Shown here: piece by piece, positions 1 through 64,000 of the stretch
Numbering within the stretch: position 1 is the first letter of the stretch
Layout: each line of letters begins with the position of its first letter
DNA from: Eledone cirrhosa
Taxonomy: Eukaryota
Assembly: GCA_964016885.1 (NCBI GenBank)
Contig: OZ024744.1
Span: 34,472,001 to 34,536,000 of the forward strand
Length of the DNA stretch: 64,000 bases
Direction: 5' to 3'
Program-made: the position numbers and the translations under genes
The notes under the pieces: model-generated
What the model saw: the letters and a program-made list of their open reading frames with translations, nothing else
What the model was told of the DNA's origin: nothing
The model's database searches: none

Positions 1-740
1 GGTATGGAAAGGGGGTAAATGTTTTTATCCCAAGGATACCCCTTTGTCCGTCAACATCAGAGATCCCCTTTTCATTTAGGAGGCTCCAGTTTCCAGTTCG
101 TTGTAGTTTCGCTATGACGATAAATAAGTCTCAGGGGAAAATATTGTCCGCCGGGGGAATAAACCTAGAAGAGCCTTGCTTTTCACACGGTCAGCTATAC
201 GTTGGATGTTCCAGAGTGGGAAGCAAAAGAAACCTTTATGCATTTGCTCCAAACGGTAAAACCACAAACATTGTGTACCAAGAAGTTCTGTAATCAACAC
301 TGCGACACAAACCGTCTTCTAACAATCAAATACCTCGCTACTTTCAATAAACCAAATTGTAGACATACTGCCTTTTTGAAATTCATAACACCATACTTTT
401 CGACTGTAAACGTTGTGACCACTTTTAGCTGCACGGTATTGAAATGCACGTTCCCCTCTGGTTGGTTGAGCCAGTTTTCCATGGATTCGCCAGCGCGTGC
501 AGCAGACATTGATTCACATATCTTTGTTGCCGCAGTTGACGCCGTGTTTCGGTAGACGCAGCTCGAGTTGCGGAAATTGACTCCCATTTCTTCGCTGCCG
601 CAGTTGACGCTGTGTTTCGGTTGATGCAGCTCGAGCTGCGGAAGTTGCCTCAGCATTTCTATGCCGCCGTAATGAAGGGTGTGGTTCGTTCTCTGCATCT
701 CCTGCAATAGACGTTGCCTCAATATTTGCTTTCTGTAGCC
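1..740 (+). mobile_element. 3' part of a second Helitron copy (PIF1-like helicase C-terminus plus downstream region), interrupted near 740
   Basis: Near-identical direct copy of 8221-8957. Encodes FPVRCSFAMTINKSQG and FSHGQLYVGCSRV helicase motifs, stop at ~293. Confidence 0.92.
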
Positions 741-744
741 ATTT

Positions 745-1022
745 TGTTTCTGTGTGTGTCACACACAGAAACAAAATGGCGTAGGACAGAACAAAGGAGA
801 GGCACAAAAACAAAGAAAAGAATCCCCAGTCACTGAAGAGGTCACAGAATGTGTGACGAAAGAACTGTGACAATATATAAACAACCATCTGGTTGTGGAA
901 CCAACCAACCAACCGGAAATTTATAAATTCCTAAATTTATAAATTTATTATAATAAATTGAAGTGAAAGCAACTGGTGCGTGTGTTTCTTATTGGCAACA
1001 TGACCCTCCCAAAGTATAACAA
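745..1022 (+). mobile_element. Solo pLTR fragment of the Naiad-like PLE family
   Basis: Matches the reverse complement of 11925-12140, the 3' pLTR of the PLE at 12260-13330. Ends in ATGACCCTCCCAAAGTATAACAA followed by (TA)n. Confidence 0.8.
829..871 (+). ncRNA. Minimal type I HHR motif with a CUG cleavage triplet (probably inactive copy)
   Basis: GUCA-CUGAAGA-G-GUCACA/UGUGAC-GAAA-GAAC-UG-UGAC. Helix I is GUCA/UGAC. Confidence 0.65.
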
Positions 1023-1033
1023 TATATATATAT

Positions 1034-1248
<215 letters not shown>

Positions 1249-1438
1249 ATGCACGAGTGCATTAATGTTTTCCAGGACACAGTGTTATGTACCGTGTAGT
1301 GGAATGTCAGCTTACAACAGAGTGGTGCTCAACGAAATGCAGAAAAAAGGTGTATATTCCAGTTTAGCTATATTCCGGGGCGTGTATAAAGAATTAAAAA
1401 GAACAGAAAGATGCAGTAAAAGAGATTTATTCGGATAA

Positions 1439-1553
1439 TCTCTGATGATATGGGATCGATTGTGCATTGGATATCGAATGGTCTACTAAATATATAATAT
1501 TATAGAAGTAGCGAGAACAAGGCAAATAGATGTCTATTGAAACGTACGTAAGA
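1439..1553 (+). ncRNA. Type I HHR with a ~90 nt helix II insert, inside a 50-bp inverted repeat (1385-1434 / 1555-1604)
   Basis: UCU-CUGAUGA-UAUGGGAUC...GAUGUCUAUU-GAAA-CGUACG-UA-AGA. Palindromic helix III ACGUACGU, with AATAAA just downstream. Confidence 0.6.
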
Positions 1554-1644
1554 ACCGAATAAATCTCTTTTACTGCATCTTTCTGTTCTTTTTAATTCTT
1601 TATATATATATATATATATATATATACATAGTCCACACTATATA

Positions 1645-1720
<76 letters not shown>

Positions 1721-1755
1721 GTCCACACACTATATATATATATATATATATATAC

Positions 1756-1788
<33 letters not shown>

Positions 1789-2030
1789 AATATATATATT
1801 CAGGTTTGAGGTTCACCACTGGATAGAGCTGGTCAATTCCGTATGGTCAATCGCAATGTAATAATATAGAGAGTACTCAACGTAAAGCAGTTTAACCGTC
1901 TTTGTTTTTGTAGTTGGTGGTGCTATTACGGAGTTAAATATTATGTTAAATATCATACGGAACCCGGTCATTGAAATGATCATAGTATAATAAACCTTTC
2001 AAGGATTTACACAAATCCAGCCTCCTGTCA

Positions 2031-2077
<47 letters not shown>

Positions 2078-2081
<4 letters not shown>

Positions 2082-2490
2082 GGAAAAAATGAAACGAAAT
2101 TTCATTTCCCACTCTTAGTACGGCTGTTACTTAAATATAAGTATGTACACGTATACAGACGTACAGTAGTATGTACATATATATACATATATGCACACAT
2201 ATATATATGTACGTATGGATTTACCGAACATTTATTATAATGCTCGGTGTGTTTGTAAACAAATATCCCGTATTAAGCCGTAGTGTCTAGCAACCATCGT
2301 TGCTCGTTTGTTCAACAGTGACAAAGGAACGCTGTACTAGTTTCAAGCTTATTAGCTATTGTCAGCAACGTATACCTTCCTGCCAGATTGTTGAACGTAT
2401 ATACTTACCTTATGCATATTAACGGCTGAGTAGCCCAATTTGCATATCGAGTGGGTTAATCGGCCGGGTGCAGGAAGGTATACGTTGGTT
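2078..2490 (-). mobile_element. Retrozyme-like family B monomer (HHR at 2330-2370 with uncompensated G8A core CUGACAA)
   Basis: Reverse-complement match to 43574-44215. Confidence 0.75.
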
Positions 2491-2494
2491 AGTG

Positions 2495-2701
2495 TTGGTT
2501 AGTATTCAGTTTTGGTTTTAAGTTTTACCGGTTGCGCATTTCTAATGCTTTTCAAAAATAATTTTGAGATAGAGCGCTCGTGATGTTTGCTCTAATCAGA
2601 TAAGAGCAAACATCACGGGCGCTCTATCTCAAAATTATTTTTGAAAAGCATTAGAAATGCGCAACCGGTAAAACTTAAAACCAAAACTGAATACTAACCA
2701 A
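2495..2701. repeat. ~100-bp-arm palindrome with an HHR-like variant in each arm (plus copy 2638-2673)
   Basis: Arms are reverse complements around ~2598. Motif UUU-UUGAAAA-GCAUU/AAUGC-GCAA-CCGG-UA-AAA. Confidence 0.8.
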
Positions 2702-2820
2702 TTCTATTACTAATTTTTACTTATTCCTAATTAAACTATTTTTCACTGGGAACAATTTGTCAGCATTTTCTTTTCCTTTTACCAATATATCACAACTCGT
2801 GTGTTACACCTCTATTCTTT

Positions 2821-2890
<70 letters not shown>

Positions 2891-3086
2891 ATTTTATTAT
2901 TTGTTTGACTCGAATAGCTTGATCGTTTCTATGGCTTTGCAGATAATGGTTTAACCATCGTCTCAGTGTGTTTGGCCTTTTAACGTACGTTGTTGCTCTA
3001 GTTCACTCGCTTCTATGGAGCGCTTGCCACACATCTCGGAAGTTGTTTTTCGCTAATTTCCAATAGCCGAAATGCGATTCTCGCTA

Positions 3087-3158
<72 letters not shown>

Positions 3159-3877
3159 GAAAATGTCTGTCTGTCTGTGTGTGTGTCTATTCTGCAGCAA
3201 CGTTTGATCCGCGAGGCCGATTTTCAAAATTGTTTTTGTAATCAACCGCAAACTTATCAGGGCAGGTCGACACGTCATTGCGGATGATCGACTCCTTTGT
3301 CCAAGTAAAAAATCGATAAAACTGACTATAGCTACGACTTTACACAGAAAAAATCTTTATATTTATAAAAATGAAAAAGAAAGAGTGAGAGTGAAAGAAA
3401 CAGATAGACTAAAAGAGGGGGATAGCGGGAGAGTGAGAGAGAGAGAGAGAGATAGAGCGACAGTGGAAGAGGGGGAGGAAAGCTATAACTAATTAACATG
3501 TGTGCGTTTGTGTGTGCGTGCGCGTGTGTGTGTGTGTTCGTGCAGCGTTCCAGTAAGAGTTAAATCTATTAACATGTGTGTGTACGTGCACACGTGCGTG
3601 CGTGAGTTTGCGTGCGTTTGAGCGTTTGCGAGCGTGAGTGTGTGCGTGTGTACGTGTGTGTGTACGTGCATGTCGCGTTTCACTTACGCCATTTTTTCAG
3701 TGACAGTAGTTGTTGTAGATGATAATTTATTTATAAACAGCATACTACTTATTTTATTACGAACTAGAATAAATAATCCTTCCTCCAACGACTACTTCTT
3801 CTGCGATAGGCAAAGTCACCTCTTCTCACCATACCTAAATTCTATTGCAGCAAAAGGTTACTTCCGCATATTATACA

Positions 3878-6800
3878 ATGCCACGGCGAAAAAGATGCCT
3901 ACTTGGTAGATCTTCAGCTTCAGCTTTAAAAATGAAAAGAAGACGGTTGGAAGAAACGCCACAAATGACTCAATCCAGAAGAACTCACGAAGCTTCCCTT
4001 AGAGCTCTTGCAAGAGCTGCGACTGAAGATGGAGAACGTTCAAAACGACTAGACAGATTATTCCGCCAAAAGAAAAATGCTGAAGCAACTGCTATTGCAC
4101 GAGCTGCAGAAAACGAAACAACGTTCGCTGCGACAGCAACGAAATGCTGCATCAACTTCTGCTGCTCGAAATGCAGAAAACGATGCTCAACGCTCACTGC
4201 GAGAGAAAAGAAATGCAGAGGCAACTGCTATTACACGAGCTGCGGAAACTGAAACACAACGTTTGCTGCGACAACAAAGAGATGCTGCATCAACTTCTGC
4301 TACACGCGCTAGAGAAACCGTTGAACACCGACAACAACGGCTGGGCGAGAACGCACGTCGCAGAGCTTCTGCACGGGGTCTTTCAAAGCCTTGCAGATCA
4401 CGGTGGTCGCTTAAGGCATTTAACTATGACCCAAACGATAGTTATGAGACGCACCCAGATATCCAAATTGGTTCTATGTCTACAATTTGCCCGCTTTGCA
4501 ATGCTAAGAAATGGCCAGAGGAAGCTAAAGGAATGTGCTGCGCCAATGGTAAAGTCAAACTGCCCCTTCTTCAGGACCCCCCTCAGCCGTTGAAGTTCCT
4601 ACTGACAGGCGCGACGTCGGACTCGAGAAAATTTCTTCGTGAAATTGTCAGTACAACTGCGCCTTCCAAATGACCTCCTTCGGATCAAACATTGTCAATG
4701 AAGGTGGATTTATGCCTACTTTCAAAGTACAAGGGCAGGTTTACCACAGGATCGGATCTGTGGCAAATGCAGAGCACAACTTCCTTCAGATTTACTTCAT
4801 TGCTGACTACAGAGAACAGGCAGAGAGACGGAAAGCCGTTTCACCCAAAACCAACCCAGAGCTGCTAATTCAACTTCAAGAAATGCTGCATGCGAACAAC
4901 AGTTACGTGCTTAGCTTCAAATACACCCTGGAAAATGCACCTTTAAACAACTTCAACTTGGTTCTCAATGCTGAAGAAAGACCACCCTGAGAGGATGCCG
5001 GTCGCTACAATCTACCCGTATGCAATAAAGTTGCTATAGTCCTCCATTGTGATCAACACAACAGAAGAGATGTTGTTCTTAAACGTCGTGACAACACCCT
5101 TCAACTGATCAGTAAGATACACAGATCCTACGATGCACTGATGTATCCACTTCTCTTTCCGCATGGTGAAAACGGATACCACACCACAATTCCGCAGTTC
5201 AACCCACTGGCACCTGACCAACCTACCAATAAGACAGTGTCTTGCATGCAATTCTATGCCTACCACTTCATGGTCTGCGACAACTGCTTTAACCACCTTC
5301 ATCGTTCACAACAACTATTCAACCAATTTGCTGTAGACATGGCCGCGAAAATGGAGACTGAACGACTGTGCCTCATAAGATTAAACCAGACAAAACTACG
5401 CTGCGACGATTACATTCACCTACGTGATGGAATGAACAATAATGAAAACCCAGATAACATTGGAAAAGATTGCATTTTACCTTCAACCTTCGAAGGAAGT
5501 CCCCGTTGTGTGTATTCAAGAACCCAGGACGCGATGACGTATGTGCGCGTGTACGGCAACCCAGACCTATTTATTACTTTTACAGGCAATCCTTCGTGGC
5601 AAGAAATTGCCCATGAACTCCTTCCAGGACAACAGCCCAGCGGTCGCCATGACCTCTCATCCAGAGTCTTCGAGCTAAAAGTATACAAACTAATGGACCT
5701 TATCACAAAGGGCCAGGTATTTGGACGTGTGCAATGTTACATGTACACAATTGAATGGGAGAAGCGGGGGACTCCCCCATGCTCACATTTTTATTTGGTT
5801 GTCGACAAAAATCAGAGCAGACGACATCGATAAGATTATATCCGCAGACCTCCTAAACCCGCAAACTGACAAAACCCTATTTGACAGGTTACGGCGCACA
5901 TGGTTCACGGTCCTTGTGGACGTGTCTTCAAATCTAACTCCCCGTGTTTGAACAACGGTATTTACTCCAAAAAATACCCAAAAGCATTCCTTCGCGAAAC
6001 TCAAACTGCTGATGACGGATACCCATCATACAGACGAAGGAGCCCTGAGGACGGAGGATTAACAGCACTGGTTGGAAAACATGAAATTGACAACCGATGG
6101 ATTGTACCGTACTGCCCATTACTACTCAAGGCGTTCAACTCCCATATAAATGTTGAATGGTGCAACTCTATTAAATCAATCAAATATGTCTGCAAATATA
6201 TAAATAAGGGCCCGGATTCCGCCATGTTCGGGCTTAAAGAAGAAAACAAACGGGATGAAGTTGCACAGTACCAATCAGCACAATATATAAGTACCAGGGA
6301 GGCCTTTTGACGAATTTACCGTTTCTCAATGCACAGAAGACACCCTGCCGTCCAACAGCTTTCTATGCACCTGGAAAACGGCCAAAGAGTGTACTATACA
6401 AAATAAACAGCTTTTCTGAGGGCTCTGCAACCAAGGAACACAACTCTTCCTGCATTCTTTCAACTATGTCAAGGCGACGCATTCGCTCGCACTTTACTGT
6501 ATCCCCAAGTCCCCTCTTTCTACAAATGGGAAAAATATTCATGGAAGCCAAGAATCAAAGGTGAAAGCGTTGATGGTCATCCGGATTTTAACTTTGACAG
6601 CTGCCTGGCGCGAGTTTACACAGTGCCTCTCATCTACCAAGAATGTTACTACCTGCGTATGCTTCTCCATGACGTAAGAGCACCAACCAGTTTTCAACAC
6701 CTAAGAACTATTGATGGCCAAATTTGGGACGACATGTACAAAGAGGCCTACTTTAGGCGTGGACCACTGGAAGATGGTGCTCAGTGGGATGCCACTTTGG

Positions 6801-8512
6801 CAGAAGCAGTTGTTTCACAAATGCCATACAGCCTTAGGAAGACTTTTGCTGTCTTACTGTACATTTGTGAATTGCCCGATCCTTCCTTCTTGTGGCTCAA
6901 GTACAGAGATGACCTCTCTGAGGACTTCAGACATCAAGCACAATTACAACTTCCTGACATGGAAGTAGGCTTCACAGATGAAATCTACAACAAAGCACTT
7001 ATTGGAATTGAAAATATGGTTGCTGCAATGGGTGGGAATGCACTGCAGACATATGGCCTGCCCCAAACCAACAGAACAGGCTCCGACGTCATTTTCGCAG
7101 AAATACTTCGGGAACGATCCTACGACACTGACAGATTGGCTACATATGTCACTGAATATGAACCAATGCTGCTGCAGGAACAGGAACGAGCATATAACAC
7201 TATTGCTGACTGTGTCCACCATCGTACGGGAGGAATCTTTTTCTTGGGCGCCCCTGGAAGCACAGGGAAGACTTTTGTCATACGGCTTCTCCTTGCCAAG
7301 GTTCGACAACACAGACACATAGCACTTGCTGTTGCATCTTCCGGTATTGCAGCAACCTTGCTTCCTAGGGGCAGGACAGCACATTCTGCCTTCACAATAT
7401 GACAGCAAATGACACACCCTGCTGTAATATTACCAAAGGATCAATAAAGGCAGAACTGCTTAAAAGGTGTGAACTTATAATTTGGGACGAATGTACCATG
7501 GCTCATAAAGGAGCTTTGGAGGCACTGGACCGGACTTTAAGAGACATAAGAGATTCCCAGGATCCCATGGGAGGCGTGATTGTCCTTTTATCCGGAGATT
7601 TTAGACAAACCCTCCCTGTTATTCCCAAAGGAACAATGGCTGATGCTATTCGAGCATGCTTAATGTCATCTCTGATTTGGCGTTGTCACAACATTAACGC
7701 TCTCTACGAACATGAGAGCTCGGATGCTTGGTGACCAAGTGTCATCAGATTTTGCTACCAACCTATTGACACTTGGAAACGGCAAAGTGCCACTTGATGA
7801 AGATGAAAAAATCTCCCTTGAACCGGTCTGCACTTTAGTCGACAGTGCTGACGACTTGACAGGTGCAGTATTCCCTGAGTTGAGCACTAACTACCAAAAT
7901 CCAAACTGGCTGTGCGAAAGGGCAATACTGGCTCCGAAAAATGAGACTGTCGACAAAATCAATGGACAACTGCTTAAGTCTCTTCCTACAGCTTCGTGTA
8001 CATACAAGTCCATCGATACAGTCACAGACCCCATTAACTACCCAATTGAGTTTCTTAACTCATTGAACCCCTCCGGGTTGCCATCTCATCGATTGGAACT
8101 TAAGCAAGGATGCCCAATTATGCTTTTGAGGAATCTACACACACCAAAACTCTGCAACGGCACCCGCCTTACAGTAAATAGACTAACGCAAAACTTGATC
8201 GAGGCGACGATTCTCTCGGGGTGTAGAAAGGGGGAAAATGTTTTTATCCCAAGGATACCCCTTTGTCCGTCAACATCAGAGATCCCCTTTTCATTTAGGA
8301 GGCTCCAATTTCTTGTTCGTTGTAGTTTCGCTATGACGATAAATAAGTCTCAGGGGAAAACATTGTCCGTCGCGGGAATAAACCTAGAAGAGCCTTGCTT
8401 TTCACACGGTCAGCTATACGTTGGATGTTCCAGAGTGGGAAGCAAAAGAAACCTTTATGCATTTGCTCCAAACGGTAAAACCACAAACATTGTGTACCAA
8501 GAAGTTCTGTAA
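3878..8512 (+). pseudogene. Helitron RepHel transposase (Zn finger, HUH Rep, PIF1-like SF1 helicase) with multiple frameshifts and stops
   Basis: CPLCNAKKW..MCCANGK; Rep motifs PDLFITFT, IEWEKRG/LPHAH, KYVCKYINKG; helicase motifs GAPGSTGKT, IIWDECTM, GDFRQTLPVI, FAMTINKSQG, FSHGQLYVGCSRV, spread over consecutive ORF fragments. Confidence 0.95.
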
Positions 8513-9158
8513 TCAACACTGCGACACAAACCGTCTTCTAACAATCAAATACCTCGCTGCTTTCAATAATTACCAAATTGTAGACATACTGCCTTTTTGA
8601 AATTCATAACACCATACTTTTCAACTGTAAACGTTGTGACCACTTTTAGCTGCACGGTATTGAAATGCACGTTCCCCTCTGGTTGGTTGAGCCAGTTTTC
8701 CATGGATTCGCCAGCGCGTGCAGCAGACGTTGATTCACATATCTTTGTTGCCGCAGTTGACGCCGTGTTTCAGTTGATACAGCTCAAACAGTAGACGTTG
8801 ACTCACAGTTCTTCGCTGCCGCAGTTGACGCTGTGTTTCGGTTGATGCAGCTCGAGCTGCGGAAGTTGCCTCAGCATTTCTATGCCGCCGTAATGAATGC
8901 TGTTGTTCATTCTCTGCATCTCCTGCAATAGACGTTGCCTCAATATTTGCTTTCTGTCGCAGTGAGGGTTGAGAATCGTTTTCTACACCTCAAGCAGCAG
9001 CAGTAGCCTCAGCATTTATTTGTTGTCGCATCGAACGTTGTGTTTCGTTTTCTGCATCTCGTGCAATAGAAGCTGCTTCAGCATTTTTCTTTTGGCGTAA
9101 TAATCGCTACTTCGTTATTCTCTGTTACTTTTGCAATCGTGGTTGGTGCAGAATTTGT

Positions 9159-10049
<891 letters not shown>

Positions 10050-10605
10050 GTTACTTTTGCAATCGAGATTGGTGCAGAATTTGTGTTGAGGAATTTTGAG
10101 CGTCCTTCATGTTTGGTCTATGTCACTGCAATCAGTCTAAGGAAAGCAACGTCAGTTTCTATTGGCTGCCACAACCATACAGAATGGTAAGCATTTCAAA
10201 CTACATAAATCATTAGAATGCCTACATATACGCAATGCATAACGAAAAATTTACATGTTTCTACTGTAGCAAACGTATGGCACCCCCCTCATTTGTACCT
10301 TTCACTCAAAGTCGCCATACATTATCTCCGTCATCCCGTAACGACTTCAGTCCCTGAATTGCCAAACATCCTACATTATTGTCATAAATTCCATGTGACT
10401 CACTTTTGGGCTGCTGACTTCCTTGTGGCATAGTTCGCGTTTGGAGCTTCACCGTGTCAACGTCACACTTTTACACCCATTTACCTTTCATATGCCATGA
10501 CATTTTACCGTTTTTACATCGAACAACACATACTTCTTATGGTTAAAAATAATGTTTTCTTTTGGGGGGGGGGGGTTCATCCTACATTGTTTTCTCTTTA
10601 AAATA

Positions 10606-10722
10606 ATTGTTTCTACTTTTGGCACAAGGCCAGCAATTATTCCAGTGCATTACTGGTACTTTATTTTATCGACCCCGTAAGGATGAAAGGCAAAGTTAAC
10701 CTCGGCGGGATTTGTACTCAGA
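10606..10722 (-). mobile_element. Partial tRNA-derived SINE nested in the Helitron
   Basis: Same family as 22895-23075. Confidence 0.8.
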
Positions 10723-10762
10723 TTTTCGCTTTAAAATAATGATTTACTAATGGTAGACTTAC

Positions 10763-10791
10763 ACCCGGGCAACGACGGGTATGGCTTCTAG
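10763..10791 (+). other. Helitron 3' terminal hairpin and CTAG end
   Basis: ACCCGGGCAACGACGGGT-ATGGCTT-CTAG|T matches the canonical subterminal hairpin plus CTRR. Confidence 0.85.
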
Positions 10792-11048
10792 TACATATAT
10801 TGTAATAATAATAAATGTGAATACTAAAATCCAAAGAGGGCTCGATAAGGATGAATATATATAAAATATATAAGAATCGTTGCCGATTCTTTGCATAAAC
10901 TTTAATCTGTTATTTTAATAAATATATATATATAACCAAATGTTAAACAAGGTTCATTGAATAATCAATGAATATAGTTTTACAATAGATTAGAAGCACT
11001 CAACATTTAAGTTTTCTGGAGTTATTAATATTAATTCTATATATTTTT

Positions 11049-11217
11049 AAATATAGACTTTCACGTAATCAAAGTATATTTTATTATATATATTTCGGAG
11101 GTACTGTGCTATTTTTTCAGAACGTCCTCATCAGAAAAAACAGGACTGAAAAAACAGTACAGTACCGCCGAAATATATATAATAAAATATATTTTGATTA
11201 CGTGAATGTCTATATTT
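11049..11217. repeat. Inverted repeat with an HHR motif on the minus strand (11079-11140) and a truncated copy on plus
   Basis: Minus strand: UUUUUU-CUGAUGA-GGA...UCC-GAAA-UAUAUA-UA-AUAAAA. Confidence 0.65.
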
Positions 11218-11234
11218 ATTATTAATATTTTTAA

Positions 11235-11289
<55 letters not shown>

Positions 11290-11292
<3 letters not shown>

Positions 11293-11650
11293 TATGTATA
11301 CGTACATACATATATATATGTATACAGATGTACAGTAGTATATATATATACATACATGCACACATATATATATATGTACGTATGGATTCAACAAACATTT
11401 ATTATAATGCTCGGTGTGTTTGTAAACAAACATCCCGTATTAAGCCGTCGTGTCTAGCAACCACCGTTGCTCGTTTGTTCAACACTGACAAAGGAACGCT
11501 GTACTAGTTTCAAGCTTGTTAGCTATCGTCAGCAATGTATACCTTCCTGCCAGATAGTTGAACGTCCGAAAGTATATACTTTCCTTATGCATATTAACGG
11601 CTGAGCTACGCCTTAATACGGGATGTAAGCGCAGCCTAATATTGCCTAAA
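11290..11650 (-). mobile_element. Retrozyme-like family B partial monomer with an intact HHR core at 11497-11537
   Basis: Minus strand: CAUUG-CUGACGA-UAGCU-AACA-AGCUU-GAAA-CUAG-UA-CAGCG. Confidence 0.78.
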
Positions 11651-11706
11651 TTGCATCTCAACCTTATGGGAGATTATCAAATATAAAGATTTACATATAG
11701 ACAAAG

Positions 11707-11751
<45 letters not shown>

Positions 11752-11924
11752 TTTGGCAACCATTCACGATGTGGCTCAATGACGTATTAATTAATTAAAT
11801 AATCAACAATCAGAGCAATATACAATAAAGTATGTCCATAGAATCATTTGATAAAATATATACACCATTTCTTCTCCCAATCAACATATATATATATATA
11901 TATATATGTTGATTACTTTGTTAC

Positions 11925-13364
11925 ACTTTGGGAGGGTCATGTTGTCAATAAGAAACACACGCACCAGTTGCATTCACTCAAATTTATTATAAATTAAATT
12001 TATAAATTTCCGGTTGGTTGGGTGGTTCCACAACCGGACGGTTGTTCATATATTGTCAAAGTTCTGTGACCTCTTCAGTGACTGGAGATTCTTTTCTTTG
12101 TTTTTGCCTCTCTTTTGTTCTGTCCTACGTTGTTTTTGTGTGTGTTGTGCGCTTAGTTTGCGCATGTGTTACATCCGGGTGTCTGTGTGTGTTTTTATTT
12201 GTTTATTTACATTTACTGGTTGGTTGTTTGTTCTATGTGTGTGTGTTTTCATTTTGTCCTTAATTGTAAATTGTGATATTGCTATTCCATTCATGTTTTC
12301 TATTTAATTTTGGTTGGAGTTCATTTATGTTTATTGCCTCTGTGATTTGTCTAAACATTGCGTCTTTTCTGTGTGTAGATTCTATTTTTATTTCTATGTT
12401 CTCTAATTTGCACTTATGTTCTATTTTAGCATGTTGGTGGAGTATTGATGATTCTTTTCTATCTTGAAGCTCTCGCCAGTGTACATTTAATCGTTCTCCT
12501 ATACTACGAGCTGTCTCACCTATGTACACTATATTCTTATCTTTACATTGTCCTTCAGTACATCTTATGCTATATACTATGTTTCTAATTTTACAGTTAA
12601 TATGAGGGCTTAGTTTACAGATTATGCATTTCTTATCTATACAGGGAGGTCTTTGAAAAGGGTATGTATTACTAATAAGTGTTTTTATGGAGGTACCTGG
12701 TCTTTCTACTATCTTAATATTTAGTTTAAGTTTATTTAGGGCCCTTCTAAATTTGTAAGCTAGCTCACCTCTAGGGGTTGTATTGATGAACATTACACTC
12801 TGGTATTTATTGCTATCATACCATGAGTTTATTCTATTATTCTTATTCCTAGTTCTTTCTATTCTATTCCAAAATTTGCTCCTATACAAGGGGCAGGTCC
12901 CATTTGTATCATTATTTACCATTTTTTCCCATTTGGTTCTGGCTCCTCTATATACTCTGATTTTATCTCTCTGATTGTAATCATTGAACTGCATAAGGTG
13001 GATGAAGTGTTGTATGTTTCTCTCTAGTTCTTTGGGGTTGCACATGCGGGACACGTTTCTCATCACCCGTACCAAATCCGCAATCAGTATGTTGATTTTG
13101 GTGTGATCCGAAACAGCTGAGTTTCGGTGGATCAGATATTTGGAAGTTATGGGTTTGGCATAATGGGAATGGAGGATTTTTGTTGTTGTTATTAATGCTT
13201 TCTAACCAGAGCTCTGTGTCTAGTACAGGTAATCGATGGTTGGGGTGTTTGCTTGGGCAACTTGGGTGTTTGCTTATTGGCAACATGACCTTCCCAAAGT
13301 ATAACAATATCGGTTTCAACACACGTTTTCAGATAAAGAATCTTGCTAAACAAATTCAGAAACG

Positions 13365-13370
<6 letters not shown>
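11925..13370 (-). mobile_element. 5'-truncated PLE (Naiad-like) with 3' pLTR and an inverted pLTR piece at the truncation point
   Basis: RT end PSKHPNHRLPVLDTELW, then GIY-YIG ORF. pLTR at 11925-12140 has an internally deleted HHR. 13272-13370 is the pLTR tail in the opposite orientation. Confidence 0.85.
12260..13075 (-). CDS. PLE RT thumb, Cys linker and GIY-YIG endonuclease (C-terminal fragment)
   Basis: CxxxxCxxC linker, IVYSIRCTEGQC..VYIGETARSIGERLNVH, HQHAKIEH, RQITEA, LNRKHEWNS. Confidence 0.85.
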   Translation of the reverse strand: MVRVMRNVSRMCNPKELERNIQHFIHLMQFNDYNQRDKIRVYRGARTKWEKMVNNDTNGTCPLYRSKFWNRIERTRNKNNRINSWYDSNKYQSVMFINTTPRGELAYKFRRALNKLKLNIKIVERPGTSIKTLISNTYPFQRPPCIDKKCIICKLSPHINCKIRNIVYSIRCTEGQCKDKNIVYIGETARSIGERLNVHWRELQDRKESSILHQHAKIEHKCKLENIEIKIESTHRKDAMFRQITEAININELQPKLNRKHEWNSNITIYN

Positions 13371-13412
<42 letters not shown>

Positions 13413-13519
13413 ATATATATATATATTTTTATAAATAAGAGAAATAAGAGGAAGGTACGAACGGGGATATTTCCCTTCATCAGTTGTCTGTTGGGTTTCT
13501 TCACAATATATATATATAT

Positions 13520-13868
13520 ATAAGATAAGCAGAAATAACAACACAATCGGCACAGTATATGGAAGGAATATATTAGGTTAACGCTTGAAATAGCAGGAAG
13601 AGCTTCCTGACGTTTCGGACGCTAGTCCTTCACAAGAAGAATGAGAAATAAGATAGATTGAAGAGACAGGTGGGTTGGAATTGGAAAAACTGTCTTTAAG
13701 TAAAAATAACAGGTCCATTCATGTTGACATCTCTTGGAAAATTGTTGGTGCTGGCGTTTTACGTATGATTTATTTTTTTTAGAAAGGTGGCTGTTGGAGC
13801 GTGTCTACCTGAAATAGAAAAAAGAAAACATTTTGTAAAAAGAGCTATACTTGTGCGCGTGCGTAAAC

Positions 13869-13951
<83 letters not shown>

Positions 13952-16480
13952 CGTGTGCGTGTGTGTGTTATTATACGTCCGTACGAAACTAAGAAGAAAT
14001 ATGTGTATATATGTAAGTAAAAGAGTGTGTGCTTGTAAGTACGAAGCTACGAGCAAGAGTATGTTAATATAAGGGTGTGTATATGTGTATACAGAGATGT
14101 GAAGGGAAAAATGGAGTGTGCATATTTAGTCGGTCTGAACTAGTTGTATGAAAAGATTTTTATGATCATGAGAGAGCGATAGGAATCTAGGGGTGAATGT
14201 ACAAGCGCGTGTGATAATGGACGAGGTATTAAAGAAATTGAGGAGGTGAGTTGATTCCATGAGGGAAATAGGACCCAAGCCGGTGAATCAGACTCTGTTC
14301 AGTCCTGGTACGCGAGGCCTGTGATCCATGATGTTAAAGGACATCCAGGACTGAGACATGTAGGGAAGAATGACCAGGAGAACAGAAATAAAGGGCGACA
14401 GGAGTATCCATACCGAGTTGTATGTCCCTCAAATGCTCAGCAAAACGGTCCGCCGTACGGCGTCCCATTTATCCGATGTTTAAAGACCCGCAAAGGGAAC
14501 ACCGGAGGGCATAGACAACGTACGTGGATGTTCACGTGAAAGAGTGGCAGATACGGAAAGACCCGTTAGGGCCTGTAAGAGTGGTGAGGGTGGAAATAAA
14601 GGGACAAGTGTTGCAGCGGGGACGAGAACAAGGATAAGAGCCGGGTGGAGTCGTGGGAGAGGACGAGAAGGACCTGCGTACAAGGAGGTCGTGGAGGTTG
14701 CAGGTGTACTTAGATGCAGTAATGGGTGCGTTTGGAAAAAGCGAGAAGTGACGGAAATAGGATATGGAGTGTTTGGTGAGAGTTGGATGGAAGAAGGTGA
14801 AGTCGAGGTAAGAGTCGTAGTCTGTTGGTTTATAGAAGATGGAAGTAGAGAGGGTGTGGTGAGAGTAATTGATAGATAGATAGATATCTAGAAAAGGGAC
14901 AGAAGAATCGGAGACGGAAGTGGTGAAGGTGAGAGCAGGATGGAAAGATAGGACAAAAGATAGAAAACAGTCGAGGTGTTCTCGTTATAGAGAGGTGGTG
15001 CCGATACAGTCGTCGATATAACGACCGTATAGCTCAGGAGTCGGTCCAGCGTACTGGGGGAAGATCTGGGCTTCGACGTAGCCAACAAACAAGTTGGCAT
15101 ATTTTGGTCCCATTTAGGTTCCCATCGCTACTCCAGACACCTGCTGATAGAATTGCCCCGAAAAGGATAAGCGATTGAGAGTCAGAACAAGCTCAGTCAG
15201 ACGGGGAAGAATGGTAGTGCTGGGGTAAGGGGTGGTGTAAGGCTAAACAATGCTGGAGAGCGCGGAGACCGTCATCATCAGGGATGACGGTATAGAGGGA
15301 GGTGATGTCCAGGGTAAAGAGAAGGGGAGAGGAGCCAGGAGGGAAGGAGAAGGAGTTGAAGAGCCTAATGGCATGATTGGTATCCTGGATGTGGGAGGGA
15401 AGATTGCCGACCAACAGGGCGAGGATGGTGTCTAAATATTCAGAAATTATCTCGGTGGGGCAGTTGCACGTAGAAACGATAGAACGGCCAGGATTATTTT
15501 GTTTGTGTATTTTGGGGAGGAGGTAGATGGAGGGTGTCCGAGGGGTGCGTACAATAAGGTTGGTGGCTGTGAGGGGTAGGTGAGATGAGGAGATGAGCTG
15601 GTCGATGGTGGAGGACACGAGTTGTTGGTAGCCAGCAGTGGGGTCGGAGAATAAAGGACGGTAAAAAAGGGTATTGTGAAGCTGGCGGAGAGCCTCAGCC
15701 CTATAGGGGTCAAGGCTCCAAACCACCACATCGCCACCTTTGTCAGCGGGTTTGATGACAATGTCATCGCGACGCCGAAGGTTGCGAAGAGCGGAGAGCT
15801 CAGTCCGCGTGATGTTGGAGTGACGAGAATGCTGGTGGAAACGGAACCGATTCCCAGTACGCCGTCAAGTATCGACAAAGGAGTCGAGGGTGCTGAACTG
15901 GCCAAAGCTCGGTGTCCAATGTGATTGCCAGCGACTGAGACGAGTGAAGTCATCCGTCTGTGTCGATGATGGCGTGTCGTGAAAAATAGCTTTTAGCTTT
16001 AATCGAGGGAAGAATCTTTCAATCTCGGCACGTGTACGGAACTCGTCGCAGGTAGATGTGGTTAGTATAAAATACAAACCACGGGCGAGGAGGGGGCGCT
16101 CAGCTTCGGAGAGTGGTAGGTGCTGGGGTATGATGACTACAGTGCAGGGACGTGAGGGCGTGAAAGGGGCGGAGGCGGAGGGTTTAAGGTGGATAAGCAA
16201 AGCGTGTGCAGATTCAGTGGTGGGGAGAAGAAAGGGGGTGGTAGGTGACGGGATGGAGGGGTTAGGGTTGGAGGTGAAATTAGTATGGGTGGTGACGTCA
16301 GGCGGGGAGCGGAGTGAGTGGAGTTTGTTGTTTTTTATGGAAGTGAAGGAAATTGAAGAGGAGGCGATTGAGATAAAGGATGAATTGGATAAGGGATTCG
16401 GCGAGGGTGGGGGTGGGGGGTGGCAAGTAGGGGAGAGATGGAGGCAGGCCTTGGGGAGATGTATCTATATCACACACACA
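13520..16480 (-). mobile_element. Degenerate PLE (Neptune-like) with RT, GIY-YIG, 3' UTR and pLTR
   Basis: IYLLPKIHK..PGRSIVSTCNCPTE, LFTLDITSLYTVIP, GVAMG region near 15120-15135, GIY-YIG near 14400-14520. Degenerate HHR at 13603-13641 (CUUGUGA-A-GGAC/GUCC-GAAACGUC). Confidence 0.85.
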
Positions 16481-16692
16481 CATGTTTTCCTTCTGTGAAA
16501 CATCTTTTCACTCTCTTTTATCTTTTCATTTTTCCTTCTATAGCCCATTCTATCCGGCCGGTACAGGAATAACTCCCCAAAACTTGAGGACCCATTTCCT
16601 TCTATATGAAGCGGTAAACTAATAAATAACCTCACTGTTCTCTGTGTTGAATCTCCGCATCTCTCTATATATATATTAAAATAACAGATTAA

Positions 16693-16743
16693 AGTTTAAG
16701 CAAAGAATCGCTGCTTTCACCCTTAACGGGGTCTTCTGAAACT
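16693..16743 (-). ncRNA. HHR-like motif with a CAGAAGA core
   Basis: AGUUU-CAGAAGA-CCCCGUUAAGGGU-GAAA-GCAG..UUGC-UU-AAACU. A second copy at 9182-9232 (+) has the same core. Confidence 0.55.
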
Positions 16744-16849
16744 AAAAAAATCAATGTGAACGCAGAAGTAAATATTTCGAAAAACGTTGTGACCGAAAGA
16801 AAACAGGAAGACGATACTTTGGTTCGTGAAGACGTTCGTGAAGTCGTTA

Positions 16850-17596
16850 AATGTAAGTATGTATGTATGTATGTATACGTACATACATATATGAATACAG
16901 ACGTACAGTAGTATGTATATACATACATGCCCACATATGTATATGCACGTATATAAGGTGACGTGGTTGCCTAAACACTATACGGCGTAATTCGGGCTGT
17001 TTGTTTGTTTACAAACAAACAAACCGAGCATTATAATAAATGTTCGGTAAACCGATACGTGCATATATATATATGTGTGCATGTATGTATATATATACAT
17101 ACTACTGTACGTCTGTATACATATATGTATGTACGTATACATACATACATACTTACATTTAAGTAAGAGCCGTACTAAGAGTAAGAAATGAAATTTCGTT
17201 TCATTCTATTCCATTTATCGTTTTCGGTGCGCCCGGCCGACTGAACTCACTCGATATGCAAATTAGGCTGCTCAGCCGTTAATTTGCATAAAGAAAGTAT
17301 ATACTTTCAGACGTTCAACCACCTGGCAGGAAGGTATACAATGCTGACGATAGATAATAAGCTTGAAACTAGTACATCGTTCCTGTGTCAGTGTTGAACA
17401 AAAAGGTGACGTGGTTGCCTAAACACTGTACGGCTAATTCGGGCTGTTTGTTTGTTTACAAACAAACAAACCGAGCATTATAATAAATGTTCGGTAAACC
17501 GATACGTGCATATATATATGTGTGCATGTATGTATATATATACATACTACTGTACGTCTGTATACATATATGTATGTACGTATACATACATACATA

Positions 17597-17600
<4 letters not shown>
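16850..17600 (+). mobile_element. Retrozyme-like family B partial tandem (448-bp period) with a short inverted 5' piece; HHR at 17339-17379
   Basis: AAGGTGACGTGGTTGCC occurs at 16955 and 17403. HHR CAAUG-CUGACGA-...-GAAA-CUAG-UA-CAUCG. Confidence 0.8.
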
Positions 17601-17629
<29 letters not shown>

Positions 17630-17735
17630 CTAATTTCTGCCGGACCGGCAACCGCTCTTTCAAACCAGTTCCTGTACACAGCTAAGTATTCTATAAGTCT
17701 CTAGCTGTGTCATTCTCGATAAAAGCACTGGATAT

Positions 17736-17778
17736 GTAGTCCTGATGAATTCTAACAAGAATGAAACGCGTAGATTAC
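17736..17778 (+). ncRNA. Minimal type I HHR (family A, copy 1)
   Basis: GUAGUC-CUGAUGA-AUUCU-AACA-AGAAU-GAAA-CGCG-UA-GAUUAC. Cleavage predicted after A17772. Confidence 0.9.
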
Positions 17779-18045
17779 TTCCCTTGCTTTTATCGAGAAT
17801 CTAATTGTAATACGTGACGTATTCTATTCTATAGCGATTAGGTCTTCAAAATGTTTATTATAAACATACAGAATATTTTCGAATATTCTATGTCTATATT
17901 CACATATATATCGCTATTTCAGAGCATTTATTCCAATTTCTAATTTCTGCCGGACCGGCAACCGCTCTTTCAAACCAGTTCCTGTACACAGCTAAGTATT
18001 CTATAAGTCTCTAGCTGTGTCATTCTCGATAAAAGCACTGGATAT

Positions 18046-18088
18046 GTAGTCCTGATGAATTCTAACAAGAATGAAACGCGTAGATTAC
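18046..18088 (+). ncRNA. Minimal type I HHR (family A, copy 2)
   Basis: Identical to 17736-17778. Confidence 0.9.
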
Positions 18089-18355
18089 TTCCCTTGCTTT
18101 TATCGAGAATCTAATTGTAATACGTGACGTATTCTATTCTATAGCGATTAGGTCTTCAAAATGTTTATTATAAACATACAGAATATTTTCGAATATTCTA
18201 TGTCTATATTCACATATATATCGCTATTTCAGAGCATTTATTCCAATTTCTAATTTCTGCCGGACCGGCAACCGCTCTTTCAAACCAGTTCCTGTACACA
18301 GCTAAGTATTCTATAAGTCTCTAGCTGTGTCATTCTCGATAAAAGCACTGGATAT

Positions 18356-18398
18356 GTAGTCCTGATGAATTCTAACAAGAATGAAACGCGTAGATTAC
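18356..18398 (+). ncRNA. Minimal type I HHR (family A, copy 3)
   Basis: Identical to 17736-17778. Confidence 0.9.
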
Positions 18399-18520
18399 TT
18401 CCCTTGCTTTTATCGAGAATCTAATTGTAATACGTGACGTATTCTATTCTATAGCGATTAGGTCTTCAAAATGTTTATTATAAACATACAGAATATTTTC
18501 GAATATTCTATGTCTATATT

Positions 18521-18583
<63 letters not shown>

Positions 18584-18588
<5 letters not shown>

Positions 18589-19627
18589 ATTAAATAAATG
18601 GAAAACTATATTTATAAAACCATATTTATTTCATTATATATATTTCGGGGATATCATATTAACAATATGCTATGCCTTCATCAGACAAAATACAATATAA
18701 ACAGTTTTATAGATAAATATATTCGACATACCGTAATAAACATCAACTTCATTTGAAGAGGTTCACTCTAGCAGTGAAAATACAGAGAGAAAGAAAGAGA
18801 GAGAGAAAAGAGGGAAATAAGAAAGAAAGAAAGACAAAACGAAGAAAAGGAAGAAAAAGAAGAAAAAGAAGAAATGCATGGGACAAAATAGAGAGATGGA
18901 AAAATAGATAAAGCGAAGAGCTTCATGTAAAGAGACCGAAAGAGATATATATATATATATAGAGAGAGAGGAAATAGAGATAGATACATATATAAATATA
19001 GATATAGAAAAATTATAGATATAGAAAAATTAGGTAGTGGGAGGTCATTTTGAGTAAGTGTATCAATGATGCATTTATTTATTTATTTATTTATTTATTT
19101 ATATATTTAGCTCAAGTATTAATGTAAGGGAGATATATAGAGAGATATAGAGAGATATAGAGAGATATAGAGAGAGAAAAATTTAAAATTTAAAATTTTT
19201 CTATATCTATATTTATATATGTATCTATCTCTATTTCCTCTCTCTCTCTCTATATATATATATATCTCTTTCGGTCTCTTTACATGAAGCTCTTCGCTTT
19301 ATCTATTTTTCCATCTCTCTATTTTGTCCCATGCATTTCTTCTTTTTCTTCTTTTTCTTCCTTTTCTTCGTTTTGTCTTTCTTTCTTTCTTATTTCCCTC
19401 TTTTCTCTCTCTCTTTCTTTCTCTCTGTATTTTCACTGCTAGAGTGAACCTCTTCAAATGAAGTTGATGTTTATTACGGTATGTCGAATATATTTATCTA
19501 TAAAACTGTTTATATTGTATTTTGTCTGATGAAGGCATAGCATATTGTTAATATGATATCCCCGAAATATATATAATGAAATAAATATGGTTTTATAAAT
19601 ATAGTTTTCCATTTATTTAATATTGTA
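18584..19627. repeat. Inverted repeat with ~430-bp arms, each with a type I HHR (18627-18692 minus, 19518-19583 plus)
   Basis: Arms are near-exact reverse complements. UAUUUUGU-CUGAUGA-AGGCAUAGCAUAUU..AAUAUGAUAUCCCC-GAAA-UAUAUA-UA-AUGAAAUA. Confidence 0.85.
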
Positions 19628-19717
19628 AATATACTCCAAGTATTTGTCGAGTGCTTTTATATCAGTTATAAATATTTACTAGTTGTAACCCAACAATTTT
19701 AAATATAACTTTACATG

Positions 19718-19754
<37 letters not shown>

Positions 19755-19987
19755 TCAGAGTTAAGAATAATGTAAATAAATTACAGAGGTTATTGAAATC
19801 AACAAAAATTAAATAAATACATGCACGCATCCATATATGCCTATACACATGCATACGCGGAAACACCCGCCATGGGTATGCAAATACAAGCACGTACAGA
19901 AAAATACGCGCGCACATACAGAACCCACGCAACGCCTGTACCCGCACACATACGAACGTATACACCAAATACACATAAAAACATATA

Positions 19988-20028
<41 letters not shown>

Positions 20029-20134
20029 CACCAACAATGTCGAGCATAATAAGAAGAAGCTTTATAAGTTTTTTAAAAGCTATAACCTTTCGATCACGAT
20101 AGATAGAAATGATAGAGCGGTCAACTTTTTAGAT

Positions 20135-21604
20135 GTGACTTTGGACTTGGTCACCAATAGTTTTAAACCCTTCCATAAGCCTAATGAAATACTTTCCTAT
20201 GTTAGTCCCAATTCTAACCACCCCAAATCTATGATAAGCTCTATAATTAAGGGTGTATCTAATAGGATTTCCACACTCTCTAAGGACGTAGGAACATTTA
20301 ATGAACATGCGGAGTACTATAATAATGCCCTAGCAAATTCCGGTTACTCTAGTAAAATACATTATAATAATAGTAACCTTAGAAAGTCTCCGCTTATTTT
20401 TAATAATAATAACATAATATCACATAACATGGCCATGAATGGGAGTAGGAAGCATAATAACCGTAAAAATTACATAGGTGTATCTGAACCCATCCATAAG
20501 TTAACCCACGGGACTCGTAATAGTGAATATAATACCTCTAGGAAACAAGTCGAACCCTCTGAGCGCTCACTCATTGGTGATAATTTTGCCGGATCTTATT
20601 CTAATAATGTTGCTTCTACTGATCCTATTATTGGCCCTAATCCTTTTGATGGGATTCCGGACAGCGGCAGATCTACTGGAGGTAGAAACGGTAATAGACT
20701 TAATGGAATTTTGGCTGATTCTAAGAATGCGGTTTTAACTAATCCTTGTAGTAACCCTAGTCTCGATGGTGGGATATTTGATAATGGTAGAGTCGGTAAG
20801 AATAAAAATAGAAGGCGATTAAATACTTATTTTAACCCGCCATATAATCAGGAAGTATTAACTAATATCCCTAGGTCTTTCTTTTCTATCTTAGAGAAAA
20901 ATGTCCCCCCTTCTCATAAATACCATAGTATTTTTAATAAAAATGTTATTAAACTTTCATTCTCTACCACCCCTAATATTAGTTCTCATTTAGCTAGCAC
21001 TAACAATAGGAAAATTAGGGATGGATTCTCCTCTCTACATACTACTAGTCTGAACAGATCTGGAAATGCATTACCACCAGAACAGACCTTATCTAATAGC
21101 AATCCTACGTGTAATGCATCACCACTTGAGCCAACCAATAACACCCGGAAGTGCAACTGTAGAGTGAGTGCTAACTGCCCTTTAAACGGTAACTGCCTCT
21201 TTAAGAACATTGTCTATGCTTGCATAGTTATAACTAATTCCTCTAATAGAACTTATATCGGCTCTACATCTAACACTTTTAAGACTAGGTTTAACTCTCA
21301 TATCTCTAATTTCAAACATGTTAAGTTTAAGAATTCTACTTCTTTAGCACATTATATCTGGGATCTTAAGGGGGCTAATATACCATATAGCCTTAACTGG
21401 CGTTTAGTAGCACGCTCTAATAACCTTTCTACACATACTAAATTTTGTAATCTCTGTATCCTCGAGACACACTCTATAATTTTCTCTAGCGAATCCTTAC
21501 TTAATAGAAAGTCTGAGATATTCTCTTCTTGCCCCCACGCTATTTCTAATTCATACTTTTATTATAAACCTAAAGGTTCTAGTAGTACAAATTGTATCCA
21601 TTAG
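20135..21604 (+). CDS. PLE RT C-terminus and GIY-YIG endonuclease, open over 489 aa
   Basis: FLDVTLDL..FHKP..SNHP; YFNPPYN; CNCR..CPLNGNC; IVY..TYIGSTSNTFKTRFNSH; CNLCILE; LLNRKSEIFSSCPH. Confidence 0.9.
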   Translation: MTLDLVTNSFKPFHKPNEILSYVSPNSNHPKSMISSIIKGVSNRISTLSKDVGTFNEHAEYYNNALANSGYSSKIHYNNSNLRKSPLIFNNNNIISHNMAMNGSRKHNNRKNYIGVSEPIHKLTHGTRNSEYNTSRKQVEPSERSLIGDNFAGSYSNNVASTDPIIGPNPFDGIPDSGRSTGGRNGNRLNGILADSKNAVLTNPCSNPSLDGGIFDNGRVGKNKNRRRLNTYFNPPYNQEVLTNIPRSFFSILEKNVPPSHKYHSIFNKNVIKLSFSTTPNISSHLASTNNRKIRDGFSSLHTTSLNRSGNALPPEQTLSNSNPTCNASPLEPTNNTRKCNCRVSANCPLNGNCLFKNIVYACIVITNSSNRTYIGSTSNTFKTRFNSHISNFKHVKFKNSTSLAHYIWDLKGANIPYSLNWRLVARSNNLSTHTKFCNLCILETHSIIFSSESLLNRKSEIFSSCPHAISNSYFYYKPKGSSSTNCIH

Positions 21605-22894
21605 CTGATATATTCCATTACTTATTTTTTAGTTTAGGTTCTTTTGTTTACCACCATTATTATCATCATTATTATCATTGGTTTTTGACGACTCTTTATT
21701 CTAGCTCTCATAATCTTTTGGCTACTATACCATATCTATCTTCTTACGCATTAAATTTTCACTATTAACACCTTATGAATATATATCTGATTATATATTT
21801 TACATTATTTTATTTTATTTTATTTTATTTTATTTTATTTTATTTTATTTTATTTTATTTTTATTTTTATTCGTATTCTTCTTTGGATAACCCCCCCCCC
21901 CTTCTTCCCCCCATGCGCACATAAACTTATTGTCAACCCCTCCAAATAGACTGATTATATTTAACCCCCCCCCCCTCTTTTACGCTCCTTTCTATTATTT
22001 AATATAATGCCCCTTTGTATCCTCCATATATTTCTTTATTTCTGTCCCTATTAGTCTACCATAATTCTGCTTAAGTCAGTTTTTTAGATATCGTTATGTA
22101 TATGATAGTAAAAAATTTCAATCCTTTTTGTAAACATTTGTAACGAAATATTAACGTTTATAAACTTTAATTACTTAAACTATAGCTAATATTATACTGC
22201 CTTATTGGATATTTTAAATATTTTTAATATTAATTTATCAAATAGGGTTTTCGAGTCATTTACCGGGGTTATTTCCTTAGTTTTTACTTAACTGCATGTG
22301 AGACCTAAATGTATACTTTTGTTTTTGTTTTTTAATTTCCGGTTGATTCTATTTATTTATTTTATTTTATTTTATATTTTATATTTTATATTTTATTTGT
22401 AATACTAATGTGCATTATATTTACTGTCTGGCCCTTACTCACTCATCCACATACATGTCTGTTTACCAACCTTGTAATTATAAGTAATTATATATTATAT
22501 TATGTTAATTATTTTATATAATATATTATATTATATTATATTGTATTTGTTATTGTAATATCGATCCCCATTTACTTACCGTTAATTATATGTAACATTA
22601 TGATATGTTAAACTTTATATATCATGTAAGATGTTTATATTTTTTTGTACCATCATAATTTTTGGGTATTGTACAATTTATTTTTCCTCACCTACTCTGT
22701 AACTCTATATGAATTGATTTGTTAACTTGAATGCCATTATATATTGTATATTATAAATGTTAGTATATTATTATTATAGTATTATTGCGACATCTATATT
22801 GTTTGTGTAAATTAACCGGAGATTATCTATTCTATTCTATTATATTATATAGTATATAATTGTATAGTTTATTATTTATTATATGGTGATGAAT

Positions 22895-23075
22895 TGGCAG
22901 TATCGGTAGAGGGTTGGACGCCATGCTTTGATACATAGAGTTACGGCCCTTGCCATTCTGAGTTCAAATCCCGCCTAGGTTAATTTTGCCTTTCATCCTT
23001 ACGGGGTCGATAAAATAAAGTACCAGTAATGCACTGGCATAATTGCTGGCCTTGTGCCAAAAGTAGAAACAATTA
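22895..23075 (+). mobile_element. tRNA-derived SINE (octopus-type family)
   Basis: Pol III A-box-like TGGCAGTATCGG and B box GAGTTCAAATCCC. Shared body GCCTTTCATCCTTACGGGGTCGATAAAATAAAGTACCAG. Confidence 0.85.
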
Positions 23076-23587
23076 TTTATTATATGTGCTACTTATAATA
23101 ATATCATATTATTACCTCATGTATATTGGGTATATGTATTATTATTATTATTATTATTTTCATTCCTATCATGCTTATTTATATTTAAACTCTTAATAAG
23201 GTTTAATTTGTGCAGTTGAAGATGGATATGTGTATTGATGTATGTGTATGTGTGCGTACGTGTGCGTACATATATACATATGTATATTGTACCTTTTAAT
23301 TTTTATTGTAATTTTAATATTGGTAAAGGTATATTATATTATATTACATTGTATTATATATAATTCCTGCTCTATATAACCACCTTTGTTTAGCTCTAGG
23401 GTTTTTTTGCTTTGGACTATATTTGTAATATGGTTCTTAATGTTATACACCTCCTTAGTAATTTTTATTATATATTTTTATTATATATTTTTACCCATAA
23501 TCTTGCAATACTTTAGTGTATGTACACTCCATATTCTTCGGAGTTTCCGGCTTGTATTGGCCGATAATACTTCTTGTTGTTTTAATT

Positions 23588-23625
23588 GCCCTGATGAGTC
23601 CTTAATAGGACGAAACATTGTCGGC
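23588..23625 (+). ncRNA. Minimal type I HHR in a PLE pLTR
   Basis: GCC-CUGAUGA-GUCCU-UAAU-AGGAC-GAAA-CAUUG-UC-GGC, followed by AATAAA. Confidence 0.92.
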
Positions 23626-23687
23626 TAATAAAGACTTTTGATGTATTGAAGGCTTCTTTGTTTTATTTTCTTAATTCTTAATTTCTT

Positions 23688-23786
<99 letters not shown>

Positions 23787-24189
23787 TATATATATATATG
23801 CGCATGTGTATGCGTGTATACATATAATTATATAAACGTATATAAATATACACACATAAATACGTATATAACGCGCGCACACACATACCTACGTACGTCA
23901 ACCAAAACACAAAGTACACATATACACACACCCTACATACGTGCGAACCCGCATACTCACACAGACGCAAAATTCACGTATACACATAACCATATACAGA
24001 TGTACCAGTATATATAATATATACGCCTATAATATATACAAGCAAATATACGTACGAGAAAGTATAGGTACCTTCATAAAACATACAGGTAATATATACT
24101 TACCTATACAAATAAATAATGGTATAAACATAAAATATACTTATCTACCACATCAAGTCGTAAATTATCCGCGTATAGTTCGTACTATC

Positions 24190-26470
24190 CGTTAGCGTAT
24201 AATGTGGGGCTGTAATACAGGAAAGTTTTGTGCAATTTATGTTTACAAGTCGAAATTGCCTCAGACTTTTTGTTTAAGATGTGGTCATTGGCGTAGAGTA
24301 TTCCAGGGCTTCAGCCGCGCAGAGGTCACATGGTCTTTTATTTCCATTATACGATCTAGCCTAAGCTAGGATGTCCCAGTGTAAATTATATTGGGTGTGG
24401 TTGTCTTTTAGACTCCAGATATAAGCTGAAAGTGACGTCATATTCCTTCTTAAACGGTTAAGAAAAGAATGGGTATGCATGTAAAGACGCTGCTTGAATC
24501 TATTGGCGGTTAACCCCATGTAGACCCTACGGGACGTGGGTGTTTCAACCTTACAATGTTACTAGAGAGGCCTTTCCCCGATAGGGGACAGTCAACCTGA
24601 TTCCTACAATTACAGTTAGTATTAGCTACAGGGTTGCACGTGTTCCTACGGCTAGGTAATTTAGCTAAATTTGAAGCTGTGATGTCATGTGCAAGGTTAG
24701 GAGTTGTAGAGTAAGAACTTTTAATGGTATTTCTATTAAAAATTTTACTATATTTATGTGCTGGGGGAAATGCTTCATAATAAGGGAGAGAAAGATCTTA
24801 GCTAATGGTCTGGCCACCTCCATATTATATGGTGGGTTATACCATATAATGCGTCGGGATCTATTTTTCCTAGGTCTATTCTCATACTCGGTATATGCTA
24901 CCTTATCGACAAATCCTCTCCGAGCAAGAGCTTCATTGTAATATGTGGAATGGTCGGTGAAAATATGCTCGTTTGTAGATAGACGGGAAAGCCTCAAAGA
25001 GACGTTTCGTACCAGGTTCTTGGTTATGCTGGCAGGATGGTTAGAATGCTTACTTATGTAATTAATCGTATCATTCGGCTTTCTATACGACAAATTGAGG
25101 GTAACGTCGAAGTAATTAACGACCGCGAGGTTGGCCTCAACCTGTATGGAGAGGTTGAAGCCTTTAAAGAAGGCTGTGAGTTCCTTTCTGAACCTGTCGC
25201 AAGCATGTGGGCCGCACTTTGTCATGGACAAATGACCGTCATCAGTGTACAAACCACCGCCCACATTGGGGAATTCTTCCTTGATAGAGAAAAGAAGGAA
25301 ATGGCCGATAAGATCAGTAACCTCCGCAGAATCGCTGGCGCCCATACTCACGTCGAATGGGGTACTATTAGATTTTTTAAATCCAAATAGAGTCGTAGAT
25401 ATTAATCACCAACTTAGGGGTATTGAGGATGACATCAACTTCGAAATCCTTAACCACTGTGAGTGTTTTAGCGAAATTGATAGCTCTAAGGAGAAGTGGT
25501 AAAGTGATGGATGAGTAGTAATTATTGATGTCGAATTGGATAAAACGGCAATGTTCCTTGTTGCATATGCCGTCGAACCAATCAATCACCGCGAAAGAAT
25601 TATTCCACAGTGCAAGAGGAGCCAAACTTCTAATTTCAGGTATAATTCTATCTAAAATCCTTTTACTAAGTTTACCTAAATCGGACTTCGTAGGGTTAAT
25701 AAGCCGAATAGAGAGGTTGTTCGGGAAATTGGATTTGTGATCCTTCAGGGTAAAAGTGGGGAGAAATAGGGTCGAGAGGTTCAGTCCGGTCCAGGATGTT
25801 GAGATCAGAGGTGATTTTAAAACCAGCATCGTTGATGTCATTAATGGCGCTCCGATTAGTTTTACGGTAATCCTTAGTTATAGCATTATGTAGCAGTTGA
25901 TGGTGAGTACTCCGCTCCATTTGATATAGATTGCCAGTTTTGTCGGAGTGGACGTGCACGGCATTAGAATCCTTAATAGAACGAATTCTATTCTTCAGGT
26001 CCTGCTGGAAGGAATTGCTCCTATACCGAAATTTGATACTCCGTATGAGTTCCAAGACATCATTTTCGAAGGGTAGCAATGCTGGGTTACTCGGAGGGTT
26101 ATTGTAGTTTTTAAACCCAAATTTATCCTGTTTGTTGTCCGCTTTTCCCTGATTATCGAAATAAAGGGCACGCCAACGCAACCTTTTAATGAACGCGTCT
26201 GTTTTCTGTATCAGGAGTTTTAGGTATGTTTTCCTGATTGGTACGGGTATGTTCTTTGTAGAAATATTCAGATGTTGTTTCTGCATGATGAATATAAGTC
26301 AATAGAGGAGATACCGTTTTCAGATAGAGCCCCCCCCCCCCCACACACACACATATATATATAGTAAAATAAAACAAGGACGAATGGTTACTCCTTCATT
26401 ACGTTTATTGGTAGGTGACGCGCGTTTCGCCGCGGATCAGCTCAAGGTTCGATCTGTATCGATCTAGCCC
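24190..26470 (-). mobile_element. Near full-length degenerate PLE (Nematis-like)
   Basis: STKNIP..FIKRLRWRA; HSDKTGNLY; TLKDHK..RLINP; FIQFDINNYYSSI; MGASDSAEVTDLIG; LYTDDG; WYNPPYN; GIY-YIG near 24250-24610. The 3' half of an HHR (GAAACGCGCGUC..AAUAAA) lies upstream at ~26404-26432. Confidence 0.9.
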
Positions 26471-26572
26471 ACATATATACACATACTTAGAAACCCTTTC
26501 TATTTAGCAGGATACAGTAATGATATATTCGTCTCTTTGAAGTCACCGGTTGGAATTCAACACCACCACCAG

Positions 26573-26633
<61 letters not shown>

Positions 26634-26916
26634 CTTCCCTGTCTCCTTCTCTATCCCTCTCTATGTTTCTCTTTCAATCTACTCTGTCACAGCCACCATC
26701 TCTTTTTTTCTATTCTTCCCTCTCTCTCTCTCTTTTATGAAGTTACACAGAAAATCCCATATCTCGGGAACCCATGCACCGATTTACGCGAAACATGTTT
26801 TATTCCATCATTTGTACTCCCATTTCAAGAGCCACTTCCTTTCAAAGTATTTTCCCTTTATGCGTCCTTTTGGCTGTATTACATTACAGACAAGCAAGCA
26901 ATCACAGAGTTTTAGT

Positions 26917-26977
<61 letters not shown>

Positions 26978-26978
26978 T

Positions 26979-27060
<82 letters not shown>

Positions 27061-27619
27061 TTTATCTCTTAAACATTCCGTATTAAAATTATTATACAAC
27101 ATATATATACGTTTACTGCTCAAGCTGCTAGAACTAGCAGCTATATCATATACAAGCAATAAACCAATTAGGCCTACTTACACAAAAGTTGAATACACCT
27201 CCTATACTGAAAACAAAAACATAAATGAAAACTTTTCAATGACACTAAGTATACATTATCTTTCTCCCTTTCCTTACCTCTCTCAGCCTCTCAGTCTGCT
27301 AATATGCAAATCAGGCCGATCAGTCACTGTATATTTTAGCAAATATCATACATTTTCACTAGCTCAGACAGTTGACAGATAAGCAGTATACGGTTCTGAT
27401 GAAGGGTAATCACCCAGAAACATTAGTGTCTGCAGTTCTGTTTACATTCCAATACAAGAGCAAGAATGAGGGGTTCATTCTACTGACATGGCTTAAAGAG
27501 GCTGTTGGCATGATTGCAACCGAATCGAATATTATTTACTTTTACGTGTAGACAGCGTGTGTGTGTGTCTGTCTGCGATACACGCCGCCCATCCGTCGTC
27601 CGTCTTCCAAGTTAGTTTT

Positions 27620-27790
27620 ACAGTATCGGTAGAGGCTCGGACGCCATGCTTTGACGCATAGAGTTACGGCCCTGCCATTCTGAGTTCAAATCCCGCCGAG
27701 GTTAACTTTGCCTTTCATCCTTACGGGGTCGATAAAATAAAGTACCAGTAATACACTGTGTAATTGCTGGCCTTGTGCCAAAAGTAGAAA
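27620..27790 (+). mobile_element. tRNA-derived SINE
   Basis: Same family as 22895-23075. Confidence 0.85.
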
Positions 27791-27846
27791 AAAAAATTAT
27801 TAATATTGGAAAATCTCAGATTACATTTATACACACACACACACAC

Positions 27847-27878
<32 letters not shown>

Positions 27879-28972
27879 AGACACGGGGGAAGAAAAAATG
27901 GCTTCACTTGTGCTTTCAACAAATTTATTTTCTTCACAAAATCCAAAAAGAATTTTTTTCCGGATTAGAAAAAAAATTTTTCTTAGAAAAAAATGTTTTC
28001 TTAGAAAAAATTATTTTATAAATTAAGTTGTTGGTTGTTGGTTAGGTCTTAGGAGTTCTTGGTTAACGTAGGAGGTATTGTTTCGTTTTTAGAACGACCT
28101 TTCACGCTGAGGTGCGCTTGTCAAACTGATGTGTATGTGGTGTGTTGTTCTATATATAGGGATTTAACATGTCTGTGGTGTGGTGGGGGCTTCTTTTCTC
28201 CCCCTTTAATAAGTGTATGGGTGTAGGTGTGTTGAAAAAGTGTTAAGAGCAGTAATGAGTTGGACGGTGAGTAGGGTTGGGTGGGGAGAAATGTAGCAAG
28301 TGCGGCCTGTCCCGGTCATTCTAGAAAAATTCCTTTATTCAGGGGAAAAAAGCTTTTAGTATTCCTTTTGTGTTGAGAATGGTCACAGGCAAATCGCACC
28401 TGTCAATTTTGTAAATAATTATTTTTTTATTTTTTTATGAAGAATTTTTCTACGTCCATCCCAAAATTAGTCCTTTGTTCAACACACACATATGTGCGTA
28501 TACACGTACATACACACACGGGCATATGTAGGAATATATAGGCACACACCATCAATCACACACCCATGTACAAATACATCCACATACATACACAAAAACA
28601 TATAGAGACACATATAAAAACACATATACACATACGTATTCAAAGAATTCTTCATTGAAAAATTTAAACCTCTACTGAACACGAAAAAATGAATTAACAC
28701 TCGGAGGTACAATTCCATTTCACTACCCCCCCTCCTCTTCTTATGTGTACACATGAATATCTGAGTGAACGGTGAGACACACACATATGTGTGTGTAGGT
28801 ATGTATGGATGTATGTACGTGTGGGTATATATGTATGTGGGTGTGTGTATGTGTGTGTGTGTATATATATATGTATGGATGTGTGTATGTTTGTATGTGT
28901 GTGTGTATATATATATATGTATGTGTGTATATGTATGTATATGTATATGTATGTGTATGTTTGTATATATAA

Positions 28973-29011
<39 letters not shown>

Positions 29012-29159
29012 TAGATAGATATATATGTTTATGTGTGTGTGTATGTATATGTATGTACCTATATATATGTGTGTGTGTGTATGTATGTGCATATATGTAT
29101 ATATGTGTGCACATATGTGTATATTTCTGTATGTGTATATGTATGTATGTATGTAGATG

Positions 29160-29262
<103 letters not shown>

Positions 29263-29353
29263 ATGTATATATGTGTCTTTATGTGCTCGTGTGTACACAT
29301 ATATATATGTATGTATGTATGTGTGTATGTATGTGTGTGTATGTATATATATG

Positions 29354-29385
<32 letters not shown>

Positions 29386-29387
29386 TA

Positions 29388-29666
29388 TATTTCGTTTCTG
29401 AATTTGTTTAGCAAGATTCATTATCTGAAATCGTGTGTTGAAACCGATATTGTTATACTTTGGGAGGGTCATGTTGCCAATAAGAAACACACGCACCAGT
29501 TGCTTTCACTTCAATTTATTATATATTTATATCTGGTTGTGGAACCAACCAACCAACCAGAAATTTATAAATTTGTAAATTTGTAAATTTATAAATATAT
29601 AATAAATTGAAGTGAAAGCAACTGGTGCGTGTGTTTCTTATTGGCAACATGACCCTCCCAAAGTAT

Positions 29667-29672
<6 letters not shown>
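29388..29672. mobile_element. Fold-back fragment of the Naiad-like pLTR
   Basis: 29448-29520 and 29598-29672 are inverted copies matching 950-1022 and 13272-13370. Confidence 0.8.
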
Positions 29673-29732
<60 letters not shown>

Positions 29733-30072
29733 ATGTATGTGTATGTGTGTATGTGTGTATGCATGTACGTGTATGTGTATGTATGTATATATATATATAT
29801 GTGTATATATATATGGATATATATGTATGTGTATATGTATGTATATGTGTGTATGTGTCTGTATGTGTTTATGTGTACATATATGTATATATATATGTTT
29901 GTATATATATATATATAAAAAGGGCAAAGGAGCAAAAGAGCTCTTAAGGGTCAAAGGGCAAAGGGCAAAGGGTCAAAGGGTCAAAATGGCAAAGGGAAAA
30001 GGAGCTCTTAAGAGTCAATGGCCATCCAAAATCACTGGGAGAGATGACCCCTTAGCCTTTATCAAGGCAGAA

Positions 30073-30548
<476 letters not shown>

Positions 30549-30565
30549 GCCTCTCTCTATATATG

Positions 30566-30612
<47 letters not shown>

Positions 30613-30693
30613 ATGTGTGTGTGTGTGTATGTGTGCGTGTATGTGTATATATGTATATTTAGTTATGTATCTTTATGTGTGTATATGTATGTG

Positions 30694-30742
<49 letters not shown>

Positions 30743-30781
30743 ATATATGTGTATATGTGTGTATATGTATATGTATGTGTA

Positions 30782-30831
<50 letters not shown>

Positions 30832-31621
30832 CATGTGGAGGTATGAGTACATATTCGTGTGTGTACGTATGTGTATATGTGTTTTTATATGTGTCTATAT
30901 GTTTTTGTGTATGTATGTGGATGTATTTGTACATGGGTGTGTGATTGATGGTGTGTGCCTATATATTCCTACATATGCCAGTGTGTGTATGTACGTGTAT
31001 ACGCACATATGTGTGTGTTGAACAAAGGACTAATTTTGGGATGGACGTAGAAAAATTCTTCAGAAAAAAATAAAAAAATAATTATTTACAAACTTGGCAG
31101 GTGCGATTTGCCTGTGACCATTCTCAACACAAAAGGAATACTAAAAGCTTTTTTCCCCTGAATAAAGGAAGTTTTCGAGAATGACCGGGGCAGGCCGCAC
31201 TTGCTACATTTCTCCCCACCCAACCCTACTCACCGTCCAACTCATTACTGCTATTAACACTTTTTCAACACACCTACACCCATACACTTATTAAAGGGGG
31301 AGAAAAGAAACCCCCACCACACCACAGACATGTTAAATCCCTATATATAGAACAACACACCACATACACATCAGTTTGACAAGCGCACCTCAGCGTGAAA
31401 GGTCGTTCTAAAAACGAAACAATACCTCCTACGTTAACCAACAACTCCTAAGACCTAACCAACAACTAACAACTTAATTTATAAAATAATTTTTTCTAAT
31501 CCGGAAAAAAATTCTTTTTGGATTTTGTGAAGAAAATAAATTTGTTGAAAGCACAAGTGAAGCCATTTTTTCTTCCCCCCTGTCTTAATATATCTAACTC
31601 TACCAAGGATTACACACATTT

Positions 31622-31685
<64 letters not shown>

Positions 31686-31706
31686 AAAATTATTGTTTAT
31701 ACTACT

Positions 31707-32960
31707 CAGGTCGAGCGGAGGTGGCGAACACTTTCATAGCGTCCGTCATCTACTACCGCTTGACCGTCGTGCCTTGTCCCCTTGAATACCTCACCAAGAT
31801 GGAACGCATGCTCTTTCAGTTCCTTCAGAAGAAGCAGGCTCCACTGGTGAGGAGATCCGTCTGCTGCTGTCAGCACCTTTCTAACGGAGGGCTGGGAATG
31901 CCGTGGCTGATGATGCGCAAACACGCGCTGAGGCTACGGCATCTCCAGGTATTCCTCATCGAACAACCGATGTGGGCCCCGTTTGTGAGACAGGCCTTCC
32001 CGCAACTTATCTCGCTGATGGAGCCGCAGTCCTGGGTCAAGCATTGAATGCGCTCAGGCGCTCACAGTCCTCTTTCAAGCGGGCACAGCAATCAGTGGAG
32101 ACTCCACTTCGACATTCTGTAAAAGGTTAGTACGTTACCAGTACTACGACGTGCTCGGCGAGACTCTGGGCGTCGAAGACGACGAGCTCACCAGTCTGTC
32201 GGTAGGACTTTCCGCCCGGGACCATGGACAACTTCCAGAGGCCCCTGGCCTGGCAGTGCTACCGAGGAACTCTACCAGTTCGAGACAAGATCTACAAGCA
32301 CGGACGCCCCAGCAGGGATCCTTCTAAGTGGACGTGTCTAAGATGCGAGCAGGACATTGAAACCGTCTTGCACGTAATTGTACACTGCCCGGGTGTAACC
32401 GACCTGTGGAACTACGCGGAACAACTGCTGTCGCGTATGGGACAAATCCAGTTGACTGCCGAGTCCATAGTAAGGATCAAACCGCCAACCTCCTTCAAAA
32501 ACGAAAGAGAGGCGGTTTTCCTCTGTACAGTGGCTATGGTGAAAGAGGTTATATGGTGGACGAGATTGAGAGGACTGGGGACAGATGCCTTTCTCTCCGG
32601 ACAACTCATTCCCTTCTTTAGGTACCACTTTAGAAGGAGAATCAGAGTGGAGAGAGAGGCACTGCACCCCAGTAGATTTACTGAAAGGTGGGTGAATGTA
32701 GCAAAATGGCCCGAGTATATAAACCTAGTTGAAGAAGAGAACAAAAGGAAGAAAGAGCACTTGCACAACACGCTCTTGGAGTTGAGGGTTGTTCTATCTA
32801 CGGCGTATTAAACAACCCATCTGTAACGCCTCCCCCCTATTGGGGATTTCGATTGTTGAATTTGTTTGTTTAAAATTTTTTTACACGAAATCTATGTAAA
32901 ATCCCCGGCATATGTCCTTGTATTGTCCCCTTTTGTTGTGCGCCCTTGTGTCAAATAAAG
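31707..32960 (+). mobile_element. 5'-truncated L1/Tx1-clade LINE (ORF2 C-terminus, disrupted)
   Basis: RAEVANTFIASVIYY, GGLGMP, CLRC..ETVLHVIVHCP zinc knuckle. 3' UTR with AATAAA. Confidence 0.85.
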
Positions 32961-32981
32961 ATATATTTATATATATATATT

Positions 32982-33078
<97 letters not shown>

Positions 33079-33939
33079 ATATATATATATATAACTAAGA
33101 ATTAACGTTAAGACTCGTTACATAATCTATTTATTGCTTAATACGTAATACAATCATTACATTTGCTACTACCACCGGTGTGACATGTATATCACAGTGA
33201 ACATATATGTTCACCACTGGAATTTTGGAAAGATGGACGTGTTTGCTTGAGGCCTATCTACTTCTTCACACTAATGAGTTAACATCTGATGATGTCACAT
33301 CGGTGCCGGTTGCTGTTGTAATGATTGCATGATGACTGAATATTGGTGTCACTAAAATACGTATAACGCAACAAATATGATTATGTAACAAGTGTCTTAA
33401 TGTAAATTCAACTCCGTTGCATTTCATCGCCATTGTAGCGCTGGATATATATCACTGCGTGGAGTGACCTTACCTGCTTACGCTTGTTTCTCAACGAGTC
33501 GACGCAACACGACTCTTACGGATATGCATCTCATTAAATACGAACTATAAATTATAAATATATATATATGCATATATATATATACATTTAATATAGAAAT
33601 GGCTTCTACAGGACTAAAACTGTTTCATTCGGGAGAAATGATCAGGAAACTATTGAGTACCTTACTTACTGTGGTTACCCCCGATTGAACCAGGGATAAA
33701 CATATATATATATTCATGCTAGGTTATTTATATATACTAGTAGAAAAACCACCCGTCGGGTGGTTTTCTGCTAGCATGTGTAGGGTGTATATTATATATA
33801 CATGTAGATATGATACATCAAATAAAATCGTAATTGACAATATAAACAGAAATTGAACGAAGACGTTGTTACACTGTCTTGTGTAATCAGTAACGTAATT
33901 CATGATACATTAAAAAAGACGATATTATATATAAACTGG

Positions 33940-34190
33940 TTGACTTTGCTTTTCATCCTTACGGGGTCGATAAAATAAAGTACCAGTAATGCACTGGGTA
34001 ATTGCTGGCCTTGTGCCTAAAGTAGAAACAATTATATATAAACTGCATGCAGCATAGTTACGGCCCTTTACGGACTGAGTTCAAATCTCGCCGAGGTTAA
34101 CTTTGCCTTTCATCCTTACGGGGTCGATAAAATAAAGTACCAGTAATGCATTGGATAATTGTTGGCCTTGTGTCAAAAGTAAAAACAATT
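33940..34190 (+). mobile_element. Two tandem partial tRNA-derived SINEs
   Basis: Two copies of the SINE body, B box at ~34078. Confidence 0.8.
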
Positions 34191-34375
34191 ATATATAAAC
34201 TGCTTTAGGAGAAATTAGTGACAGAAAATTAGTATGTTTATTTAAGTGATCGCCACCGGAAGTGTTGATATCACACACTTTCTCTTTCTATATATATGGT
34301 AGTTGAAGTGGTGGTGGTGGCAACGATATACCGGAAGCGCAACTTTGAAAAGAAGTCAATTTTAAATTATTTATT

Positions 34376-34711
34376 AATGTTGGGATTGCTAGTTCGAATC
34401 ATGGGGGTTTAGTTTTCACAACATCAATAACAAATAGCGTATAATTAAGACAATAACATCAACAATAAAATATGCATGGTAAATAGATAGAGAACATGAT
34501 GAATAAAATCAGGGATAGGGTACTCTTATTTTCTTCTTCTTATTATTATGATGAATCTCAATGTACCCTATCCCTAATTTTATTCATCATGTTCTCTATC
34601 TATTTACCATGCATATTTTATTGTTGATGGTATTGTCTTAATTATACGCTATTTGTTATTGATGTTGTGAAGACTAAACCTCCATGATTCGAACTAGCAA
34701 TCCCAACATTT
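34376..34711. repeat. Inverted repeat with ~148-bp arms
   Basis: 34376-34523 versus 34563-34711 with few mismatches. Confidence 0.88.
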
Positions 34712-35212
34712 AGAATAAGCCACCTAAACCTTAAAATACTGAATCTACAATTTCACTTAATAGCACCTAAGAACCATATATCTCTATACACTCACTCTAT
34801 CAATCTCACTAAGTTGATACATCGAAAATACTTATCCGTCAAACCATAAATCAATCTCCGGTTTATTGCTAGTGTGGTTTTAGACCCACAGCACACTTGT
34901 ATCTAGATCCTTCATAATTGCACTTAAAGTGTAGATTCCAAAATCTGACTCTAAGTGCATTTTATCTCTTCATCCCTCAAATACTACATCTAATGTACCC
35001 TATAGTAGTTTTCACATGTCAATTTCATACATCTGTATCATATCAGTTCGTTTACCATGCTTGTTTTATCATTATATTCTATTTCTTACTTATATTGATG
35101 TTATTATTTTAACTATTCAGTATCTAGTTATTTTGTTATTGATATTATTGTTCTGGTCTAATACCACTTTTCTATAAAAGCCATGCTTTGCGTATTATCC
35201 TCACATCCGCAC

Positions 35213-35319
35213 GCTCTGATGAATTGACTGGTCATAAACAAAGTATTGGAGATCGATTGACGCAACATCAAGCGATTAGCGAGCTCTAGACCTACCAGAT
35301 CAAAGAAACAATTGTCAGC
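35213..35319 (+). ncRNA. Type I HHR with a long helix II insert
   Basis: GCU-CUGAUGA-AUUGACUGGU...ACCAGAUCAAA-GAAA-CAAUUG-UC-AGC. Palindromic helix III, AATAAA at ~35327. Confidence 0.7.
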
Positions 35320-35544
35320 AATATGAATAAAGCCCTTATTGTACAGCCAACCTTGTCACTCTTCTTTCTTGATTTATTATTACTGCAAGTATAAACTACA
35401 TAGAAATCACCGTGAACTCGCTGCATCACTATGGAAGCGTCTTGCTGAGTCAAACTAAGCCATACGTTAAAACCATCCATAACACGGAATACTCTAACTG
35501 GACTACCTCCAAGTGGATTGCCTATAACAATAACTTGTTATAGC

Positions 35545-35624
<80 letters not shown>

Positions 35625-35633
<9 letters not shown>

Positions 35634-35797
35634 TATATGTATGTACGTATACGTACATATATATATGTGTGCATGTATGTGTATATATATACATACTACT
35701 GTACGTCTGTATACATATGTGTATGTACGTATACATACTTATATTTAAGTAACAGCCGTACTGAGAGTGTGAAATGAAATTTCGTTTCATTTTTTCC

Positions 35798-35842
<45 letters not shown>

Positions 35843-36390
35843 TATGTATACGTATATGTATGTACATATATGTATGTACGTGTACATACTTATATTTAAG
35901 TAACAGCCGTACTAAGAGTGAGAAATGAAATTTCGTTTCATTTTTTTACATTTATCGTTTTCGGTACCCCGGCCGATTAACTCACTCGATATACAAATAA
36001 GGCTGCTCAGCCGTTAATATGCATAAGGAAAGTATATACTTTCAGACGTTCAATCATCTGGCAGGAAGGTATACGGGGCTGACGATAGCTAATAAGCTTG
36101 AAACTAGTACAGCGTTCCTTTGTCAGTGTTGAACAAATGAGCAACGATGGTTGCTAGACACTGTATGGCTTAATTCGGGATGTTTGTTTACAAACACACC
36201 GAGCATTATAATAAATGCTCGGTAAATCCATACGTACATATATATATGCGTGCATGTATGTATATATATATATAATACATACTACTGTACGTCTGTATAC
36301 ATATATGTATGTACGTATACATACTTATATTTAAGTAACAGCCGTACTAAGAGTGAAAAATGAAATTTCGTTTCATTTTTTCCGTTTATA
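35625..36390 (+). mobile_element. Retrozyme-like family B partial tandem (435-bp period); HHR at 36074-36114
   Basis: ATACTTATATTTAAGTAACAGCCG recurs at 35886 and 36321, with a further partial copy at ~35735. Core intact, helix I weakened. Confidence 0.8.
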
Positions 36391-36429
36391 TATATATATA
36401 TATATATAAAAACAAATATTAACTTAATT

Positions 36430-36466
<37 letters not shown>

Positions 36467-36504
36467 AGGAGGTTATAGTTCACTTGAAGCATTATGTAAT
36501 GAGG

Positions 36505-36861
36505 TATAAACGTTTGTATATATATAATAAAGCCAAAACGATGCAGGTATGGACATAGAATAAAGAATGCAAATGCAAAAGATATTGTTGACAAATAGTC
36601 TTTTACCTTAGATTTATTTAAATGTCCTTAATTTTCAAGATAATATCTCTTCTTCGGAGGGAAGTAAAGCGGTTAAACCAGTGTTCTAAATAGCTTGGCA
36701 AGTCATTACTTCCCTCCGAAGAAGAGATATTATCTCGAAAATTAAGGACATTTAAATAAATCTAAGGTAAAAGACTAATTGTCAATAATATCTTTTGCAT
36801 TTGCATTCTTCATTCTATGTCCATACCTGCATTGTTTTGGCTTTATTATATATATACAAAC

Positions 36862-36868
<7 letters not shown>
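36505..36868. repeat. Inverted repeat with ~160-bp arms, each with a minimal HHR-like motif (CCGAAGA core; plus copy 36712-36748)
   Basis: CCCU-CCGAAGA-A-GAGAUAUUAUCUC-GAAA-AU-UA-AGGA, then AATAAA. Confidence 0.75.
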
Positions 36869-36892
<24 letters not shown>

Positions 36893-36899
<7 letters not shown>

Positions 36900-37338
36900 A
36901 TGTAAATATAATGTATTTTGCAATACACTTTATGCTTAATTAAAAGCATTTTGAAGACCGTAAGCTATTGTTTTAAAGTAGTGACAAATTCACTCACTTC
37001 GATCTCAGCAAACAGGAGGAGATAAGCCGACATGACATGTTTCGCTTTTGTTGAAGCTTATCAAGGCCAACTACCCCGCCCGTCTGCTGAGATCAATGAT
37101 GTTATATTCTTATAGAAATCTAGCAAATAATCAGGAGCTGATTATGCAGAGCGGGGTAGTTGGCCTTGATAAGCTTCAACAAAAGCGAAACATGTCATGT
37201 CGGCTTATCTCCTCCTGTTTGCTGAGATCGAAGTGAGTGAATTTGTCACTACTTTAAAACAATAGCTTACGGTCTTCAAAATGCTTTTAATTAAGCATAA
37301 AGTGTATTGCAAAATACATTATATTTACATCCATATAT
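36893..37338. repeat. Inverted repeat with ~185-bp arms, each with a U3-A8 HHR (37025-37068 minus, 37162-37205 plus)
   Basis: GGCC-UUGAUAA-GCUU-CAACAA-AAGC-GAAA-CAUGUCAUG-UC-GGCU. Confidence 0.85.
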
Positions 37339-37361
37339 ATATTGCTATTTCAGAGCTACAA

Positions 37362-37471
<110 letters not shown>

Positions 37472-37914
37472 AACATACATACATACGCAGATACATACAT
37501 GCATGCATACATCTACACGCACATATACATGTAGATGCATAAATACATGATGGCTGCAACTCAATTTCGAGTTATGCCATCGCTTAATATTTTAGCATGA
37601 ACATCACGGACGCGGTATTTTAGTCCTGCTAGGGCCTACTGCTAGCCTAGCCATGCAATGCAAAGGATGTCACATATCAAGCCATGTCTGTGCTTGAAGC
37701 TTTTTTAAGTGAGGAAAGGCTTTGCACGGAGCCAATCCCACTCTCTGAATATCGAATGTATTTGCCCAATGAAGTCACAAGTTTTATATCTGTGAGACTT
37801 TCTCCCAATGAAGACTGGGGTCTCTCACTCCACTGCCCCACTAAAAATACATATCGACATATATACATCATACATGCAAACATAATGTAAAATATACAAT
37901 CCTGCTCAAAGACC

Positions 37915-38535
37915 CATGCGTCGCCTGGAATCGAACTCAAGATCATATGATGGTGTCTCACTAAAATACACGACCCCATACATGCATGTACATACGTACA
38001 TAGATACACACATATTCATATATACATACATATATATACATACGGATATAAATTCATACATACGTGCATACATACAATCCGTAGAAAAGATAGCCCCGAT
38101 AATTAAAAGCTACAGCAATGTGGAAGACATACATATACATAATTGTTTCTGCTTTAGGCACAAGGCCAGCAATTACCCCAGTGCATTACTGGTACTTTAT
38201 TTTATCGACCGCGTAAGGATGAAAGGCAAAGTTAACCTCGGCGGGATTTGAACTCAGAATGGCAAGGGCCGTAACTCTATACGTCAAAGCATGTGCCTAA
38301 AGTAGAAACAATTATGTATATGTATGTCTTCCACATTGCTGTAGCTTTTAATTATCGGGGCTATCTTTTCTACGGATTGTATGTATGCACGTATGTATGA
38401 ATTTATATCCGTATGTATATATATGTATGTGTATATGTATATGTGTGTATCTATGTACGTATGTACATGTATGTATGGGGTCGTGCATTTTAGTGAGACA
38501 CCATCATATGATCTTCAGTTCGATTCCAGGCGACG
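37915..38535. repeat. Inverted repeat (~240-bp arms) folding back around a minus-strand SINE (38140-38292)
   Basis: 37915-38160 versus 38295-38535. The SINE tail is included in both arms. Confidence 0.85.
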
Positions 38536-38536
38536 T

Positions 38537-38646
38537 ATGGAATGTTCCAGTAAAAACCCCAATAAAATGCAGGCATAACAGACCAGATATAATGGTATGG
38601 GACAGGGAAAAGAAGACATGCACAATAGTGGAAGTTAGGTGCCCAG
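38537..38646 (+). pseudogene. Fragment of a restriction-like endonuclease domain from an R4/Dong-type LINE
   Basis: WNVPVKTPIKCRHNRPDIMVWDREKKTCTIVEVRCP. Confidence 0.65.
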
Positions 38647-38649
38647 TGA

Positions 38650-38995
38650 GTGTGTGTTTATTTATTCATATGTTTATTTACTTGTCACTAGTTGGTTGAT
38701 TGTTCTATCTGTGTGTGCTGGTTTATTTTATTAGTTTAGTTTTTGTGTGTGTCTGTATGTCTTCATTTTGTCCTTAGTTACTAGTTGTGATGTTGCTATT
38801 CCACTCATGTTTTCTGTTTAATTTTGGTTGGAGTTTGTTTATATTTATCGCATCTGTGATTTGTCTAAGCATTGCATCTTTTCTGTGTGTGGATATCATC
38901 AACATACTGATTGCAGATTTAGTAAGAGTGATGAGGAACGTGTCCTGCATGTGAAATCCTAAAGAATCAGAGAGTCACAAATATCACTTCATCCA
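38650..38995 (-). mobile_element. Naiad-like PLE 3' fragment (minus) joined to an inverted upstream piece (plus, 38895-38995)
   Basis: 38690-38890 resembles 12180-12380. 38895-38995 resembles the reverse complement of 12997-13100. Confidence 0.75.
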
Positions 38996-40560
38996 CCGCC
39001 TACTGAAGGTATACGGAAGTTTCACAGGAGCGAAGCTGAACCGGGACAAGTCCATCGGTTTGCAACTCGGATCGTGGAGAGGCAAACCGATGCCTTCCGA
39101 TGGCGTCGTCGGACGCTGGACGGAAGGACCAGTAAAGCTGCTCGGGGTCTGGTTTGGTCCGGACCTCCAGGTGGAGAAGAACTGGAACGAAGTGACGGCC
39201 AAGGTGTTTGCACTCACCCAGAAGTGGGCCGAGTGCAAACTATCATTGAAAGGTCGAGCGGAGGTGGCGAACACTTTCATAGCGTCCGCCATCTACTACC
39301 GCTTGACCGTCGTGCCTTGTCCAGCCAAAACGCTTGCCAAAATGGAGCGCGCACTCTTCCGATTCCTTTGGAAGAGGCGGGCTCCTTTGGTGAGAAGATC
39401 CATCTGCTGCCAACACCCTTCTAACGGAGGGCTGGGGATGCCGTGGTTGACGATGCGCAAACACGCGCTCAGGCTGCGGCATCTCTACTTATTCCTCACC
39501 GGACAACCGGTGTGGGCCCCGTTCGTGAGGCGAGCCTTCCCACGACTCGTCTCGCTGACCGAGCTGCAGTCCTGGGTCAAGCAAAGACCGAGGAAAATGG
39601 GCGACTGGCACATCGAATGTGCTCAGGCGCTCACAGCCCTCTGGCAGGCGGACCCGGCGATCAGTGGAGACTCCACTTCGTCATTCTATAGAGGGTTGAT
39701 CCGCAGCAAGTGCGACGACGCGCTCGGTGAAACTCTAGGCGTAGAGGAAGATGAACTGGCAAGTCTGTTCGGTAGGACCTTCCGCCCGGGACCGATGGAC
39801 AACTTCCAAAAGTCCCTGGCCTGGCAGTGCTACCGAGGAGCTCTACCAGTTCGAGACAAGCTCTACAGACATGGGCGCCCGGGCAGGGATCCTGCAAAAA
39901 ACATCTGTCCGAGGTGCGTGCGAGACGAAGAAACCGTCGCGCACGCATTCATACACTGCCCGAGCGTCACTGACCTGTGGGGCTATGTAGAATGACTATT
40001 GTCGCTGGTGGGACCAATCCAGTTGACCACCGAGTCCATTGTCATGATCAAACCGCCACCCTCCTTCAAAAACGAAGGAGAGGCGGTTTTCCTTTGTGTG
40101 ATAGCTATGGCGAAAGAGGTTGTATGGTGGACAAGGTTGAAAGGGCTGAGGTCAGACACCTTTCTCTCCGGCCAACAACTGATTCTTTTTTTCAAATACC
40201 ACTTTGGAAGAAGAATCAGGATGGAGAGAGAGGTGCTGTACCCCAGCAAGTTTTATGAAAGGTGGGTGAAAGTGGCGAGAATGGCCCGTGTGAATGGGCC
40301 TTCTCTCTATATCAGCCTGTAGGTTGAGGAAAAGGAGGAGGAGAGGAAAGGAGTACAAACTCTTCGTACTCCTGGAGATGAGAGTTGCACATTTTTTTTC
40401 GTGGGTATGTGTTACCCATATAAACTGTCTCCCTCTATTGGGGAAAATCGACTAACTTTTTAAATTCCATTTGTGATAACATTTTACACGTTTTTATTGT
40501 ATGTAAACTTCCCCTTTGTATTTGTCCCCTTCTTTTGTGCCCCTGTGGCTAATAAAGAAA
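38990..40560 (+). mobile_element. 5'-truncated L1/Tx1-clade LINE (RT end to 3' UTR) with one in-frame stop at 39993
   Basis: TGAKLNRDKS, LLGVWFGPD, LSLKGRAEVAN, GGLGMP, CPRC..EETVAHAFIHCP. AATAAA at 40551. Confidence 0.9.
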
Positions 40561-40704
40561 CATATCTATCTATATATAAATATGAATTGAGTTTGAATTA
40601 TTTTCCCACATCTTACGTTAATTATTTTTCCATTTTGACGTTATAGTCACTTATATATTATGGAATACTGTTGGCTTCACGCTCACAATAATTTCTATAC
40701 TTTA

Positions 40705-41045
<341 letters not shown>

Positions 41046-41290
41046 ATATATATATAAGTTTATCTTGGGTTCAGTCGGAGGAAACCGCAGTAAGATACTC
41101 AATACATAGCAGGGTATAGGTATTTAATACAGGACTAGAACTGTTTCTCCCAAATGAAACAGTTCTAGTTCTGTAGAATCCATTTCTATATTAAATATAT
41201 ATATTTGCATATATATTTATATATGTGTTTGTGTGTTTATATGTACTCACATACACACTTACATGTAAGTGCGCGCGCGTGTATGTGAGA

Positions 41291-41386
<96 letters not shown>

Positions 41387-42205
41387 ATGTCCCGTAACTT
41401 AGCGGCTCGATTAAAAAAGAGATTGTTAAAATAAATACTAGAGTTGAGAAAATAAATTGATTTAGTCGATTATATCGACTAAATCAATATGGACTCCAGA
41501 ATGACCGTAGCCTCGTGACCGAAACCATTAACGTATAAAAGAATAAAAGAATATATTGTCAAGCATATAGACACATTTGACCTACAATAGATGGAAAGAG
41601 GGATTGATAGATGAAGAAAGAGAGATAGAGAAAGGGGGAGAATGGAGAGAGAGAATCAGAGATAGAGGGAAAGAAGAAGAGCGAAAAAATGAACGAAGGG
41701 GATAGAGAGAAAGAGAAAGCAAGAAAAAAAAAGAAGAAACAGAGAATGTGAGAGAAGCAGAAAGGAAAGAAAAGGAAAAAGAGAGCCAGATAAACCGGAG
41801 AGGAAGAATGTGAATTCGTGCGATTGAAAAAGGAAATGAAAAAAAAAAAAATTGAGAACGAGAGAGAGGAAGCAGGAAAGATAAACAGCAGAGAAATTGG
41901 AGTGGAGTGTGAGAATGATTGTGGTGTATATACGTATGTGGTGTATATACGTATGTGGTGTATATACGTATGTGGTGTATATACGTATGTGGTGTATATA
42001 CGTGGAAAGAGTGAGTAAGAAGGTGAGTTTGAAACACAATGACATCTGCTACTCTCAATTCAGACACAAATATCGATTTTTTTGACAAGGGACAAAATCG
42101 ATTCGTTTTCTACGTTGAAGGGCATTGTAGGTTAAATCGACCTGCTAGATATAACAGCCAAATCTCATTGATATTACACTATGCTGCTTGAAAATGTAAG
42201 AACAC

Positions 42206-42266
<61 letters not shown>

Positions 42267-42267
42267 A

Positions 42268-42340
<73 letters not shown>

Positions 42341-42349
42341 TTATTAGCA

Positions 42350-42614
42350 CTTCGTCGGTTACGACGATGAGTGTTCCATTTGATCCGATGAATAGAAGAA
42401 CCTGCTCATGAAATTAACGAGCATTCCACATACACGTGTACTCTTAATATCAGGGAGATTCAGTGTGACACAGAATGTGTCCCTGCCAGCTGAGTAGACT
42501 GCAGCAAACGTGAAATAAAGTGTCTTGCTCAAGGACACTACGCGTCGTCGGGAATCGAACTCATGACTTTACATGACTTTACGAATGTGGGCCAAATACC
42601 CTAAGCACAAAGCA

Positions 42615-42620
<6 letters not shown>
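42350..42620 (-). mobile_element. Second SINE family (tRNA head with CORE-like segment)
   Basis: Minus-strand B box GAGTTCGATTCCC followed by GTGTCCTTGAGCAAGACACTT. Confidence 0.7.
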
Positions 42621-42660
<40 letters not shown>

Positions 42661-42675
42661 ATAATAATAGTATTA

Positions 42676-42733
<58 letters not shown>

Positions 42734-42789
42734 ATAATAATAGTATTAATATATATATAAATATATATATAGTAATAATAATAGTATTA

Positions 42790-42851
<62 letters not shown>

Positions 42852-42863
42852 ATAATAATAGTA

Positions 42864-42898
<35 letters not shown>

Positions 42899-42939
42899 AA
42901 GAACACAAGAGCGTCTACAACATCAAAAGGTTTTTATTG

Positions 42940-42984
42940 GCTTACAATGTTTCTTCCTTACGTAACCGTAGGATTCGTCAGAGC
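42940..42984 (-). ncRNA. Minimal type I HHR in a probable orphan pLTR
   Basis: GCU-CUGACGA-AUCCUACG-GUUA-CGUAAGGAA-GAAA-CAUUG-UA-AGC, then CAATAAA. Confidence 0.78.
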
Positions 42985-43573
42985 TATAAAAGGGGTTTGA
43001 TTGGTGTTCTGGACTCTACCAACCAAACATTCAAGAACAAAGAGTAAAGAGAGTAAAGAGCAAAAGTAGGGGACGATAAGTCTAATTTTGGTGCGGGAGG
43101 GTGGGGTGTGGGTGTTTACTAGCTGCGGTCATATTCATTCCCGGGAGTCGGGTGGTTAGCTGAACCATAGATGGGGTGGCGTCGATAGTATGGTGCAGAG
43201 GGTGTGCAGAGGCTACACAAACACAAAGGGCATACAATATATATATATATAACGGAGGAGAGAGTACATGAGGTAATTAGAAATGGAAAAAGAGTAATAA
43301 TAATAATCTATAATTAATAGTGTATAATAAGGCATGGGGAAGATTACACTATAATAAGGTATAAAAGTAAGAATAAGGTAAAATATAAAGGAGGATAAAA
43401 GTGGAAATAATAAAGATAAAAAAATAAAGATAAAAAAAATATATATAGAGAATATATAAAGAAATATAAGCGAATATTTGGAGGGGAAAACACAATGTAA
43501 AAAAACCGATTTTTTTCAAATAATAATAAAAATATAATAATTATGGGGGGAGAAAACGGGATAGAGAAATATG

Positions 43574-44211
43574 ACTAGTACAGCGTTCCTTTGTCAGTGT
43601 TGAACAAACGAGCAACGGTGGTTGCTAGACACTACGGCTTAATACGGGATGTTTGTTTACAAACACACCGAGCATTATAATAAATGTTCGGTGAATCCAT
43701 ACGTGCATATATATATGTGTGCATGTATGTATATATATATATACATACTACTGTACGTCGGTATACATATATGTATGTACGTGTACATACTTATATTTAA
43801 GTAACAGCCGTACTAAGAGTGGGAAATGAAATATCGTTTCATTTTTTCCGTTTATCGTTTTCGGTGCACCCGGCCGATTAACCCACTCGATATGCATATT
43901 GGGCTACTCAGCCGTTAATATGCATAAGGTAAGTATATACGTTCAACAATCTGGCAGGAAGGTATACGTTGCTGACGATAGCTAACAAGCTTGAAACTAG
44001 TACAGCGTTCCTTTGTCAGTGTTGAACAAACGAGCAACGGTGGTTGCTAGACACTACGGCTTAATACGGGATGTTTGTTTACAAACACACCGAGCATTAT
44101 AATAAATGTTCGGTGAATCCATACGTGCATATATATATGTGTGCATGTATGTATATATATATATACATACTACTGTACGTCGGTATACATATATGTATGT
44201 ACGTGTACATA

Positions 44212-44215
<4 letters not shown>
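43574..44215 (+). mobile_element. Retrozyme-like family B, 1.5 tandem copies with a 422-bp period
   Basis: ACTAGTA|CAGCG at 43574-43585 and 43996-44007. The two copies are near-identical. Confidence 0.85.
43967..44007 (+). ncRNA. Minimal type I HHR (family B)
   Basis: CGUUG-CUGACGA-UAGCU-AACA-AGCUU-GAAA-CUAG-UA-CAGCG. Confidence 0.88.
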
Positions 44216-44248
<33 letters not shown>

Positions 44249-44379
44249 GTGAGGGTTTTTTTTACAAAATGAAAAATAACCGAGGTGTCCTACACGAGTG
44301 AAAGTATAAAGAAAAAAAGATGAAATCGAAAATGCAACTGGAGTCTTATATTAAAAAAATATATATATTTATTTGGTTC

Positions 44380-44415
44380 CTTTACCGGTTTCGCAGTTCT
44401 TCTGCTTTTCAAAAG
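44380..44415 (-). ncRNA. Minimal HHR with a U3-A8 core in a dispersed repeat (44243-44520; second copy 56305-56520 has a GUG triplet)
   Basis: CUU-UUGAAAA-GCAG-AAGAA-CUGC-GAAA-CCGG-UA-AAG, then AATAAA. Confidence 0.72.
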
Positions 44416-44517
44416 TAGAGTTGAGATGGAGGGTCTGTGGTTTTTCTCACATCATGAGAAATATATATATTTTTTTTAACGAAGACTCCAGTTGCATTTT
44501 CGATTTCATCTTTTTTT

Positions 44518-44557
<40 letters not shown>

Positions 44558-44600
44558 AGTTAAATAAAAGTCAAATGATTAAAATTTAGCTTCGTTTATT

Positions 44601-44655
44601 ACTGCTATATATATTTCAGTGACAGCCATCTTTGGCTGTGACCTCTTCAGGCAGT
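44601..44655 (-). ncRNA. Type I HHR
   Basis: ACUGC-CUGAAGA-GGUCACAGCCA-AAGA-UGGCUGUCACU-GAAA-UAUAUA-UA-GCAGU, followed directly by AATAAA. Confidence 0.88.
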
Positions 44656-44883
44656 TTGAATTAGTATGGTATAGACAAGTACATATGTTGTTTAGGTGTA
44701 TAATATTGTCAATACTCTGATATGCCCAGTTCCTTGTTGGGTAGTTATTTCACTGAGGAACTGGAGTCATATATGACTCCAGTTCCTCAGTGAATTAACA
44801 ACCCAACAGGGAACTGGGCATATCAGATGTTGGTATACAACCAGCATACTGAGGTGTTGGTATACAACCAACATAAACTCAAA

Positions 44884-45024
<141 letters not shown>

Positions 45025-45289
45025 TAGACACACACACATATAAATATATAGAGAGAGAAACCTGGCTAAAATCAACAAGGGTTGAAGTACTTTTGTTTTT
45101 TTTTGCATACCATTCAAAAGGCCCCAAACAGTGTAGCCCCCAAATATATTCGTATCTTCTCGTATTTGCGCTTGTGTAGTTTTTATGTAAAATGAATTCA
45201 GGGTACAGTCGACATGAGGTGATTCTAACAAAAGATTTTTCCCTATATATATGAAACACCCTAATACACACACACATATATATATATAG

Positions 45290-46040
45290 ATCCTCTCATA
45301 GCTGAAGCCAGTCGCCGCCTCCAGAGCTCAATTGCAGCTCGCATTAACAGATTCATCCACGGCGTCATGGAACCTTATTCCTGGGACCTTTTTGGGGCCA
45401 TCCTGACCACTCTAAGGAAGAAAGACGGTGACATACGCCCCGTCGTTGTGGGCAATATATTCTGGTGGTTCGCTGCGAAGCTCATTTACCAATCCGTCGC
45501 CTCTGAACGAGATGAGGAACTCAGCCCAGTGCAGCTAGGGGTTGGCGTGACCTGCGAATATAAGTGGGCCACTTATACTGCTAGGCTGTAACTGTTTGCA
45601 TATCGGTATTTCTCTGAGCCTCGGCCTCAGGATCTATGAACCTCACAAGTGCTGATACTGATCCACGGTAGACTCTTTCAGTCACCACCCACTGTCAAAC
45701 TATTAGAGTGTTGGCCGCCTCCCACACCATGCATCTCTTAACGAGATCATAAAGTTTGGCTTGGATGCTGCAGGCTTCTCTTCCCAGCTCGATCCTGAGG
45801 GGTTGGACTGAGGGGAGGTTAAGTGGCCAGACGGTATAACAATCTTTCCGTTCCATAGAAGTAAACTCCTCATCTGGTATGCTACATGATGTGACACCTT
45901 CTCCAGCGCTGGATTAATGCATTCGATAACTGGCCCATCTTTGCTGTTCGTCAGGCCGAAGATGACAAACTATTGAAATATTGATCTTTCATCGATAAGT
46001 TTGTGGTCGAAACTGTAGTAGTGACTTCCGACAGGCAATT
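45290..46040 (+). mobile_element. Degenerate, internally deleted CRE-clade non-LTR retrotransposon
   Basis: FGAILTTLRKKDGDIRPVVVGN..LSPVQLGVGV (RT N-terminus), then GRLPHHASLNEII..KWPDGITIFPF..LIWYAT (restriction-like endonuclease region). Confidence 0.75.
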
Positions 46041-46049
46041 GATAGGTTT

Positions 46050-46400
46050 GCTGCTGATTCGTGCACGTCAGGAAGGCTGCAAAGTGCAGTCTAAATGTGA
46101 GTTCCACTGAAGCAGATAGAAAAGTTCAAGTATCTCAAGGCCGTGTTCATGAGTGATGGAAGGCAGGAGGTTAAATTAAGTGCAAGAATTGCAAGAGCTG
46201 GTGCAATAATGCGGCAACTTCAGCATTCGGTCATCATCAGGAGAGGTTGGTGTAAAATCCAAACTCGCTAATATGGGCATGTCGTTAGATTGTCTCAGGA
46301 AAGAATAGCTGGACAGATTTTACGGGCCAAACCAACCGGCAGAAGACCCAGGCGTAGACTCCGAGCAAGATGGTTGGATAACATCCGTGAGCTTCAAGAT
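46050..46400 (+). mobile_element. Degenerate RTE-like LINE 3' fragment
   Basis: LKQIEKFKYL..ARIARA; GHVVRLSQERIA..GRRPRRRLRARWLDNI. Confidence 0.7.
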
Positions 46401-46804
46401 TGCAAAGCAAATTGTTATGTCTATAACCCATTTGTAACATCGAAGTGCATTAAAGCAGGCAGAATTAAGTGCACTGCTTAAATACACAAAATATAACTGG
46501 GTTCCTGTAGTTTCGGGTGCTAAATATAGGATTACACTTTTTAGTGCACCAAAAACTCCTAACGAAAATGAACTATTCAGGATAAAACCACAACAGGAAT
46601 GGAACAGGACAACAATGGTACAGGTCGGGACTTTTTAACTAAGTTGGGAAGCAAGACAAAAATAACTTTACGTACCGATGAGTGGCAAGCCCCACCATAA
46701 AACGTAGGAAAATACAACACACAATATATAGGAAGGTAACTAAAAAAAAAACCCAGAATGTTAAGAATTAGTTCGAACAATGACCCTGGAACTAATAACA
46801 ATTT

Positions 46805-46997
46805 AATAATTGTTTCTACTTTTGGCACAAGGCCAGCAATTAACCCAGTGTATTACTGGTACTTTATTTTATCGACCCTGTAAGGATGAAAGGCAAAGTT
46901 AACCTCGGCGGGATTTGAACTCAGACCATAAAGGGCCGTAACTCTATGCTGCAAATCATGGCGTCCGACCCTCTACCGATACTGCCAATGCACCGCC
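46805..46997 (-). mobile_element. Near full-length tRNA-derived SINE
   Basis: Reverse complement of the 22895-23075 family. Confidence 0.85.
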
Positions 46998-47607
46998 CTT
47001 ATAACAATTTAATAATAAGAAAAGTAAAAAAAGATATGAAACGAACTTATTTGACCACCTCGACAGTCGTCTTACAAAGAAGTGAGATAAAGGCATGATG
47101 GGAAGGTCACGTGTCAACAGGCAGTGTGTTCCAGACTGTAGTAATGGACACCGTATGAGGAACAGTTAGTGAGTGAGAGAGAGAGAGAGGGGGGGGGGGG
47201 GGAGAAAGTCACAACATTATTAAACTACTAGTTTGAGTATCAAAAGTAAGGTGCATCGGTTTCGATAATAAAAATAGTCCAAATTTAATACATGGAGAAA
47301 TCGTAGGAAGACACTGAGATTTTCTGCTCATCAGCTGTCAACTGGCTGTCATTGTAGTTTCGAATAAAAAAAAAACAGTATTACTACTCTCCCAAGTGCA
47401 GCAATGGTCACCAAGGGAAGAGAGCTTTTCAGGATGAATATACAAAGATACAGGACAAAACAACAATGACACTTCGTGGACTTTTCAACAGATGGAACTG
47501 ACACCTGGCGAAATATGTACATACCGATACGGAACGGGAAAGTTCCTACAATAATACGTAGGGTAAACAATATGTAGAAAGGTAATCGTAGAAGAAATAA
47601 AAATATT

Positions 47608-48229
47608 GTATGTGTATATATGTGTATATGTGTATATATGTATATATATGTGTGTATGTATGTGTATATATGTGTATATATGTGCGTATGTGTATATATG
47701 TGTATATATGTGTATAGTTGTGTATATATGTGTATATGTGTATATATGTGTATATATGTGTATATATGTGTATATATGTGTATATATGTGTATGTATGCG
47801 TATATATGTGTATATATGTGTATATATGTGTATATATGTGTGTATATGCGAGTATGTGTGTATATGTGTGTATATATGTGTATATATGTGTATATATGTG
47901 TGTATATATGTGTGTATATATATGTGCACATACGTGTTTATGTGTGTATATATGTCTATATTTGTGTATATATGTGTATATATGTGTATATGTGTGAATA
48001 TATGTCTATATGTGTGTGTATATATATGTGTATATGTGTGTATATATATGTATATATGTGTATATATATGTGTATATATGTGAATATATGTCTATATATG
48101 TGTAAATATGTATATATGTGTATATATATGTGTATATATGTGTATATATATATGTGTGTATATATCTGTATATATGTGTATATGTGTGATATATGTCTAT
48201 ATATGTGTGTATATATATGTATATATGTG
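47608..48229. repeat. Degenerate (TATATATGTG)n satellite
   Basis: Direct reading. Confidence 0.9.
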
Positions 48230-48600
48230 TTCTAGGAGAAGGAAAACTCTGATATAACACCTGCAACCCTGATGGTATCCAATGATGTTGACTTGTTCTT
48301 CTTTTTGGTAAATATCATCTTGGTTAAGAGAGTGGGACTGGCTTTGTGCAGTGCCTTTGCTCACTATAAAAGCTTCACGGCACAGGCATTGCTTTATATC
48401 TGGAGATGTCTCTGCACTTGTCGTCACATGGTACCATGGGCCCAACACTGTGTCAATAATTGTCACAAGTGTAGTGTTTGTACCAGAGTTTTCAAGTCGC
48501 TGGCTGGACTAAAAGTCACACTCGTTCAGCACATCGGTAGGGGTTCTCCTACATGGATATAAAGTAGTGGCCGTACTCGAAAACGAGTTGGCAGCCACCA
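48230..48600 (+). mobile_element. ~370-bp LINE-tail-like element, copy 2
   Basis: Same start (TTCTAGGAGAAGG) and end (GCAGCCACCA) as 30073-30447. Confidence 0.65.
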
Positions 48601-49133
48601 TATGTGTGTATATATGTGTATATATGTATATATATGAGTGCATTGCACATGAACCAAAATAGGAACCCGTCACTGAAGAGACGTACATACATATATACTT
48701 ACACACATAGACACACACACACACACACACACAATACACACATACAATACACACACATACATATATATATATTAATATGTGTGTGTTGTGTATGTGTGTG
48801 TGTGTGTGTGTGTGTTATATTGAAGATACAATCGTGTATGAGTTGTAACAATATCACAATATACCACGAGGTGCTTAACCCATGCATGGTACTGCGCCGT
48901 CGTACCACACACTGTCCTACCAACGGAGTCAATATTGAGGTTATAAAATTGTACAAATCCATAGGTTAATCAACAACGGTTGAATATTATCAGTGAGTTA
49001 AAGATCATCAAATCATCCAATAAAGACATCAAAATCACTGATATATTTCACAAATTAATTATGATCATCAATAAAATTTAATACAGTTAACATTCAATAA
49101 TCAATAATTGGTTGGATCTTCTACGGCCAGCTA

Positions 49134-49172
<39 letters not shown>

Positions 49173-49252
49173 TTATTCCGGGTTGAATCGGAGGTAACCA
49201 CAGTAAGTAAGATACTCAATACATTGCAGAGTATAGCTGTTTTAATATAGAA

Positions 49253-49305
49253 GGGCTTCTACAAGACTAGAACTATTTCATTCGTGACAAATCATCAGGA
49301 AGCTC
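49253..49305 (-). ncRNA. HHR motif in a palindrome (49240-49362) with a back-to-back plus-strand copy
   Basis: GAGCUUC-CUGAUGA-UUUGUCACGAAU-GAAA-UAG..UUG-UA-GAAGCCC. Helix II is weak. Related decayed copies at 33601-33650 and 41130-41180. Confidence 0.6.
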
Positions 49306-49355
49306 TGATGATTTCTCACGAATGAAACATTTCCTATCCTGTAGAAGCTCTTCTA

Positions 49356-49399
<44 letters not shown>

Positions 49400-49680
49400 T
49401 ATGTACACGGACATACATATATGTATACAGACGTACAGTAGTATGTATATATATATACATACTACTGTACGTTTGTATACATATATGTATGTACGTGTAC
49501 ATACTTATATTTAAGTAACAGCCGTACTAAGAGTGGGAAATGAAATTTTGTTTCATTTTACCCGTTTATATATATATATATATATAGTAATAATAATAAA
49601 TTTGAAGACTAAAATCCAAAGAGGGCTCGATAAGGATAGATATATAACAAATATATAAAAACCGTAGGGCAAATACTTAT

Positions 49681-49726
<46 letters not shown>

Positions 49727-51608
49727 ATTAAAGATACAGCCGTGTATGAGTTTGATCTCTTTTTTTTATCAAAGATCCGCTCATATTTTCCCATGACTCA
49801 CATCTCTACTTTGGAACAGCAGCTTTCGTAACTTCTTTAACATTTAAAGATATTCTCGTCCTCTTTCTCCAATTTCTGAATGAAATGCTAATAGTATCGG
49901 GGTATTGTTGCTGTGTTTTACAATGGGCAACAAAAGACATTGGGAATACTGTTATAACTGATGAACTCATCATCGCAAGATGCTATATTTTATATTCTAT
50001 TTTTATATTAATAGAGCTTCTATACTTAATCCTGATCGTGTGGAATTCTATAAAAAAATGGTAGCGCTATTAACTAATGTTTTGTTTTGTTTTCATTAAA
50101 AAAGATATTAAAATGTGTTAGTGTGACTCCTTGCTGTAAATGCATGATCAACCAGCTGATTAATGTAGTTTATAACTGATTTCTATTATACATTGATCGT
50201 CTGAATTATGTTCAATGGCATACAAAGTTTATAGTTTCCTTTTGATGTGAAGGGATTTCATTGTTTTCATGGTAATGCAGTCTATTAATTTTGTAGTTAT
50301 GTGTGATACATGCTGTGTTCTGTTTTACGGGTTTTAAATGGTATGTCCATTTATTCTGTAACTAGGGTGTAGAACTTCCGTTACAGTTTTGAGGTCGGAG
50401 TGACTTAAATATATATACTGTACATATGTATTATTATTAGCTCGTGATTTTTTAGTACCAATACGAGACAAAGAAAGAAATTAAAAACATGATTATACTA
50501 ACATATTTAGAGTTAATAGAAAATTAGTGTAGTATAACCAAAGTAGAAGTATATTGTTTGTTTGCTTGTGTGTTTTGCTAATGATAGACATAATATAATT
50601 TACAGCTATTTACATCTTTGATGGTATAGCAATAGCTCGCTTTCCATTGTGTTTATTTGTACTTGTTACTTATTTGAACAGTAATACATAGTTTTTTTTA
50701 ACTAACAATACTTTAAGACCATGCTACAAGTTTCCACATTATTGGAGGGGCTTGAAACCCAAACAACGTTTAGCGCCGGAAGGCTTGGGGCGTATTTAGT
50801 TCATGTATTATAGAGAAAGATAGAAGCATATGAAATGTGAGGCTACAGTTGGATAATGAAAATTCCTTGGACTGAGAAAGTAACTCTGAAGTATTGGAAA
50901 GATGTGACTGGATGGTCCAATACCACAAGACATTAGTAGATGACAATTGCAATATTTTGAACATATATATTACGTAATTCTGTTGGAATGGATTTGAATT
51001 GACTTGTCACTATTGCAACAACTGATTGGATTGGTTACGTGAGAATGGTCAGCAACAAATTTATTGAGCTGGAAGATATGGTTAAGGATAGAGAAGAATG
51101 GAGAAGAATTGTTCATTGCATATTAGCCAACCACCAGACATAATAAAGCATGATGGTGATGGTGTAGCATACTATATGTAGTGCGTGTATGTTTCTAAGT
51201 GCTGTATTTGTTGTAAGCGTGAATTTATACTTATTCTTATTCAGGAGACTGCAGCGATGCTGGGCTATCACCATGATTTAATTAATCATATCGATCCCAG
51301 AACATAGTTTCAAAGCTGCTACATATTCTATCGATCTCTTTTTGTCGAACCTCAAAGTTACTTGTCATAAATGTACGGACGAACACACTAACCACCATGT
51401 CATTGAAATATATATTATGCAATATAACAATTATGTAAACGTAACTCTGTCTTAATTCTATTTCGTAAATGGAAAGTCCTTCACGCTTAATCGCAACCAT
51501 AATGCTAGATGTACACTACTGAAATGGAGTCCTTTTGACTGCTTAAACCGGATTGACTTTGCGGAGTTACAACGTAACCTTCACGGATAATCACCCTAAT
51601 TGTCTGTA

Positions 51609-51676
<68 letters not shown>

Positions 51677-51683
<7 letters not shown>

Positions 51684-52137
51684 ACTCTCCCGTCGATATC
51701 GGACGTATGAGTGTCCAACAAAAGTTCAGCTCTCTGGATGGCGGTGTTTCATGCGACATTTCAATCACGCCAGTGACCCACAGACCATGCCACATAGGTC
51801 GCAAGAGTTTATGGAGAGTCTTGCAGGTATCAAGGCCCGCTGCTTCGTCCCTGTTCGGTCAACACGCAATTTCTCTTTGCGACTGGATTCAAAGCTCTTA
51901 ATCGCACTATGGCACCTTTCTCTCCAGTCCTTTCTGTCAGCAGCAATTTGTTCACAATCACCGCAAGGGATCGCAAGAGCAGTGAAATTTAATTTAAACT
52001 TATCCTTATATAGTAACCACGGTCTACCAACTTTTCTGTTGCTGCTGCTAAGCTGACCATACATGAGGACCTTGGGAATTCTGTCGTCAGTCATGCGGAT
52101 GACATGACCAGATCAACGAAGCTGAGATTGCATAAGG
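51677..52137 (-). mobile_element. RTE (BovB-like) LINE 3' fragment inserted in (TA)n
   Basis: SGHVIRMTDDRIPKVLMYGQL..RKVGRP..YKD..ADRKDWR..CDLCG. Confidence 0.85.
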
Positions 52138-52922
52138 AAAGTATATATATATATGCACACGTACATATATATATATACATATATATATACACACACATCT
52201 ATATATATATATGTATTGAAATTTCCGTTGAAAATAGAAAAGGTCATAGAAGTGAAGAGTGCTCTATGTAAGTACCAGAGCAAAATTTAATGTATAAAAA
52301 TCAATACAATATAATTACCTCATTACCAGAGGTTTCCCGAATGAGGCGAATACGAAAGAAACGTCTTCATTCGTTCGTCAGACGAGGCAATATAAAACAT
52401 GGGTAAATACTTGGAAAGTCTCATCAAGAAAAGCAAAATATATATATATATAGACAAATGAATTACAATATGAAATATATAAAAATCTTTCAAGAAATAT
52501 AGTTAGGTGTGTGTATATGTATGTATATACGCTCACAGATGTGCATATATGTGTATGCACAAATATATACGTATAGTGAAAAAGTGTGCGTAAATATATA
52601 ATTTAGGGCAAATGTATCTGTGCGTCTGTAAACTACAGACAGAATAGATACATCATAAGAATATGAAGGCACGCGCATAAACACACCTACACACACGTAC
52701 ACTTATATGCGGAAGTAAAAGAGGTAAGGGAGTGTAGTAATTAAAGGAAAGTATCAATCTCGATATATTTATAAAAATGGAACAATAATTTAGAAAGAAA
52801 AAATTAAAGAAAAGACAAACAAGGTACACGCATACACACACACGTATATCTCACAAAAGAAACACAAAAATATACATGCTTATATACACACGCACACTTA
52901 CACATCCATACATTCGATACGT

Positions 52923-52976
<54 letters not shown>

Positions 52977-54004
52977 TTACACTCACGCATATTGACCTGT
53001 TTGCATGCACACGCATAAAAATGAGGATGTAAAAAAAGGGATGAAGAAAAAAAGAAAACAAAAAACCTAGATGTAAAAACACGGATATAAAGACACATAC
53101 ACATACATATATATATATATATACACGCACGCGCGCGCACATACGTAGGCGCTCGTGTACATATATAGAAAGTATACACACATTAAGGCGTTCAGACACA
53201 TAGATACAGGGTGTAAAAAACTTGAGGATAAGTATTTACAAATATAAAATTATAAGATTGGCTGCGCAAAAAAAAAAAAAAAAAAAAAATATCTGGAGTG
53301 GAAAACGCAAGTGCCTAGTTTAATCAGTTAGTGAAGAAAATAGGGAAGTAAAAAATGGAAAGTGAAGATATTAGGTAAGTGAATCGGAGAATAGCCGTAT
53401 ATACAATGGCTTTGGTGTTGCATTTACATTGTAAAGGGCATTCACTTTTGATTCTACAGGAGCAATTTTGATTTTCTCTAGGTGATTTTTTGTTGATGAT
53501 ATAGGACTCACCAAAGCCATTGTATATGCGGCTAAAGTGACAACCATCAGCAACAACCATCCAGCCACCAATGAACGATATGTGGGTATGACGCAAGACA
53601 AATTCAAAACGCATTATTACTCACATGTCGCATCCTTTCGACATCCAGAAAAAAGATTTACAACAGCTCTGGCTAGCAGAATTTGGGATTTGAAAGACCA
53701 AGGCATCCAATATAAATTGGATTGGTCAATTTTGAACCAATCTAAAGAATATGCAAGAGGAACAAGAAAATGCACGCTTTGCATAAATGAAAAATATTGG
53801 ATCTTGCAAAATAGTAAATCACCAAAGACCTGAACACAAAGACGGAAATTTTCACCAGTTGCCCACACATGAAATCACACCTGCTTTCCAGCTCATATAA
53901 ACTTAGCACACTTTCAGATACTTCTCCTCCATAAACTCTTATTATTCTCTTTATAATTACACTTTCTGATTTACTTTCATTTTTATCCTTATTATTAATT
54001 TCAT

Positions 54005-54852
54005 TTATTTTTATTTTTATTTTTATTTTTATTTTTATTTTTATTTTTATTTTTATTTTTATTTTTATTTTTATTACTTTTATTTTTATTTTTATTTTTA
54101 TTTTTATTTTTATTTTTATTTTTATTTTTATTTTTATTTTTATTTTTATTTTTATTTTTATTTTTATTTTTATTTTTATTTTTATTTTTATTTTTATTTT
54201 TTTAATTTTAATTTTAATTTTAATTTTTATTTTTATTTTTATTTTTATTTTTATTTTTATTTTTATTTTTATTTTTATTTTTATTTTTATTTTTATATAT
54301 CTTTTATTTTTACTTCACATCCACCAATAACCCCCCCCCCCCTTTATTCTCTGATTCACTTACCTAATATCTTCACTTTCCATTTTTTACTTCCCTATTT
54401 TCTTCACTAACTGATTATGAAGGTCACTTGCGTTTTCCACTCCAGATATTTTTTATTTTTATTTTTATTTTTATTTTTATTTTTATTTTTATTTTTATTT
54501 TTATTTTTATTTTTATTTTTATTTTTATTTTTATTTTTATTTTTATTTTTATTTTTATTTTTATTTTTATTTTTATTTTTATTTTTATTTTTATTTTTAT
54601 TTTTATTTTTATTTTTATTTTTATTTTTATTTTTATTTTTATTTTTATTTTTATTTTTATTTTTATTTTTATTTTTATTTTTATTTTTATTTTTATTTTT
54701 ATTTTTATTTTTATTTTTATTTTTATTTTTATTTTTATTTTTATTTTTATTTTTATTTTTATTTTTATTTTTATTTTTATTTTTATTTTTATTTTTATTT
54801 TTATTTTTATTTTTATTTTTATTTTTATTTTTATTTTTATTTTTATTTTTAT
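54005..54852. repeat. (TTTTTA)n tracts with a ~150-bp local duplication (54300-54455 / 54857-55005)
   Basis: Direct reading. Confidence 0.9.
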
Positions 54853-55326
54853 ATAACTTTTATTTTTACTTCACATCCACCAATAACCCCCCCCTATTCT
54901 CCGATTCACTTACCTAATATCTTCACTTTCCATTTTTTACTTCCCTATTTTCTTCACTAACTGATTATACTAGGCACTTGCGTTTTCCACTCCAGATATT
55001 TTTTATTTTTATTTTTATTTTTTTATTTTTGCGCAGCCAATCTTATAATTTTATATTTGTAAATACTTATCCACAAGTTTTTTACACCCTGTATCTATGT
55101 GTCTGAACGCCTTAATGTGTGTATACTTTCTATATATGTACACGAGCGCCTACGTATGTGCGCGCGCGTGCGTGTATATATATATATGTATGTGTATGTG
55201 TATGTGTCTTTATATCCGTGTTTTTACATCTAGGTTTTTTGTTTTCTTTCTTTTTTCTTCATCCCTTTTTTTACATCCTCATTTTTATGCGTGTGCATGC
55301 AAACAGGTCAATATGCGTGAGTGTAA

Positions 55327-55390
<64 letters not shown>

Positions 55391-55924
55391 ACGTATCGAA
55401 TGTATGGATGTGTAAGTGTGCGTGTGTATATAAGCATGTATATTTTTGTGTTTCTTTTGTGAGATATACGTGTGTGTGTATGCGTGTACCTTGTTTGTCT
55501 TCTTTTCTTTAATTTTTTCTTTCTAAATTATTGTTCCATTTTTATAAATATATCGAGATTGATACTTTCCTTTAATTATTACACTCCCTTACCTCTTTTA
55601 CTTCCGCATATAAGTGTACGTGTGTGTAGGTGTGTTTATGCGCGTGCCTTCATATTCTTATGATGTATCTATTCTGTCTGTAGTTTACAGACACACAGAT
55701 ACATTTGCCCTAAAATATATATTTACGCACACTTTTTCACTATACGTATATATTTGTGCATACACATATATGCACATCTGTGAGCGTATATACATACATA
55801 TACACACACCTAACTATATTTCTTGAAAGATTTTTATATATTTCATATTGTAATTCATTTGTCTATATATATATATATTTTGCTTTTCTTGATGAGACTT
55901 TCCAAGTATTTACCCATGTTTTAT

Positions 55925-56002
55925 ATTGCCTCGTCTGACGAACGAATGAAGACGTTTCTTTCGTATTCGCCTCATTCGGGAAACCTCTGGTAATGAGGTA
56001 AT
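55925..56002 (+). ncRNA. Type I HHR in a PLE pLTR (inverted twin at 52314-52391)
   Basis: AUUGCCUCGU-CUGACGA-ACGAAUGA...UCAUUCGG-GAAA-CCUCUGG-UA-AUGAGGUAAU, with a 10-bp helix I. Confidence 0.9.
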
Positions 56003-56024
56003 TATATTGTATTGATTTTTATAC

Positions 56025-56084
<60 letters not shown>

Positions 56085-56088
<4 letters not shown>

Positions 56089-56300
56089 GTATAATAAACA
56101 ATACAATATAATTACCTCATTACCAGAGGTTTCCCGAATAAGACGAATACGAAAAACGTCCTCATTCGTTCGTCGGACAAGGCAATTTCCTTGTAAATTG
56201 CCTTGTCCGACGAACAAATGAGGACGTTTTTCGTATTCGTCTTATTCGGGAAACCTCTGGTAATGAGGTAATTATATTGTATTGTTTATTATACATTATA
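56085..56300. repeat. Palindrome of two back-to-back HHRs of the same family with a CCGACGA core (56111-56186 minus, 56197-56272 plus)
   Basis: Arms are reverse complements around ~56192 and are divergent relatives of 55925-56002. Confidence 0.8.
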
Positions 56301-57239
56301 TATATAAAGAAAAAAAGGATGAAATCGAAAATGCAACTGGAGTCTTATTTAAAAAAATATATATATATTTATTTGGTTCCTTCACCGGTTTCGCAGTTCT
56401 TCTGCTTTTCAAAAGTAGAGTTGAGATGGAGGGTCTCTGGTTTTTCTCACATCTGTGAGAAAAACCACTCGTGAAGGACACCTCGGTTATTTTTCATTTT
56501 GTAAAAAACCTCACTTTCCAATAATATATATATATATATAGGCATACACTCACATGTATACATATGTACGTATGGCTTATATCGAACATTAATAATTATG
56601 TTCGATTCGTTTGTAAATAAACGACCTGATTTGAAGCTGTGTTGTGCCGGTGACTGATTGTTTTCCGTACAAAATCCCGCGAATTCCACAAGGGTCAAGA
56701 GTGAAGAAAAATAAAGCTATTTGCTTTATGGGGGTGTATAGGTTTCCTTGCATGGCAACAGAAACTGTTCAAAGATGTTTCTTGATATGATAAGTGGATT
56801 TGATGTAAGATCTTCATCTTTATATATCCCATCTAAACTTATGCTTATAGTTTACATTACGGAAACTTTGTAAAAAGGCTTTTTACCTCCATGCTAGAAA
56901 TGCTGCTAGCGATGTTAGATTGCCGTAAAATATCTCTGAATTCAACGGATTGTCATATATCATATCCCTCTGATGTATATTTCCTTTTGATACCATTTCG
57001 TTGTTTAGCGTTTCTATCAGTATATGTATTGATTCGTAAGATTTTAGGTCGAAGGAGCTTATATTGAGTCTTTGCATAGTCAAAGATGTATACTAGTCTG
57101 CACTCTCTTCCTATGAATGGGCTAGGCCTCTTTAAGAAATTTCTCAACGAGGAGCAAGTCTGCTTTCTGGACGCTTGGGATAGATGGGGCGCCTTTCATA
57201 ATTCAAAGGGCGCGGGAGGGTTATTTTTTATTTTCAAAT

Positions 57240-58533
57240 AAGGAGAGGAGTGAGACTGCTCCAAATATAGTGGGATCTCCTTGTTTAAACACACCGGTAA
57301 AGTCTATGTTAAGTGCCTGGCAAAGGGATGTAGGGACATTGTCGAGTCCAAGCTGACGAAAAGGCATATGACCAGGATGGTGTGGAAGGTTCTGCGGGGT
57401 CATCGGATCTATGGTCAGCTTCATGTTATACTGATGACCTATGCGAATGCCCCAGTATCTGTGATCAGATAACTGGTGCTAAATTGAAACCATTCAATTT
57501 GGGTGTCAGACTCTGCCAAGAGTGCGTCATGACACCTATTCTGTTCATAATTGTTTCTACTTTTGGCACAAGGCCAGCAATTACCCAGTGTATTACTGGT
57601 ACTATATTTTATCGACCCCGTAAGGATGAAAGGCAAAGTTAACCTCGGTGGGACTTTCATAATATTGACAGGATTGACATATATAGCCGGGCTGGAAGTG
57701 GTATCAAGACAGGAGAGTGTAGGATCAATCGGCTGAATTTGCGGGCAACATGGTATTATTTAACTCGTCAGAAGGTGATCTCCAAGATGCACTTTGATTG
57801 ATTTAATGCCTGGTGTTGTATGGCAGGAATAAAAATCGGTGCTGCAAAGACTAAGCCACTCGTCCTCTCAAGGAAGCCTGCGCAGTGCACCTTACAAGTG
57901 AATGGAGTTCCACTGAAATAGGTAGAGAAGTGCAATTGCTTCGGGGCCAGGTTCACTGATTAAGTGCAAGAATTGCAGGAGCTGGTGCAGTATTGCGCCA
58001 GCTACAGCATTCGGTCATCAGAAGTAGGGCGGTAAATGTAAAAGCCAAACTCGCTTTGTTCAAGCGGCCGAAATGGTGTTCCTTCGCGGGATAGAGTGGG
58101 TAGCTCGGAGATCAGAAAGTCGCTGCAGGTAGAGCTGCTACTTCTCTGAATTGAGAGAACATAGTTCCGATACTATGGACATGTCGAAAGAAGGAATAGC
58201 TGGACAGATTTGATTGGCAAAACCAACTGGCAGGAGATCCAGGGGTAAACCCTGAGTAAGATGTTTGGATAACCTCCATGAGTTTGACTGGGCTCACTTG
58301 GGGATCCTGTTTTGGGTGAATTAGAGACAGTTGCTACTGACAGGACCCGCTGGAAGGCGTGTTTGAGGACTTTGCCCCCACGACCCTCTCGGGAATAAAT
58401 GGGCGGCGAAGAAGAAGAAGAAGAAGAAGAAGAAGAAGAAGAAGAAGAAGAAGAAGAAGAAGACGAAGAAGAAGAAGAAGAAGAAGAAGAAGAAGAAGAA
58501 GAAGAAGAAGAAGAAGAAGAAGAAGAAGAAGAA
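57240..58533 (+). mobile_element. Degenerate RTE-like LINE with a (GAA)n tail, interrupted by a SINE (57548-57652, minus)
   Basis: LKPFNLGVRLCQECVMTPILFII (RT motif remnant); similar to 46050-46400. GAA tract at 58408-58533. Confidence 0.7.
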
Positions 58534-59419
58534 GCGTTCATCAAATTCCCCGAGGCCCTCCACTATGCTAGATGTGCCCCTATGTATGGGAAAGAGATTG
58601 ATTCAATTTAAGCGTTTGTAACGGCACGGCGAATTTTGCAGAGTCGTTTGAACGTTGGATAGAATGCTTTGCAATATTCGGCACGCTGCTCTCTGAGTTC
58701 AAATCCCAACGAGGTTAACTTTACCGTTCATCCATTCGAGGTCGGTAACATGTACCAGTCTAGTACTGGGATCGATTCTTCCTCTATATCCCCCCCCCCG
58801 CCTTCCAATCTCCCACTCTCTCTATCTTTCTCTGGAAGAAACTGTTGTATTCAAACCTGGAGAGTAGATGGGCTCCGCCAGGTTTTAAAAATGCTCTAAC
58901 ACCGTATGTTAACACGGTGTCCTCACCCCTTAGCGGGTGCAGGACCATCCATCCGTTAACGATGGTTAATTCATTAAGTTTAATTTTTAGTTGGAGCCAT
59001 GTGGATGAATTTGCTGTTATCGCGCAGCATATTGATGATCTTTTGTAATGTATTCGCCATTGCTTATATTAACTAACAGATTGCTCTTATCTCGTTTACT
59101 TTATCGCTAGTTTTCAAATCCTGTAAAGCTAGTTCAGGATTCATCAGCGTTTTCGCACTTCCTTCGTTTTTATATCTTTGTTAACTGGCTTCACAGTTGA
59201 ATAAAACACGTTATTTGCTATCGATGTTTTATTTATTTATTTCATTCGATATTTACTATACTTTATCACTAAGTCTTGAGAGACTGATAAAAAGTAATTA
59301 GCACGTCAATATTCCTATCTTAATCAAGGGCCTTTGTGACATCTTCAAATAAATGTAGACACACAAGAAAAGACAGTAGAATGATGATGCTTCTCTCTTT
59401 CGCTTGTTCTTTCAGGCTT

Positions 59420-59752
59420 TTGCTCATTATTTCCTTCTTTCTTTTTTTTTCTTTCCTTCCTCGCTTCGTTCCTTCTTTCTTCTTTCTTCTTTCTTCCTTT
59501 TCTTTCCTTCCTCGTTTCGTTCCTTCTTTCTTCTTTTTCTTTCCTTACTCGTTTCGTTCCTTCTTTCTTCCGTTTCTTTCTTTTCTCATTTCGTTCCTTC
59601 TTTCTTCTTTTTCTTTCCTTCCTCGCTTCGTTCCTTATTTCTTCTTTCTTGCTTTTATTTCCTTCCTTATTTCGTTCCTTCTTTCTTATTTCTTCTTTTT
59701 CTTTCCTTCCTCGCGTCGTTCCTTCTTTCGTGCCTTTCGTGCCTTCTTCCTT
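59420..59752. repeat. Pyrimidine-rich degenerate minisatellite
   Basis: Recurrent TTCCTTCCTCGCTTCGTTCCTTCTTTC units. Confidence 0.8.
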
Positions 59753-59869
59753 TCCCAGGAGGAAAGCTCAGGATATCTTTGAGAACTTAGTTGTTGAGTG
59801 AATCAACCAAGTTTGTTATCTTAGGATAATATAAAATTGCAAAATATAAAAATAAGGGCTTCTGATTTA

Positions 59870-60065
59870 GGTGCAATGCCAACAAATTTTTGAGGAAAGG
59901 AAAGTCGATTAAATCGATCCCAGTGCATTACTGGTACTTTATTTTATCGACACCGTAGCGATGAAATTCAAAACTAACCTCGACCTGATTTGAACTCAGA
60001 ACATAAAGGGACATAACTATATACCACAAAACATGTTGTCCGACGCACGAGCAATACTACCAATC
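59870..60065 (-). mobile_element. Diverged tRNA-derived SINE (related copy at 58650-58780, plus)
   Basis: Minus-strand B box GAGTTCAAATC and shared GTCGATAAAATAAAGTACCAG segment. Confidence 0.7.
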
Positions 60066-60599
60066 CACTGCAAAAAATTAAAATAATTAAATAATAAAAA
60101 TAATGAAATAATAAAAATAATGAAATAATAGTAGTAATAGTAATTATAATAGTAAATAAATAAAATAAATTATAAATAGACTTCAAGAGTATTTCAATAG
60201 AGAAATTATTTCAACGGTGCTAATAAATCGTGAAAATATTGTGGACTCTGCTGTGAAAAGTTAACTTCAATTTTACGGTAAGGTAAATTACTCGATACTT
60301 GGGATAGTAGAGTATGGTAATATGAAAGAGTCGGGACCCCGACGGTTGAGCTCTTGCCGTTAAAACAGCTGGTTCCAGATTGAATAGCTGATGTTTTGGC
60401 GGTGGAATAAACTGTATTCATTTTGAGATTCCATTGTCCAAAATTTGGGCATACACTCTATACCCAATTGTAAAAAAATGTTTACGAAAGTCTCTGGGTT
60501 TTTTTTTGAGGCTGGGGTGGGGTGGCTGTTTGTGGTTGTGTGTATACAAACATTTGGCTTAGTGATTGTTCTTATGTAAGTATGCGTGTGATTAACTTT

Positions 60600-61750
60600 A
60601 TGTATTCTAGTTTATCCAAGTCGACATCGAAAATTACTACGCCTCTATTACCCAACCACACGTTCGGATGGGATTTGTACAGAGACCACGGACTCGTAAT
60701 TCTTATTGGATACAATAAAACCCCAGTAGTATAGACTGGGTCCGTAAACACCTCATCAAGTTCTTTCATGAATTATGTTTCAGAGTCCATACAAACGTCC
60801 ATTATCTGTGCGAACTTCTTGGACGTGGCCCTAAATTTGGAGACTGTAACACCCCTTCAGGAAACCAAACGAGAACTTACACTACATCCACCGATTTTCT
60901 AACCATCCAAGAAATATTACTAATAATTTGGTGAACAAAAATCTCCCTCCGCATATCACGCTTGTCTGCAAACGAGCAGATATTCAAGGAACACGCGCTG
61001 CACTACAACCAGGCCCTAAAAAAAGCGGATTCAAGGAGGAACTTACATGTTACCCAAACACCACTAGCTGAACCAGTAGGCAGAGCCACGGCTCACGCCA
61101 TATAACGGAGTTCAATCCTCCTCACAACGCTGAAGTCACTACATCAATTGGGAAGATCTTGCGCAGACTTCTTTATAAGCACTTCCCACCACATCGTCGC
61201 TACCACAATATCTTCAACAAAAACACTATTAAACTTTCTTAAACCACCACACCCAACTTCGCACAAATCATTGCTTCCTCTAACACAGCCAAACTCCATT
61301 CTAACAGACACAATTCGGAACTCGGTGAGGAGCCACCCATGCAACGTAATTGTTTGGATAAATCACTTTGCCCTCTTAACAACATATGCCGGCAACTTAA
61401 CATTGTTTACAAGTGAAACGTTACGACGGAACATACCTACAAATCCTCATCAGATTAACCACCTGTGAGTTCAAGGCAAGGTATTACCAACATCAATATT
61501 CGTTTAAAAAAACCCCGGCCCGGCGAAATGCTACAATATTATCTAGCCATATTTGGAACCTACACGACAAAAATATCACCTATGAAATAAAATGGAGCCC
61601 TTGTCCAAATCCACATTTTACACAGGAGGACGCTGTCAGTGCATTTTATGCTCCGAGGAAACAATCCAAATGCTGTTCGCCAAGGAACAATTATTAAATA
61701 AAAAGGATGAACTTGTTACCTCGTGCAAACACCGGATCTATAAAACATCT
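60600..61750 (+). mobile_element. Degenerate Nematis-like PLE with deletions
   Basis: FIQVDIENYYASIT, LYRDHGL, NFLDVALNL, FNPPHN, FKARYYQH..LSSHIWNL, CILCSEE..LLNKKDELVTSCKH. Confidence 0.85.
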
Positions 61751-62929
61751 CAGTTTCAGGCCTTCTCACGATCCGGGTGGGTGAAATATTCCTAACATTC
61801 TTTGTGCATACACACTATGAAACAGGGGCCCTAGGGACCCCAAGTACCTCCGCAAACGCATCCCTAGTTATCTAGAGAACATACGCGCCTATATACACAC
61901 ACAGTTTTAGCTCTTATAGAAGTATTCAAATGGACAGTTACATACCAGTAAATATACACCTTCATTAAAACTAAAGTATTAGCACATGAGACAAGTACAT
62001 AAACTGCCCATCTTGTACCTACCCACACATACAATCATTCAGCCACATTAATATATTCCCAAGAGGCACTCATACATAGACTTGACTCTTATCGAGGTTT
62101 TTGAGTGTTCTGTAACATAGCTAAACACACAAACCATCAATAAAACTAAATGACTAATTCAGGAAATAAGTACATAGGCTTCTAACTACCCGAACTACAC
62201 ATCCAACCTTTCAGCCACTTAGACATACCCCCAAAGAGATATCTACCTCTACATTTCCTACTACAGCGGCGTTAGTGTGTACACCTACTCTAGTACTCCA
62301 CGTCAGGAAAATATTTACCGTTTTACATGCATATAACTCCCCACCCCTCACCTTCTAACAAAAACCTTCCTTATATAAATACGCACCTACCAATATAATA
62401 TAGGCCCTCATAGAGCATTGATAATTAGCAATTACCCTTTTTTACCTATTCCAGAAGATAAACTTGTTTTAAAATGTGGGGGTCGAAAGGGAAAAAAGCA
62501 TTTTGGATATAGAGCTGTGCGCGTGAGCATGTGTATATGTGTGTGTTTCTTACACGTCCGTCTGAAGCTAAGAAGATATGTAAGTATAAGAATGTATGTG
62601 TATGTGTATGTGTGTGTCTGTGTCTGTGTGTTTGTAAGTGCCAAGCTGTGAGCATATGTGTGTGTGTGTATAAGTGTGTGTTTGTTTGTAAGTGCGAAGC
62701 TTTGAGCAAATGAGTGTGTATATAATGGTGTGTGTGTGTGTATAAGGGTGTGTGTGTGTGTTTTAGTTGTTGGGATGTGTGTGTTTTGTTGGTCTGTATA
62801 AGTTGTAAGAGTATGTTTCCGACCATAACAGAGCCAAAGGAACTAGGGGGTAAATGTATTCACGCGTATGTGACAATGGACGAGGTAAGGGTGACAGTGG
62901 CTATGGGTAGACAAATAAGCATGAGCGTA

Positions 62930-63405
62930 TGTGTGTAGGATTAAAGAAATTGGGGAGGGGAGTTGAGTCCATTGAGGAAACTGGACCCAAGGTGGAAAAT
63001 CAGACTCTGTTCAGTCCTGGTAGGTGAGACCTGTGATCCGTGATTTGAAAGGACACCAAGGACTGAGACAGGTAGGGAAGAGTGATTTGGGGAATGGAAA
63101 TGTCAAGCACGGGAGTATCCATTCCGAGACGTATATCCCTCAAATGCTCAGCAAAACGGTTCGACAAACGGCGTCCCGTTTGTCCGATGTATAAGGACCC
63201 GCAAAGGGAACACCGGAGGGTGTAGAATACGTAGAGGTGCAGGTGAAGGAGTGGCGGATACGGAGTGAACCATTGGTGCATGTAAGAGTGGTGAGGTTAG
63301 AAAAGAAATGACAGGTGTTACAGCGGTGGCGAGAACAGGGGAGAGAGCAGGGTGGAGTCCTAGGAGAGGACGGAAAGGAACTACGTACCAGGAGGTGGCG
63401 GAAAT
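62930..63405 (-). mobile_element. Neptune-like PLE GIY-YIG fragment
   Basis: VFYTLRCSLCGSLYIGQTGRRLSNRFAEHLRDIR. Similar to 14230-14700. Confidence 0.85.
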
Positions 63406-63600
63406 TATATATATATAAATGAAAATATAGAAATTATTGTGAGCGTGAAGCCAACAGTATTCCATAATACATAAGTGACTATAACGTCAAAATGGAAAAT
63501 GATTAACGGAAGATGTGGGAAAATAATTCAAACTCAATTTTTAAAAAATCAAGACAGATTTTATCCACAGATTTTGTGAAATCCAGGGATATATATATAT

Positions 63601-63651
<51 letters not shown>

Positions 63652-64000
63652 TAGATAAATACATAGAGTGAGGGAAAGAGAGGCAGGTGGGTTGATATGT
63701 ATGTATGTAGAGATAGAGAGAAAGAGAGAAAGAGAGAGGGTGTAGATAGAAAGATGTATAGTGAATTAAATAAAGAAAGTGAGAAAGAAGAATATATCTA
63801 CAGAGAATTAGTTAAACACAAATCAACGAGGCAGTCAGTTTGACACAAAATCAGATAGCTATTTTCTTAAGTACACTGATATCCAATAATTTTTATAGGA
63901 TATATCTTAATTATCATATCCCAAAATTTCATATATTAAATTTATTGAAAAATATATAACACTCGGAGAGGTATATATAATATTTAACAATCAATACATA

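What the first reader, a model, noticed from the sequence alone, without database searches (positions are those of the whole stretch)
37261..37356. Covarying two-hairpin RNA domain shared by family A and a divergent U3-A8 hammerhead element
Seen: 17831-17925 and 37261-37356 both lie ~55 nt downstream of an HHR and share only short blocks (AUAGC, GGUCUUCAAAAUG, GCUAUUUCAGAGC). Both still fold into a closing helix AUAGC/GCUAU around two hairpins. Hairpin 1 is AUGUUUA/UAAACAU versus AUGCUU/AAGCAU (U-A to C-G swap). Hairpin 2 is 8 bp in both: AGAAUAUU-UUCG-AAUAUUCU versus AGUGUAUU-GCAA-AAUACAUU, a UUCG loop exchanged for a GNRA loop. Inference: selection acts on RNA structure on this strand. The invariant GGUCUUCAAA could be a recognition signal for the helper RT, a ligase or a promoter factor.
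Basis: partly seen in the sequence, partly recalled or inferred. Interest (0 to 1): 0.82.

Follow-up and report, generated by a model that had tools for sequence, protein, structure and literature searches.

The report
Folded start signal in jumping RNA
Two related families of small, protein-free jumping repeats share a folded RNA segment whose hairpins survive paired mutations and which sits at the two fixed points where inserted copies end, so it likely tells a borrowed Penelope-type enzyme where to start copying; that enzyme was not identified.

Summary
The shared segment is real: 70% identical, far above shuffles. A (310 nt) and the window element B (317 nt) are not unrelated. They are lineages of one hammerhead retrozyme superfamily, homologous over the whole unit, with at least 20,847 domain copies in this 3-Gb animal genome. 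Hairpins 1 and 2 are supported by compensatory changes with G·U intermediates, and a third covarying hairpin was missed. The closing helix shows no covariation, the UUCG/GNRA swap is not conserved, GGUCUUCAAA varies at its eighth base, and hairpin 1 is a minor fold in A. Insertions land in (TA)n and end at two fixed sites 34 nt apart, one in the loop of hairpin 3. Two-armed insertions use one site per arm (11 of 11 A, 15 of 17 B), the Penelope-like (PLE) tail signature. Best reading: the RNA platform on which a PLE enzyme starts reverse transcription. No autonomous PLE with the domain was found, and no RNA data were available. The scan noted the two-end rule and similar start-site hairpins before, on other families.

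The parts
36898..37366 (.). One two-armed insertion of retrozyme lineage B (317-nt unit) inside (TA)n: an inverted arm ending at site 1 and a forward arm ending at site 2
36898..37154 (-). Inverted arm; carries a hammerhead (core at 37064) and the domain cut at site 1
37162..37205 (+). Minimal type I hammerhead with U3-A8 core (37166-37172); predicted cleavage after 37201
   Evidence: sequence; cleavage not tested
37262..37348 (+). Multibranch domain; closing helix 37262-37266 with 37344-37348 (invariant, no covariation)
37271..37283 (+). Conserved motif GGUCUUC-N-AAAUG; first ten bases predicted mostly unpaired; eighth base A, U or G by lineage
37281..37298 (+). Hairpin 1 (6 bp); pair 37284/37295 is C-G, U-A or U·G by lineage
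37301..37320 (+). Hairpin 2 (8 bp, variable tetraloop); two double changes and two G·U variants
37321..37338 (+).
37332..37333 (+). Site 1: first fixed insertion end (motif +62), at the 3' edge of the hairpin 3 loop
37333..37366 (+). 34-nt tail, present at one end of an insertion only
37366..37367 (+). Site 2: second fixed insertion end (motif +96)
17629..18523 (+). Lineage A insertion: 2.9 tandem 310-nt units in (TA)n, starting at site 2 and ending at site 1; C3-G8 hammerhead cores at 17742, 18052, 18362
17831..17925 (+). Domain copy in A (repeated at 18141-18235; cut at site 1 in the third unit)

Best explanation
The segment is the most conserved part of a large family of hammerhead-bearing, non-coding retrozymes, and it is likely the RNA platform that a borrowed Penelope-like (PLE) reverse transcriptase-endonuclease binds in order to start copying. 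Shown: common descent of A and B; paired changes in the hairpins; insertion in (TA)n; two fixed ends 34 nt apart; one end per arm in two-armed insertions. Inferred: the + strand is transcribed and cut by the hammerhead into monomers or circles; a PLE protein, probably a dimer, binds the fold and the unpaired GGUCUUC-N-AAA stretch; it nicks both strands of a TA tract and primes one cDNA at site 1 (hairpin 3 loop) and the other at site 2; the two cDNAs join back to back. The domain would change slowly and keep its pairs because copies that lose it are no longer copied, while the hammerhead module drifts faster.
For: Ends pile up at motif +62 and +96: 33 and 18 of 97 ends in lineages with C at motif +13; 9 (+62/+64) and 10 of 44 in A; 8 and 4 of 66 in older lineages; 9 and 7 of 33 in a later, separately fetched set. 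Older lineages continue AUGUAUAC after site 1 yet end at the same base, so a long TA match is not what sets the end. One arm ends at each site in 11 of 11 A and 15 of 17 B two-armed insertions. In the anole PLE, RT starts at two internal sites that bound the tail, one in an AC-rich stem-loop, and the required RNA spans them (PMC11167929). Covariation: pair 26-37 C-G 27, U-A 25, U·G 6; pair 46-59 G-C 26, A-U 29; pair 45-60 U-A against A-U in A; pair 66-77 U-A 27, C-G 24 (59 rows). Seven random stem substitutions would keep all 14 pairs with probability 0.001-0.004. A-versus-other identity is 0.6-0.84 over the domain and the next 50 nt, against 0.36-0.58 over the hammerhead module.
Against: No autonomous PLE carrying the domain was found: not in 256 motif loci (8 had PLE coding hits, none placed as a pLTR), not in 80 PLE loci scanned with the covariance model, not in 30 further loci. 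The covarying pairs come from only about four ancestral events on one tree, and the helices were chosen after seeing the sequences. Hairpin 1 is a minority fold in A, the most numerous lineage. Hairpin 3 has probability 0 in A and 0.15 in B monomers, and a C·A mismatch is shared by one lineage. The closing helix and the right-hand anchor were used as search anchors, so their conservation is partly circular. No transcript, cleavage or binding data.
Confidence: 0.6

Rival explanations
1. The hairpins are selected as general RNA architecture (stability of the monomer or circle, or keeping the hammerhead folded), and the start sites are set by short local sequence rather than by this fold.
For: The whole unit is structured and the hammerhead stems also vary in pairs. 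Retrozyme circles are predicted to be highly self-paired (PMC7229834 passages). A can fold differently and is still abundant.
Against: Unpaired bases of the motif are kept across lineages whose hammerhead modules are only 40-55% alike. Both ends fall in or beside this domain and nowhere else in the unit.
Confidence: 0.2
2. The signal acts as DNA: the palindromes are cruciform or endonuclease-recognition sites, or are tidied by quasi-palindrome correction, so the paired changes need no selection on RNA.
For: The stems are near-perfect AT-rich inverted repeats, and A folds at least as well on the minus strand (z -3.6 against -2.5). The Drosophila Penelope endonuclease needed the tail DNA for cleavage (as summarised in PMC11167929).
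Against: Lineage-wide one-sided changes in hairpins 1-2 are G·U or U·G on the hammerhead strand 3 of 3 times, with an independent G·U in an A sub-lineage. Palindrome correction would erase these. The count is too small to be decisive, and hairpin 3 has one shared C·A.
Confidence: 0.12
3. The conserved stretch is a promoter element, a ligase signal, an intron (GTRAGT upstream to TTTCAG in the right anchor) or the start of a 28-30-codon reading frame (CAAAATG).
For: B-type lineages carry a donor-like GTRAGT about 40 nt upstream and an acceptor-like TTTCAG in the domain. PLEs keep introns (PMC4209133). The ATG opens a 28-codon frame in B-type lineages.
Against: No precisely spliced genomic copy: one match genome-wide, not at the splice junction; this negative is weak. 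A lacks the donor and reads the frame shifted; 12-19% of shuffles are also open. T4-T5 runs on this strand argue against full-length Pol III transcripts (terminator rule from my own knowledge). The domain lies 60 nt from the ends that a ligase would join.
Confidence: 0.08

Closest known systems
Metazoan non-LTR retrozymes (Cervera and de la Pena 2020, PMC7229834; Li, Clavereau and Pollet 2026, 10.64898/2026.07.22.740005)
   Same: Tandem ~300-nt non-coding units, one type I hammerhead each, low GC, thousands of copies; proposed to be non-autonomous PLE derivatives.
   Different: The parts read describe no conserved structure outside the ribozyme and no mapped insertion ends. Here a covarying domain coincides with two fixed ends. 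No pLTR relative was found here, unlike the Xenopus families.
Internal initiation region of Poseidon_Ac, the anole PLE (Frangieh et al. 2024, PMC11167929)
   Same: Two start sites bounding the tail, downstream of the hammerhead; site 1 in an A/C-rich stem-loop; AT-rich targets.
   Different: There the region lies inside the ORF of an autonomous element and the binding motif is only hypothesised within 172 nt. Here it is non-coding, multibranched and defined by covariation. No sequence comparison with Poseidon_Ac was made.
EN+ PLE insertion unit (Craig et al. 2021, PMC8557442)
   Same: Inverted 5'-truncated arm, 30-40-bp tail at one end, (TA)n bias.
   Different: No ORF; the clade of the helper is unknown.
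U3-A8 minimal hammerheads of PLEs (Cervera and de la Pena 2014, PMC4209133)
   Same: Same core covariation and palindromic stem III.
   Different: Nothing essential; here the core switches between C3-G8 and U3-A8 more than once inside one superfamily.
3' stem-loops shared by SINE-LINE pairs (recalled, from no call)
   Same: A non-autonomous RNA keeps the structure that the partner RT recognises.
   Different: Here initiation is internal and at two sites, and the shared autonomous copy has not been found.

Membership tests
Metazoan non-LTR retrozyme | Type I hammerhead in every unit | tested here: met
   Core and stems found by motif and pairing scan; Rfam HH9 match only 31 bits, below its cut-off
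Metazoan non-LTR retrozyme | Short tandem units without a protein ORF | tested here: met
   310- and 317-nt periods; only a 28-30-codon frame seen from the motif ATG
Metazoan non-LTR retrozyme | Dispersed, recently mobile copies | tested here: met
   41 full-length 100%-identical matches listed on three contigs; 20,847 pattern matches, control 0
Metazoan non-LTR retrozyme | Self-cleavage and circular RNA in vivo | not testable with these tools
   No RNA holder listed
PLE-mobilised element | Inverted 5'-truncated arm, 30-40-nt tail at one end, (TA)n target | tested here: met
PLE-mobilised element | Homology to the pLTR of an autonomous PLE | tested here: inconclusive
   None in the sampled families; the survey is partial, and the Pfam GIY-YIG model missed one intact PLE family
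RT-initiation element of the Poseidon_Ac type | First start site in an A/C-rich stem-loop | tested here: inconclusive
   Site 1 is at the edge of loop ACAUUC of a covarying hairpin, but that hairpin is weak or absent in predicted A and B monomers
RT-initiation element of the Poseidon_Ac type | Binding and initiation by the PLE protein | not testable with these tools
   needs an in vitro assay
Interchangeable cUUCGg / GNRA tetraloops | C-G closure for UUCG and a GNRA consensus kept in relatives | tested here: not met
   U-A closure in A; GCCA in 14 of 34 and GCAA in 16 of 34 copies; ACCA and ATCA also seen

The most novel reading that the evidence does not exclude
This is a naturally evolved, minimal (about 150-nt), non-coding recognition module for a Penelope-like reverse transcriptase. 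A multibranch fold positions the two subunits of the enzyme at two start sites 34 nt apart and so dictates the two-armed, tailed insertion. It would be the first structure-level definition of what a PLE protein recognises, the retrozyme counterpart of the SINE 3' stem-loop, and it has outlived or diverged from the autonomous element it came from.
Probability: 0.4. Interest if true: 0.72.

Novelty: new variant of a known kind. Interest (0 to 1): 0.47.

Why it matters
How PLE proteins pick their RNA, and why they start inside it at two sites, is open: the one in vitro study narrowed binding only to a 172-nt region. That retrozymes borrow PLE enzymes is proposed, not shown. A non-coding family with natural compensatory variants and mapped ends supplies ready-made disrupt-and-rescue tests, and a probe for finding the helper. 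Without the partner and without RNA data it remains a well-supported candidate inside a known kind of element.

Tried and rejected
Partner search, all negative. (1) Pfam GIY-YIG over the genome gave 150 scored of 10,597 candidates; 50 were fetched, and the domain hits there were retrozymes lying beside the PLE, not its pLTR. (2) A protein search returned only one young family. (3) L217/L248, which carries the 5' part of the domain in a different context, is a chimera of a truncated copy between other repeats. (4) The young PLE beside A in the window has a loosely similar motif upstream of its hammerhead, but no domain hit and a tail of about 90 nt. (5) The exact 13-mer followed by other sequence occurs at background level, 27 against control 19; this test misses partners with T or G at base 8. 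Longer-spaced versions of the domain were duplications or TA expansions. Rfam: none of the 150 listed matches (of 251) covers 37261-37356. Expression: no RNA holder listed. Contigs of four coded runs were laid; three hold a single 340-nt A contig, as a collapsed tandem repeat or a circle would give, so it says nothing on circular RNA. Splicing and the small ORF are treated under the rivals. The 'circular' folds gave the same numbers as the linear ones and were not used. The last part of script 55 (all-pairs mutual information) crashed and was not rerun. R-scape is not available; the shuffle control ignores relatedness and is not a probability. MAFFT misregistered the closing helix of the two A rows in alignment A1 by one column; one search used a corrected register.

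Full report
Setting. The window is G000:C28:34472001-34536000 of a 3.0-Gb animal genome, rich in (TA)n tracts and hammerhead-bearing elements. The finding compares 37261-37356 (element B) with 17831-17925 (family A).

Observation. The two segments are 67/95 identical and collinear, and none of 2000 dinucleotide shuffles reached the observed alignment score (70 against a maximum of 38). B's best fold is the claimed one but is not better than shuffles (z -1.1). A's best fold replaces hairpin 1 with a longer stem; hairpin 1 has probability 0.3 alone and 0.44 in the monomer.

What the elements are. A is a 310-nt tandem unit (2.9 copies in the window). B is a 317-nt unit found in arrays elsewhere, with many 100%-identical copies. 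The units align end to end. The pattern GGTCTTCAAAATG-N45-75-GCTATTTCAGAGC has 20,847 matches, control 0. A further 4,057 copies have T or G at base 8 of the motif. I found this variation only after looking at copies in 130 loci fetched without the motif: among the 10 non-chimeric copies base 8 was A in 3, T in 4 and G in 3. A tree of 55 rows (107 thinned to at most two per type; some rows chimeric; bootstrap not converged) shows several lineages, with A nested in an old one. These are non-LTR retrozymes as described in PMC7229834 (passages read) and 10.64898/2026.07.22.740005 (parts 1-3 of 5 read; supplements not seen). The U3-A8 core is published (PMC4209133, part 1 of 4 and passages).

Covariation. 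On 47 aligned copies (six chimeric, gapped or off-register rows of 53 left out), hairpins 1 and 2 are 98-99% paired, and RNAalifold predicts them but not the closing helix. A third hairpin (columns 63-68 with 75-80) has a U-A/C-G double change. On 59 rows with corrected register (loci L141-L196 excluded because their patterns select mutated copies), pair 26-37 was C-G 27, U-A 25, U·G 6, other 1; pair 46-59 was A-U 29, G-C 26, G·U 3, other 1; pair 45-60 was A-U in A and U-A elsewhere; pairs 43-62 and 44-61 have lineage-wide G·U. Shared variants kept pairing 6 of 6 times in hairpins 1-2, against 9 of 28 private changes (p 0.004), and 8 of 11 against 15 of 45 with hairpin 3 (p 0.02). The classes were defined after the fact. 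In 34 copies fetched later, pairs 26-37 and 46-59 had no mismatch, but these descend from the same few events. A simulation gives 0.001-0.004 for seven random substitutions keeping all 14 pairs. Against: hairpin 3 is broken at one pair in both A and B, and one lineage shares a C·A; the 5-bp closing helix never varies, was a search anchor, and its sixth pair is U·U in B; the hairpin 2 loop is free (GCAA, GCCA, ACCA, ATCA, TTCG).

Where insertions end. Counting from the first G of the motif, 3' ends against TA tracts cluster at +62 and +96. The counts are 33 and 18 of 97, 9 (+62/+64) and 10 of 44 in A, and 8 and 4 of 66 in older lineages, 24 of which had no TA tract; and 9 and 7 of 33 in the later set. 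Site 1 (37332/37333) is at the 3' edge of the hairpin 3 loop; site 2 (37366/37367) lies 10 nt past the finding. Among two-armed insertions with both outer ends in view, one arm ended at each site in 11 of 11 for A and 15 of 17 for B. Four of the 15 ran up to 10 nt past site 2; L020 had site 1 twice and L094 one truncated arm. L111, L112, L229 and L240 were not resolved, and single-armed or edge-cut loci were not counted. The window's B copy follows the rule. Inverted arm, 30-40-bp tail and TA bias are the PLE signature (PMC8557442, passages). In the anole PLE the two RT start sites bound the tail, one lies in an AC-rich stem-loop, and the protein-binding motif is hypothesised within 172 nt around them (PMC11167929, parts 1-2 of 4; supplement text search empty; figures not held).

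Mechanism. Shown: common descent, paired changes, fixed ends, the two-arm rule. Inferred: + strand transcription, hammerhead processing, binding of a PLE protein to the fold and the unpaired motif, and priming from both nicked strands of a TA tract at sites 1 and 2. The domain and the next 50 nt are the most conserved part of the unit (A against others 0.6-0.84; hammerhead module 0.36-0.58), as expected of a trans-recognition signal. Rivals are general RNA stability, a DNA-level palindrome role, and promoter, intron, ligase or small-ORF roles; the last found no support.

The helper. Not found. Fifty GIY-YIG loci fell into about seven EN groups, most with their own hammerhead and 3' end. A covariance model found only adjacent retrozyme copies, and otherwise scores at the level of TA-rich background, in 80 and 30 loci. 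Of 256 motif loci, none had the domain placed as the pLTR of a coding element; five of 30 later loci had PLE hits on the wrong strand or in the wrong place. The survey is partial: the genome holds more PLE families, and Pfam missed an intact one.

Novelty. Five literature searches listed no paper describing a conserved non-ribozyme structure at retrozyme insertion ends; subscription journals and unseen supplements could hold one. Earlier notes of this scan (unchecked AI notes) report the two-end rule for other retrozymes in this genome and start-site hairpins for Hydra- and Naiad-linked families. Two look-ups by sequence returned nothing. Verdict: a real, covarying and probably functional cis-domain in a known kind of element, best read as the PLE initiation platform, with partner and biochemistry open. 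Interest 0.47.

Noticed in passing
window 18586-19700; L398-L400: Two-armed pLTR insertion of a very young autonomous PLE (about 4-kb tandem period, open 738-codon frame elsewhere, no Pfam hit, own hammerhead, tail of about 90 nt). By eye, two similar bulged hairpins follow its two end sites. The label Hydra-type is my reading from earlier notes and protein likeness, not tested by a tree.
   Followed up: partly
L008, L031, L350: Mixed two-armed junctions without a TA tract: a B or A arm joined back to back to an arm of another hammerhead family (twice the PLE above, once another). Either one enzyme complex used two RNAs, or a later deletion joined them.
   Followed up: partly
window 17629-18523; L256: Single-armed insertions that begin at site 2 and end at site 1 (2 of 9 distinct forward starts at a TA tract), as if copying stopped at the second start site.
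   Followed up: partly
window 17841-17844 with 17953-17956: The conserved GGUC of the motif could pair with a conserved GACC just 3' of site 2, enclosing both start sites. It appears in the unit-wide consensus fold, but no covariation was seen.
   Followed up: partly
tree: A is nested on a long branch inside an old U3-A8 lineage, and the hammerhead core switches between C3-G8 and U3-A8 more than once.
   Followed up: yes
window 4991-8509: Broken Helitron (Helitron_like_N, PIF1 and Pif1_2B hits).
   Followed up: no
window 833, 23591, 28124, 31376, 40941, 44412, 56412: Further hammerhead-like cores, most from PLE or retrozyme families seen in other loci; none carries this domain.
   Followed up: partly
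window 14661-15798, 20054-21574, 25383-26262, 53507-53806, 60844-61428: Fragments of several other PLE ORFs that Pfam did not detect where tested.
   Followed up: no

Follow-up and report, generated by a model that had tools for sequence, protein, structure and literature searches.

We analysed a window of 64,000 nt from the Eledone cirrhosa genome (GCA_964016885.1, an assembly of 3.0 Gb; contig OZ024744.1, 34,472,001–34,536,000), in which microsatellites and retroelement fragments are abundant. Read from the sequence, all five sites flagged in the initial annotation are type I hammerhead motifs with a U3-A8 pair, as it had described, and a mirror copy of the family A motif on the minus strand is a further one (Table 1). 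In the plus-strand motif of family A, helix I (GGCC/GGCU) leads into the core UUGAUAA (37166–37172), followed by helix II (GCUU/AAGC) enclosing CAACAA, a GAAA box, a near-palindromic helix III and the GUC triplet. N3-UGAN-N8-A, GAAA and NUH boxes around three helices are present in family A (37162 and 37068) and in family B at 44380. The G17 of the second B copy (GUG instead of GUA), absent from the initial annotation, is a private change, of a kind reported to lower rates 8- to 100-fold (PMC3884650). Both family C motifs combine UUGAAAA, helix II GCAUU/AAUGC, ACCGGU and a helix I of three A-U pairs with a GCAA box.

Table 1. Hammerhead motifs, their host insertions and neighbouring elements in the window (positions count from its first nucleotide).
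Feature	Position	Strand	Remarks
Whole family A insertion	36888–37367	–	two partial copies of the 317-nt unit, within (TA)n
Family A hammerhead	37162–37205	+	U3-A8, GUC triplet, predicted cut after 37201
Family A mirror hammerhead	37005–37090 (core motif 37025–37068)	−	full extended helix I; identical motif
Family B hammerhead	44380–44415	−	UUGAAAA, GCAG/CUGC, GAAA, ACCGGU, GUA, 3-bp helix I; host, truncated terminal repeat of a Neptune-type Penelope-like element
Family B hammerhead copy	56380–56415 (56383)	−	as 44380 but G17, GUG triplet
Family C hammerhead-like motif	2638–2673	+	U3-A8 and A13C; host, truncated terminal repeat of a sister Neptune-type element
Family C mirror motif	2523–2558	−	within inverted repeat 2495–2701
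Three canonical C3-G8 hammerheads	17736–18398 (cores 17742, 18052, 18362)	+	310-nt tandem repeat homologous to family A
Canonical C3-G8 type I hammerhead, another family	23588–23625	+	comparison motif
Penelope-like fragment	12260–13201	−	
Penelope-like fragment	14532–16464	−	
Penelope-like fragment	19979–21604	+	
Penelope-like fragment	24665–26298	−	
Helicase-like frames	4053–8512	+	broken; motifs resemble what we take to be a Helitron Rep/PIF1-type helicase
LINE-like fragments	32206–32811 and 38955–39995	+	presumably resembling C-terminal LINE (L1/Tx1-like) ORF2
Long inverted repeat	28001–31499		arms 630 nt
Long inverted repeat	52285–56031		arms 531 nt
Long inverted repeat	18577–19633		arms 436 nt
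Long inverted repeat	37914–38540		arms 249 nt

A relaxed structural scan of 664 kb including the window, with any base permitted at positions 3, 8 and 13, returned 31 matches: 20 with C3-G8 (13 of them from one tandem family), 10 with U3-A8 (7 with GAAA, 3 with GCAA) and 1 with C3-A8. Reversed sequence gave 0 matches, and two block shuffles gave 3 and 1. The hammerhead matches in these 664 kb are not chance. An Rfam scan of the window, which at relaxed E values was dominated by microRNA matches driven by microsatellites, gave two hammerhead matches among the 150 of 333 listed, HH9 at 37006–37083 on the minus strand (31.1 bits) and Hammerhead_1 at 23585–23629 on the plus strand (31.7 bits), both below the gathering score. 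Individual copies in the window are truncated, mostly locked in hairpins and probably inert.

The Penelope-like element (PLE) fragments of the window resemble at least three different types; GIY-YIG scored below the curated cut-off in both of the PLE-like frames scanned. In other loci the type at 12260 is followed by a C3-G8 hammerhead some 200 nt further downstream. Whole-window repeat finding was dominated by simple repeats, and its inverted-repeat list alone was used. The arms of the four long inverted repeats in Table 1 are 96–99% complementary, of the inverted-copy type, and gave no match to the type I hammerhead descriptor.

The family A insertion consists of perfect 192-nt inverted arms (36888–37079 and 37151–37342) and a 25-nt one-sided tail (37343–37367), and it holds no ORF of ≥150 aa. 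Its layout is that described for PLE insertions, an inverted 5'-truncated copy with a one-sided tail (Craig et al. 2021, PMC8557442). Because the inversion junction lies at about 37151, the plus-strand motif is missing the 5' strand of distal helix I; its fold z-score is 0.44, compared with −4.09 for the minus copy at 37005–37090 (0 of 200 shuffles). Read through, the insertion is predicted to fold into a single hairpin of −356 kcal/mol and, given this hairpin and the strand missing from the plus copy, the locus is probably inert.

Beyond the window, a DNA search for near-identical copies found family A as 317-nt tandem units in arrays and as inverted pairs inside (TA)n. An exact family A pattern with N at positions 3 and 8 had 537 matches genome-wide (control 0), and all of the first 100 listed carry U3-A8. 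Each tandem unit contains one type I hammerhead, as in non-LTR retrozymes, and family A looks like a young member of that class. A 317-nt back-joint was present in three of four public contig runs of unspecified kind, a signal that tandem DNA also yields. As a candidate autonomous partner, a distant PLE fragment lies upstream of 2 of 15 listed U3-A8 or mutant A-group copies, 1.2 and 2.2 kb off, which we found unconvincing.

Among 13 A-group copies, 12 of 27 pairs changed on both sides and 91.8% of cells were paired (0 of 500 shuffles; slid controls, 33–43% paired), with covariation touching helices I, II and III, although relatedness of the copies can inflate this signal. Helix II was 100% paired, with three of its four pairs covarying. 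The predicted minimum free energy (MFE) structure of the family A monomer is a rod (−7.9 kcal/mol) as opposed to the three-way junction (−5.9 kcal/mol), and its predicted homodimer is a double hammerhead. In the predicted homodimers of A and B, helix III formed between the two molecules while helices I and II were retained; the predicted homodimer of C was without helix I.

Most A subfamilies seen carry U3-A8, and one sister subfamily (L292/L293; 78% over the 317-nt unit, with 317-nt spacing) carries C3-G8. A second C3-G8 relative, at another depth, is the 310-nt repeat at 17742–18362 in the same window (75–79% over 90 and 97 nt, E = 1.6e-17 and 1.5e-11). The A-group tree places two changes at the 3-8 pair and does not reject a single U3-A8 clade (p-AU 0.23), a result compatible with more than one number and direction of switches within this group. 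At 17600–18520 the 310-nt repeat has canonical hammerheads with A10.1-U11.1 at the base of helix II, and on the contig of the window, 400–416 kb from the start of the window, both this repeat and a 311-nt variant occur in long arrays.

The remaining flagged sites belong to larger elements. In family B, hammerheads in direct repeats 4.7 and 5.0 kb apart flank 775-aa open frames (L230, L235), while in family C the motif occupies both terminal repeats around reverse transcriptase (RT) and GIY-YIG frames (L118, L119, L120). Pfam recognized RVT_1 in family C (E = 1e-6; 29.1 bits in L118, cut-off 29.6; 31.5 bits in L123) as well as GIY-YIG (E = 9e-8). Family B was assigned through its RT, which is 56% identical to that of C over 630 aa, and the terminal repeats of the two align. 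Judged from these frames and repeats, B and C are autonomous PLEs and sister families of the Neptune type. Both have a CX4CxxC linker before the endonuclease and copies that end in (TA)n, in line with the CX2-5CxxC linker and (TA)n insertion bias of Neptune, an assignment made by motif. The B and C motifs had been annotated as belonging to unrelated families, a description that does not hold; the helix II covariation noted between them (GCAG/CUGC versus GCAUU/AAUGC) is real, but it separates sister families. A relative, H, carries U3-A8, GAAA and ACCGGU and is nearer to C (dS 0.56) than B is (dS >2). Helix II differs among B, C and H yet remains paired.

A search for a C3-G8 sister of this ACCGGU Neptune group gave 101 matches (control 9), mostly from one family without a PLE endonuclease match upstream, and this candidate was set aside. 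Coding sequence in B and C is arranged as two overlapping frames, an N-terminal one of about 410–455 aa and the RT frame (L230:2288–5754, L118:7071–3421), with the break at the same site in many B copies (the 775-aa frames); this layout possibly reflects an intron or a programmed frameshift.

We found U3-A8 in at least three lineages, namely the Neptune group B/C/H, family D and the A group, and also in families E and G. Family D lies about 300–390 nt downstream of a PLE endonuclease unlike that of B/C, which we take from its motifs to be Nematis-like. Its sister D' carries C3-G8 (endonuclease 49–64% aa), and two of the three U3-A8 lineages, A and D, therefore have C3-G8 sister families. In the family E group (L057/L131:8108, L246:4499, L293:2881), which combines U3-A8 with a long outer helix I, helix II covaries (GGAG/CUCC versus GGAU/AUCC).

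At the nucleotide level A is not similar to B, C or D, and A and D each have C3-G8 sisters. A minimum of two double changes, in either direction, is therefore needed, and the pair has likely switched more than once. It is very unlikely, in our assessment, that U3-A8 arose once, or that one hammerhead moved between elements, with the compensated excess being pure inheritance and no ongoing selection at work. B, C and H do form one clade sharing U3-A8 and ACCGGU, copy counts are not independent and the A-group tree leaves room for one U3-A8 clade. Such an origin is, however, hard to reconcile with the dissimilarity of A, with a D endonuclease that has no blastp match to that of B at E ≤ 1e-3, with the two or more double changes and with the fact that no high-copy family among the matches listed is fixed in a mismatch. 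The presence of U3-A8 in three lineages, two of them with C3-G8 sisters, instead suggests that the 3-8 pair is likely under selection. The selection argued for in the initial annotation largely stands for the pair, but does not follow for activity in every family.

We then counted cores genome-wide with one fixed pattern (G10.1-C11.1 and C15.2-G16.2), using the reversed pattern as control. U3-A8 had 25,819 matches (control 515) and C3-G8 13,569 (control 60), compared with 402 for C3-A8 (control 142) and 312 for U3-G8 (control 214); purine-3/pyrimidine-8 combinations, with 359 matches against 653 in the control, showed no excess genome-wide. Watson–Crick pyrimidine–purine pairs therefore predominate at 3-8, and net single mutants amount to 0.9% of net matches. 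About 2 doubles would be expected from independent single mutations, as against about 25,300 found, although the copies are not independent. The mismatched matches listed are mostly scattered single mutants of both family kinds, together with two short local arrays and chance matches, and the first 100 matches listed for each of C3-A8 and U3-G8 include no high-copy family in which that mismatch is fixed.

This count, proposed in the initial annotation, came out as it had anticipated, but it is confounded: copies inherit the core of their master, and the family level weighs more. We do not claim that U3-A8 is the majority core of the genome. The pattern misses families such as the 310-nt repeat and counts some sites twice, and the 20 C3-G8 against 10 U3-A8 matches of the 664-kb scan speak against it. 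U3-A8 is not rare in these elements, contrary to what had been assumed, and about 1,300 matches were reported previously (Cervera 2014, PMC4209133). Nor had the variant gone unnoticed, having been retrieved in that study after its descriptor had missed it.

The family C pattern had 10,769 matches genome-wide (control 0), and the first 100 listed contain 97 GCAA, 2 GAAA and 1 GGAA, a departure from the invariant GAAA box with its A13. Both C subfamilies are fixed for A13C, as are the two terminal repeats of near-intact elements. In the RT frames of six C loci compared with L118, dS was 0.02–0.10 and dN/dS 0.16–0.38, which indicates that the C lineage went on replicating with A13C in place and diversified under purifying selection. 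The predicted hammerhead fold of family C is the poorest of those predicted (+6.5 kcal/mol, against −3.2 for the competing MFE hairpin). Family C is probably a crippled ribozyme, weak or silent, whose fold is possibly still used. Retention of U3-A8 alongside A13C and a poor predicted fold also means that the proposed selection for activity does not follow for every family; in addition, the G3-C8 swap alone restored cleavage in one published pairwise mutagenesis scan (PMC9901934).

A quite unlikely alternative is that the core of family C is new and active, with C13 either tolerated or compensated when U3-A8 is present. Fixation of A13C in both subfamilies and both terminal repeats would fit this, as would the invariance of the motif: subfamilies C1 and C2 differ in 0 of 32 motif columns compared with 26 of 240 flank columns (P of about 0.03, inflated by a ragged, poorly aligned 5' edge and less when that edge is left out), and in four of four public contig runs no alternative motif letter at ≥5% is listed except a loop indel, while the flanks vary. 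The same column counts, with the same inflation, weigh against reading C as silent. Position 13 is, moreover, altered in a C3-G8 family too. Against activity stand the helix I of only three A-U pairs and the competing hairpin, and A13 mutants would be expected to lose most activity. A13 has been regarded as an invariant core residue (PMC2837043), and the finding of A13U in a C3-G8 family speaks against specific compensation by A8.

That family is D' (L278–L287, for example L286:966 on the minus strand), in which GUAA replaces GAAA in 15 of 15 recovered copies, most of them picked for a non-A at position 13; a more distant relative in L082 has GAAA. By sequence, D' is a second lineage with a change at position 13. 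Across the genome, C3-G8 cores with a non-A at 13 showed no overall excess (250 matches, control 260), though families recur among the matches listed. Our literature search returned no natural family with an A13 substitution, a weak negative, with key core-variant papers outside its coverage. Taken jointly, these observations would allow the improbable reading that position 13 is not invariant in PLEs, with a Neptune family of more than 10,000 copies cleaving with U3-A8/C13, perhaps requiring its own protein, and with U13 used in a second PLE lineage. If true, U3-A8/C13 and U13 would be naturally occurring cores, assisted by protein, that fall outside the accepted consensus.

Several low-copy families (L288–L291, L294–L297 and L248–L275) carry a CUGANGA box and, next to it, a stretch that forms no hairpin but is complementary to the sequence beyond a GAAA-like box (GCAA, GUAA or GAAA/GGAA). 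Their motifs are possibly knotted or decayed hammerhead-like structures.

We also considered whether the U3-A8 motifs survive as structural relics that serve RNA folding or the binding of proteins, with 3-8 conserved for the fold and not for chemistry, and judge this unlikely. The 10,769 copies reached by family C, its diversification under purifying selection on RT with A13C in place, and the A13U of the D sister family (all 15 copies recovered, most chosen for this change) would all be accommodated. PLE hammerhead cleavage has been described as protein-assisted and dispensable for insertion in vitro, where hammerhead mutants were without effect and no reads ended at the cut site (PMC11167929). 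However, G12, A13, A14 and H17 are all kept in most families while all helices covary, and tandem retrozymes of other animals cleave and circularise (Cervera and de la Peña 2020, PMC7229834).

We consider it probable that the motifs are predicted self-cleaving type I hammerheads of PLEs, together with a short tandem repeat likely borrowing PLE enzymes, in which the 3-8 pair is U-A. A tandem or read-through transcript would bring two motifs together, the palindromic helix III would pair between them, and the dimer, probably aided by protein, would slowly cleave 3' of position 17 and so release RNA of unit length; the family A tandem repeat would likely depend on enzymes borrowed from PLEs. U3-A8 would have arisen more than once by two transitions, probably via a U-G wobble, in an AT-rich genome, and would have been kept because the pair must form. 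That U3-A8 is seen and not G3-C8 may be because both changes are transitions towards A+T. Family C would descend from a U3-A8, GAAA ancestor that then acquired A13C, its hammerhead becoming a probably weak or silent ribozyme, dispensable to the element. Other observations sit less well with this account: the preference of the family A monomer for the rod, a Saccoglossus PLE hammerhead with an uncompensated U3-G8 (PMC4209133, Fig. S3) and an exhaustive pairwise scan of a single type III hammerhead, in which C3G/G8C alone showed rescue in this region (Roberts 2023, PMC9901934). Because rescue in that scan came only from the G3-C8 swap, activity of U3-A8 depends on context.

Sister families about 80% identical that differ at 3-8 (A versus L292/L293; D versus D') and at position 13 (C versus H and B) form a useful test set, since they would permit a direct test of the need for cutting by PLE hammerheads, which low rates and dispensable cleavage in vitro have not settled. 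A census that insisted on CUGANGA and GAAA would overlook at least about 36,000 matches here, some sites being counted twice.

U3-A8 is already published, and our findings mostly extend the variant to new families. Natural U3-A8 covariation, earlier shown to be active in vitro, was described in several examples by Perreault et al. (2011, PMC3088659), where it is termed rare and where the position-13 variant is an insertion (U13a), not A13C or A13U. In Schistosoma PLEs, U3-A8 was missed by a first descriptor and then yielded the roughly 1,300 matches (Cervera and de la Peña 2014, PMC4209133). Fig. S3 of that paper prints UUGAUAA and UUGAAAA cores and pairs an S. mansoni U3-A8 motif with a near-identical S. 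japonicum C3-G8 counterpart; the GCAA core of family C is absent from the portion of the figure compared. The PLE hammerheads of that study, which cleave weakly and as dimers, resemble those described here, including the S. mansoni Cercyon U3-A8 motif: they are type I, occur in both terminal repeats and as solo and opposite-strand copies, and have a short palindromic helix III and a short helix I. Unlike them, the motifs here have no bulged nucleotide before helix II, and more than 25,000 U3-A8 copies extend across Neptune-type elements, a second PLE type and tandem repeats.

Families B and C resemble the Neptune clade (PMC8557442) in their C-terminal GIY-YIG, CX2-5CxxC linker, microsatellite insertion bias and inverted 5'-truncated copies with a tail, while the terminal-repeat hammerhead of C differs in departing from the GAAA box. 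Animal retrozymes have been tied to PLE terminal repeats (Li, Clavereau and Pollet, bioRxiv 10.64898/2026.07.22.740005), and metazoan non-LTR retrozymes have been proposed to be non-autonomous PLE derivatives (PMC7229834; 10.64898/2026.07.22.740005). Family A shares with these retrozymes its non-coding, AT-rich tandem units of about 300 nt with one type I hammerhead each, and is distinguished from them by the U3-A8 core of most subfamilies seen, with a C3-G8 sister subfamily.

Follow-up and report, generated by a model that had tools for sequence, protein, structure and literature searches.

The 64-kb stretch of Eledone cirrhosa DNA analysed here (the window) carries at positions 43574-44218 (+) an insertion built of a 422-nt repeat, here called family B, which raises the question of what kind of element this is and by which route it has been copied. 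Our reading, which we regard as likely, is that the repeat is a non-autonomous Penelope-like element (PLE) of the kind known as animal non-LTR retrozymes, and that it is copied by a Penelope-type enzyme encoded elsewhere. The class is known; judged from its sequence, the repeat is likely a new retrozyme family member.

The repeat, its hammerhead and its copies

The focal insertion consists of 7 nt, one full 422-nt monomer running from cut to cut (43581-44002) and monomer positions 1-216. Its 3' end lies at the site that we call A, in a (TA)n target tract (44214-44242, no strand). Between site A (43796 in the full monomer) and a second site, B (43855), lies a 59-nt 'tail' (43797-43855, +). The focal copy belongs to the youngest subfamily, and its first 640 nt recur letter for letter at four other loci (L009, L012, L018 and L024).

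A type I hammerhead motif occupies 43966-44008 (+), as judged from a motif scan, a circular fold and pair counts. By the motif scan it has a 6-bp helix I, a helix II made of a U-U pair and 4 bp, and a 2-bp palindromic helix III, which bears out the initial annotation on the palindrome. The core starts at 43972 and the predicted cut falls after 44002. The best circular fold of the monomer includes helices I and II, with pair probabilities of 0.45-0.94 and 0.9-1.0, respectively, and in the predicted fold helix I is prolonged as a bulged rod (approximately 43941-44027). Compared with shuffled sequences the monomer fold has a z of -7.4, or -5.9 with the TA-rich part removed, and all four hairpins that had been named from the sequence, AGCAAC/GUUGCU included, are found in it. 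The same U-U at the base of helix II and the same 2-bp helix III are found in the axolotl HHR_Amex2 (PMC7229834), and hammerheads of this build are reported to cut weakly as monomers (PMC7229834, PMC4209133). Among the best 150 of 251 Rfam rows there was no hammerhead match for the 422-nt family; these rows held low-complexity microRNA matches and two weak hammerheads of other families.

In an alignment of 43 distinct rows, 92.8% of the cells in paired positions pair. The variable pair of helix I is U-G in 25 rows, A-U in 10, G-U in four and C-G in one, and is unpaired in three, so the change from U-G to A-U with pairing kept, noticed earlier in a single copy, is real. One helix I pair is altered on both sides in 14 of the 43 rows. 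These changes probably go back to one or two inherited events, and the covariation is therefore real but thin. The invariance of the core was not counted as evidence, since the rows had been chosen by the core motif.

BLAST recovered copies at every site named in the initial annotation, with slightly shifted bounds, as well as the periods of 422 (43581-44002), about 435 and 448 nt. On the minus strand, a one-armed copy at 2076-2472 extends from monomer position ~285 across the junction as far as 275 (site B) and into (TA)n, and its hammerhead core is changed (G8 to A). The other one-armed copy on this strand (11283-11605), from ~327 to site A and also into (TA)n, has a ~21-nt inverted piece at its 5' end and a weakened helix I. 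The copy at 16863-17595 (+) belongs to an older subfamily with a period of 448. Its main arm (~16955-17595) ends at site A into TA and is preceded by an inverted arm (16863-16952), and its hammerhead has the A-U variant in helix I and a mismatch in helix II. The region at 35.6-36.4 kb does contain family copies, but what had been taken for one copy comprises two neighbouring insertions with a TA tract between them: a short one without a hammerhead (35552-35803, +), ending at site B (35803) into TA, and a two-armed one of the 430-type subfamily (35840-36389, +), with a short inverted arm to site A, a main arm to site B and a disrupted helix I. Likewise, the presumed fragment at 49.4 kb is family sequence but a complete two-armed mini-insertion (49390-49569, no strand), flanked by TA on both sides and lacking a hammerhead, in which the minus arm leads to site A and the plus arm to site B. 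The hammerhead that had been ascribed to each full unit is recognisable in all five, but only the one at 43972 is fully intact; pairs in helix I or II are broken in the 11.5, 17.3 and 36.1-kb copies. Many old family copies have damaged hammerheads.

Exact hammerhead cores number 12,315 in the genome of 3.0 Gb (33-nt pattern; a control pattern gave 0), and the longest stop-to-stop frame in a tetramer of the monomer has 53 codons, in agreement with the earlier description of the repeat as abundant, non-coding and hammerhead-bearing. Thirty-five 10-kb stretches at arbitrary positions held two clear insertions and two weak matches, which extrapolates to some 17,000 insertions in the genome (95% range 2,000-62,000); the density in the window is above the genome average. 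All of the 40 best genome DNA matches are 100% identical, from which we conclude that the spread is recent. Most units measure 414-433 nt, with one of 470 and one of 503, and the subfamilies comprise a young one of 422 nt, one of 430 nt with an 8-nt insertion, and one of ~470 nt that is 78% identical. A large young array, in which approximately 100 nt of the right flank are duplicated inside together with a short arm, lies at G000:C1:231.81 Mb (L004-L009).

The combination of a type I hammerhead with short, low-GC, abundant tandem units devoid of coding capacity is that of the retrozymes, for which a unit length of about 150-450 bp was taken as the criterion. Metazoan non-LTR retrozymes are likewise non-coding tandem units of a few hundred nt, with a GC content under 45% (here 38%) and one hammerhead of type I per unit, as here (PMC7229834). 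The units described here (422-470 nt) are slightly longer than the 170-400 nt RNAs of that study. For the retrozymes of coral, mussel and axolotl, expression, cleavage and circles have been shown (PMC7229834); in the 422-nt family, self-cleavage and a circular RNA are predictions.

Some 80 nt upstream of the hammerhead core lies an octamer-like motif (43892-43899, +), which is ATGCAAAT in the older subfamilies and has one change in the youngest, that of the focal copy. Of 276 family hammerheads, a set that includes overlapping loci and is thus not independent, 226 have an octamer-type motif 80-100 nt upstream of the core; the same spacing recurs in three related clusters and in nine of the 11 hammerheads of the old subfamily. 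The motif occurs once in one of the other 21 clusters, against a background of 0.03 per kb. From its position it is possibly a promoter element. The idea of an snRNA-type promoter, which comes from newt satellite 2, was dropped, as the upstream regions of U2 genes (four of 15 fetched U2 loci) had no octamer and aligned with the monomer in AT-rich sequence only. A tandem array of approximately 40 U2 snRNA genes with a 2.2-kb period lies at G000:C3:307.35-307.45 Mb. Distant relatives of the family were detected by profile in the window at 27301-27535 (+) and at 56580-56645, within a relative that spans 56519-56645 (-), both with the octamer, a long helix I and a shared hairpin, and at the loci L043, L110, L194, L241, L254 and L303.

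Other hammerheads are also present in the window. Directly after the 17-kb copy there is a separate 310-nt hammerhead tandem (17626-18531, +) of 2.9 identical units with a palindromic helix III; it ends in (TA)n and is present at locus L200 too. Motifs of other families occur at nine or more further sites (18684, 19526, 23591, 40941, 42981, 44650, 49298, 52381 and 55935), several of them as inverted pairs anchored in (TA)n. One and the same hairpin-type repeat flanks two family B copies on their 5' side, one with the repeat at 2473-2760 of the window and the other at L275, at differing offsets.

The ends of the insertions

For a survey of the ends, pattern matches on contig C1 were taken in order from 0 to 26.3 Mb and merged into 60 regions, from which 64 pattern-bearing insertions were classified, edge and pattern-less clusters being omitted; the sample is conditioned on an intact hammerhead. 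An end was assigned to site A at BLAST positions 208-224 and to site B at 263-276, windows that together cover 31 of the 422 positions. Of 100 outer ends, 40 fell at site A, 44 at site B and 16 elsewhere. The exact junctions are monomer positions 216 and 275, each after TTAT and 59 nt apart (BLAST gives 219 for the true 216, because the alignment overruns a mismatch). Outer ends at A or B are usually joined to (TA)n; contigs of run X1 likewise have loose ends into TA at 43796 and 43855. When the pattern was tested genome-wide, just nine copies ran past site B into sequence that is neither family nor TA.

The two sites are used as a pair. Among 36 two-armed, head-to-head insertions there were 25 with one arm at each site (A+B), none with A+A, one with B+B, which is a 25-nt fragment, and 10 with at least one end elsewhere. 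After removal of one duplicate A+B pair, 24 of 25 are A+B (p = 8e-7 against independence). The smallest two-armed insertion (L192:2060-2110) has ~22 nt to site B and ~16 nt to site A between TA tracts. The inner (5') ends (n = 98) are spread evenly round the monomer (chi-square p = 0.75), and two of the 98 lie within 5 nt of the cut. The arms meet through short shared or hairpin sequence. The targets are (TA)n microsatellites or AT-rich flanks. A copy inside a Hydra ORF (L282) has a target duplication of ~8 nt, and on these two grounds its interpretation as a co-insertion was ruled out.

The copies had initially been described as having circularly permuted ends. This holds in so far as the positions of the 5' ends vary. 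The 3' ends, in contrast, are confined to 216 or 275, and the 5' ends are therefore truncations rather than circular permutation. Target-primed reverse transcription typically leaves dispersed copies of this kind, fixed at the 3' end, truncated at variable 5' positions and targeted to TA, and we infer that monomer positions 216 and 275 are the start sites of the reverse transcriptase.

The same set of features, namely two fixed 3' ends, 5' truncation, an inverted arm and a tail at one end, is what PLE mobilisation leaves behind. Described for PLEs are truncated 5' ends, partial tandems, a copy that is both inverted and truncated, and a tail confined to one end (Craig 2021, PMC8557442); the tail is bounded by two internal RNA start sites of reverse transcription, and the enzyme extends both target strands (Frangieh 2024, PMC11167929). 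With the EN+ PLEs, including Poseidon PAc and Hydra/Naiad, family B shares 5' truncation, partial tandems, the inverted arm, the one-end tail, (TA)n or AT-rich targets and a hammerhead near the 3' end (PMC11167929, PMC8557442). Those elements have an ORF and a tail of 30-40 nt, whereas the 422-nt family has no ORF and a 59-nt tail (PMC11167929, PMC8557442). In addition, the start site of PAc in vitro was the same on both strands, while the genomic B copies use one site per arm (PMC11167929); the pairing of one site with one arm is not predicted by the in vitro work, which describes no strand difference (PMC11167929). For metazoan retrozymes, the available text of PMC7229834 describes neither fixed paired ends nor head-to-head arms. 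No paired-end rule for a retrozyme, and no such family in this kind of genome, was reported in the literature covered, which lies largely outside the subscription journals.

Since the ends of family B match the tail design of PLEs, including that of the ORF-bearing family N of this genome (see below), mobilisation by a PLE can be inferred. Against it speak the 16 outer ends of 100 that lie outside A and B, the small number (nine) of copies that continue beyond site B into other sequence, and the fact that in five PLE families of the genome no autonomous member with a related terminal repeat was found.

The template of the proposed reverse transcription

The insertions could arise as follows. 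Tandem copies would be transcribed, and a PLE protein, probably as a dimer, would bind the RNA around monomer positions 200-280 and cut a (TA)n tract on both strands. Of the two DNA ends, one would prime at site A and the second 59 nt further downstream, at site B, and each cDNA would run back through the hammerhead junction, for between ~20 nt and seven units, on a template that is effectively longer than the unit. Joining of the two cDNA ends by short homology would give a head-to-head insertion with the tail on one arm only, and loss of one cDNA a one-armed insertion. Both arms would usually, though not always, come from the same source.

Circular templates have been proposed earlier for both PLEs and retrozymes, and the initial annotation had taken the permuted partial tandems of the window as the trace of a circular RNA. 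This argument is not supported, as ORF-bearing PLEs make the same tandems and inversions (PMC8557442). Genome-wide, 18 + 26 = 44 breaks were counted at the ribozyme cut site and 65 at a control position (10), point mutants adding to all three of the counts 18, 26 and 65. As 5' ends do not pile up there, a linear monomer released by the cut is disfavoured as the template; the counts are compatible with a circle, with a multimer left uncut or with efficient jumping between templates. Two points tell against the circle: the weak cutting reported for monomers of this hammerhead build, and the finding that hammerhead cleavage was not required for insertion in the one PLE tested in vitro (PMC11167929).

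The subfamily markers bear on whether every insertion might be a rolling-circle copy of a single monomeric circular RNA, started anywhere, a strict model that we find unlikely. In its favour are the missing pile-up at the cut site, the closure of helix I across the junction in the circular fold, and the homogeneity of young arrays across both arms. At the 8-nt indel, 36 of 43 multi-unit insertions are uniform, and the two arms agree in 21 of 27 pairs and are mixed in six, where random draws would give agreement in ~52% (p = 0.005); several arm pairs even carry a variant present in no other insertion. However, agreement between arms is also expected from one subfamily being dominant at a given time or from conversion between the inverted arms, and the starts are fixed rather than free. 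The remaining seven of the 43 insertions are mosaic, several of them at linked diagnostic sites. A single monomer circle cannot explain these, and as a universal rule the strict model already fails. At L285 the units alternate in a pattern that is broken by the first unit, which points to local duplication after insertion; a dimer circle was considered for this locus and rejected, as the first unit lacks the variants that the periodicity needs. Mosaics and local duplication together mean that not every tandem comes from one monomer circle. Counts of RNA-editing scars gave A>G 54 versus T>C 34 (one test out of six, with p = 0.025) and, for G>T, p = 0.04.

Within the PLE reading, we therefore leave two kinds of template side by side: a cut and re-ligated circle, whose chance we put a little below even, and an uncut multimer and/or jumps between RNAs, put a little above. 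A more inclusive proposal, offered tentatively and in our opinion rather doubtful, is that the insertions record in vivo how a PLE dimer allots one start site to each DNA strand and copies small RNA circles made by the ribozyme, at times from two distinct circles together, and that the passengers form a superfamily with an octamer-type promoter of its own ~80-100 nt upstream of the ribozyme. If true, the genome itself would directly support the route through a circular template, and the family would be a simple substrate for testing it. The origin of PLE tails and inverted arms, and the movement of retrozymes by circular RNA and PLE enzymes, are left open in the available texts of PMC8557442, PMC7229834, PMC11167929 and bioRxiv 10.64898/2026.07.22.740005. 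Family B offers thousands of young ORF-free insertions that follow a strict one-site-per-arm rule, the exact predicted start sites 216 and 275, and subfamily markers that reveal whether two arms share a template, which makes the route directly testable.

Penelope-like elements of the genome and a possible partner

Retrozymes have been proposed to be PLE derivatives (Li, Clavereau, Pollet 2026, bioRxiv 10.64898/2026.07.22.740005). The Xenopus retrozymes of that study share with family B the co-occurrence with PLEs and the monomer, dimer and multimer copies, and cleavage was observed in just one of nine elements tested (bioRxiv 10.64898/2026.07.22.740005). There the link to PLEs is similarity to PLE terminal repeats (pLTRs), 24 of 57 families having matched known elements, nearly all of them PLEs (bioRxiv 10.64898/2026.07.22.740005); for the 422-nt family the link is the anatomy of the insertions and, unlike in Xenopus, no matching pLTR was found in five families. 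Mobilisation by a PLE, with circular templates, has been proposed for metazoan retrozymes as well (PMC7229834). Among the PLEs of Chlamys, MRC1 is likewise a protein-free passenger with multicopy head-to-tail insertions (PMC8557442), and the non-autonomous elements resemble their autonomous partner at the 3' end, while the elements of Chlamys mostly lack hammerheads (PMC8557442).

The search for a partner combined protein, DNA and exclusion-pattern searches. Five families (N, H, H2, P and one Neptune-like) were checked, in a genome that holds many more, and none has a terminal repeat related to the monomer. Clade labels were given by motifs in comparison with PMC8557442 and by tblastn, not by a tree, and Pfam gave no match on seven PLE ORF pieces (10 proteins scanned). 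The ORF-bearing family N is represented in the window at 11886-13406 (12260-13201, -), with a C-terminal GIY-YIG and a CX4CxxC linker, and with an inverted tailed arm. A first look at the genome gave ~36,500 candidates for this family. In a set of 30 copies, 14 have a ~56-nt tail before the end, 10 stop short in TA, one ends otherwise and five are unanchored. Its tail of ~55-58 nt is the closest in length to that of B, the sequence being unrelated, and its top matches are only 90-96% identical to the window copy. Two ends are likewise present in the Hydra-type families P, H and H2, whose tails are longer. Family P has a tail of ~97 nt and an 800-codon ORF in L365.

It is family P that the focal copy touches. 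The 3' terminal repeat of this young Hydra-type PLE (42895-43573, -), with its own hammerhead at 42981, is joined head-to-head to the focal copy with 1 nt common to both, and its other end lies in (TA)n at 42621-42894. The P arm has four differences from the majority within the element, three of which are common to other copies, leaving one private difference in 671 nt, and the B arm has none in 640 nt; both pieces are thus young. Their youth, the head-to-head fusion and the TA at both outer ends would fit a single event in which the P enzyme inserted both P and B, and P would then be the partner. We consider this improbable. Both arms stop at their short sites, yet A+A is the combination found in none of the 26 classified two-armed insertions of B, and the P tail of ~97 nt contrasts with 59 nt for B. 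The focal locus is also the sole P fusion among 58 one-armed flanks, most of which are unrelated sequence, as a target deletion would give. A deletion during one-armed insertion is the simpler reading of the fusion.

The repeat might instead be merely the pLTR of an autonomous PLE and its copies 5'-truncated ends without independent life, a view that had been tied beforehand to fixed ends attached to a PLE ORF. The fixed 3' ends were found, their anatomy is the same as in ORF-bearing PLEs, and the focal copy adjoins a Hydra pLTR; an ORF with reverse transcriptase and GIY-YIG collinear with the monomer was found in no copy examined. The arms cross up to seven monomers and never leave the monomer, and in the 58 one-armed 5' flanks examined there was no ORF that would belong to the element. 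The Hydra pLTR that touches the focal copy is a different sequence in the opposite orientation. We therefore hold this explanation to be very unlikely, and still less credit is due to the idea that a satellite or fold-back repeat has multiplied as DNA, by duplication and conversion, with the hammerhead as a passenger. In favour of this idea, L285 is a local duplication, mosaic units could be gene conversion and the hammerheads of the window are mostly damaged. However, the copies are dispersed, and their constant 3' ends, variable truncation on the 5' side and preference for TA speak for target-primed reverse transcription; the helix I changes between subfamilies, moreover, preserve pairing.

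Two Hydra-type PLE families are present in the window at 19979-23690 (+) and 24665-26298 (-). In copies elsewhere in the genome, frames of 950-1080 and 713 codons, respectively, are open, so that both families have likely been active recently; a motif scan 3' of the ORF of the 713-codon family found no hammerhead. The window also holds a decayed Neptune-like PLE (14532-16464, -); in a related family the open frames measure 800-990 codons and the 3' region is long and rich in pyrimidines. A further mobile element, a Helitron with Helitron_like_N and Pif1 domains and 68-69-bp repeats, lies at 4053-8960 and is partly duplicated at 1-739.
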